NCBI GenBank assembly: GCA_942493095.1
Contig: OW818675.1
Coordinates: forward strand, 2,430,001 to 2,462,000
Source of the DNA: Candidatus Electronema halotolerans
GTDB lineage: Bacteria > Desulfobacterota > Desulfobulbia > Desulfobulbales > Desulfobulbaceae
DNA: 32,000 bases
Reading direction: 5' to 3'
Notes under the pieces: generated by a model
The model's database searches: none
What the model was told of the DNA's origin: nothing
What the model saw: only the letters and a program-made list of their open reading frames with translations
Shown here: positions 1 through 32,000 of the stretch, piece by piece
Layout: the number at the start of each line of letters is the position of its first letter
Numbering within the stretch: the first letter of the stretch is position 1
Position numbers and translations under genes: made by a program

Positions 1-29
1 CAGTAAAATCAATCAGCAGAGCAGAAACA

Positions 30-1055
30 ATGAAAAAGCAGATTCCGGTTGCGCAGGCAGTGGGCATGGTCCTGCCCCATGACATCACCGAAATTGTGCC
101 GGGCCAACGCAAAGGCCCGGCCTTTAAGAAAGGACATATTATCCGCCCAGAGGACGTTGAACATCTGCGGCGGCTGGGCAAGGAGCATGTTTATGTTCTT
201 GCATTAGCTGAGGGTGAAATTCATGAAAACGAGGCCGCCCTGCTGCTGGCCGCTGCTCTCAGCGGCAGAGGAACCGAATATGACGACGAGGTGAGCGAGG
301 GCAAGGTCAGCATCCGGGCCGCGCATGATGGCCTGCTCAAGATCAACAAGGAACAGCTTTTCCGCTTCAACCTGCTCGGCGAAGTGATGTGCGCCACCCT
401 GCACGACAATATGCCGGTGAAGCAGGGCGGCGTGGTTGCCGCGACCCGCCTGATTCCGCTGGTGGGTGAACGTACGCTGGTCATGGAGGCGGCAGCCTTG
501 GCTGAGGCCGGGGAAAAAATTGTCCAAGTGCTGCCCTTGGCCAAGGTCAAGGCGGGCTTGGTCATCACCGGCAGCGAGGTTTTTTACGGCAGGATTGAGG
601 ACAGATTTGAGACTGTGCTGCGCGGCAAGGTGGCTGCGCTCGGCTCGGAAGTGGTGCGGGTCGGCTTTGCCCCGGACGACGCGGCCCTGATTGCAGCGGA
701 AATACAGCTCTGTCTCGAAGCGGGCGCGGAGCTGATCATCACCTCCGGCGGCATGTCGGTTGACCCGGACGATGTGACCCGCGCAGGCATCCGCAAGGCG
801 GGCGCGGAGGACATTGTCTATGGCACGCCCGTGCTGCCGGGAGCCATGTTTTTGGTTGGCAGAATCGGCCAAGCAGCAGTGGTCGGCCTGCCTGCCTGCG
901 GCATGTTCCACAAAATCACGGTCTTTGATCTGGTCTTGCCGCGCCTGTTGGCCGGAGAAGGCCTCAGCCGGGAGGATTTCGCGGCTATGGGGCATGGCGG
1001 CCTCTGCCGGAACTGCGCCATCTGTCATCATCCGGTTTGCAGCTTCGGAAAATAG
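30..1055 (+). CDS. Molybdopterin-binding protein (MoeA N-terminal / MoCF-biosynthesis type), 341 aa
   Basis: Complete ATG ORF. The ITSGGMSVDPDD motif and surrounding region resemble the MoCF_biosynth/MoeA fold. The C-terminus is Cys-rich (CRNCAICHHPVC). The overlapping antisense ORFs look like GC artefacts. Confidence 0.7.
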   Translation: MKKQIPVAQAVGMVLPHDITEIVPGQRKGPAFKKGHIIRPEDVEHLRRLGKEHVYVLALAEGEIHENEAALLLAAALSGRGTEYDDEVSEGKVSIRAAHDGLLKINKEQLFRFNLLGEVMCATLHDNMPVKQGGVVAATRLIPLVGERTLVMEAAALAEAGEKIVQVLPLAKVKAGLVITGSEVFYGRIEDRFETVLRGKVAALGSEVVRVGFAPDDAALIAAEIQLCLEAGAELIITSGGMSVDPDDVTRAGIRKAGAEDIVYGTPVLPGAMFLVGRIGQAAVVGLPACGMFHKITVFDLVLPRLLAGEGLSREDFAAMGHGGLCRNCAICHHPVCSFGK

Positions 1056-1078
1056 GCCGCCGTGGCAATATATTGAAT

Positions 1079-2359
1079 TTACTCAGTCACCTTGACCGCT
1101 TCAGCCAGCCTGCTGTATTCCAGCGCGAACGCGGGCCGTGTCTGAATCCAGTCAAGCAGCTCGTGCCGCTGCTGCATTTTATCCTTACCATCCATCACTT
1201 TTTCGCAATGTAAAAAACAAGGGAGGCAGGGGACGGAGCATCTGAGCGTATCTTCTGAGCAGCCTGAGTCCTCTTTTGAAATAAGAACAGACACTTCTCC
1301 AAGTTTTTCTGACGACTGGCGGCAGCTCATGCTGTTCCGCATCCTTGTCGGCAACGTCGTCAAATCCGAAATTTTCAGTTTTTTTTCTCTTGGAAGCGGG
1401 TTCCGCATCCTGTCGCGGAGTCCGGCGAGTACGCACCAGTGCATGGCGACCGAGAGGATCAGCATCAGTCTGGCGATTCTGTCGGCGCGCTCCAGTTTTG
1501 TGTCCTCCAGACCGAACCCCCTGGTTTTGAAATCGCTGAACATGGCCTCGCATCCCCAGCGCATGCCGTAATCAAGTGTTTTATAATAATTTGGCTCAGT
1601 TCCTCCGACTGCCAGCAGCCAAGGCTCATCATGTCCCGGCTCCTGGAGAATGCTTAAATTTGTCTGAACCCGCTGTTCTGTCAGATAAATATTTTTCATA
1701 AGCAGTTCCTTGCGACCTTTCTTTTCAGCAGGAACAAGGTCCGCAAGAGATGTCTCATCGCCGTCCTCATTGAAAACTTTAAGATTTTCCTTGAGGCGGA
1801 GCCGATAATCCCAGCCGCTGCGGTGGCAGAATGCAATCAGCGGCGCTTGACCGTAAAAACGGTCGCCGAGCAGCAGCACTCTGCTGCCCTCTGGAAGGAA
1901 TGATTTTATTTTTTCAAGAAGTTCCATGCAGATATCCGAGCCGATATTGCCCTGTCCTTTTCGGACCCGCCATAGCAGAGGCAGGGCCCGACCGCCGAAG
2001 CGCAATGACAGCGAAAGAATGCCGAAACGGTCGGATAGCTGCGTCTGGTCAATGCACAGAATCAGCGTTTCTCCCGAAGCGGAGGCCGTCTCCAATGCCT
2101 GACGGATGAAAGGCCGCATCACATCATCATTGTCGATTGAGTCTGTGCTCAGGAAACGGCTTAACCACTGATATCGCATGTCAATCCGTTCTGTTTCCAG
2201 CGGAAGGACAGCCGCCATGTCCATAGTATTGCAACTCTGAACTTCCAAAACCGCCGCCGCGCACAAGCTTAACTTGCGCAGAGGATTCCTGTTAATTCCG
2301 GGCAAAACGTCCCGCAGGCCGGACGAGATTTCCTCTGCCAGATGACTGATCGTGCTCAT
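1079..2359 (-). CDS. IS4-family DDE transposase (426-aa ORF; the last ~35 codons lie outside the IS)
   Basis: DDE candidates are LILCIDQTQL, LLLGDRFYG and the motif YGMRWGCEAMFSDFK. That motif fits the IS4 signature Y-x2-R-x3-E-x6-K. There is no stop codon inside the element, so the frame runs through the IR (encoding EKVMDGK) into flanking DNA and stops at 1079-1081. Confidence 0.85.
   Translation of the reverse strand: MSTISHLAEEISSGLRDVLPGINRNPLRKLSLCAAAVLEVQSCNTMDMAAVLPLETERIDMRYQWLSRFLSTDSIDNDDVMRPFIRQALETASASGETLILCIDQTQLSDRFGILSLSLRFGGRALPLLWRVRKGQGNIGSDICMELLEKIKSFLPEGSRVLLLGDRFYGQAPLIAFCHRSGWDYRLRLKENLKVFNEDGDETSLADLVPAEKKGRKELLMKNIYLTEQRVQTNLSILQEPGHDEPWLLAVGGTEPNYYKTLDYGMRWGCEAMFSDFKTRGFGLEDTKLERADRIARLMLILSVAMHWCVLAGLRDRMRNPLPREKKLKISDLTTLPTRMRNSMSCRQSSEKLGEVSVLISKEDSGCSEDTLRCSVPCLPCFLHCEKVMDGKDKMQQRHELLDWIQTRPAFALEYSRLAEAVKVTE
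1183..1202. repeat. IS terminal inverted repeat (transposase-distal end)
   Basis: CCTTACCATCCATCACTTTT is the exact reverse complement of 2429-2448. Confidence 0.9.
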
Positions 2360-2428
2360 ATTTCACAGAGTTTGAATAAACGAATTGTTTTTTCAATCTT
2401 TTTACTCCGGCGTTCAAGCTCTGTCAAG

Positions 2429-2448
2429 AAAAGTGATGGATGGTAAGG
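2429..2448. repeat. IS terminal inverted repeat (transposase-proximal end)
   Basis: AAAAGTGATGGATGGTAAGG is the exact reverse complement of 1183-1202. Confidence 0.9.
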
Positions 2449-2626
2449 CATTTTATCCAAGTTGGATATCAAGCTGACTTCTGATAAATTCGACTTCGAT
2501 TATGAAGAACTGCTGCATACTGCGGGTGCGCTCACATAATCATGAGTGAAATTTACCGAACCATTGAAGTAAAAAGATGGAACAGCAGGAAAAAATTGGC
2601 TGAACAGAAGGTCAGTCGGGGAGAGG

Positions 2627-4495
2627 TCACTTGAAGAAGCGATTGTGCCAGATGGCGATGTTGATCAGTGCCCAGAGGATGTGATTATGGTTGTGCTTGA
2701 GGCTGCAATGCTCCTCAATGAGCTGGTTGATATACGCAAGATTCATATTCTCCCTGAGCACGGCTGAGTCATTGAGCAGCTCGATCATGTACTGCTTCAG
2801 CTCGCCGCGCAGGAGATGCTTGACCGGCAGACTGTAGCCCTGCTTGCCCCGATGGACGATCTTGTCCGGCAGCAGGCCCTCCAAAGCCGCCCGAAAGATG
2901 TGCTTGGTGGTCATGCCCTTGAGCTTCCAGTCGCCGGGCAGCGAGGCCATGAACTCCACCAGCACGTGATCAAGGAGCGGCACCCGGATTTCCAGCGAGC
3001 TGGCCATGGACATCCGATCCACCTTCATCAGCACTGAGTCCGTCATCATGAAACGGGTATCCAAGTAGATTTCCCGGTTGACCTGATCGTTGCCCGCATC
3101 ACAGCGGGTATTGTGTTCACGCACGAGCCGGAACGGGTCAGCCGTGATGCTGTTACGGAACGCTCTGCTGAACAGCTTCTCCTCCAGCATGGTGTTGAGG
3201 AAATACTGCCAGCGCAGGTGCTGGCCTGCCGGATCAAGGTTTGCGCCCTCAATGAAGCGCTTGAGCATGTTGACCGCCCCTTTCTTTTGCGGCTGATCCG
3301 GCATCAGGGCAGCCATTCTGCCGATGAGCTGTTTGCGCACTGCACCCGGCAGCAGGCTGAACCACCGGCTCATCCGGCTGGCCTTGAAGCGGTCATAGCC
3401 AGCAAAGCTCTCGTCCGCACCTTCACCGGAAAGGCAGACTGTCACCTGTTCCCTTGCCTGCTTGCAGAGCAAGTAGAGCGGCACGGTTGACAGGTCAGTC
3501 ATCGGCTCATCCAAGTGCCAGAGCGTCTTTTCCACGTAGTCCGGCTTGAGGGAATCAAGCAGCAGCACTTGATGGTCGGTCTGGCAGTGGTCAGCGACAA
3601 TCTGAGCATAGTCCAGCTCGCTGTAGGACTTGTCCTCATAACCGATGGTGAAGGTCTTGAACGAGCCGCTGATGTGCTTGCGCATCAGAGCAACGATGCA
3701 GCTCGAATCTAAGCCGCCGGAGAGAAAGACCCCCAGCGGCACGTCACTGACCAAGTGACTAGTAACAGCTTGATCAAGCAGCTCCCGCATCCGTTCCACT
3801 GCCTCGGCAAAGGAGAGATTATTCCTGCCCGGATGAAATTTCAAATCCCAATACTGATGCTGGCGAATTTGCTGATTCTCCAAGACTAAGAAATGCCCGG
3901 CAGGCAGCTTATGGATGCCTGCAAACATGGTTTCCGGCGACGGGACAAACTCAAAGCCAAGGTAGTCATACATGGCTTGGTGATTGACCCGTCGCTCGAC
4001 TTGCGGGTCAGCGAGAATGGCTTTGATCTCCGAAGCAAAGCGGAGCTGGCCGTTCTGCCAGGTGTAGTAGAGCGGCTTGATGCCGATGCGGTCGCGGGCC
4101 AGCAGCAGCCGCTTCCGCTTCTGATCATACATGGCAAAGGCGAACATGCCGCGCAGCCGGTGGACGCAGCTGTCACCCCATTCCTCATAGGCATGGATGA
4201 TGACTTCAGAGTCGGCATGACTGCGGAAGACATGGCCTTTCTGCTCCAGCAGGGGCCGCAGCTCCTGGAAGTTGTAGATTTCCCCGTTGAACACAAGGCA
4301 GACGGTTTTGTCCTCATTGAACATCGGCTGGCGGCCATGCTCGCTCAGGTCGATGATCGAGAGCCGCCGGAAGCCGAGCGACATCTCCTCACAGCAGAAG
4401 CTGCCCTTCTGGTTCGGCCCCCGATGCTCAAGGGTGTCGGCCATTGCCTTGATCAAGGCTTCATCGTTCCAGTTGAAACCGCAGATGCCGCACAT
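2627..4495 (-). CDS. asnB: Asparagine synthase (glutamine-hydrolysing), 622 aa
   Basis: The N-terminal MCGICGF provides the Ntn amidotransferase Cys2 nucleophile. The PP-loop SGGLDSS is present, and the length is typical of AsnB-type enzymes. Confidence 0.9.
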   Translation of the reverse strand: MCGICGFNWNDEALIKAMADTLEHRGPNQKGSFCCEEMSLGFRRLSIIDLSEHGRQPMFNEDKTVCLVFNGEIYNFQELRPLLEQKGHVFRSHADSEVIIHAYEEWGDSCVHRLRGMFAFAMYDQKRKRLLLARDRIGIKPLYYTWQNGQLRFASEIKAILADPQVERRVNHQAMYDYLGFEFVPSPETMFAGIHKLPAGHFLVLENQQIRQHQYWDLKFHPGRNNLSFAEAVERMRELLDQAVTSHLVSDVPLGVFLSGGLDSSCIVALMRKHISGSFKTFTIGYEDKSYSELDYAQIVADHCQTDHQVLLLDSLKPDYVEKTLWHLDEPMTDLSTVPLYLLCKQAREQVTVCLSGEGADESFAGYDRFKASRMSRWFSLLPGAVRKQLIGRMAALMPDQPQKKGAVNMLKRFIEGANLDPAGQHLRWQYFLNTMLEEKLFSRAFRNSITADPFRLVREHNTRCDAGNDQVNREIYLDTRFMMTDSVLMKVDRMSMASSLEIRVPLLDHVLVEFMASLPGDWKLKGMTTKHIFRAALEGLLPDKIVHRGKQGYSLPVKHLLRGELKQYMIELLNDSAVLRENMNLAYINQLIEEHCSLKHNHNHILWALINIAIWHNRFFK

Positions 4496-4684
4496 GGTTC
4501 AGTTGCTCTTGTTGAGAGTTGCGACTTCCCGGCTTTGCCGAGAGTTGCCGGGTTGAAAAAAGAGTGAGTTGCAGCAGCAATGTAACCAAATTTACGCTTT
4601 CAAGCAAGCAGATGCTTTTCCGCTCTCCTCATTGATTCTCCCAAGCTCGAAACAGCAGTCTGTTTTTTTTGCTGAGGCAGCGGC

Positions 4685-4715
4685 GCAGGCGGATGGCACT
4701 GTGCCATCCGCCTGC
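4685..4715. repeat. 31-nt perfect palindrome (15-bp arms around a single central T)
   Basis: GCAGGCGGATGGCAC-T-GTGCCATCCGCCTGC, preceded by AAACAG-CAGT-CTGTTT plus a T8 run at 4651-4670. It lies in the divergent region between asnB and the methyltransferase remnant. Confidence 0.9.
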
Positions 4716-5289
4716 AATTAAGCCTCACTGGATTATTTGTAATTTTGATGATATATGCTGCAATATGGTGACGATTTTTTCTGTGGATGTCACTGTTGGA
4801 CAAAATCTGTTCGTATTTTTTTGTTGACATGCTTTCCTGACGGCTGATATCAACGAGGAAGCCCGCACTGCCTGCGAACGTGACCGGCCCGGCATCTATG
4901 ATGCCTATTATGTTCTTGATTTCTCGAAGCTGGAAGAAAATGTCCGTCAGGAACTGGCAGCGTGGCAGATTGATTGCCTTTCATGCGTGGCCGCACTTGG
5001 CTTCGGCGATATTCCGGCAAAAGCATTTGCCAATGCCTTTAATCTGGTTGCTCAATCCGGCTGGATCGCCTTCAACATCAAGGACACATTCCTGCTTGAG
5101 AGCGACAAATCAGGTCTCTCCAGCCTTATTAAGGCACTGCTCACCAGAGACACCTTGGAACTGCACCATTTGGAACGATACAGACATCGCATTTCCATCG
5201 ATGGTCGTTCCTTATTCTATTACACTGTCGTGGGGAGGAAAAAGACAGATATTCCTGACGCTATCATGAGTGATCTGGATCAGCTCTGA
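4693..5289 (+). pseudogene. Class I SAM-dependent methyltransferase-like gene, interrupted by an in-frame TGA (4825-4827) or 5'-truncated
   Basis: Frame 1 is open from 4636 to 5289 except for TGA at 4825-4827. Downstream of the stop it reads HAFLTADINEEARTACERDRPGIYDAYYVLDF...ALGFGDIP..., which looks like methyltransferase post-motif-I to C-terminus. Upstream of the stop it reads FSVDVTVGQNL where motif I (xLDxGxGxG) would be expected, so that motif is degenerate. There is no good start codon after the stop until GTG 4987. The 5' part is AT-rich. Confidence 0.45.
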
Positions 5290-5412
5290 ATGGCCCATGA
5301 GAGACGGCTGTCAATTATTGATCACTGCACTCAGCTGCATTTCTCTGCGCTCTGTTTGAAAAATAGGAATGCTTCAGCCCGGAGAAAGGCTCCGGGATGA
5401 TGCTGACAGAAC

Positions 5413-6477
5413 TCACTCTCCGTCTATCTCCGGCAGAGGGAAGAGATTCTTGTTGATCGCCTTTTCGCGGGCGGCGGCAACTGTGATCTTGTCCTCTTCA
5501 ATCATCTTTTGCAGGCACTGATCCATAGTCTGCATTCCTTGCGTCGTGCCGGTCTGAATCATCGACTCAATTTGATTGATCTTGCCTTCGCGGATGATGC
5601 TGGCCAACGCATTGGAGCCAAAGAGGATTTCCAAAGCGGCGCAGCGGCCCTTGCCGTCCTTGGTCTTGAGGAGCTGCTGGGCAATGACCGCCTTGAGCGA
5701 GTCAGCCAGCATGGTCCGGGTCTGAGCCTGCTCCTCAGCAGGAAAGGCGTTGATGATCCGGTCAATGGTCTTGGCCGCGCTGTTGGTGTGCAGGGTGCCG
5801 AAAACGAGAATGCCCAGCTCGGCGCAGGTCAGGGCGGCGGAGATGGTTTCCAAGTCGCGCATCTCGCCAACCAAGATCACATCCGGGTTTTCCCGGTTGG
5901 CAACCGACAAGGCCTTGGCAAAGCTCTTGGCATGACTGCCGATTTCCCGCTGTGAGAAAATGCACTGCTTGTTGGGATGAACAAACTCCAGCGGGTCTTC
6001 AATGGTGATGATGTGCTTGGGATGCTTATTGTTGATCAGATCAATGATCGCGGCCATAGTGGTTGACTTGCCGCTGCCGGTCGGGCCAGTGACCAACACC
6101 ATGCCCCGCACATAGTCGGCAACTCCGCGCACTGCGTCCGGCAGGCCGAGCTGATCCACTGTAAGTATTTTGCTGGGAATAATCCGAAACACCGCCCCAA
6201 TGCCCCGGTGCTGATAAAGGAAATTGCAGCGAAAGCGGCCCACGCCGTCCAAGGCGTAGGCTTTGTCAAAATCCCGGTTCTTCTCGATAATGGCCTGCTG
6301 ATCCGGGTCAAGGATTTCAAAAAGAATTTTCTTGTTGCTCTCCGGGGTGAGGACTGGCTCGTCCAGCGGCACCAGTTCGCCGCGCAGACGCAGCAGGGGC
6401 GGAAAGCCGATCACCATGTGCAGGTCGCTGGCCCCGCGTTCTTTCATCTCTTTGAAATACGAATCAATATGTGGCAT
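5413..6477 (-). CDS. pilT: Type IV pilus retraction ATPase PilT, 354 aa
   Basis: Walker A GPTGSGKST is present. The N-terminus (ERGASDLHM...PLLRLRGEL) and length are PilT-type. A good SD (AAGGAGAGAG) lies upstream. Confidence 0.9.
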   Translation of the reverse strand: MPHIDSYFKEMKERGASDLHMVIGFPPLLRLRGELVPLDEPVLTPESNKKILFEILDPDQQAIIEKNRDFDKAYALDGVGRFRCNFLYQHRGIGAVFRIIPSKILTVDQLGLPDAVRGVADYVRGMVLVTGPTGSGKSTTMAAIIDLINNKHPKHIITIEDPLEFVHPNKQCIFSQREIGSHAKSFAKALSVANRENPDVILVGEMRDLETISAALTCAELGILVFGTLHTNSAAKTIDRIINAFPAEEQAQTRTMLADSLKAVIAQQLLKTKDGKGRCAALEILFGSNALASIIREGKINQIESMIQTGTTQGMQTMDQCLQKMIEEDKITVAAAREKAINKNLFPLPEIDGE

Positions 6478-6564
6478 ACTCTCTCCTTTGGCCCAGACTT
6501 TGGCTTTTCCGGCAGCGGATGATGGGAAGCGGATTTTTGACTCTTCTTTTTGTCTTACATCTTC

Positions 6565-8349
6565 TCAGGCAGGAAACAAAGCAAAATGTGGATGTTCCTG
6601 ATTCTCCGCCCCGCAGACCCCGCAGCGGCGGCAGCGTGAGGTCTCGCAGGGAGAGGTTCCTTCCGCCCGCAAGGCCTTGTCCAATTCATGGTGCAGATAT
6701 GCCTTGTTGATGCCCTGATCAAGCACGTCCCAGCAGAACAGCTCGTCCGCCGTTCTGGGCCGCACTGCATAGTGCCACGCGCTGAGGCCGTGCGCCTTCA
6801 TGGCCTGCTTGAAAGAATATTTTCCTGTGCCAATGTCCAAGAGCAGCGGCGCAATGCGGCGGTCAGCACGGGCAAACACCGCCTGCATCAGGACCGTGTC
6901 AGGCCGGTCTGCCCGGAGATGAAGGTTGTCCACATCAGCCAGCGCATTCTTCAGATACTTGATGCTTTGGTTCAGGCGCAGGAGGGCGGTCTTTTCGCTT
7001 TGCTCGCGCAGAGCCTCCTCCTCAGTCAGGCCGCCAAAGGACAGATACTGAAACGGTGTCCACGGCTTGGGGACAAAACTGTTGACTGAGAGCAGCAGTT
7101 CGCAAAGCCGTCCTTTTGCCCGACCAATGGGCAGAATGCGCTCCCGGATTTTCCGCACAAGCTGGACAAATTCATCCAGATCAGCACGGGTCTCGGTGGG
7201 CAGGCCGATCATGACATAGAGCTTGAGAGTGAAAATGCCTGCCTCAGTCAGGGCGGCGGCGGCATGCAGCAGGTCTTGTTCGGCCAAGCCTTTGTTGATC
7301 ACTTGGCGGAGCCGCTGCGAGCAGCCGTCCGGGGCTATGGCCACTGATTTCAGCTCGGAGCGGGCAAGCAGATCGAGCAGGCGTGGGGAAATGCGGTCAG
7401 CGCGGAGGGAGGAGAAAGATAAGGCGCAGCCGGTCTGGCTGAGAAAGGCGGCAATCTGCTCCAGCGTCTCTGGCGCGGCCATCTCCATGCCCAAGAGACC
7501 AGCCCGCTTCATCTCAGCAGGCCGCTGGGCCAGACCCGCGAGCACAGCATCTGCGTCCCAGAGGCGGGGCGGACGGTAGATGAATCCGGCTGCGCAAAAG
7601 CGGCAGCCCCGGCTGCAACCCCGGCCCAGCTCGGTCATGTGCATGTTGAGTTCCGCCTCTGGCGAATAGAGCGCGGAATGGGCCGCCTGACCGTTGGTCT
7701 GGACAAGGGCACGGCGCACCCGCTGCGGCAGCCCCGGCGCGGCAGTGATTGCCAGCAGCCTGCCGTCGTCATCATAACGAAAACTGTAGCCGCTCGGCAC
7801 ATAACATCCCGGAATGGTTGCCCCGATGCGGTGGAGCAGCTCCTGCCGGTCAATGTTTTCCGCCGCTGCCAGCAATTCAGGCAGCAGAGACGGCAGCACC
7901 GCCTCGGCCTCGCCAATCACCATCAGATCAGCAAAAGAGGCCAACGGCTCCGGGTTCATGAACACCGCTGCCCCGCCGAGAATGACCAAAGGACGACCCG
8001 GAGCTGCCGGGCCGTTGCGCTCGGCAGTGCATGGCGGCACCTGTCCGGCAGCCAGCATGGCCGCCAGTCGGGGATAATCCTGCTCAAAACTGATCGAGGC
8101 GAAGATCAGGGGGAAGTCAGCAAGAGGCCGGTCTGATTCGAGCGAGCGGAACCGCTCCTGGTGGCCCTGCGGATAGACAAAGCGTTCGCAGACGATTTCC
8201 TCCCAGTTGTTCAGCAGGCGGTAAACAAGCTGAAAACCGAGATTGGAGACTGCCAAGGGGTAGGTGTTGGGATAGAGCAGGGCCGCAGGCAGGCGGCCCT
8301 TCCATTTTTTGCGGACTGTGCCGGTCTCCGCAGCAAGCAGGGGGTGCAA
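6565..8349 (-). CDS. B12-binding-domain radical SAM protein (uncharacterised TIGR03960-like family), 594 aa
   Basis: The CxxxCxxC cluster motif is present (CSRGCRFCAAG). The N-terminal region is typical of B12-binding radical SAM enzymes. The apparent TTG start lies 9 nt downstream of the ftsZ stop. Confidence 0.8.
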   Translation of the reverse strand: MHPLLAAETGTVRKKWKGRLPAALLYPNTYPLAVSNLGFQLVYRLLNNWEEIVCERFVYPQGHQERFRSLESDRPLADFPLIFASISFEQDYPRLAAMLAAGQVPPCTAERNGPAAPGRPLVILGGAAVFMNPEPLASFADLMVIGEAEAVLPSLLPELLAAAENIDRQELLHRIGATIPGCYVPSGYSFRYDDDGRLLAITAAPGLPQRVRRALVQTNGQAAHSALYSPEAELNMHMTELGRGCSRGCRFCAAGFIYRPPRLWDADAVLAGLAQRPAEMKRAGLLGMEMAAPETLEQIAAFLSQTGCALSFSSLRADRISPRLLDLLARSELKSVAIAPDGCSQRLRQVINKGLAEQDLLHAAAALTEAGIFTLKLYVMIGLPTETRADLDEFVQLVRKIRERILPIGRAKGRLCELLLSVNSFVPKPWTPFQYLSFGGLTEEEALREQSEKTALLRLNQSIKYLKNALADVDNLHLRADRPDTVLMQAVFARADRRIAPLLLDIGTGKYSFKQAMKAHGLSAWHYAVRPRTADELFCWDVLDQGINKAYLHHELDKALRAEGTSPCETSRCRRCGVCGAENQEHPHFALFPA

Positions 8350-8358
8350 GACCTGGAG

Positions 8359-9555
8359 TCAGTTCGCCTTCTTGCGGATGTAGGCCGGCTCGTCCCATTC
8401 ACCCAGATCGTTCTGATCATCAAAGACCGGGGCAGGCATGGGCCGCAGACCCTTGGGCACGGGATTGGGCCGGGCAAAGCTGACTGGACGGCGGTCAAGC
8501 GTCCGCTCCGGCTCCTCAATGGCATCTTGGAGCGGGTTGAGGTTCTTCCGCGCCGGACGGCCCACTGCATCCAGCTCAGAGATGGTTCCAGCCTCCCGCT
8601 CCTTGGAAATGCCGGTGGCAATCACTGTCACCCGCAGCTCCTCGCCCATGTTCTCATCGAACAGCGCGCCAATGATGATGTTGGCATCCTCGTGGGCTTT
8701 GTCCTGAATCAGGGCCGAGGCTTCCATGAATTCGTTCATGGTCATGGAGCTGGTGGCCGAGATGTTGATCAGAATGCCGAGGGCACCGTCAATGCCCACA
8801 TCTTCGAGAAGCTGGTTGTCAATGGCCCGCTTGGCCGCCTCGGCAGCCCGGTTCTCGCCTGCTGCCGCGCCGGAACCCATGATGGCCGGGCCGACCTCCT
8901 TCATGACAGTCTTCAGATCGGCAAAGTCAACATTGATGTGGCCGGGCAGATTGATCAGGTCAGTGATGCCCTTGACTGCCTGAAGCAGGACATCATCAAC
9001 CATTTTCATCATCTCCACCAAAGTGGAGTTCTTCTGCATCAGGCCGAGGAGGCGGTCGTTGGGCACGGTGATAATGGTGTCCGCGTTCTTTTTCAGCTCC
9101 TCCCAGCCTGCCTCGGCATTGCGCATCCGCTTCTTGGCTTCAAAGTAGAAGGGCTTGGTCACCACGGCCACGGTCAGCGCGCCCTGCTCCTTGCTCATTT
9201 TGGCGATCACTGGCGAGGCTCCGGTGCCAGTGCCGCCGCCCAGGCCAGCCGTGATGAAGACCATGTCCGCATCCAGAATGGCGCTGCGCAGATCGTCCAG
9301 ACTTTCCTCAGCCGCCTTCCGGCCCATGTCCGGGTCCGCGCCCGCGCCCATGCCCTTGGTCACAGTCGGGCCAAGCTGAATGCGGATGTCAGCCTTGGAT
9401 TTCTCCAAGGCCTGCATGTCGGTGTTGGCGGCAATGAACTGCACCCCGGCCAGCCGGTTTGCGACCATGGTGTTGATGGCGTTGCCGCCGCCACCACCGA
9501 CTCCGATCACCTTGATGACAGCTACTGAATCTTCTTCTTGTGTATTGTATGACAT
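8359..9555 (-). CDS. ftsZ: Cell division GTPase FtsZ, 398 aa
   Basis: Tubulin signature [11 protein letters not shown] is present. ATG start with an upstream GAGGGGG SD. It occupies the canonical position after ftsA. Confidence 0.97.
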
Positions 9556-9643
9556 GCTTCCCCCTCAAGCACTCCATGCATCGGGTCAAAAAAAGATGTG
9601 ACGGCTGGCCGCTGCCCCGGCTGCCGCTTGGTTTGTTTCAGCA

Positions 9644-10957
9644 TCATATTATGTTGCGCAGAAAATTTTTCACCTTGAGCAGCAGCGGATGACCGCTTTC
9701 CACGGGCTGGCTGCTGCGGGCCGTGCAGCCGTAGAGCACCAGCCCGACCGCTGTGGTGCAGCGGGGCGATTCAATGTCCTCAACCCTGCCGCCCACGCCT
9801 TGGGGAAAGCTGATCCGCACCGGCATGTCGAAAATTTGTTCAGCCAGCTCAACAATATTGGCCAACAGGGCCGTGCCGCCGGTGATGACCATGCCGGAGT
9901 TGATCCGGTTGCGGTAGCCGGAGCCGCAGAGTTTTTTGTTCACCACTTGCAGTATCTCCTCGATCCGGGCTTCGAGAATCTCAACCAGCACCTTCTGGGA
10001 GACCTTGCGGGCCTTGCGGTCGCCGACCGTGGGCACCTCAAGGATGTGATTGTCCTTGACCAAGGAGGCCAGGGCGCTGCCGTAGCGGTATTTGAGCATC
10101 TCCGCCTCCTGAAGCGGCGTGCGCAGACCCACGGAAAGATCATTGGTCAGATTGTTGCCGCCCAAGGCCAGCTCCCACGTGTATTTGATCGTGCCGTTGC
10201 AGAACACGGCCAGATCCGTGGTGCCGCCGCCAATGTCCAGCAGAGCCACGCCCAGCTCCATTTCGTCAGGGGTCAGCACAGCCTTGGACGAGGCCACAGA
10301 CTCCAGCACCACTTCAGCCACGTTCAGTCCGGCCCGGTTGCAGCTGGTGATCAAATTATGGAGCGAGGTGACATCCGCCGTGACAATATGGACATTGGTG
10401 GCCAAGCGCACCCCGGTCATGCCCATGGGATTCTGAATGCCGGTGTGGTCATCAACCATGTACTCCTGCGGCAGGACATGGATGATCTGCTGATTGTCCG
10501 AGACCTTGACCGTCTGAGCGGCCTGAATGACCGCGTCGATTTCCCGCTGCCGGATCTGCTGGTTGTTGATGGCGATGATGCCCGGCGAGTTGAAGCCTTT
10601 GATATGCGTGCCAGCTATGCCCACATAAACGGTTTCAATATCGCAGCCAGCCATGTCCGAGGCGCTGTCAACGGCTTGACGGATGGCCCGGACAGTTGAT
10701 TCGATATTGACCACCACCCCTTTTTTCATGCCTGACGAGGCGGCAGTGCCCACGCCGATGATGTTGACGCAGCCGTCATCAAACAGCTCGCCGATCACGG
10801 CGCAGATCTTGGTGGTGCCGATGTCCAAGCCAGCCACCAGCTCGCCGGAGCCGCTTTCCCGCAGCGGCGGCGCAGGCGCAATGGCCTGCTCTGTTTCCCG
10901 GCTGGCAGCAGCCGCAGTGTCAGTCTCCTCAAGGATTTTTATATCCAGCTCTTCCAT
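9644..10957 (-). CDS. ftsA: Cell division protein FtsA, 437 aa
   Basis: Actin-like ATPase motifs are present (GLDIGTTKICAV, LDIGGGTTD). It sits between ftsQ and ftsZ. There is a ~40-aa acidic N-terminal extension. Confidence 0.95.
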   Translation of the reverse strand: MEELDIKILEETDTAAAASRETEQAIAPAPPLRESGSGELVAGLDIGTTKICAVIGELFDDGCVNIIGVGTAASSGMKKGVVVNIESTVRAIRQAVDSASDMAGCDIETVYVGIAGTHIKGFNSPGIIAINNQQIRQREIDAVIQAAQTVKVSDNQQIIHVLPQEYMVDDHTGIQNPMGMTGVRLATNVHIVTADVTSLHNLITSCNRAGLNVAEVVLESVASSKAVLTPDEMELGVALLDIGGGTTDLAVFCNGTIKYTWELALGGNNLTNDLSVGLRTPLQEAEMLKYRYGSALASLVKDNHILEVPTVGDRKARKVSQKVLVEILEARIEEILQVVNKKLCGSGYRNRINSGMVITGGTALLANIVELAEQIFDMPVRISFPQGVGGRVEDIESPRCTTAVGLVLYGCTARSSQPVESGHPLLLKVKNFLRNII

Positions 10958-10968
10958 TTGCGCTCCGC

Positions 10969-11916
10969 CTATGGCTCCGTCTTGGACACAAGGATGCGGT
11001 CAGCCTGATAATCCATGCGGATTTCCTTGATATGTTCAATCTTTTCTTTGCTGTACAGCTGTTCGAGCAGTCTGACGAGCTGATAATATCTGGTTCTGAT
11101 ATTACCATATCCTATATGAATAGGAAAGGGGCGTTCCGCAAGATATGCAATAATTCCATTTTCCCGGCTCACGTGAATTTCCGAGAGCGACTGCATGGGC
11201 AGCACAGGGTCGCCCAAGGCGGCAAAATGGAGAAAACGGACCGCCTCTGCCGCTTCCGGGCCAGCCTCCTGGATGTCCGCTGGCAGATGCGGCAGCCGCA
11301 GGCCGGTGACCACGGGAAAATCCAGATCCTGGCCCGGCTCCACTGGGGCAAAGATTTTGCCATTGTGATCAAGATAATACAGGCCAGCATTGTTCTCAAG
11401 GTTGATCAGGGCCAAAGGCCGGTGCTCTTGGACCTCAATTTGCACACTGTATGGCCAGGAGCGATGAATGCTGACATGGTCAATCCACGGATGAGTTTGG
11501 ATGCGCTGCGCCGCCTCTGCTGCATTGAAGCCGAGCATCGGCATGCCCACCCTGATTCCGGCCAAGGCCAGCACCTGCCCTTCAGCCGCCATGCGGCAGC
11601 CCTGCACCGTGACTTTTCGCACAGAAAAAACCTGCGCATGTTCAACAAGATGATACCCCTGCCAGCCAAGAAGCGCAAGCAGCACGGTGAGCAGGCCAGC
11701 CAGCAATGCTGCCTTGGAGAGGCGCGGCAGCCCTGCATTGCCTTGCGCGCCGCCATTTTTTTGGTATGGGCCATTGCCGACCAAAGGCGAGCTGTAGCGG
11801 TTGCCGCCGAATGAAGAGCGGAAGCGGCGGAAGGTGCCGGAACGTCCGGGCCGCTGCTGATGATACCGCCTTTTTTTCGAGCCGACCAACGGGCTTTGCG
11901 ACCGTTTCACCGCCAT
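10969..11916 (-). CDS. ftsQ: Cell division protein FtsQ (POTRA domain), 315 aa
   Basis: A basic cytoplasmic tail is followed by one TM segment (AALLAGLLTVLLALLGW) and then a POTRA-like VRKVTVQG... region. It occupies the position upstream of ftsA and overlaps murB by 10 nt. Confidence 0.85.
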   Translation of the reverse strand: MAVKRSQSPLVGSKKRRYHQQRPGRSGTFRRFRSSFGGNRYSSPLVGNGPYQKNGGAQGNAGLPRLSKAALLAGLLTVLLALLGWQGYHLVEHAQVFSVRKVTVQGCRMAAEGQVLALAGIRVGMPMLGFNAAEAAQRIQTHPWIDHVSIHRSWPYSVQIEVQEHRPLALINLENNAGLYYLDHNGKIFAPVEPGQDLDFPVVTGLRLPHLPADIQEAGPEAAEAVRFLHFAALGDPVLPMQSLSEIHVSRENGIIAYLAERPFPIHIGYGNIRTRYYQLVRLLEQLYSKEKIEHIKEIRMDYQADRILVSKTEP

Positions 11917-12851
11917 GCTGCTGCCTCGTCAATGATCCGCACCTCCGGCTCAAGCCGGATGCCGAAGCGGGCTGCAACTGCTGCCTGCACCTGCTCCATC
12001 AGCGTGATAATATCTGCTGCCGATGCGCCGCCGCTGTTGACCAAAAAGTTGGCATGAACCGGCGAAACCATCGCTCCGCCGCAGCGCAGTCCTTTCAGTC
12101 CGGCAGCCTCAATCAGTCTGCCCGCAACGTCGCCGGGCGGATTTTTGAAAAACGAGCCTGCCGAAGCTGTGCCTACAGGCTGCTTGCCCTTTCTTTGTGC
12201 CAAATAGGCAGCACAGCGGCGGCGGCTATTTTCTTCATGATCAGGACTGAGGCGGAACACAGCGGCTGTGATGACCAGCTCGGCCAAGCTGCCCTCAGTC
12301 AAGGCCAGATTGCGGTAGCTCAGGCGCAGGTTCTCTGCCGGAATTTGTTGGACATGGCCTTGCCGGTCAACCGCTTCCAGCTCCAGCAGACAGGAACCAA
12401 TCTCCTGCCCCCAAGCCCCGGCATTCATCCGCACTGCCCCGCCCACAGAGCCGGGAATGCCGACTAAGAATTCCAGTCCGGCCAAGCCGTGTTTGCTGCA
12501 CCACGCAACGAATCTGCCCAGTGGACAGCCTGCTCCGGCTTTGATGATTCCAGCTTCGTCACGGCGTTCCTGCACAGTCACGGCATTGAATGCACCTTTA
12601 AGCCGGATGATCGCCCCAGACCAGCCGCTGTCCGCAACAAGGAGATTGGAGCCGCGTCCGATGACCAAAAATGTAATCTGCTCCTCAGCCAAGAAAGCGA
12701 GCAGACGGGATAATTCCTCTACATTCTCCACATCGATCAGAGCTGCCGCCCTGCCGCCCGCCCGCAGAGTGCAGCAGGCGGCCATGTCCGCATCAAACTG
12801 CACCTTGGCCAGCCCGCAGGCCGCCAGCCGCTCACGCTGCTGCTGATTCAT
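11907..12851 (-). CDS. murB: UDP-N-acetylenolpyruvoylglucosamine reductase MurB, 314 aa
   Basis: FAD-binding region (VIGRGSNLLV) and C-terminal MurB-type sequence (GSFFKNP...AGRLIE) are present. It overlaps murC by 4 nt. Confidence 0.92.
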   Translation of the reverse strand: MNQQQRERLAACGLAKVQFDADMAACCTLRAGGRAAALIDVENVEELSRLLAFLAEEQITFLVIGRGSNLLVADSGWSGAIIRLKGAFNAVTVQERRDEAGIIKAGAGCPLGRFVAWCSKHGLAGLEFLVGIPGSVGGAVRMNAGAWGQEIGSCLLELEAVDRQGHVQQIPAENLRLSYRNLALTEGSLAELVITAAVFRLSPDHEENSRRRCAAYLAQRKGKQPVGTASAGSFFKNPPGDVAGRLIEAAGLKGLRCGGAMVSPVHANFLVNSGGASAADIITLMEQVQAAVAARFGIRLEPEVRIIDEAAAWR

Positions 12852-14257
12852 CGGCCAAGCTGACCGAGGGCAAAGGCTTTCTGTTTCAGAAGCTGCAAAA
12901 GCTGCTCGCCGACTTGAACAATGTTGCCTGCGCCCAAGGTCAGAACCAGATCGCCTTGTTCGGTGAAATCGAGCAGATCAGCGGGCAGCGTCTCTATGTT
13001 GGCATGATGATGGGCATTCCGGTGGCCATGCTGCCGGATTGCCTCCAGCAGGGCCGCGCTGCTCACGCCCTCAATAGGCTGCTCGCTGGCCGCATAAATA
13101 TCTGCGAGAATCAGCACATCCGCCCGGTAAAAGGCGGTGGCAAAGTCGTTGAACAAACCCTTGGTGCGGCTGTAGCGGTGGGGCTGGAAAACGACAATCA
13201 GGCGGCGGTCAGGCCAGCCTTCGCGGACTGCATCCAAGGTGGCCCGAATTTCGGTCGGATGATGGCCATAGTCATCCACCACCAGAATGCCCTCCTGCTC
13301 GCCCTTGATTTGCAGCCGCCGCTGCACCCCTTGGAATTTTTCCAACGCATGGGCAATGACCGGAAATTCAATCTCCAGCTCCACGGCCACGGCAATGGCG
13401 GCCAAGGAATTAAGAATCACATGCCGTCCCGGCGTGTTGCGCCGCGCCCGGCCCAGCTCTTGGCCTTGAAAATAAACCGAAAACTCGCTGCCAAAGTGCT
13501 GCCGCTCAATTTTTGCCGCATGAAGATCAGCCTGCTCGGTCAGGCCGTAGGTGATTTTGCGCCGCTCTATCTGCGGCAGCAGGCTGGCGACATTGGCATC
13601 ATCCAGACAAAGCACGGCTGCACCGTAAAAAGGAATGCGGCTGATGAATTCAAGAAAGGTTTCTTTAACGTGGTCAAGGTTGCGGTAATAATCCACATGC
13701 TCAAAGTCGATGTTGGTGATTACCTCAATCACTGGCGAGAGCTTGAGGAACGAGCCGTCGCTTTCGTCCGCCTCAGCAACCATGAATTCGCCATCGCCGA
13801 GCAGGGCGTTGCTGCCGCCAAAGCAGTCAACTTTGCCGCCCACAGCCACGGTCGGTTCCAGCCCGGCCTCATGCAGAACTGAGGCGATCAGCGAGGAGGT
13901 GGATGTCTTGCCGTGACTGCCTGCCACAGCAATGCCGTAGCGTTTGAGACGCATCAGCTCGGCCAGCATCTCGGCCCGCTGGATCACGGGAATCTGTTGC
14001 TCGCGGGCGGCCAAGACTTCAGGGTTGTCCGGGGCCACGGCTGAGGAGATGACCACCACGTCTGCGCCATTAACTCTGTCCGCCTGATGGCCCTGATACA
14101 CGACCGCGCCGAAGTTCTCAAGACGGCGGGTAATGTCGCTGCTGCACAGGTCTGAGCCGCTGACCTTGCAGCCCAGATAAAGGAGCAGCTCGGCAATCCC
14201 GGACATGCCGATGCCGCCAATGCCGACAAAATGAATCTGCTTGTTTTTTTTGTACAT
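12848..14257 (-). CDS. murC: UDP-N-acetylmuramate--L-alanine ligase MurC, 469 aa
   Basis: N-terminal IHFVGIGGIGMSGIAE and the Mur ligase P-loop GSHGKTSTSS are present. Confidence 0.95.
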   Translation of the reverse strand: MYKKNKQIHFVGIGGIGMSGIAELLLYLGCKVSGSDLCSSDITRRLENFGAVVYQGHQADRVNGADVVVISSAVAPDNPEVLAAREQQIPVIQRAEMLAELMRLKRYGIAVAGSHGKTSTSSLIASVLHEAGLEPTVAVGGKVDCFGGSNALLGDGEFMVAEADESDGSFLKLSPVIEVITNIDFEHVDYYRNLDHVKETFLEFISRIPFYGAAVLCLDDANVASLLPQIERRKITYGLTEQADLHAAKIERQHFGSEFSVYFQGQELGRARRNTPGRHVILNSLAAIAVAVELEIEFPVIAHALEKFQGVQRRLQIKGEQEGILVVDDYGHHPTEIRATLDAVREGWPDRRLIVVFQPHRYSRTKGLFNDFATAFYRADVLILADIYAASEQPIEGVSSAALLEAIRQHGHRNAHHHANIETLPADLLDFTEQGDLVLTLGAGNIVQVGEQLLQLLKQKAFALGQLGR

Positions 14258-14298
14258 ATTTTATTTGTGTCAGCAAGAGCGGCTGCAAGAGTCTGCTC

Positions 14299-15387
14299 TT
14301 ACGCTTTTTCAATCAATTTCATGCACTCAGTCAATATTCGCTCTGCCGCGTCCGGTACTGCCATTCGCCGCATGGCCGCGCCCATTCGAGTCAGCTTGTC
14401 CGCATCTTCGGCCAGCAGCATGAGCACGGCAGCGAGCCGTCTGCCGTCCAGCTCCTCTTCCCTATACATCTTTGCCCCGCCGCCTGCAAGATAATATCCG
14501 GCATTGGCCGCCTGATGGTCATCTGCTGCGTAGGGATAGGGGATGAGCAAGGCAGGCAGACCTGTCACGGCCAGTTCGGCTAACGAAGTCGCTCCGGCCC
14601 GGGCCACGGCCAGATCAGCCTGCGCATAGACAGCAGCCATGTCTTTGAAAAAAGGCGCAACTTCAGCGACAATGCCTGCGGCGGCATAACCTGCCCGCAC
14701 TTCATCGGCATCCGCCGCGCCGGTCTGGTGAATCAGGCGGAAGGGAAAAGGGTTTCGTTCTCTGATGTGCTGCGCCGCCTCCAGCATCAGCATGTTGACC
14801 CGATGCGCGCCAAGGCTGCCGCCCATGACCAAGAACGTCAGCGGCCTGGTTGGCCTTCTCACCTGCCTGCGCTCGGCAGCGGCGAGTATTTCCTTGCGCA
14901 CTGGATTGCCGGAGACCACGGTCTTGGCAGGCGGAAAGGGATAACTGCCTGGAATGGAAACAAAGACTTTGTTGACAAAGCGGGCCGTGAGCCAGTTGGC
15001 CAGACCGGGGATTGCATTCTGCTCATGAATGCAGGCCGGAATGCCGAGCAGTTTGGCTGCTACAAGCACCGGCCCGGTGACATAGCCGCCCACGCCAAAG
15101 ACCAGCGCAGGCTGGAATTGCTTGATGATTCGGCAGGCCTCTGCAATCGCCTTGGGCAGGCTGATCAGGCTTTTGAGACGATGGGCCAGCCCCATGCCCT
15201 TGAGGCCCATGCAGGCAATGGCTTCCTGCTGAAAACCAAGCCCAGCCAGCGCGTCGCGGTCAAGCTGCCGCTGGGTGCCGATGAAAAGTATTTCGCAGCC
15301 AGGAAACCGCTGCCGCAAACTCTCTGCCAAGGCAATGCCGGGAAAGAGATGGCCGCCAGTGCCGCCGCCAGTGATGATGATGCGCAT
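14299..15387 (-). CDS. murG: Lipid II synthase MurG (UDP-GlcNAc transferase), 362 aa from ATG 15387
   Basis: MRIIITGGGTGGHLFPGIA is the canonical MurG N-terminus. The ORF-track start at 15477 is a TTG that would add 30 non-conserved residues, so ATG 15385-15387 is preferred. Confidence 0.92.
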   Translation of the reverse strand: MRIIITGGGTGGHLFPGIALAESLRQRFPGCEILFIGTQRQLDRDALAGLGFQQEAIACMGLKGMGLAHRLKSLISLPKAIAEACRIIKQFQPALVFGVGGYVTGPVLVAAKLLGIPACIHEQNAIPGLANWLTARFVNKVFVSIPGSYPFPPAKTVVSGNPVRKEILAAAERRQVRRPTRPLTFLVMGGSLGAHRVNMLMLEAAQHIRERNPFPFRLIHQTGAADADEVRAGYAAAGIVAEVAPFFKDMAAVYAQADLAVARAGATSLAELAVTGLPALLIPYPYAADDHQAANAGYYLAGGGAKMYREEELDGRRLAAVLMLLAEDADKLTRMGAAMRRMAVPDAAERILTECMKLIEKA

Positions 15388-15509
15388 TCCGCTTGTCCGT
15401 GTTTTTGAGGTGAGTGCGGAAATTCTTAACTGCGGCGGCAGGAGATTGCAAGAGAAAAACAGGGCCGCCCTGCCCAAGAGCAGGACGGGCGGGGTGAAAC
15501 CGGGAACTG

Positions 15510-15917
15510 TCAGACAGCGGTGGTCTGTCCGTTTTCCTCGCGCAGCTCCTCCATTGCCCGGCTGACAGCCTCTTTCAGCTCATCCATGCGGAACGGCTTG
15601 GCCATGAACTCAAAAACCCCGCCCTGCACTGCCGCCGCTTCCAGCTCCTGACTGGGATAGCCGGTGATCATGATCACCTTGGCCTTGGGGTTGAGCTGCA
15701 TGACACGGCCAAGCACGGCCAAGCCGTTCATCTCCTCCATCCTGTAGTCAGTGATGACAATGCTGAACCGCTCCTCAGCCATTGCCTCCATTGCCCGGAC
15801 AGGATTGGTGAAAATAACTGTCTCAATGCCGCTCTTGCCAAAGACCTGCTGGAGGCGTTTGCCGATGATCGGCTCATCGTCAACAATGAGCAGCCGCGCT
15901 GCTGGGTTTCTCTTCAT
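15510..15917 (-). CDS. Stand-alone CheY-like response regulator receiver, 135 aa
   Basis: Acidic pair LIVDDE, phospho-acceptor Asp in VITDYRM, Thr in IMITGY and Lys in MAKPF are all present. There is no output domain. It starts 18 nt after the upstream ORF's stop. Confidence 0.9.
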   Translation of the reverse strand: MKRNPAARLLIVDDEPIIGKRLQQVFGKSGIETVIFTNPVRAMEAMAEERFSIVITDYRMEEMNGLAVLGRVMQLNPKAKVIMITGYPSQELEAAAVQGGVFEFMAKPFRMDELKEAVSRAMEELREENGQTTAV

Positions 15918-15935
15918 AAGTTCCTGCTGTTCCGG

Positions 15936-18548
15936 TTAAATCACTGCCTCGTAATTGCCTTGGAGAAAGGCTTCCGCATACTGCTGGACAATCTCGTCGC
16001 TTTCCATGCGCACATCAAGCTGGCGGGTGAAGCCGACCAGCCGTCCCAGAATGTCCAAGGTGCGTTCGGCCTCGCTCTGCGGGATGTGCGAGAGCCGGGC
16101 TGTGACCAAGTCGCCCTTGGTCTGGACATTGAACTCAAACTCCTTGAGAATCAGGGCGATCATGGCGGTGCGCCGCGACCGCTTGGCCATGTCTGTGGCC
16201 CCGCCTAAGAAGCGGTAGTAGAGATGGTTGTTCTGTTCCGCCGCGCCGCAGTGCGCGTCAATGATGTTGTAATGATACCCTAAGCGGAAGCAGAGGTTGA
16301 CATAATCCTCGCCAATGATGGCGATGTTGTGGCCTGTATATTGCTTGGAGGCCATGTCGTGATCCGCATTGAACATGCTGTTCATCAGGTCGCGGAAGCC
16401 GACTGGCATGGGGTCTCGGTGCCAGACACCAGGATAGAGCATTCCTTTGAGGATGGCCCGGAACGGCGCGGAAGCAATGGCCTCCGGCGGGATGTCACCG
16501 GTCGGCGGCGCATCCTGGGCCAAGCCGCCGCCTATGTCAATGACCAGAATGCCGGTGGGGATGGGCAGTTCCATGCGGCGGACAATATTGCCCTGCACCA
16601 GCTGCCGCTCATCGCTGCCCAGATGGACCATCTCCTGCACTGCCGACTCATGGGCAAAGCGGAGAATGTCGTGATAGGTGCTGCAGCCGCCAATGTTGAA
16701 GTTCTGCATCATCGGATCGACCAGATGCAGCTCGGAGACTATTTTCAAGAGCCGCCGGAGGATGCGGAACTCGCGGCTGGCTAAGATGTTGATGCTGGAA
16801 ATGGTCCGATAGACCAGCAGCTCCTCGATCTGGCCCCGGTAGATGCGGCGGTCTTCCGCATCCACAGTGATCAGCTCGCCCTCGCTGACCTTGCTGAGAA
16901 TGCCCTCCACGCTGACAAGGCAGGGAACGTGGAATTCCCGGCAGATGGTGGACATGTGGCTGACCGGAGTGCCGATCTCGGTGATGACTGCGGCAGCCCG
17001 ATGGAGGAACTTGACCAAGCGGGAGGAGTCGCGGCGGACCACCAGCACTGAGCCTTCCGGGAAGCTGCCGTCCTCCTCGCTCAGATTGCTGACCTTATGC
17101 ACTGGCCCGGCCCCGATGCCGCGCCGGGCCACCCGGCCCTGTCCCTGGCTGATGATTTCATGCTTTTCCAAGCAGGACGGATGCACCTTTTCTTGGGCCT
17201 GCGTGTCAGCCAGAAGCAAGGGCCGGGTTTGAAGGATGAAGAGCTGGCCAGCCTTGTCAATGGCCCATTCCACATCTTGGGCGCGCTTGAAATGGGCTTC
17301 CAAGTGCAGGGCCTGCTGCCCCAGCAGGAGCAGCTCCTCATCGCTGAGGCAGGGCTGGCGCCGCTGCTCCGCATCAATGGCTTGGACAGTCAGGCCGCTT
17401 CCGGCAGCCAAGAACAACCCCGCCCTTTTTTCAGCCACATAGCGGACACCAATGCTCAGGGGCGGCCCTTTGCGGAGCTGAAAGGTGTCGGTGGCAGTGC
17501 CGCCTTCGACCACCGCCTCGCCTTGGCCCCAGGCTGCGACCACCACCATCAGGTCATGCGAGAGCTGCATGGTGTCAACCGAAAAGACAATGCCGCTGGT
17601 GCGCGAGTCAATCATGCGCTGACAGACCACGGCAATGGCCATCCGGTTCTCATCCGGCAGGAAACGCCGCCAGTAGGAGATGGCCCCGGCTGAGAAGAGG
17701 CTGGCCATGACCTCGCGGGCGGCGGCAAAGACCGCCTCGGTCTGGGCCGGCACATTGAGGATGGAGCGGAACTGGCCAGCCCAGGAGAAATCCATGTCCT
17801 CTTCCTGGGCCGAGCTGCGCACCGCCAGAAAGAGCGGCTCCTCCGTCTTGGGCATGGCCCGCATGGCCTTGCTGAGATTTTCGATCAGCTCCGGCGGCGG
17901 CGCGGCAGCCAGGATGCCCTGTTCGAGCGACTGGCGCACCGCCTCCAGCCGCTCGGCATCCGCATCTTGGTCTGCCATCAGCTCTTCAAACTGTGTCAGC
18001 TGCTCGCGCAGGCCATTGTGATTGATCAGGTCATGATAGGCTTTGGCGGTGATGACAAAGCCCTCCGGCACCCGCAGCAGGGGATCATGACGCATCTGCG
18101 CCAAATGTCCGGCCTTGCCGCCCACCAAGGCCCAGTTGCGGGGCCGTATCTCATCAAAGTGGAGAATCTGCGGCCCTTCCCGGTCCTCCTTGCCAGCTAA
18201 GGTCAGGCGGAGGTCATCGCTCAGGCGTTCATGCACCGCATAGAGGCCAAGATGACGGTTATTGCACAGCTCATTGACGGCGGCTATAGAGGTCTGCACC
18301 GCCTCGATGAGCTGCTCGGTCGAACCTTCTATGTAATGAATGTCAAAAAGATAATCACCGCCCAGCTTCTCGCCCATGTCGGCGATGATCTCCAAGGCCT
18401 TGCTGTTGCTGGCCAGCACCTTCTGGAAGCGTTCAAAGACTTCACGCGGGCTGACCGGCTGCCGCCGCTTGGGCAGCAGGGACAGCAGCCATTCCCAGAG
18501 CATGCGGAGACTCATGCCCTGGGCAGGCAGCACTTCAGGCTGATTCAT
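15936..18548 (-). CDS. PEP-utilizing-enzyme family protein: PPDK_N-like ATP-grasp, swivel phosphohistidine domain and an unassigned C-terminal domain, 870 aa
   Basis: An ATP-grasp-type region follows GGKAGHLAQM. The mobile domain carries a conserved His (EIGTPVSHMSTICREFHVPC). I do not recognise the C-terminal ~290 aa as the usual TIM-barrel PEP/pyruvate domain. Confidence 0.75.
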   Translation of the reverse strand: MNQPEVLPAQGMSLRMLWEWLLSLLPKRRQPVSPREVFERFQKVLASNSKALEIIADMGEKLGGDYLFDIHYIEGSTEQLIEAVQTSIAAVNELCNNRHLGLYAVHERLSDDLRLTLAGKEDREGPQILHFDEIRPRNWALVGGKAGHLAQMRHDPLLRVPEGFVITAKAYHDLINHNGLREQLTQFEELMADQDADAERLEAVRQSLEQGILAAAPPPELIENLSKAMRAMPKTEEPLFLAVRSSAQEEDMDFSWAGQFRSILNVPAQTEAVFAAAREVMASLFSAGAISYWRRFLPDENRMAIAVVCQRMIDSRTSGIVFSVDTMQLSHDLMVVVAAWGQGEAVVEGGTATDTFQLRKGPPLSIGVRYVAEKRAGLFLAAGSGLTVQAIDAEQRRQPCLSDEELLLLGQQALHLEAHFKRAQDVEWAIDKAGQLFILQTRPLLLADTQAQEKVHPSCLEKHEIISQGQGRVARRGIGAGPVHKVSNLSEEDGSFPEGSVLVVRRDSSRLVKFLHRAAAVITEIGTPVSHMSTICREFHVPCLVSVEGILSKVSEGELITVDAEDRRIYRGQIEELLVYRTISSINILASREFRILRRLLKIVSELHLVDPMMQNFNIGGCSTYHDILRFAHESAVQEMVHLGSDERQLVQGNIVRRMELPIPTGILVIDIGGGLAQDAPPTGDIPPEAIASAPFRAILKGMLYPGVWHRDPMPVGFRDLMNSMFNADHDMASKQYTGHNIAIIGEDYVNLCFRLGYHYNIIDAHCGAAEQNNHLYYRFLGGATDMAKRSRRTAMIALILKEFEFNVQTKGDLVTARLSHIPQSEAERTLDILGRLVGFTRQLDVRMESDEIVQQYAEAFLQGNYEAVI

Positions 18549-18599
18549 AGTCGTTCCATTCCCGCTGCGGGAAGTCCGAAGAAGTTTCTGCGCAGCACG

Positions 18600-21524
18600 C
18601 TACAGCTCCATCACTTCATCAAAGAGCTTGGCTGCGGCCCTGAGCTTGTCGCTGCTGCCAATGCTGGCCCGCACCGCCTCTGTCCTCAGTCGCTCCAGGG
18701 CTGGGGCAAAGCTGCGCAGGTCATTGGCTTCAGCATCCAGCACCTGCTCAATGATCTGCTGCCGCCGCTCCGGCGTGATGCCGCAGAGATAGGCATCACG
18801 GGCCTTGGCTCCCTCAGCAGCAGGCGAGCGCAGGGAATTGAGGCTGCCATAGGTGCCGATGATGAGCTGGTCCAGCTTGGTCCGGCTCAAGTCCAGCTTG
18901 CTCACCGCAGCGGCAATGGCCTCATAAGCACTGTAGGTTTTCTCCACCTGCGGGTCGCGGTAGCTGATGACAGCCAGATTGCCGGAGACCGGATGAAACT
19001 GGACAAAGCAGCCATAAGCTCCGCCGAGCTGCCGCACTGTGTTCCAGAGGTAATCCCGTGACAGCCAGGTCTTGAGCACCTCAAACGCGCCGTTATGCTG
19101 GCTGGGATCAGGGAACAGCTTGCAGCCCTGCACGTTATAGGCCACCTCTGCTGAGGTGGTGAAGGCCTGCCGCAGCGGCAGGACGGGAAAGTCCATTGCC
19201 CCTGCCTGCGGGGCAGTGCCGGGCAGACTGCTTTGCAGTGCAGCGGCCCGGTCTTTGATGGCCGCAATATCCGCTGCCGAGCCGGTCATGGCGATCTTGA
19301 GGCCCGCAGGCTGGAAGAGTGCCCGGCGCAGGCTCTCCAGCTTGCTGAGGAAGTCCTCCTCCAGCGCATCATAGTCCGATGCCAGGGCCTTGAGCGTCAG
19401 ATAGGCGGTCGTGCCGTTGACATGCTCATTGATCATCCCTGCCGGACTGAGCTGGGCAAAGACCCGGCTGGCGGCTAACTGCCAGCCCTCGCTCTGCACT
19501 GCGTGCTCGGCCCAGGTGAATTCGCGCAGGACAATCTCCTTGATCCGCTGCCGGTTGTTCAAGTCCAGCTCGGCCAGCACCTCCTGCACCAAGTCAAGCG
19601 CATCCGGCAGATACCCGGACAGAGCCTTGGTTTGCAGCCAGAGCAGCGGCAGCGGTTTTTGCGTGTCGCTGACATGGGTGTAGGCGGTGAAGGCATGGCT
19701 GAGGCCGCCGGTGCAGATATGGATGTCCTTGGCAAAGCGGATGTAGTCGCGCTGCGTGGTGCCGATCTCGGTGGCAATGGTGGCGAAGAGATCAAGATAG
19801 GGCAGCAGGTCCGGGCTGATCTGGGCGCAGTCGAGGCCGAACTGCACGTAGGCGATGCCGTTGCAGTCCAATTCGCTGCTGATGCACTCTGCCGAGCCGC
19901 ACTGCTCGGCAACTGCGCTGGGCTGCGGCGGCCTGCGCTCCAAGTCAGCGCGGGCCAGCTTGGGCAGCAGGGCCAAGGACTCCTCGCTGTTCGGAGTCTG
20001 CTGGAGGCGCATCAGCTCCTGGGTGTCAGCAATCAGCTGGTCAATCTGGGCCTGATCAAGCGTCTGCTTGTATGCGGCCAGCCGCTCCTGCTCGGCCTGG
20101 GCCTGCCAGGCCGCCTTGTCCGGGTCAGGCCGGAGGGTGACAGCGGCAAAGGCCGGGCTGTCCAGCAGCTTCTCCCTGATGAGCTGCTCGAAATAGCCTT
20201 CCTCCAAGGCCTTGCGGCGGATGGAGGCGAACAGCTCGTCGATCTTGAGGGCGGCAAAAGGGTCTGCGCCATGCTGCAAGGCGGGCAGAGCCTTGCTGAT
20301 CAGCTCCAAGCCGCATTGAGCGCGGGTCAGTTCCTCGCGCACCGAAAACTCATAACTGTTCAGCTCGGACAGCACCAAGTCGCGGTCAAGGCCCTGCTCG
20401 ACAATCTGAGTCAGCACGTGGCGGCAGAGGGCAAGGAAGTCGTCGCGCTTGTCCGCATCCGAGCCGACCAAGTAGGTCAGCATCACGGTCTGGACGCAGT
20501 GATCAGCAATGAACATGCCGCCAAAGTCCTTGCCCAAGCCCGCCTCAACCACGGCCTGCTTCAGGGGCGAGGCATCCGAGTTGTAGAGGATGTTGGCAAT
20601 CACCTGAAAGGCGGTGGTCAGCTCGCGGTCAAGCAGGGTGGCAACAGGCGAGGCCACAGCCAGATAGGTCTTGCCTGCCAGCGTGCTGCCTGGCTGGACC
20701 GCATAGCTGTCCTCAACAAAGACCGGCCCGCTGATGCCGCTGCCCTGAACAATCTCGGCCCGCTGGCCCGCGCTCTTGTAGTGGCAGAGGAACTTGTCCT
20801 GCACAGCGGCCAGCTCCTCGTCCAAGTCGGCATCGCCATAGAAGAAGAGCATCCCGTTCGAGGGGTGATAGTGCTTCTGGTGGAAGGCGACAAACTGCTC
20901 GTAGGTCAGGTCAGGAATGCAGGCCGGATCGCCGCCTGACTCGTGCGCGTAGGTGGATTCGGGCATCAATCCTTGGAAGCTGCGCTGGAACATGATGCGG
21001 ATCGGATCGCTCCACGCGCCCTTCATCTCATTGAAGACCACGCCTTGAAACTGAAGCGGCGCGTCCTTGCTCTCCTTGTGATAATGCCAGCCTTCCTGGG
21101 CAAAGGTGCTGCGCGGGATGAGCGGATTGAGGACCACGTCGCAATAGACATCCATGATGCTGAAATACTCGCTCAGGTTGCGGGTGGCGAAAGGGTACCA
21201 CGTGGTGTCCGCGCCGGTCATGGCATTGAGGAAGGTGGTCAGGCCGCCCTTGAGCACCTCGCCGAACACGTCATGGACTGGATACTTCTTCGACCCCATC
21301 AGCACCGCATGTTCAAGGATGTGCGCCACGCCCGTGGAATCGGTCGGCACAGTCTGGAAGGCGAAGCAGAAGGTCTTGTTCGGATCGCTGTTCTTGATCG
21401 CCAAGGCCGGAGTGCCGAGCACCTGATGCTCGAACATAAGCACGTCCGCATTGATGTCAGCGACATGCTCCGTGCGCCGGAGGATGAAGCCGTGATGAAC
21501 AGAGCCGATAGTGAAGTCAGTCAT
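18600..21524 (-). CDS. M16C (PreP-like) insulinase-family zinc metallopeptidase, 974 aa from ATG 21524
   Basis: The inverted zinc motif HxxEH is present (GVAHILEHAVLMG). The ~975-aa length is typical of PreP/M16C enzymes. The ORF-track version (to 21998) adds 158 residues that run through a DNA repeat array, and I treat that extension as non-coding. Confidence 0.85.
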   Translation of the reverse strand: MTDFTIGSVHHGFILRRTEHVADINADVLMFEHQVLGTPALAIKNSDPNKTFCFAFQTVPTDSTGVAHILEHAVLMGSKKYPVHDVFGEVLKGGLTTFLNAMTGADTTWYPFATRNLSEYFSIMDVYCDVVLNPLIPRSTFAQEGWHYHKESKDAPLQFQGVVFNEMKGAWSDPIRIMFQRSFQGLMPESTYAHESGGDPACIPDLTYEQFVAFHQKHYHPSNGMLFFYGDADLDEELAAVQDKFLCHYKSAGQRAEIVQGSGISGPVFVEDSYAVQPGSTLAGKTYLAVASPVATLLDRELTTAFQVIANILYNSDASPLKQAVVEAGLGKDFGGMFIADHCVQTVMLTYLVGSDADKRDDFLALCRHVLTQIVEQGLDRDLVLSELNSYEFSVREELTRAQCGLELISKALPALQHGADPFAALKIDELFASIRRKALEEGYFEQLIREKLLDSPAFAAVTLRPDPDKAAWQAQAEQERLAAYKQTLDQAQIDQLIADTQELMRLQQTPNSEESLALLPKLARADLERRPPQPSAVAEQCGSAECISSELDCNGIAYVQFGLDCAQISPDLLPYLDLFATIATEIGTTQRDYIRFAKDIHICTGGLSHAFTAYTHVSDTQKPLPLLWLQTKALSGYLPDALDLVQEVLAELDLNNRQRIKEIVLREFTWAEHAVQSEGWQLAASRVFAQLSPAGMINEHVNGTTAYLTLKALASDYDALEEDFLSKLESLRRALFQPAGLKIAMTGSAADIAAIKDRAAALQSSLPGTAPQAGAMDFPVLPLRQAFTTSAEVAYNVQGCKLFPDPSQHNGAFEVLKTWLSRDYLWNTVRQLGGAYGCFVQFHPVSGNLAVISYRDPQVEKTYSAYEAIAAAVSKLDLSRTKLDQLIIGTYGSLNSLRSPAAEGAKARDAYLCGITPERRQQIIEQVLDAEANDLRSFAPALERLRTEAVRASIGSSDKLRAAAKLFDEVMEL

Positions 21525-21785
21525 GAAGAAGCGGTGTGGTTGAAGTTCAGGGAATCTGCGGGCGCAGGCCGGACTGACCCGCCCTGCCAAGTCCGCAGAC
21601 GGCAGCAGTCCGCATCCTATTGTTCTAAAGATTGGTCTGAAAATCAAGAAGAATAGTTGGCGCGCAGAATTGCGCCTGCCCTGATGGCAGCTGACATCTT
21701 CCATCCCTTGCACTGGGTCGCCACCAACCTCGTTGCGGATGGCAAGGGCGGTCGCCAGCACGGCCAGCTTACGGAACATCACCAA

Positions 21786-21923
21786 AAGCACTCCAGTGCA
21801 ATTCATAGTTGCACGGGAGAAGTATTCACCATTGCACGAGAGAGGTACGCGCCATTGCACTCTCGTGCAATCCATCGTTGCACGGGAGAAGTATCTGCCG
21901 TCGCACGGGAGTGCAATCACCAT
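21786..21923. repeat. Tandem 2 x 69-bp repeat built from six 23-bp phased units that start with TTGCAC-like hexamers
   Basis: Units start at 21786, 21809, 21832, 21855, 21878 and 21901. The 30-nt cores 21796-21825 and 21865-21894 match at 28/30. GTGCAA-N7-TTGCAC dyads lie at 21796-21814 and 21865-21883. A 12-bp inverted repeat lies at 21831-21842 / 21860-21871. Confidence 0.9.
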
Positions 21924-21980
21924 GCTTGCGTCCGCAGTCCAGCTTATTGCATTTTTCAGCCCGGATGCGTCATATTTTTC

Positions 21981-22009
21981 TTGACAGGCATATCGCACCG
22001 TCGTATTTT
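21981..22009 (+). promoter_or_regulatory. Sigma70-type promoter candidate: TTGACA, 17-nt spacer, TATTTT
   Basis: A consensus -35 (21981-21986), an exact 17-nt spacer and a -10 of TATTTT (22004-22009) sit ~58 nt upstream of ATG 22067. That start is preceded by the SD AGGAGA (22055-22060). Confidence 0.55.
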
Positions 22010-22066
22010 GCCAGAAGCAGCAGTGTCCAACCTCGCTTACCCCGCCTTTTTCACAGGAGAATCATC

Positions 22067-23140
22067 ATGGCCACTCTTCAATGGCGACCAGCAGTCAACG
22101 CGCTCACTAAACCTGTTTCCTACCGTATCCAGATCATTCCCCGAAACATCGCGGGCTATGAGGAAATGGCCGCTGATATCTCCGCTGCGAATCCCAATTA
22201 CAACGCTGATCTGGTGCGCTCGCTCGCCCCGCTGATCATGGAGTGGATTCAGGACAGGATGATCAACGGCGATCAGGTCACTCTGCCCGATGCCTTTATC
22301 TTCCGCGTCTCGGCCCAAGGGCGGCTGGACAGCCCTGACGCGCCCCTGCCCGATGACGAAAATATGCTCCAGGTGAGCGTCAGCGGCACCCGTGCCTGCA
22401 CGGGCAGACTGCGGGCGGAAGGCCGGATGGAACGCCAGCCCATGAATGAAAAACTCCCGCATATCAACTCGGCTGAAGACACCAAGCTCAAGCTGGCTGA
22501 CGTGCTCAATCCGGCTGGTCTCCTCCATCTGATGGGCAGCAATCTCTATTTTGAAGAAGATGACCCGCATTCCAGTTGCGTGATTCAGGGCACGGAGAGC
22601 GGCGAGACCAAGCAGAGCACCTTTGGCGTGCTCTCCAATTCCGAGATTCTGCTTGCGCCTGACATCCCGGCCCAAGCAAACCCTTGGAACAACGAGTATT
22701 CAATTAGCCTGACCACGCATTATACAGAACATGGCACGCCGCGCACCGGCACCTATCAGCGCAGACTGCGCAGCCCGCTGGCAGTTCCGAATATGGGACA
22801 TCCGAATCCGCCCGAAACCGGCATCCTGACCGGCAGCGCGGCTGCGCCGTATGTCGTGATCAATGGTGGCTCGGTCTCAGCGGATGAACGCCTGCGCATT
22901 CAGGTGATTCAGGACTTGGTCGAGGAGCAGCTCCTTTTCTCGCTCATTGATATGAAAGAGGAGGGTGCGAGCGGTGCGGAAATCCCAGTGACCCAGAACG
23001 GGACATACAGCCTGCCGGGTTTCACTGGCTCCGCCGTGAGTTCGCTGGAAATCAGCGTGAATGAGTATGCCGCCCTCTGGGAGATGCTCCGCAATAACTA
23101 TAACGGCAGACTGGTGGATGTGCTGGATGTGGTGGTGTAG
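22067..23140 (+). CDS. Putative DNA-binding protein: HU-like (HU_HIG-type) N-terminal domain, DUF4469-like Ig-fold domain and an unassigned C-terminal region, 357 aa
   Basis: Strong SD plus ATG. The N-terminus (YRIQIIPRNIAGYEEMAADIS...LVRSLAPLIMEWIQDRMINGDQVTLPDAFIFRVS) fits the pattern I recall for HU_HIG proteins. The middle region (LPHINSAED...LMGSNLYFEEDDP...SNSEILLAPDIP...YSISLTT) fits the DUF4469 pattern. Family assignment is from memory, not from a search. Confidence 0.55.
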   Translation: MATLQWRPAVNALTKPVSYRIQIIPRNIAGYEEMAADISAANPNYNADLVRSLAPLIMEWIQDRMINGDQVTLPDAFIFRVSAQGRLDSPDAPLPDDENMLQVSVSGTRACTGRLRAEGRMERQPMNEKLPHINSAEDTKLKLADVLNPAGLLHLMGSNLYFEEDDPHSSCVIQGTESGETKQSTFGVLSNSEILLAPDIPAQANPWNNEYSISLTTHYTEHGTPRTGTYQRRLRSPLAVPNMGHPNPPETGILTGSAAAPYVVINGGSVSADERLRIQVIQDLVEEQLLFSLIDMKEEGASGAEIPVTQNGTYSLPGFTGSAVSSLEISVNEYAALWEMLRNNYNGRLVDVLDVVV

Positions 23141-23288
23141 AGGCAAGTGTGACCGCGCGGCGAGATAGATGCATTGTGGGAGATTCGTGCCTGCGACCAC
23201 GACCTGTAACCAGAATCAATGCGCGGTTGAATACGTATACGCTGTATTTAACATTGATGAGATATTAAATCATTGAGAGGATTGATTA

Positions 23289-24230
23289 ATGAAAAATAGC
23301 ATAATACGTTTTGTGTGTACAATTTTTGTATTATCATTTTATTTTTTTAATATAACATACGCTCAAGCTAAAATAGGCGGGTACTGTGGAAATTGCGAGA
23401 AGGAAAAACAGGAACTTAGCGATGCTCAGGGATTACTATCATTAGCGCAGGAAACATTATCGACAGCGAATGAAAACCTTAGTTCTGCGAGTGATAAGTA
23501 TTCAACTGCCGAAGGATTGCTTGAGTTTGCGAAGCAAGCTAAAGAGAGAGCTGAAGCATTATTAAATAATGCAAAACAAGCAGTTGCTGAAGCAAAGGAT
23601 GCCATATTAAGCCTGAAGGATGAAATAACAGCCCTTCGTCTATCTCTTATGCAGGCGACTGCATATTGGGCTTATCTTCAGATACAAGCAACCATAATTC
23701 TTAAAGAAGCAGCCCTCAGTGCAGCAGAACTACTTCTTCCCCCCTTGATAGCCGCCGCCGCCACAGCAGCAATTGTTTGGTTCGACGCAAAACAAGCAAT
23801 TCCACCATTAAAAGATCAAGTGACAGTTGCTAAGGATGATTATGAGAAGGCTTTAGAAAAATGGAGGCTTGCATCAAAGGATGTTAGAGATAAAACTAAG
23901 AATGTTGAGGTTAAAAAGAATAGTTTAGACAAATGTCTTGCAAGCCGAGTGACACCCGCTCAATGTGAGAAATGCGAAAACAATAAAATTGCAGCCAATG
24001 ACTCTGAAGACCCTGGAATGTGCAAAAAATGTCAGAACGGAGCTGTAGTAAACGATAACTCGGAAGACCCCGGAATATGCAAAAAATGTCAAGGAGGAAG
24101 TGCGGTAACTGACTATTCAGAATCTTGTAATGATTTTGATCCATGCACAGAAGGTGATCATTGCACTGATGACGGATGCGCAGGAACTCCTATCGAAAAT
24201 CCATCCCCCAGTTCTCCAGAATGCCAGTAA
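23289..24230 (+). CDS. Secreted coiled-coil protein with a central hydrophobic segment and a C-terminal tandem Cys-rich repeat region, 313 aa, of unknown function
   Basis: SD GAGAGG lies 8 nt upstream of the ATG. A signal-peptide-like N-terminus has an AQA-K cleavage motif. Long Ala/Glu/Lys/Leu-rich helical stretches are present, plus a hydrophobic segment LLLPPLIAAAATAAIVWF. There are three CxKCxN...SEDPG repeats followed by DPCTEGDHCTDDGCAG. The DNA is strikingly AT-rich relative to its neighbours. Confidence 0.75.
   Translation: MKNSIIRFVCTIFVLSFYFFNITYAQAKIGGYCGNCEKEKQELSDAQGLLSLAQETLSTANENLSSASDKYSTAEGLLEFAKQAKERAEALLNNAKQAVAEAKDAILSLKDEITALRLSLMQATAYWAYLQIQATIILKEAALSAAELLLPPLIAAAATAAIVWFDAKQAIPPLKDQVTVAKDDYEKALEKWRLASKDVRDKTKNVEVKKNSLDKCLASRVTPAQCEKCENNKIAANDSEDPGMCKKCQNGAVVNDNSEDPGICKKCQGGSAVTDYSESCNDFDPCTEGDHCTDDGCAGTPIENPSPSSPECQ
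23964..24126 (+). repeat. Three in-frame tandem ~57-nt (19-aa) coding repeats (CxKC(Q/E)N-x7-9-SEDPG)
   Basis: Units 24006-24062 and 24063-24119 match at 27 of their first 29 nt. The preceding unit, starting at Cys codon 23964, is similar at the protein level (CEKCENNKIAANDSEDPG). Confidence 0.85.
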
Positions 24231-24280
24231 GTAGGCTAGGCAAATAGCTGTATCGTTTGCCCAAGTAAGCTGACATAATT

Positions 24281-24310
24281 GGCGGGCAAGCAAAAAGTTG
24301 CTTGCCCGCC
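24281..24310. terminator. Hairpin between convergent genes; candidate bidirectional terminator
   Basis: A perfect 13-bp stem (GGCGGGCAAGCAA / TTGCTTGCCCGCC) with an AAAG loop lies between the stop of the 23289-24230 gene and the stop of edd (24342). No clear U-tract follows on either strand. Confidence 0.55.
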
Positions 24311-24341
24311 CTACGGTGTTGAGCGAAGTCGAAAGGCACCA

Positions 24342-26144
24342 TTACAGCACCGCGCTTGCTCCTTCCTCAGCCCCAGACAACACCCTCCGCAAGGCGGCAA
24401 ACATTCCATGTCCCGGCTCGGCAGACTCCGGCGGCGGCAGGGCGGCCTGTCGCTGCGCCAGCGTCGCTTCATCCACCTGCAATTGCAACGCAGAGCTGCG
24501 GGCATCCATGCGGATGATGTCGCCAGTCTGCACCTTGGCAATCAGTCCGCCTGCCAATGCCTCTGGCGTGCAGTGAATGGCAAAGGGCACCTTGCCTGAC
24601 GCGCCCGACAGCCGCCCGTCCGTGACCAATCCAACCTTGTAGCCCTGCTCCATCAGCACGGCTAACGGCGTGAGCAGCTTGTGCAGCTCTGGCATGCCGT
24701 TGGCTCGCGGCCCTTGAAAGCGGACAACCGCAATCAGGTCGCGGTTCATCTGCCCAGCCTTGAAAGCCTGCTCCAGCTCGTGCTGGCTGCTGAAAACCAT
24801 CGCCGGAGCTTCAACGCAGGTGTTCTCGCCGTCAGCCAAGGCGGAAATCTTCATGATTGCCCGGCCTAAGTTGCCGGACAGCAGCTTGATGCCGCTGACC
24901 GGGGCAAAGGGCTTGTTCAGCGTGGCGATGATGGACAGGTCACGGCTCTGCTCCGGCCCAGACTGCCAGACTGCTTTGTCCTTTGCCAGAACAGGCTTTT
25001 CCATATACCTGCTGAAGCCCGGCCCAGCCACAGTCTGCACATCCTCATGCAAAAAGCCGCCAGCCAGCAGCTCGCGGATGAGCAGGGCCATGCCGCCTGC
25101 CTGCTGGAACGAATTGATGTCGCCTGCGCCGTTGGGATAAATGCGCACCAAGAGCGGCACGGCTGCGGACAGCTCGGCAAAGTCGTCCCAGTCAATCAGG
25201 ATTCCGGCAGCCTTGGCAATGGCCACCAAGTGCATGGTCTCATTGGTTGACCCGCCCGTGGCGAGCAGGCCGACCATTGCGTTGACCACCGCCTTTTCAC
25301 TGATCACCTCGGCCAGCGGCGTGTATTCGCTGCCAAGATGAGTGATAGCAGTAACCCGGCGGGCCGCAGCCTTGGTCAGCTCCTCGCGCAAGGGCGTATC
25401 CGCATTGACAAAGGACGCGCCCGGCAGATGCACGCCCAGCATCTCGGCCATGAGCTGGTTGGAATTGGCGGTGCCGTAAAAGGTGCAGGTGCCGGGGCTG
25501 TGGTAGGCCCGCAGCTCCGAGGCCAGCAGCCCGTCCTTGCCGATCTCACCCTTGGCAAAGCGTTCGCGGATCAGATTCTTTTCCCGGTTGCCGATGCCGG
25601 AGGACATGGGGCCAGCAGGCACGAGCAGCATGGGCAGGTGGCCGTATTGCAGGCCGCCCATGAGCAGGCCGGGCATGATCTTGTCGCAGACACCGAGCAG
25701 CAGTGCGCCGTCAAAGACATTGTGCGACAGGGCGATGACCACAGCAAGGGCGATCACGTCCCGGCTCATCAGGCTCAAATCCATGCCCGGCTCGCCTTGG
25801 GTGATGCCGTCGCACATGGCAGGCACGCCGCCTGCAAACTGGGCTGTGCCGCCCGCCTCTGCCACGGCCTGCTTGATCAGCTCAGGATAGCGGCCCAGCG
25901 GCTGATGGGCGGAGACCAAGTCGTTGTAGGCGGAGATGATGGCGATGTTGGGCACCGAATCAGCAAGCAGGGCCGGACGGCAGGCCGGGCAGCCAGCAAG
26001 GTCGTGCGCCAAGTTGCTGCACGGCAGCGTTTTGCGGAACGGCCCTTTGCTTTTGGCCGCCGCCATTCGCGACAAATACGCGGCGCGGCTGGCTGCGCTG
26101 CGCTCAATAATCCGACGGGTGACGTGTTCAACAGTTGCGTTCAT
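24342..26144 (-). CDS. edd: Phosphogluconate dehydratase (Entner-Doudoroff), 600 aa
   Basis: Collinear, high similarity to E. coli Edd as I recall it. Shared stretches include RIIERS, AGGVPAMCDGITQG, PGTCTFYGTANSNQ, LLATGGSTNETMHLVA and TDGRLSGASGKVP. Confidence 0.92.
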   Translation of the reverse strand: MNATVEHVTRRIIERSAASRAAYLSRMAAAKSKGPFRKTLPCSNLAHDLAGCPACRPALLADSVPNIAIISAYNDLVSAHQPLGRYPELIKQAVAEAGGTAQFAGGVPAMCDGITQGEPGMDLSLMSRDVIALAVVIALSHNVFDGALLLGVCDKIMPGLLMGGLQYGHLPMLLVPAGPMSSGIGNREKNLIRERFAKGEIGKDGLLASELRAYHSPGTCTFYGTANSNQLMAEMLGVHLPGASFVNADTPLREELTKAAARRVTAITHLGSEYTPLAEVISEKAVVNAMVGLLATGGSTNETMHLVAIAKAAGILIDWDDFAELSAAVPLLVRIYPNGAGDINSFQQAGGMALLIRELLAGGFLHEDVQTVAGPGFSRYMEKPVLAKDKAVWQSGPEQSRDLSIIATLNKPFAPVSGIKLLSGNLGRAIMKISALADGENTCVEAPAMVFSSQHELEQAFKAGQMNRDLIAVVRFQGPRANGMPELHKLLTPLAVLMEQGYKVGLVTDGRLSGASGKVPFAIHCTPEALAGGLIAKVQTGDIIRMDARSSALQLQVDEATLAQRQAALPPPESAEPGHGMFAALRRVLSGAEEGASAVL

Positions 26145-26161
26145 GGCATGGATTTGCTGAT

Positions 26162-26881
26162 TCAGGTGCGGGCGGCCAAACCTTGGGCGATTTCCTGCTG
26201 GAGGCTGCGGACCAGAGCGGCAGGGTCGCTGCTGTTGCGGATCGGCCTGCCAATGACCACATAATCCGCGCCATTGCTGATCGCGTTTTTGGCGGTGGCA
26301 ATCCGCTTCTGATCATCGCTGCCATCATCAATGTTGGCTCCGGGCCGGATGCCAGGAGTGACGATGAGAAAGTTTTCATCCAGCGCGTTCCGCAGGGGCT
26401 GGGCCTCCAAGGCTGAGGCAACCACGCCGTCGCAGCCGATCTCCAAGGCGTTGCGGGAACGGCGCAGGACCAGATCAGCAATGCTGCCGTTCAGGCCCAT
26501 TGCCCGCATGTCGTCCTCGCAGAAGCTGGTCAGCACGGTGACGGCAAGAATTTTCACATCGCCCTTGGCCTGCGCGGCAGCCCGCAGAATAGGGTCATTG
26601 CCATGCACAGTGGCAAAGGTCACGCCCCGGTTGTTGAGCTGACTGACCGCCAGATGCACGGTTTCCGGGATGTCAAAAAACTTGAGGTCCAGCATGACCT
26701 TGCAGCCGCGCCGGACAATCTCGTCAATGATCTGAAAACCGCTGCTGAGAAAAAGCTGGAGACCGACCTTGAAGAATCTGATCTCGCTCTCCAGCGTGTT
26801 GATCAGGTGCATGGCCTCCTCATGCGAAGGCACGTCCAAGGCAAAGATAATGCGCTCGTTGAGCGGAATGTTTTTGGGCAT
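26162..26881 (-). CDS. pyrF: Orotidine 5'-phosphate decarboxylase, 239 aa
   Basis: IIFALDV and the DLKFFDIPETV (DxKxxDIP) active-site motifs are present. The length is typical. Confidence 0.92.
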   Translation of the reverse strand: MPKNIPLNERIIFALDVPSHEEAMHLINTLESEIRFFKVGLQLFLSSGFQIIDEIVRRGCKVMLDLKFFDIPETVHLAVSQLNNRGVTFATVHGNDPILRAAAQAKGDVKILAVTVLTSFCEDDMRAMGLNGSIADLVLRRSRNALEIGCDGVVASALEAQPLRNALDENFLIVTPGIRPGANIDDGSDDQKRIATAKNAISNGADYVVIGRPIRNSSDPAALVRSLQQEIAQGLAART

Positions 26882-26887
26882 GATGCT

Positions 26888-27703
26888 TCAGGGGGAAACG
26901 GAGGCTTGGCTGCGCCGCCGGGAAAGATAAACAAGAATGCCTGCGCCGATCATGGCTGAACAGAGCAGCTGGCCCATGCTCAGACCAAAGAGGAGCAGGC
27001 CGAGCTGCGCATCCGGCTCGCGGAAGAATTCGAGCTGGAACCGGAAACAGCCGTATAAAATCAAAAACAGGGCCAGCAGCGAGCCATGCGGCCAGCGGCT
27101 GGACGGCGGCTTCTGCCACGGTTTTGCCCGCAGCGGCCAGAGGATGCAAAAGAGCAGCAGTCCCTCCAGCAGGGCTTCGTAAATCTGGGAAGGATGCCTC
27201 GGCAGCTCGCCGCCATTGGGAAAGACCATGCCCCACGGCACGTCTGTGGTCCGGCCATACAGCTCGCTGTTGAGGAAATTGCCCAGCCTGCCCAATCCCA
27301 GCCCAATAGGCGTGACCACTGCGTAGAGATCAACCCCTTTCCAGAAGTCAAGCCTGCTGAAACGGCAGTAGAGCAGCCCGGCAATCAGCACCCCGATCAG
27401 GCCGCCGTGAAAGGACATGCCGCCCTGCCAGGTGGCAAATATCTGCGCCGGGTGGTGCAGATAATAGGAGAAATTGTAGAACAGGACATAGCCCAGCCGT
27501 CCGCCAAGAATCACCCCGGCGATCAGAGCCAGATTGATATTGTCAAGATGATCAAGCATCTGCTGCCAGCCGACCTGCTTGGCCTGCCGCCGGACCAATA
27601 CATAGGCGGCGGCAAAGCCGAGCACATACATCAGGCCGTACCAGCGCACGGTCAGCGGGCCGACAGAAAAAATAACCGGATCAATTTCAGGATAGGCAAG
27701 CAT
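26888..27703 (-). CDS. lgt: Prolipoprotein diacylglyceryl transferase, 271 aa
   Basis: It is polytopic. The N-terminus IDPVIFSVGPLTVRWYGLMY and the GGMSFHGGLIG motif are typical of Lgt. Confidence 0.93.
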   Translation of the reverse strand: MLAYPEIDPVIFSVGPLTVRWYGLMYVLGFAAAYVLVRRQAKQVGWQQMLDHLDNINLALIAGVILGGRLGYVLFYNFSYYLHHPAQIFATWQGGMSFHGGLIGVLIAGLLYCRFSRLDFWKGVDLYAVVTPIGLGLGRLGNFLNSELYGRTTDVPWGMVFPNGGELPRHPSQIYEALLEGLLLFCILWPLRAKPWQKPPSSRWPHGSLLALFLILYGCFRFQLEFFREPDAQLGLLLFGLSMGQLLCSAMIGAGILVYLSRRRSQASVSP

Positions 27704-27730
27704 GTTGCTCCGCGCCCTTTGTTTCTCTGT

Positions 27731-28543
27731 TCAGAAATCGTTCAAGCCCAGCACGTCAAACATGCTGTACAGCCCCTTGGGCTTGTCAGCCACCCACGCT
27801 GCGGCCAAGGCCGCGCCGTTGGCAAAGTTGTCCCGATTGCTGGCCCGATGGGTGATTTCGATCCGTTCACCAGCTCCGGCAAAATAGACCGTGTGCTCGC
27901 CGACAATGTCCCCGGCCCGGATGGTCTGGATGCCGATCTCCTTGTCCGTGCGCTCGCCGATCATGCCGTGCCGCTCATACACGCCGACCTCAGCCAGATT
28001 GCGGCCCAAGCCTGCTGCCGCCATTTCGCCCAGCTTGAGGGCCGTGCCGGACGGCGCATCCTTTTTCATCCGATGATGGGCCTCAACAATCTCCACGTCA
28101 TAAGCATCGCCGAGCACAGCGGCGGTCCGTTCGGCCAGCTTGAAGAGCACGTTCACGCCCACAGCCATGTTCGGCGCCTGCACACAGGGAAAATGCGCGG
28201 CAGCGGTCTCACGCAGCACGACCAAGTTTTCAGCGGTCAGACCGGTGGTGCCGATCACTATGGCCCGGCCATATTGAGCTGCGACTTTGATGAACTCCAT
28301 AGTCGCCTTGTGAAAGGTGAAGTCAATGATCACCTCGCCCTGCTCAATCACTGCCTCCAAACTGTCAGCAATGGTCACGCCAATTGGGCCAAAGCCCACT
28401 GTTTCGCCAATATCCTTGCCCACAAAGGGGCTGTCCGCCTGTTCAAAGGCACCGCTCAGGGTCAGGCCGGAATGCTGCTGCACCATAGCGCAGATGCGGC
28501 GGCCCATGCGTCCGCCAGCCCCGGCCACAATCACTTTCGTCAT
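27731..28543 (-). CDS. dapB: 4-hydroxy-tetrahydrodipicolinate reductase, 270 aa
   Basis: The NAD(P)-binding VIVAGAGGRMG motif and the DapB signature EAHHRMKKDAPSGTA are present. Confidence 0.95.
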   Translation of the reverse strand: MTKVIVAGAGGRMGRRICAMVQQHSGLTLSGAFEQADSPFVGKDIGETVGFGPIGVTIADSLEAVIEQGEVIIDFTFHKATMEFIKVAAQYGRAIVIGTTGLTAENLVVLRETAAAHFPCVQAPNMAVGVNVLFKLAERTAAVLGDAYDVEIVEAHHRMKKDAPSGTALKLGEMAAAGLGRNLAEVGVYERHGMIGERTDKEIGIQTIRAGDIVGEHTVYFAGAGERIEITHRASNRDNFANGAALAAAWVADKPKGLYSMFDVLGLNDF

Positions 28544-28688
28544 AATAGCTTTCCTGGATGGTGAATGAAGAATTTTTCCTTGAAAGAGGTTCTACTGTAG
28601 CAGATGAGCGGTCATCTGTCATGAAAAGATTGCCTGCCAGTCAAGCTCGCTCGATCAAAAAGCAAATCGAAAATCGCAGTTGCAACGC

Positions 28689-29135
28689 TCAGAGCACCAC
28701 CAGCGTGATGCCCGGATTGCGCCGGTTCAGGTCGCTGTGGCGGCGAAGGGCCGGGAAGCGGCGGAGCAGACTCCTGCCTGCATTGCTGCGGGTGCTGAAG
28801 TCCTCGCCGCAGACGATCTCTTTGATATGGCCTTGGTAGTGGAGATAGTGGAGGCGGGCGCGGCCTTCCTCCCGGATCACGCCGCCCGCGCCCGTGGAGC
28901 CGTAGCCGTGAATCAGGGTCAGTATCCGTCGCCGCTCCAGCCGGGCTTGGATCAGCTCGCGCTCCAACCGGGCCAATGCCTCTTCGACCGAGGGCATGCC
29001 CCGCTTGAGATTGATGATCTTGTGCGGCTCGCCCTGACCGGGCAGGAACTCCTCCAGTCCGGCGCCGCAGAACGGGCAGCGTCCGCTGCCGGGTTCCACC
29101 TCATTGCCGCAGACCGCGCAGCTTATGTCTCTCAT
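28689..29135 (-). CDS. Zinc-ribbon plus Smr-domain protein, 148 aa
   Basis: The N-terminus is CAVCG-x11-CPFCG. The Smr-type core is ILTLIHGYGSTGAGG. Its ATG overlaps the rel stop codon (ATGA at 29132-29135). Confidence 0.8.
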   Translation of the reverse strand: MRDISCAVCGNEVEPGSGRCPFCGAGLEEFLPGQGEPHKIINLKRGMPSVEEALARLERELIQARLERRRILTLIHGYGSTGAGGVIREEGRARLHYLHYQGHIKEIVCGEDFSTRSNAGRSLLRRFPALRRHSDLNRRNPGITLVVL

Positions 29136-31303
29136 GCTCTGCCGCCCCGGCGCACTTCAATCATGCCGGGCAGCTGGCGGAGATGGGTCTGGAGGAGCTG
29201 AAGATGCTCAAGGCCGCTGATCTCGACTAGGACCCGGAACTCGGCAGTGTTGTCAGTTTTGCTGCGCGAGTGCATCTCAATAATATTGGCATCGTCGCTC
29301 GATATGGCCGAGCTGATGTCGGCGAGCAGATTGCGGCGGTCAGCGGCCCGGAGAAGCAGCTCGGCCTGATGCGCCTCCTGAACCGCCTCTGACCACTGCA
29401 CCTCCAGCAGCCGCTCCGGCTCGGCAGTGAGCAGGCTGGGGCACTTGGCCTTATGCACGGCCACGCCGCTGCCCATTGTGATATAGCCAATGATCTCATC
29501 GCCCGGCACCGGTCGGCAGCACTGGCTGATGCGGATCAGCAGATCATCAAGGCCCTCGACATGGACTGCGCCCCGGCCTGAAGGAACCGGCTTGCTGGAG
29601 CTGCTGCCGGTGCGTTCAAGCAGCTCCTCCTGCCGCCGCTCCGCTTCCTCCTGCTTGAGCAACTCCTCTGGCAGCAAAGCGCGTTCAAGCTGCTGCAAGG
29701 TCACTTCCCCGGACCCGACCTTGACCAGCATGTCATCAAGGGTGGTCGCCCGCAGCTTCTGGAGCAGGAGGCGAAGATGGCCGCTCTTGACCAACTTCTT
29801 GAGACTGGCGCCGCGCTGCTTCAGCTCGCGCTCGCAGATTTCTCGGCCCTGCACCAGCGCCTTTTCCTTTTCCGCCTTGCGCAGCCACTGCCGAATCTTG
29901 GCCTTGGCCCGGCTGGTCTTGACCATCTGGAGCCAAGCCTGCTTGGGACAGGGTTCCTTGGCTGTGATGATCTCGACAATGTCGCCGTTCTGCAGCTCAT
30001 ACTTGAGCGGCACAATGCGGCCATTGACCCGCGCCCCGTTGCAGCGGTCGCCAATCGAAGTGTGGATGGCGTAGGCAAAGTCTATGGGCGTGGAGCCACG
30101 CGGCATGTCGCGCACCTCGCCTGCCGGGGTCAGGGCATAGACATCCGGGTCATACAGCTCGCCCCGGACAGAGTCCAGGAACTCGACCGAGTCCTCCACT
30201 TCCTGCAAGCCTTGGACCAGCTTTTTCAATTCCTGAAACAGATGCGCGTCGCTCTTGCTGATCTTCTGGCCCGCCTTGTAGGCCCAGTGGGCAGCCACAC
30301 CTTCCTGGGCCACCTCATCCATCTCCTGCGTGCGGATCTGAATTTCCATGAAATGGCCGCCCGGCCCAGCCACCGTGGTGTGCAGGGACTGGTAGTTGTT
30401 CTGCTTGGGCGCGGAGATGAAGTCCTTGATCCGGCCCTGCACCGGAGTCCAGCTGCCGTGGATGGTGCCCAAGGATTGGTAGCATTCCCGAACTGTTCTG
30501 ACAATGATGCGGAAAGCCACCTTGTCATAGACCTGCTCAATCGGGATGTTCTGGACCACCAGCTTCTTGTAGATCGAATAGAGATGCTTGGGCCGGCCCA
30601 AGACCCGCAGCGGAGTGATGCCGTTCGCCTTGAGATTGGCGCGGAGGATTGCTATCACTTCCTCGACATACTGTTCCCGCTCGCCGATGGTGCTTTCTAT
30701 GTGCTTGGTCAGGGACTCGTATTCTGCTGGGAAGAGATGCTGAAAGGAGAGGTCTTCGAGCTGCCGCTTGAGCCAGTCAATGCCGAGGCGGCTGGCAAGC
30801 GGCGCGTACAGATCCATAGTCTCGCGGGCTATCTGCCGCTGCCGCGTCGTGTCTGAGCAGTGCAGATGGAGCATGTCATGGAGGCGGTCGGCCAGCCGGA
30901 CCAGCAGGACGCGGATGTCCGCGCTCATGGCCAGAAAGAGGCGGCGGATGTTCTCAGCCTGATGGGTCAGGCTGGAGTCATAGCGGACATGGATGATTTT
31001 GGTCGCGCCGCTGACAACGCCCGCCACATCAGGGCCGAAGCGTTGCTCCAGCTCCTCGGCGGTGGCGGCGTTCTCCTTGATCATACCATGCAGCAGGCCG
31101 GCGATGATCGAGACCAGATCAAGGCGCATTGAAGCCAAGGTGGTGGCCACGTCGAGCAGATGCCGGGTGTACGGCTCGCCGGAAGGATGAAGTCGCCCCT
31201 TGTGCCGCTCGCAGGCGAACTGATACGCTTCCTGGAGCGGACTGAGATCAACCTCGTGGAGATAGCTGCGGGCCACTGAAAGCAGCCCTTGGAAATCAGG
31301 CAT
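29132..31303 (-). CDS. rel: Bifunctional (p)ppGpp synthetase/hydrolase (RelA/SpoT homologue), 723 aa from ATG 31303
   Basis: The HD hydrolase region (HKGRLHPSGEPYTRHLLDVA), the synthetase region (YQSLHTTV) and the TGS and ACT-like C-terminal regions are present. ATG 31303 gives a SpoT-like N-terminal length. An in-frame GTG at 31327 is an alternative start. Confidence 0.92.
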   Translation of the reverse strand: MPDFQGLLSVARSYLHEVDLSPLQEAYQFACERHKGRLHPSGEPYTRHLLDVATTLASMRLDLVSIIAGLLHGMIKENAATAEELEQRFGPDVAGVVSGATKIIHVRYDSSLTHQAENIRRLFLAMSADIRVLLVRLADRLHDMLHLHCSDTTRQRQIARETMDLYAPLASRLGIDWLKRQLEDLSFQHLFPAEYESLTKHIESTIGEREQYVEEVIAILRANLKANGITPLRVLGRPKHLYSIYKKLVVQNIPIEQVYDKVAFRIIVRTVRECYQSLGTIHGSWTPVQGRIKDFISAPKQNNYQSLHTTVAGPGGHFMEIQIRTQEMDEVAQEGVAAHWAYKAGQKISKSDAHLFQELKKLVQGLQEVEDSVEFLDSVRGELYDPDVYALTPAGEVRDMPRGSTPIDFAYAIHTSIGDRCNGARVNGRIVPLKYELQNGDIVEIITAKEPCPKQAWLQMVKTSRAKAKIRQWLRKAEKEKALVQGREICERELKQRGASLKKLVKSGHLRLLLQKLRATTLDDMLVKVGSGEVTLQQLERALLPEELLKQEEAERRQEELLERTGSSSSKPVPSGRGAVHVEGLDDLLIRISQCCRPVPGDEIIGYITMGSGVAVHKAKCPSLLTAEPERLLEVQWSEAVQEAHQAELLLRAADRRNLLADISSAISSDDANIIEMHSRSKTDNTAEFRVLVEISGLEHLQLLQTHLRQLPGMIEVRRGGRA

Positions 31304-31501
31304 GGTATTCTGCAAAGGCGGGCGCACCCTGCCGCTGCTGGCAGCTTGCCGCCGCAGCGTTCAGGATGGTCAGGAACTGATATCCTTGATCAAGAGTAAA
31401 GTTCGCCCTGTCGGTCATCGTGCAGGGAAAACAGAGGATTCTAAAAGACTGCCGACTTATCGCCGCTGGAGGGCAGGCCGGGCGGAAAGCACCGCGCTGT
31501 C

Positions 31502-31530
31502 AGAGTAGGCCGGGACGCTGCTTTTGTCAA
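31502..31530 (-). promoter_or_regulatory. Weak sigma70-type promoter candidate upstream of rel: TTGACA, 17-nt spacer, TACTCT
   Basis: On the minus strand, TTGACA lies at 31530-31525 and TACTCT at 31507-31502, with a 17-nt spacer. It sits ~200 nt upstream of the rel start. This rests on pattern match only. Confidence 0.3.
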
Positions 31531-31828
31531 GCATATCCTGCGGCAGGCCGTTTTTACATCTGGAATGATCGGTACGATCTTCAGCGCATGGTCTGCACAG
31601 CTTGAAAGCGGCGGGAGGAAGCGGGAGCGTTTTTACTGCGGGGGCGGCAAAGAGCCAATAGATTGCTGCACTTTCTCTGTTAACATGGGTTCTTTGCCCA
31701 GGCGGAAGCCAGCCGCCGCCTCAAACCCAGCAAAGCTCGGCTGCCGCAGCAGTTTCAGCAGGAATGAGCCTGCTGCTGCCGTGTTCACCGCGCTCTTACC
31801 GCGTTGTTAAACTCGAATTGAACAGATT

Positions 31829-32000
31829 TCAATAGACTTCTGGGACGTAATTCAGCTCGGAAACCGTGGTGGGTTGAACGATATCTTTCGCGTGCAATTT
31901 TGGCAACTTGATCGGCGGCTGCATTTCAAAGTGATAGGGAATTTTACCCAAGAGATGCGTGATGCAATTCAGCCTCGATTTCTTTTTGTGGTTGGCATCC
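31829..32000 (-). CDS. 3' end of an unidentified ORF running off the window (56 codons visible)
   Basis: The minus-strand frame is open from the window edge to TGA at 31831-31829 (...HKKKSRLNCITHLLGKIPYHFEMQPPIKLPKLHAKDIVQPTTVSELNYVPEVY). This segment is noticeably lower in GC than the adjacent DNA. I recognise no family. Confidence 0.3.
   Translation of the reverse strand, partial: DANHKKKSRLNCITHLLGKIPYHFEMQPPIKLPKLHAKDIVQPTTVSELNYVPEVY

Follow-up and report, generated by a model that had tools for sequence, protein, structure and literature searches.

An HU-like/Ig-like gene of cable bacteria, preceded by a 23-bp repeat array and followed by a variable cargo slot, in Candidatus Electronema halotolerans

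Genes preceded by repeat arrays that their own products bind are known from plasmid Rep systems with 17-22-bp iterons and from the ParR-parC and TubR-tubC centromeres. Variable islets are integration or replacement hotspots bracketed by conserved genes, with exchange via flanking homology. At the protein level, the closest described group is the HU-HIG clade, which was defined by Burroughs et al. 2017 (PMC5499826) as a lineage-specific expansion without conserved operon partners. In the structure PDB 4FMR (BVU_2165, from Bacteroidetes), the Ig domain sits in the DNA cleft; HU-HIG proteins have been argued to be unlikely sequence-specific factors; for the Ig-fused proteins, a structural role or conflict-related recognition of protein or RNA has been proposed (Burroughs et al. 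2017, PMC5499826). Here we describe a gene family that, like the Bacteroidetes HU-HIG/DUF4469 proteins, joins an HU-like fold at the N-terminus to an Ig-like DUF4469 domain behind it, and that likewise shows an HU-HIG-type expansion without operon partners, though in the Desulfobulbaceae.

The window analysed is a 32,000-nucleotide stretch of Candidatus Electronema halotolerans (contig OW818675.1, positions 2,430,001 to 2,462,000). Every Pfam-supported ORF between positions 5413 and 31327 lies on the minus strand. The plus strand of the same range holds gene A (22067-23140), gene B (23289-24230) and one ORF in the dapB-relA gap (28680-29201), which has no Pfam hit and is of uncertain status. 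The features of the locus and its surroundings are as follows.

18600-21524, minus strand: M16C (PreP-like) peptidase (Pfam), the strain-specific left flank, outside the conserved unit
21788-21925, no strand assigned: repeat array of six contiguous 23-bp units, each beginning with GCAC
21926-21980, plus strand: spacer of 55 bp from the array to the -35 box, conserved among Electronema orthologues in the alignment
21981-22009, plus strand: sigma-70-type promoter from a promoter scan (TTGACA, 17-nt spacer, TATTTT)
22055-22061, plus strand: Shine-Dalgarno sequence AGGAGAA of gene A, read from the sequence and invariant among aligned orthologues
22067-23140, plus strand: gene A, encoding an acidic (pI 4.7), cytoplasmic protein of 357 aa with three domains
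23141-23288, plus strand: intergenic region between genes A and B, forming the left border of the variable slot for cargo
23289-24230, plus strand: gene B, a low-GC orphan encoding a predicted secreted protein of 313 aa
24231-24341, no strand assigned: 3' element with hairpin 1 (24238-24262) and hairpin 2 (24281-24310), then CTACGGTGTTGAGCGAAGTCGAA up to the edd stop codon
24342-26144, minus strand: edd (phosphogluconate dehydratase, Pfam), convergent neighbour of gene A
Minus strand: genes for a PilT-like ATPase and a radical SAM protein, ftsZ, ftsA, ftsQ, murB, murC, murG
Minus strand: PPDK-like gene, Pfam-supported
Minus strand, further genes: pyrF, lgt, dapB, relA/spoT

The strand pattern given in a preliminary description of this DNA holds, and all the features that it listed are present at or near their reported positions, with the frame of gene A starting at 22067 rather than 22068. 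Of its span for the locus, 21525-24341, the first ~260 nt (21525-21785) are strain-specific and fall outside the conserved unit, and homology to other genomes begins sharply ~12 nt 5' of the array. The mosaic composition that it reported is also borne out, with a GC content of 0.58 in gene A versus ~0.36-0.44 along the length of gene B (0.41 overall).

Our preferred explanation, for which we consider the chances evenly balanced, is a composite. It joins a conserved unit of array, promoter and gene A (21788-23140, including the 55-bp spacer and the leader), which would regulate itself, a passenger represented here by gene B, and a conserved two-hairpin element, the probable terminator.

In the gene A protein, residues ~1-125 form an HU-HIG-like domain and residues ~130-225 an Ig-like domain of the DUF4469 type, followed by an additional beta-rich domain at the C-terminus (~250-357). 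The solved structure closest to it is PDB 4FMR, which is found both by the family profile (E 1.5e-4, aligned across residues 37-223) and by a Foldseek search with the AlphaFold2 model (pLDDT 85; E 1e-10), so the HU-like/Ig-like assignment made earlier was right. The model also matches HU/IHF chains with a probability of 1.0 and TM of 0.62-0.79 over about 90 residues. Among 35 relatives, DUF4469 (PF14734) is matched by 34 (best E 3.3e-9) and HU-HIG (PF18291) by 14. The protein of the window itself scores 19 bits against DUF4469 (E 1.3e-3), under the Pfam cut-off of 22.6 bits, and gives no hit to the Pfam HU domain.

We found 735 homologues of gene A, and the named ones among the top 120 are all cable-bacterial. 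Judged from sequence comparison, gene A is conserved across cable bacteria and is under purifying selection, with dN/dS of 0.15-0.21 (edd, 0.13 in the comparison between the window and strain JC), and it is not an accessory gene. Two or three copies occur in single MAGs (one on L005 with two on L008, and one each on L001 and L009). The neighbours of gene A differ in every genome examined, and the GC content of the family is ~0.60 irrespective of the flanks. Conflict-type genes are frequent near family members, including NACHT/Trypsin genes, KAP NTPases and toxin-antitoxin modules, and distant relatives lie in phage-like neighbourhoods. Searches of plasmids, phages and IMG/VR contigs found no relatives, and the PADLOC and PHROGs profiles gave no hits to gene A.

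The near-consensus promoter and the strong Shine-Dalgarno sequence noted earlier are indeed present upstream of gene A. The promoter matches 10 of 12 consensus positions, and the leader is 57 nt long with a strong ribosome-binding site. The TTGACA box is invariant in the alignment of gene A orthologues; across the wider family, TTGAC is present at 76 of 77 loci, and at 64 of these it lies 84-89 nt upstream of the start codon.

The array has the same period and the same position in orthologues and paralogues of gene A. In the window, units 1, 4 and 6 contain the palindrome GCAC-N4-GTGC and units 2, 3 and 5 only the left half-site; the unit motif has eight matches in the window, seven of them inside the array, against 0.37 expected by chance. 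We scored periodicity over the region from -330 to -60 upstream of the family genes. The best period was 23 or 46 bp at 65 of 77 family loci and in 3 of 192 control windows, and the score reached at least 0.6 at 53 of the 77 loci and never in the 192 controls, although the 77 loci are related by phylogeny and the statistics therefore do not come from independent samples. The arrays of the family have 3-7 units each. Palindrome arms of at least 5 bp were found in 23 of 54 arrays, compared with 11% of shuffled units, and the centres of the palindromes keep an 11.5-bp phase relative to the -35 box (R = 0.63 versus a 99th-percentile null of 0.57). These comparisons strongly support the earlier assignment of the array to gene A, as an array of 23-bp period lies 5' of nearly every family member, and they support the array as a hallmark of the gene A family.

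The unit sequences vary among paralogues while the period stays constant, which points to a binder of fixed geometry and variable specificity. Gene A encodes the only paralogue-specific protein at the family loci. We note that whether the gene A protein binds DNA is uncertain. Classical HU and IHF are basic proteins with basic beta-arms, and the gene A protein has neither trait: its HU-like domain is also acidic (pI 5.1), and so is GRLDSPDAPLPDDE, the segment equivalent to the DNA-embracing arms of HU. The acidity of the protein and of this arm equivalent makes DNA binding by gene A doubtful.

The strongest rival explanation starts from this point. It holds that the array is bound by another factor, or acts purely as a DNA structure (cruciform or bent), and that the gene A protein does not bind DNA and uses its HU fold for dimerising only, with perhaps a structural or conflict-related role in recognising protein or RNA, like the one proposed for the Ig-fused HU-HIG proteins. 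Besides the acidic protein and arms, and the occlusion of the DNA cleft by the Ig domain in 4FMR, the units diverge faster than the protein, so far that they can be unrelated between proteins 85-88% identical, as between the window and KV; such pairs show no different concentration of protein substitutions. As single-stranded DNA, the array is strongly self-complementary (z = -4.8). The constant GC of the family whatever its flanks, and its frequent conflict-type neighbours, also fit this explanation. Rfam 15 gave no match at the gathering threshold over the whole window, and an Rfam search of 21500-24450, covering the array and the 3' hairpins, gave none at E <=1. Against this explanation, a shared factor fails to account for units that differ among paralogues at a fixed 23-bp period, and no second paralogue-specific gene is linked to the loci. 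In addition, the most variable segments of the gene A protein include an Arg-rich helix (residues 101-125), which could be a putative reading head. We regard the involvement of another binder, or of DNA structure alone, as unlikely.

In the composite explanation that we prefer, the gene A protein would dimerise via its HU-like fold, as 4FMR does, and one dimer would occupy each 23-bp unit, with its half-sites spaced by about 11.5 bp. Neighbouring dimers may stack along the array by means of their Ig-like and C-terminal domains, and the loaded array, helically phased with the promoter, would set the transcription of gene A. As each paralogue has its own repeat sequence, cross-talk among the copies in one cell would be avoided. 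The data support a link of gene A with its array; that gene A regulates itself through the array is the mechanism that we infer. Counting against a cognate pairing of protein and array are the fast turnover of the units, the lack of a different substitution pattern in pairs with unrelated units, and the absence of any unit copy from the promoter and leader of gene A itself (p = 0.52).

The preliminary description placed the locus as an insert wedged between two operons. This is contradicted by comparison with other strains, in which gene A facing edd is the ancestral Electronema arrangement. Strain JC has the order ilvD, gene A, edd; in strain VV, a decayed gene A remains at the ancestral ilvD-edd site; and strains PJ, KV and F5 carry scars of the edd 3' end adjoining gene A. 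Since the adjacency of gene A and edd is ancestral, the locus was not inserted between the peptidase and edd. The M16C peptidase does not lie beside gene A in any orthologous locus examined.

A second rival explanation takes everything from the array to the 3' element, with gene A and its cargo, as one mobile or relocatable cassette of the non-autonomous kind, in which the array serves as an end or recombination site, a recombinase acts in trans, and the slot carries the payload. Gene A orthologues of 72-88% identity are found in different chromosomal contexts among genomes, and the sharp start of homology just before the array would suit a cassette end. Strain VV has, besides its decayed copy, an intact block of gene A and a B-like gene (2.2 kb) inside the 3' end of thrC, flanked by a duplication of ~70 nt of that 3' end. 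Toxin-antitoxin modules and other selfish cargo pile up in the slot, and the phage-like neighbourhoods of distant relatives agree with mobility as well. However, neither gene A nor gene B matches a recombinase family, and the block has neither terminal inverted repeats nor an array on its right side. The window contains no tRNA, and no direct or inverted repeats worth noting flank its locus; the only flanking duplication is that of the VV copy. The absence of an integrase, tRNA and flanking direct repeats, remarked on earlier, therefore stands, and a DDE transposase (1079-2359) is 19 kb away. The edd remnants are better read as deletion scars, because PJ has an intact edd elsewhere with a diverged 3' end and its scar matches the ancestral type. 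Synteny is poor in this region anyway, with the window and JC sharing only edd, and not pyrF or lgt. The lack of plasmid, phage and IMG/VR relatives and the host-gene-like purifying selection on gene A also argue against a cassette, which we judge improbable.

Returning to the composite explanation, the passenger region (23141-24230) would be a slot of repeated DNA exchange, for which gene A and the 3' element probably provide the homology arms. Past the gene A stop codon, homology to other genomes is lost, and it returns at 24226. We examined nine other genomes that have a gene A orthologue; eight of them have unrelated content 3' of it, and one (VV) has a B-like gene. The cargo in relatives includes PIN toxin-antitoxin pairs, a DUF4160/DUF2442 pair and other secreted or small ORFs, and in YB6 a convergent housekeeping gene follows gene A. 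The slot measures 0.4-1.9 kb and is seemingly tied to one gene family and one genus, being inconsistent in paralogues and in Electrothrix orthologues. No terminator or stable structure was found in 23141-23288 (fold z = -0.38), and transcription from the gene A promoter probably runs on into gene B.

The 3' element is conserved in strains KV, PJ and JM and at the ilvD-edd site of VV, and partly in S01 and JC. Hairpin 2 is confirmed, with a stem of 13 perfectly paired bp and a loop of 4 nt, and the 121 nt around it fold with z = -4.5. The element is a probable shared terminator, which would end both the A/B and the convergent edd transcripts.

Gene B was described earlier as an AT-rich, secreted Cys-repeat protein with its own Shine-Dalgarno sequence, and this description is accurate. 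The protein begins with a signal peptide of the Sec type (residues 1-27), continues in long helices that include a hydrophobic segment at 145-163, and ends in a Cys-rich region whose coding DNA contains an internal repeat of 57 nt (23998-24111); the sequence GAGAGGA lies 7 nt 5' of the ATG of gene B. We found no family or structure match for gene B. PADLOC and PHROGs gave weak coiled-coil matches only, to SMC-like models (E >=7e-4). As part of the composite explanation, gene B is best explained as a strain-specific foreign passenger, whose secreted product combines a helical region with a C-terminus rich in disulfides.

The view of array, gene A and gene B as a single system, in which a DNA-binding regulator controls a secreted and possibly membrane-active effector, fits these data least. 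B-type proteins are extremely rare, with three relatives among 5.8 billion proteins, and one of the three (P0124, strain VV) is encoded directly 3' of an intact gene A, at a chromosomal site different from that of the window and within the block flanked by the thrC duplication. The two genomes with this adjacency belong to distant branches of the gene A tree, and there is no terminator between A and B. The co-occurrence of A and B proposed as a check is seen in VV and fails in the other eight genomes, where the cargo is unrelated or, in YB6, is replaced by the housekeeping gene. The strain with the closest gene A, KV, lacks gene B. Neither of the other two B homologues, P0123 and P0122, has a gene A on its contig (L016 and the short L105, the latter only 1.3 kb), the GC of B (0.41) departs from that of A (0.58), and the array-plus-A unit occurs at no fewer than 77 loci, nearly all without a B-like gene. 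The functional link between A and B is weak, an obligate A-B system is largely refuted, and we consider the one-system view very improbable.

A bolder extension of the composite explanation is that an expanded HU/Ig family has turned sequence-specific, with each paralogue assembling cooperatively on a private, phased palindromic array, while gene A anchors cargo swaps and its promoter expresses the cargo. We offer this as a tentative and rather unlikely idea. If true, the arrays would be mutually insulated protein-DNA 'addresses', and the family would be a novel type of regulator, or of nucleoprotein organiser, derived from HU.

Among the known systems, iteron and centromere arrays resemble this locus in their tandem repeats of about two helical turns immediately 5' of the promoter of a gene for a small regulatory or architectural protein, here as six 23-bp units, and in repeats that diverge quickly with the geometry kept. 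Unlike those systems, the locus is chromosomal rather than on a plasmid, and no Rep, ParA, ParM or TubZ-type partner is present in the region. The gene A protein has an HU/Ig fold rather than a winged-helix or ribbon-helix-helix fold; it is acidic, and its binding to the array is putative. As in variable islets, conserved borders, here the stop codon of gene A on one side and the two-hairpin element on the other, bracket unrelated and mostly low-GC strain genes, including toxin-antitoxin pairs. In contrast to islets, the cargo slot is very small, and no integrase or attachment site was identified at it. The Bacteroidetes HU-HIG/DUF4469 proteins and the gene A family both have multiple paralogues per genome and no conserved operon partner (PMC5499826). 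Comparing by description only, the fixed-distance sigma-70 promoter and the phased 23-bp array of the gene A family are unreported in the Bacteroidetes clade. The gene A family differs further in sitting in cable bacteria, in its third, beta-rich domain of about 110 aa, and in its well-conserved orthologues (dN/dS about 0.15-0.2), whereas the Bacteroidetes clade is fast-diverging.

The products of genes A (HU-like/Ig-like protein) and B (secreted protein) are matched at 100% on a 3.2-Mb contig from the cable bacterium Candidatus Electronema halotolerans (Desulfobulbaceae). The arrangement of the region is as follows.

Minus strand: end of the dcw cluster (murG to ftsZ), then a PPDK-like gene, on one flank of the A/B region
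18600-21524, minus strand: M16C/PreP-like peptidase gene, left flank
22067-23140, plus strand: gene A
23289-24230, plus strand: gene B
24342-26144, minus strand: edd (phosphogluconate dehydratase), right flank
Minus strand: pyrF, lgt, dapB and relA/spoT, on the edd side

As the preliminary description stated, genes A and B are the sole supported plus-strand genes from 5.4 to 31.3 kb. A 173-aa plus-strand ORF with a TTG start in the dapB-relA gap (28680-29201), without a Pfam match, would be a third if real. The reported absence of mobility markers also holds, as there is no tRNA or flanking repeat, and genes A and B are not recombinases according to family searches. A single mobility gene was detected in the window, a DDE transposase (DDE_Tnp_1; 1079-2359, minus strand), 19 kb away. 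The peptidase frame continues without a stop for 158 codons before its MTDF start (21525-21806, minus strand), and one public gene call has a 1068-aa form. A terminator-like hairpin (minus strand, 21676-21659) sits inside this extension, which is therefore probably non-coding. When the strain-specific segment 21525-21790 was compared by BLAST with all fetched loci, it matched only contigs of the same strain.

Upstream of gene A, the array is made of six contiguous 23-bp units (21788-21925), each with GCAC at its start, and three of the six contain the palindrome GCAC-N4-GTGC. The unit motif is matched eight times in the window, seven of them inside the array, versus 0.37 expected by chance. 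The promoter (TTGACA-17-TATTTT, 21981-22009) and ribosome-binding site (AGGAGAA) are present as first described. A sigma-54 promoter was considered and dropped, as inspection by eye found no match to TGGCAC-N5-TTGC between the array and the ATG. Rfam searches found nothing at either the gathering threshold or the E-value threshold.

The pairing of array and gene A is real and extends across the family. We calculated autocorrelation over positions -330 to -60 for the 77 loci with enough upstream sequence and for 192 control windows. The best period was 23 bp at 52 of the 77 loci and 46 bp at 13, versus either value in 3 of the 192 controls, and strong periodicity (score at least 0.6) was found at 53/77 loci versus 0/192 controls. 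A TTGAC -35 box is present at 76 of the 77 loci, and at 64 of these it is situated 84-89 nt upstream of the ATG. Each array contains 3-7 units with a sequence specific to its paralogue, and the unit palindromes differ accordingly: GCAC-N4-GTGC in the window, and CTCGA-N-TCGAG, ATGC-N2-GCAT or GCATGGAGG-N3-CCTCCATGC (the latter at locus L071) elsewhere. Palindrome arms of at least 5 bp occur in 23 of 54 arrays, versus 11% of shuffled units. Measured from the -35 box, the palindrome centres show phasing with a period of 11.5 bp (R = 0.63, versus a scan-corrected 99th-percentile null of 0.57). Unit similarity falls to background below ~70% protein identity, and the units are already unrelated in some pairs with 85-88% protein identity, such as the window and strain KV. 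Taken together, the periodicity, the fixed distance and the unit divergence indicate that the period and position of the array are conserved, while its unit sequence turns over fast and is homogenised inside each array. On these sequence comparisons, the 23-bp array is a hallmark of the gene A family, which is our main new result.

The HU-like/Ig-like assignment of the gene A protein is borne out by the family profile, the domain scan of its relatives and comparison of the AlphaFold2 model with PDB 4FMR (Bacteroides vulgatus protein BVU_2165). The window protein itself matches DUF4469 only below threshold. Among 35 aligned relatives, DUF4469 is found in 34 and HU-HIG (PF18291) in 14. The family profile reaches 4FMR, but a direct search of PDB with the gene A sequence alone found nothing. 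The AlphaFold2 model (pLDDT 85) matches 4FMR with an E-value of 1e-10 and HU/IHF chains over about the first 90 residues, and contains a third, beta-rich domain (residues ~250-357) without an equivalent in 4FMR. In BFVD, a fold search matched the HU domain only, and scans with NCBIfam, PHROGs and PADLOC gave no matches. Neither a signal peptide nor a membrane segment is present in the protein. An Arg-rich helix (residues 101-125) and the RTGTYQRRLRSP motif are candidate interface elements.

The fixed pitch and private unit sequences of the arrays point to a family of binders with a common geometry and differing specificity. Since gene A encodes the only paralogue-specific protein at these loci, we infer as our preferred model that it may bind its own array and regulate its own gene. 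This model is weakened by several observations. The protein is acidic (pI 4.7), and so is the segment equivalent to the DNA-binding arms of HU. In the 4FMR precedent, the Ig domain fills the DNA cleft, and DNA binding has been doubted for Ig-fused HU-HIG forms (Burroughs et al. 2017, PMC5499826). The array units turn over rapidly, and no extra copy of the unit that could serve as an operator was found in the promoter or leader (own mean score 7.12 versus 7.03 for promoters of other loci, p = 0.52). There is also no discriminating substitution pattern in the protein, as substitutions between similar proteins with different arrays are not concentrated in one segment and block 101-125 is variable in all comparisons.

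Cable bacteria, in which the gene A family is both conserved and expanded, are a group with little-understood multicellular biology and nucleoid organisation. There are 735 homologues at E ≤ 1e-3, and all named ones among the top 120 are from cable bacteria. Searching 1.84 billion cluster representatives with a profile gave 647 clusters, and single MAGs contain two or three copies. The dN/dS ratio is 0.15-0.21 for gene A orthologues; for edd, it is 0.13 versus strain JC and 0.08 versus the more distant copy at L007. No relatives were found on plasmids, GenBank phages or IMG/VR contigs. Two distant relatives (L022:1602-5195 and L021:1532-2572) lie in phage-like neighbourhoods, neither with a clear upstream 23-bp array. 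At one of these loci, an 837-aa form is followed by a 347-aa HU-HIG/DUF4469 paralogue beside Rep_O, HTH_3, IstB-like and PolB-exo genes, and at the other a 346-aa form lies beside a VapE-like gene. Family members keep a GC content of ~0.57-0.63 (36 loci) while their surroundings range from 0.35 to 0.65, so that the gene exceeds both of its flanks in GC content where the contig is of the lower-GC Electrothrix type. In several genomes, conflict-type genes are found near gene A, namely Trypco1/Trypsin_2 with a NACHT or nSTAND-WD40 gene, and a KAP NTPase (L014 and L017/L018, upstream of thrC; L019:8213-9610).

The product of gene B (313 aa) has a Sec-type signal peptide and a hydrophobic segment (residues 145-163) surrounded by long helices. 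It contains 15 Cys residues, and a DSEDPGxCKKCxxG motif is repeated in its C-terminus. A 57-nt (19-codon) tandem repeat at 23998-24111 codes for NDSEDPGxCKKCQxGxxV, and relatives contain one to five copies. GC content falls from 0.58 in gene A to ~0.4 in gene B, in agreement with the mosaic composition originally noted. Only three relatives of gene B were found in 5.8 billion proteins. Comparison with families and structures gave no match, nothing significant came from Pfam for the Cys-rich tail or from searching PDB with a B-family profile, and NCBIfam, PHROGs and PADLOC gave only coiled-coil noise. The single-sequence AlphaFold2 model (pLDDT 50) was too poor for a fold search. Two B homologues are on contigs without gene A, one of them just 1.3 kb long. 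Unrelated cable-bacterial contigs share short segments (39-45 nt, 82-90% identity; L105:746-790 and 978-1016, versus L037 and L025), and this recurrence suggests small dispersed repeat elements.

DNA homology to other Electronema genomes ends at the gene A stop codon and restarts at 24226, at a conserved two-hairpin element before edd. The 13-bp stem described at 24281-24310 is real, and the surrounding 121 nt fold with z = -4.5. The slot between gene A and this element holds the following cargo in other Electronema strains.

JC and F5: PIN toxin-antitoxin pairs
KV: secreted 145-aa protein, 79-aa protein and a DUF4160/DUF2442 pair
PJ: ORF called as 77 or 80 aa
JM: 173-aa membrane protein
S01: 526-aa secreted protein
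VV: 195-aa B-like protein

No terminator or stable structure was found between genes A and B, so read-through from the gene A promoter into gene B is plausible. Hairpin 2 is separated from the edd stop codon by a conserved block, CTACGGTG(T/C)TGAGCGAAGTCGAA (24311-24333 in the window; also at L001, L003, L004 and L104), whose opposite strand would code for an 'FDFAQ'-type peptide. The block may resemble widespread short repeat elements. Toxin-antitoxin modules gather at the 3′ end of edd: F5 has a PIN/RHH pair between two copies of an edd 3′ fragment (L002:1768-1819 and 2582-2633), and the intact edd of PJ lies between a PIN pair and a PhD/YoeB pair (L103:5336-5982 and 7876-8342).

Comparison of the strains also bears on how the locus arose. 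The gene order in JC is ilvD, gene A, PIN toxin-antitoxin and edd. The ilvD-edd site of VV (L104:7803-8844) contains a decayed gene A unit with the first array unit, promoter and leader, in which only the last ~200 nt of gene A are left; small ORFs and the two-hairpin element come next. In PJ, KV and F5, edd 3′-end fragments of 33-95 nt lie beside the module. The idea that a moving element carried these fragments was rejected, as the PJ fragment is unlike PJ's own intact edd. That intact copy lies elsewhere and has a diverged 3′ end, and the fragment matches the ancestral edd type; we therefore read the fragments as deletion scars. Given the JC order, the decayed VV site and these scars, gene A facing edd is the ancestral arrangement, with this junction kept in the window, and only the left flank, the M16C peptidase, is new. 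An empty site, with the peptidase directly adjoining edd, was not seen at any examined locus. In VV, the intact gene A copy, together with the B-like gene, is located in the thrC 3′ end, with ~70 nt of the thrC end duplicated on both flanks (L017:4454-4524 and 6659-6732, around a 2.2-kb block of array, gene A and B-like gene). Of the two copies, the right-hand one is the original thrC end and adjoins the next gene. Such a duplication is the signature of an insertion that restored the end of its target gene. A sensitive search found a duplicated flank around the module only in VV, and none in the window or seven other loci.

The region had been proposed as an accessory insert in which array, gene A and gene B form one system. 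The underlying observation stands, and the interpretation stands in part. Gene A, an ancestral neighbour of edd, is not an accessory insertion; gene B is. The pairing of array and gene A holds, but an obligate unit of genes A and B is not supported, as the slot cargo differs per genome and two B homologues are on contigs without gene A. The gene A tree joins halotolerans to KV, and VV to F5, which places B-type cargo on two distant branches. Gene B is a strain-specific passenger, and genes A and B should not be reported as one system in annotation.

According to Burroughs et al. 2017 (PMC5499826), HU-HIG proteins radiated in Bacteroidetes into many paralogues that lack operon partners. In our literature search, HU-HIG was essentially confined to that defining paper, and DUF4469 was mentioned only in passing, as a HU/DUF4469 gene in a Treponema TrtA paper. 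Supplements of cable-bacteria papers contained nothing on DUF4469 or HU. What is newly recognised here, from sequence, is the cis-element of an already known, uncharacterised protein family. The gene A family thus gains a handle: a conserved cis-element with a 23-bp pitch, paralogue-specific palindromes and helical phasing to a fixed promoter. Binding of the gene A protein to its own array would mean that private and orthogonal sequence specificity can evolve in HU-fold proteins, contrary to the published expectation for the HU-HIG clade.

What the first reader, a model, noticed from the sequence alone, without database searches (positions are those of the whole stretch)
21786..21923. Strictly 23-bp-phased TTGCAC repeat array (two 69-bp tandem copies) in front of the HU-like gene
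Seen directly in the sequence:
- Six contiguous 23-bp units start at 21786, 21809, 21832, 21855, 21878 and 21901. Each opens with a (T/A)(T/A/C)GCAC hexamer.
- Units 1/4, 2/5 and 3/6 pair up, so the array is two tandem copies of a 69-bp repeat. The 30-nt cores 21796-21825 and 21865-21894 match at 28/30.
- Dyads are superimposed: GTGCAA-N7-TTGCAC occurs twice (21796-21814, 21865-21883), and a 12-bp-arm inverted repeat ATTGCACGAGAG/CTCTCGTGCAAT lies at 21831-21842/21860-21871.
- The array lies ~60-195 bp upstream of a near-consensus TTGACA-17-TATTTT promoter.

The 23-nt sub-period is not a multiple of 3. This argues for a DNA-level (protein-binding) function rather than a coding one.

Inference: phased arrays like this are typical of iterons, multi-site operators, or the multi-site transposase-binding ends of Tn7/Mu-type elements. 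The adjacent gene encodes a putative DNA-binding protein, which makes a cognate binding array plausible.
Basis: partly seen in the sequence, partly recalled or inferred. Interest (0 to 1): 0.72.

Follow-up and report, generated by a model that had tools for sequence, protein, structure and literature searches.

The report
Private 23-bp arrays of HU-like genes
The repeat is real and is one example of a rule that seems undescribed: HU-like/DUF4469 genes in cable bacteria and in gut Bacteroides each carry their own 23-bp-spaced array of symmetric DNA sites, which gives a first testable clue to what this large, enigmatic protein family does.

Summary
Six in-phase 23-bp units (21786-21923) lie in the intergenic region upstream of a consensus promoter (TTGACA-17-TATTTT, 21981-22009) and a 357-aa gene.

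The window is Candidatus Electronema halotolerans, a cable bacterium. The gene is a member of the HU-HIG clade: an HU fold with an N-terminal hairpin, fused to the DUF4469 Ig-like domain.

The gene is multi-copy, with 70 loci in 13 cable-bacterium genomes. In 43 of 59 loci the region upstream of the promoter repeats at exactly 23 or 46 bp. The unit sequence is different for every paralogue. Each unit holds two inverted half-sites. The dyads and the variable linker keep a fixed register relative to the -35 hexamer.

Distantly related Bacteroides DUF4469 genes (the 4FMR family) also have locus-specific 23-bp arrays in 40 of 44 loci, but just downstream of the gene.

Best reading: these are private, cognate multi-dimer binding arrays for the HU-HIG protein. 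In cable bacteria they are wired to the gene's own promoter, probably for autoregulation. Binding itself is not shown, and the protein is acidic, which is a real caveat.

Iteron and transposon-end readings fail their defining tests. No description was found in the literature searched.

The parts
21786..21923 (.). Array of six contiguous 23-bp units (U1 21786, U2 21809, U3 21832, U4 21855, U5 21878, U6 21901). Each unit has about 17 conserved bp plus a variable linker of about 6 bp. The order of unit types is A B B A B A.
   Evidence: The array is conserved with 23/46-bp spacing in the orthologues L003, L004, L005, L006 and L067.
21855..21870 (.). Perfect type-A palindrome TTGCAC-TCTC-GTGCAA. 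Its centre at 21862.5 lies 5x23+3.5 bp upstream of the start of the -35 hexamer. Weaker type-A sites are at 21786-21801 and 21901-21916.
   Evidence: 0, 2 and 1 mismatches. Phase analysis.
21809..21825 (+). Type-B unit core TTGCACGGGAGAAGTAT. It recurs at 21878-21894, and as TTGCACGAGAGAGGTAC at 21832-21848. The GAGAGAAGTA part is conserved in the orthologues.
   Evidence: (family D2). L006 carries six TTGATCGAGAGAAGTA units.
21924..21980 (.). Degenerate in-phase continuation of the array up to the promoter. TTGCAT at 21947-21952 sits exactly at 21901+46. This stretch is conserved among the orthologues.
   Evidence: Read directly from the sequence.
21981..22009 (+). Sigma-70-type promoter: -35 TTGACA (21981-21986), 17-bp spacer, -10 TATTTT (22004-22009). 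A TTGACA at about -83 to -89 from the ATG is shared by most paralogues; a few sit at about -91 to -106 and L013 has none.
22010..22066 (+). Conserved 5' leader of about 55 nt with the ribosome-binding site AGGAGAA (22055-22061).
22067..23140 (+). 357-aa HU-HIG protein. It has an N-terminal beta-hairpin, an HU fold (residues 1-125), a DUF4469 Ig-like domain (about 130-235) and a further C-terminal beta-rich region. It is 100% identical to a protein of Ca. Electronema halotolerans.

Best explanation
The array is the private cis-partner of the adjacent HU-HIG/DUF4469 gene. It is a row of about 6-8 in-register sites. Each 23-bp unit carries two inverted half-sites, as expected for a two-fold symmetric dimer.

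Most likely a sequence-specific protein, the product of the gene itself, binds these sites side by side and forms a periodic nucleoprotein filament with a 23-bp pitch.

In cable bacteria the array sits in fixed register directly upstream of the gene's own strong promoter. The -35 hexamer occupies the next half-site slot. Filling the array would therefore feed back on transcription, probably as concentration-dependent autorepression.

Each paralogue has evolved its own unit sequence, giving orthogonal protein-site pairs.

Shown: the array; its strict period; its fixed phase relative to the promoter; its paralogue-specific sequence; and its linkage to HU-HIG(Ig) genes in two phyla.

Inferred: who binds the array, and what the effect on transcription is.
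For: 1. Family-wide periodicity. In 59 cable-bacterium loci, 43 have their best self-match at offset 23 or 46 in the region -400 to -90. In 38 of 59 loci at least 40 of 69 positions match at offset 23. Only 0.8% of 902 control segments reach that level (TRF).

2. Private unit sequences. Unit sequences are unrelated between paralogues. Arrays within one genome share no repeated 9-mers, apart from one near-duplicate paralogue pair (L031/L060). Orthologues drift gradually: TTGCAC, TTGTAC, TTGATC, TTGATA.

3. Internal dyads in fixed register. Dyad centres fall 23n+1.5-4.5 bp upstream of TTGACA in 24 of 39 loci. A second mode lies 11.5 bp away. Rayleigh p is about 5e-6, or 0.003-0.007 when 14 independent clusters are used. 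The variable linker falls in the same promoter-anchored columns across 43 loci, with permutation p <= 5e-5.

4. The only shared neighbour is the gene. No other gene is conserved next to the array. In Bacteroidota, DUF4469 genes (the 4FMR family) have locus-specific arrays of period 23, 46 or 22 immediately after the stop codon in 40 of 44 dereplicated loci, and none upstream.

5. Protein fold. The N-domain matches HU, IHF and Hbb, and the whole protein matches 4FMR. Pfam HU-HIG or HU-DNA_bdg hits occur in 23 and 7 of 40 family members.
Against: - Binding has not been tested.
- The protein is acidic (pI 4.7). Its HU 'arm' is PDDPLPDDE-like with pI 4.05, and the paralogues have a median pI of 5.1.
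- In 4FMR the Ig domain occludes the HU clasp. Burroughs et al. concluded that these proteins are unlikely to bind DNA or to be sequence-specific factors.
- The HU domain is only modestly more variable than the rest of the protein. The window protein and L001 differ at only a handful of N-domain positions although their half-sites differ.
- In Bacteroides the array is downstream of the gene, so autoregulation cannot be the universal role.
- About a quarter of the cable-bacterium paralogues lack a proximal array.
- The promoter is a consensus match only. No transcription start site data are available.
Confidence: 0.58

Rival explanations
1. Same binder, different purpose. The HU-HIG protein and its private array form a self-addressed chromosomal complex whose main role is not control of its own transcription. 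Possible roles are a locus landmark or tether (as with ParB-parS), a boundary element, or an iteron-like decoy or sensor in conflicts with mobile elements. The link to the promoter in cable bacteria would then be secondary.
For: - In Bacteroides the array lies after the gene, not at its promoter.
- Many orthogonal pairs per genome, fast divergence and no operon partners fit the conflict model of PMC5499826.
- The Ig-like domains suggest protein-protein contacts.
- The arrays resemble iterons in period and copy number.
Against: - The phase-lock to the -35 hexamer, and arrays that run right up to it in cable bacteria, argue for coupling to the promoter there.
- There are no hits to defence-system, phage or plasmid libraries.
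- No extra copies of any array motif turned up elsewhere in the sequence sampled.
Confidence: 0.22
2. The arrays are bound by other, trans-encoded regulators. The HU-HIG gene is merely the regulated target.
For: - The acidity of the HU-HIG protein and the occluded clasp of 4FMR argue against it being the binder.
- The arrays lie upstream of a promoter, as ordinary operator or activator sites do.
Against: - This would need a separate dedicated regulator for each of up to 13 paralogues per genome.
- No regulator gene is linked to the loci.
- In Bacteroides the array follows the HU-HIG gene and precedes unrelated genes, so the only constant neighbour is the HU-HIG gene.
- The 23-bp pitch is identical in two phyla.
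Confidence: 0.1
3. The array works as a structured RNA or as single-stranded or cruciform DNA. The inverted motif copies would form a series of hairpins.
For: - The plus strand folds well: -58.2 kcal/mol, z = -4.6.
- Every unit contains a dyad.
- In some Bacteroides loci the array could lie inside a transcript.
Against: - In cable bacteria the array lies upstream of the conserved promoter and is not part of the gene's mRNA.
- Type-B units without a dyad are conserved.
- The minus strand folds only weakly better than shuffled sequence (z = -2.4).
- There is no Rfam match in the window or in 18 loci.
- A fixed phase relative to the -35 hexamer is a double-stranded DNA property.
Confidence: 0.05
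4. The array is a set of replication iterons, or the multi-site end of a Tn7/Mu-like transposon. A further alternative is that it is a neutral product of replication slippage.
For: The period of about 22-23 bp and the 3-10 copies resemble iterons and transposase-binding sites. Unit number varies between orthologues.
Against: - There is no Rep, transposase or recombinase gene in 70 loci.
- There is no inverted partner array.
- There is no DnaA box or AT-rich region.
- There are no plasmid or phage relatives.
- Slippage cannot explain an identical period with unrelated sequences in more than 80 loci of two phyla, nor the fixed register with the promoter.
Confidence: 0.03

Closest known systems
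HU-HIG clade of the HU/IHF superfamily, Ig-fused subclade (Pfam PF18291/PF14848 + DUF4469 PF14734; structure 4FMR, BVU_2165; Burroughs et al. 2017, PMC5499826)
   Same: [quoted passage not shown]
- Stand-alone genes without operon partners.
- Many fast-diverging paralogues per genome.
   Different: - Found here in Desulfobulbaceae (cable bacteria), not in Bacteroidota.
- About 90 residues longer, with a further C-terminal beta-rich domain.
- Only 18-19% identical to 4FMR.
- The associated 23-bp arrays are not mentioned in that paper ('repeats' occurs 0 times). They argue against its inference that these proteins are not sequence-specific DNA binders.
Centromere/operator arrays of small plasmid partition and control proteins (ParR-parC of R1/pSK41; omega repressor heptad arrays of pSM19035)
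   Same: From my own background knowledge, not tested here. Tandem and inverted short repeats sit next to, or overlap, the promoter of the gene for the protein that binds them. Dimers bind cooperatively side by side and form a helical nucleoprotein filament. The filament autoregulates the promoter. The repeat sequence is specific to each system.
   Different: - No ParM/ParA-type NTPase partner gene.
- Chromosomal and multi-copy.
- Different protein fold (HU-like, not ribbon-helix-helix).
- Unit length of 23 bp rather than 7-11 or 20 bp.
Plasmid replication iterons with their adjacent Rep gene (e.g. R6K, RK2, pPS10)
   Same: From my own background knowledge. Three to eight repeats at a spacing of about 22-23 bp, with a replicon-specific sequence, lie next to the gene of the cognate binding protein, and that protein also autoregulates.
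   Different: - No Rep-family protein, DnaA box or AT-rich unwinding element.
- Not on plasmids.
- The units carry inverted half-sites and occur in mixed orientation.
IHF and Hbb, the sequence-selective members of the HU family
   Same: The N-domain of the model superposes on IHF, Hbb and HU (TM-score normalised to the target 0.63-0.80). They are dimeric, two-fold symmetric DNA binders.
   Different: IHF and Hbb are small and basic, bind single sites of about 30-35 bp, and are not encoded next to arrays of their own sites. The protein here is acidic, with proline-rich acidic arms.

Membership tests
HU-HIG clade (Ig subclade) - the protein | HU/IHF core fold (two helices plus beta-arms) | tested here: met
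   AlphaFold2 model with mean pLDDT 84. Foldseek matches the N-domain to HU, IHF and Hbb (target-normalised TM 0.63-0.80, probability 1.0) and the whole protein to 4FMR at E = 1e-12. Pfam HU-HIG hits 23 of 40 family members.
HU-HIG clade (Ig subclade) - the protein | [quoted passage not shown] | tested here: met
   Strands at residues 2-11 and 18-24 precede helix 31-41, and strand 119-123 follows helix 109-118. This matches the description in PMC5499826.
HU-HIG clade (Ig subclade) - the protein | C-terminal Ig-like domain (DUF4469) | tested here: met
   DUF4469 hits 38 of 40 family members, best E = 3e-9. The window protein itself scores 19.0 bits, below the 22.6-bit cutoff. A profile of the family hits 4FMR over residues 37-223 at E = 3e-4.
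HU-HIG clade (Ig subclade) - the protein | Lineage-specific expansion of stand-alone, fast-diverging genes | tested here: met
   70 loci in 13 genomes, at 2-13 per genome and 46-87% identity. No neighbour gene is conserved.
Plasmid-type replication iterons - the array | Adjacent Rep initiator gene, DnaA boxes and an AT-rich unwinding element, all on a replicon | tested here: not met
   No such gene in 70 loci. The nearest DnaA-box-like match in the window (23457) lies downstream of the HU-HIG gene, about 1.5 kb from the array. GC content is 0.57 around the array. tblastn against plasmids finds nothing.
Plasmid-type replication iterons - the array | Direct repeats of 17-22 bp at a spacing of about 22 bp | tested here: inconclusive
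   The period is 23 bp with 3-10 units. However, the units contain inverted half-sites and occur in both orientations.
Tn7/Mu-type transposon ends - the array | Two arrays in inverted orientation bounding an element that encodes a transposase | tested here: not met
   There is no second TTGCAC cluster in the 32-kb window. No partner arrays or transposase genes occur within +/-3 kb in 70 loci.
Type Ib/II partition centromere-operator arrays (parC, omega sites) - the array | Repeat array at the promoter of an operon that encodes a ParA/ParM NTPase together with the array-binding adaptor | tested here: not met
   The array does lie at the promoter of the candidate binder's gene, but no NTPase gene is linked to it.
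Cognate operator array of an autoregulated DNA-binding protein (generic) - the array | Specific binding by the product of the adjacent gene, with an effect on its promoter | not testable with these tools
   The support is only indirect: co-inheritance, paralogue-specific sequence, dyad symmetry, phase-lock to the -35 hexamer, and linkage in two phyla.

The most novel reading that the evidence does not exclude
HU-HIG/DUF4469 proteins and their private 23-bp arrays are an unrecognised class of orthogonal, self-addressed protein-DNA modules. They are shared by Bacteroidota and cable bacteria, with tens of mutually exclusive 'addresses' per genome. They would be used for something beyond simple autoregulation. 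Two examples: iteron-like decoys or sensors that intercept plasmid or phage replication or integration proteins, or chromosomal landmarks that tether defined loci through the Ig-like domains.
Probability: 0.3. Interest if true: 0.9.

Novelty: new variant of a known kind. Interest (0 to 1): 0.78.

Why it matters
HU-HIG/DUF4469 proteins are a large family with no assigned function. The profile search found 637 clusters at 50% identity. The literature reports up to 22 copies in a single Bacteroides genome.

The only published analysis inferred that the Ig-fused members do not bind DNA and are not sequence-specific (PMC5499826). Here, each gene turns out to be physically linked to its own array of dyad-symmetric sites with an invariant 23-bp pitch, in two distant phyla. 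This points to specific, cooperative DNA recognition.

It also supplies the candidate target sequence for every paralogue. That makes the family directly testable by EMSA, DAP-seq or ChIP, including in genetically tractable Bacteroides.

For cable bacteria, it marks out a set of strongly promoted, individually addressed genes that had gone unnoticed in their genomes.

Tried and rejected
- **Coding explanation.** The minus-strand ORF 18600-21998 and the plus-strand ORF 21809-23140 both run through the array. However, the M16 domain starts about 32 residues after the ATG at 21524. The upstream 'extension' translates to Cys/Arg-rich nonsense. The HU-HIG start codon, ribosome-binding site and length are conserved in 50 paralogues.
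- **Known RNA families.** Rfam gives no match in the window or in 18 related loci.
- **Sigma-54 promoter look-alike (TGGCAC-N5-TTGCA).** I considered this from memory and dropped it. The GG is absent, and other paralogues use unrelated motifs.
- **Clusters of -35-like TTGACA decoys.** This fits only this orthologue group, not the other paralogues.
- **Conserved partner gene or mobile-element context.** All-against-all clustering of 1029 ORFs from 71 loci found nothing recurrent apart from TPR proteins in 6 loci. There are no plasmid, phage, PADLOC, PHROG or NCBIfam hits.
- **A regulon.** No further copies of the motif occur in the window. Array k-mers do not recur above chance elsewhere in the sampled loci.
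- **Specificity determinants in the protein.** Per-block entropy and orthologue comparison were inconclusive.
- **Strain polymorphism in unit number.** The two other contigs carrying the identical protein are identical in sequence to the window.
- **Taxonomy of distant relatives.** The clusters carry no names.
- **Literature.** There are no papers containing DUF4469. Nothing on such repeats turned up in cable-bacterium or Bacteroides papers.

Full report
**The observation**

- Six contiguous 23-bp units open with AAGCAC, TTGCAC (four times) and TCGCAC.
- TTGCAC/GTGCAA occurs 14 times in the 32-kb window. That is fewer than the 24.6 expected from shuffles, yet 7 copies lie within 121 bp.
- TRF reports period 23.
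- The repeat finder recovers the 69-bp offset copy (82% over 55 nt), the perfect 12-nt inverted repeat 21831-21842/21860-21871, and the two GTGCAA-N7-TTGCAC dyads.

I read the units as two types. Type A is a palindrome, TTGCAC-N4-GTGCAA: perfect at 21855-21870, with 1-2 mismatches at 21901-21916 and 21786-21801. Type B is TTGCACGRGAGARGTAY, at 21809, 21832 and 21878.

The region is intergenic. The upstream M16C (PreP-like) peptidase has its first Pfam domain at residue 219 of the longest ORF. An in-frame ATG at 21524-21522 gives a normal N-terminus. The stretch between that ATG and the GTG at 21998 translates to Cys/Arg-rich nonsense. Automatic gene callers do extend the peptidase into the array, but I regard that as an artefact.

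**Context**

- The downstream 357-aa protein is 100% identical to a protein of Candidatus Electronema halotolerans, a cable bacterium.
- Its AlphaFold2 model (mean pLDDT 84) shows an N-terminal beta-hairpin, two helices, beta-arms, and then beta-sandwich domains.
- Foldseek gives 4FMR (Bacteroides vulgatus BVU_2165) at E = 1e-12. For the N-domain it gives HU, IHF and Hbb with target-normalised TM-scores of 0.63-0.80.
- Among 40 family members, Pfam DUF4469 hits 38, HU-HIG hits 23 and HU-DNA_bdg hits 7.
- This is the Ig-fused subclade of the HU-HIG clade defined by Burroughs et al. 2017 (PMC5499826). That clade consists of stand-alone, fast-diverging genes, expanded to up to 22 copies in Bacteroides, with unknown function.

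**The key result: a family-wide array**

A scan of one genome per species found 70 loci in 13 cable-bacterium genomes, at 2-13 loci per genome and 46-87% identity. Many lie at contig ends.

TRF on all loci shows that most paralogues carry a tandem array of period exactly 23, or 46. Arrays have 2-8 copies by TRF, or 3-10 units by my own delimitation. They lie about 100-340 bp before the ATG.

The unit sequence is different in every paralogue. Examples:
- L009: AGACACGCCCGTTACTCGCATCG
- L029: TTAGGATTCTAAATCCCATTAGC
- L025: TTTTTCTTTTCCTCGCCCGAGGT

In numbers: of 59 loci with enough upstream DNA, 43 have their best self-match at offset 23 or 46. In 38 of them at least 40 of 69 positions match at offset 23, against 0.8% of 902 control segments.

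True orthologues (L003, L004, L005, L067) keep TTGCAC/GTGCAA at 23/46-bp spacing. L006, L001 and L051 show graded variants (TTGATC, TTGATA, TTGTAC) and different unit numbers.

Arrays of different paralogues in one genome share no repeated 9-mers, apart from one near-duplicate pair in genome GS (L031/L060). Array k-mers do not recur above chance elsewhere in the sampled DNA.

**Anatomy shared by all arrays**

- Most paralogues have a TTGACA hexamer at about -83 to -89 from the ATG. A few have it at about -91 to -106, and L013 has none. It is followed by a TAnnnT -10 element, a leader of about 55 nt, and an AGGAGAA ribosome-binding site.
- The arrays end 0-3 units upstream of that hexamer.
- Each unit holds two inverted half-sites, so dyads recur about every 11.5 bp. 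In the window these are TTGCAC-N4-GTGCAA followed by GTGCAA-N7-TTGCAC.
- The best dyad centre lies 23n+1.5-4.5 bp upstream of the start of the -35 hexamer in 24 of 39 loci. A second mode lies 11.5 bp away. Rayleigh p is about 5e-6. It stays at 0.003-0.007 when one random representative is taken from each of 14 protein clusters.
- In a promoter-anchored register, the least conserved columns of the unit (the linker) coincide across 43 loci with unrelated motifs, with permutation p <= 5e-5.
- In the window, the perfect palindrome is centred 5x23+3.5 bp upstream of the -35 hexamer. An in-phase TTGCAT sits at 21947. The -35 hexamer itself falls where the second half-site of a ninth unit would be.

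**Independent confirmation in another phylum**

I started from the 4FMR sequence and collected 84 Bacteroides-type DUF4469 loci.

In 44 dereplicated loci, the best self-match offset in the 260 bp after the stop codon is 23 (29 loci), 46 (6), 22 (3) or 45 (2). In the 260 bp upstream it is never 23.

The units are again locus-specific and contain inverted half-sites, for example TCTATC-N8-GATAGA and TTGACTA-N4-TAGTCAA. Some arrays alternate A and B units (L110).

The next gene is usually co-oriented but unrelated from locus to locus: SusC-like receptors, a sigma-54 response regulator, MatE, GH84.

The only constant neighbour of a 23-bp array in both phyla is therefore the HU-HIG(Ig) gene. No conserved neighbour exists in cable bacteria either.

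**Interpretation**

Five properties are what one expects of a row of binding sites for a two-fold symmetric, sequence-specific protein that co-evolves with its sites:
- a strict pitch;
- dyad symmetry within units;
- within-array homogeneity combined with between-paralogue divergence;
- tight linkage to one gene family;
- fixed register with a promoter.

The cross-phylum linkage makes the HU-HIG protein itself the most economical candidate binder. In cable bacteria, the register with the gene's own consensus promoter suggests that filling the array feeds back on transcription. I favour autorepression, for two reasons. The promoter is already near consensus, so it should need no activator. And the next in-register position overlaps the -35 hexamer. 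Both the identity of the binder and the direction of the effect are inferences.

**Caveats**

- The protein is acidic (pI 4.7). Its HU arm is acidic and proline-rich (pI 4.05). The paralogues have a median pI of 5.1, and the Bacteroides proteins a median of 5.05.
- Burroughs et al. noted that in 4FMR the Ig domain occludes the clasp. If the protein does bind DNA, it may use another surface. The N-terminal 28 residues are the only clearly basic part.
- About a quarter of the cable-bacterium paralogues lack a proximal array. A few have an array 1.2-2.9 kb upstream, separated from the gene by unrelated ORFs or by HU-HIG remnants.
- Because the Bacteroides arrays are downstream of the gene, autoregulation cannot be the general function. 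The ranked rivals, with evidence for and against each, are set out in the Rival explanations section of this report.

**Novelty**

Arrays of cognate sites next to the gene of their binding protein are a known kind of system (iterons, parC, omega sites, operators). This particular association appears to be undescribed:
- DUF4469 returns no paper in the library.
- The HU-HIG paper does not mention repeats.
- Searches in the cable-bacterium and Bacteroides literature found nothing.
- Rfam has no model for it.

I classify it as a new variant of a known kind. Its interest is high because it contradicts the published functional inference and hands each member of a large orphan family a candidate DNA target.

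Noticed in passing
window 23289-24230 (+): A low-GC gene (43% GC against about 58-60% in the flanks). It encodes a 313-aa protein with a signal-peptide-like N-terminus, a long coiled-coil region (weak SMC/LmuB-type hits only) and a Cys-rich C-terminus with repeated CKKCQ motifs. It occupies a variable slot: the orthologous loci L001, L003, L004 and L005 carry 0.4-1.9 kb of different DNA between the HU-HIG gene and the ilvD terminator.
   Followed up: partly
window 24281-24311: A GC-rich hairpin, GGCGGGCAAGCAAAAAGTTGCTTGCCCGCC, lies between the convergent genes. It is probably a bidirectional terminator for ilvD (24342-26144, minus strand) and for the plus-strand genes. The surrounding segment 24226-24385 is 81-88% conserved in L001, L003 and L005.
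   Followed up: partly
window 18600-21998 (-); loci L155, L156: Public gene calls extend the M16C (PreP-like) peptidase to 1068 aa (the longest ORF is 1132 aa), so that its annotated N-terminus overlaps the repeat array. The likely true start is the ATG at 21524-21522.
   Followed up: yes
L023 794-906; L024 386-467; L034 85-177; L054 1739-1874; L063 1780-1878: 'Orphan' 23-bp arrays lie 1.2-2.9 kb upstream of an HU-HIG paralogue. They are separated from it by unrelated minus-strand ORFs without Pfam hits (L023 560 aa, L054 258 aa, L063 248 aa) or by weak HU-HIG remnants (L024). The space between array and promoter may be an insertion hot spot.
   Followed up: partly
L005 6415-6625; L023 5134-5245: Tandem arrays of period 21/42 bp lie several kb downstream of the HU-HIG gene (e.g. 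AGTTGTACTCGGCAGCAAAGG and AAAGGAGTCTGGCTCGGCAAC). This is a different repeat class of unknown meaning.
   Followed up: no
L004 813-2645 (+) and 4830-6632 (-); L067 853-2685 (+): In Electronema JC the cassette is flanked by two IlvD/Edd-family genes in opposite orientation. One is the orthologue of the window's ilvD. The other is a more divergent paralogue directly upstream of the array. In the window the upstream neighbour is the M16 peptidase instead, so the upstream flank is rearranged exactly at the distal edge of the array (about 21785).
   Followed up: partly
L008 5035-6176; L009 496-1692; L029 2020-2535; L037 905-1405: Genes for TPR-type repeat proteins (DNA periods of 120-138 bp) lie next to HU-HIG paralogues in 6 loci. 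They are the only recurrent neighbour found.
   Followed up: no
L075-L154 (gut metagenome contigs): In Bacteroides the sequence after the array often contains a conserved 'TTTTCAGGATAACA' element (seen in L075, L082, L100 and L110) before the next gene. It may be a shared promoter or leader element.
   Followed up: no
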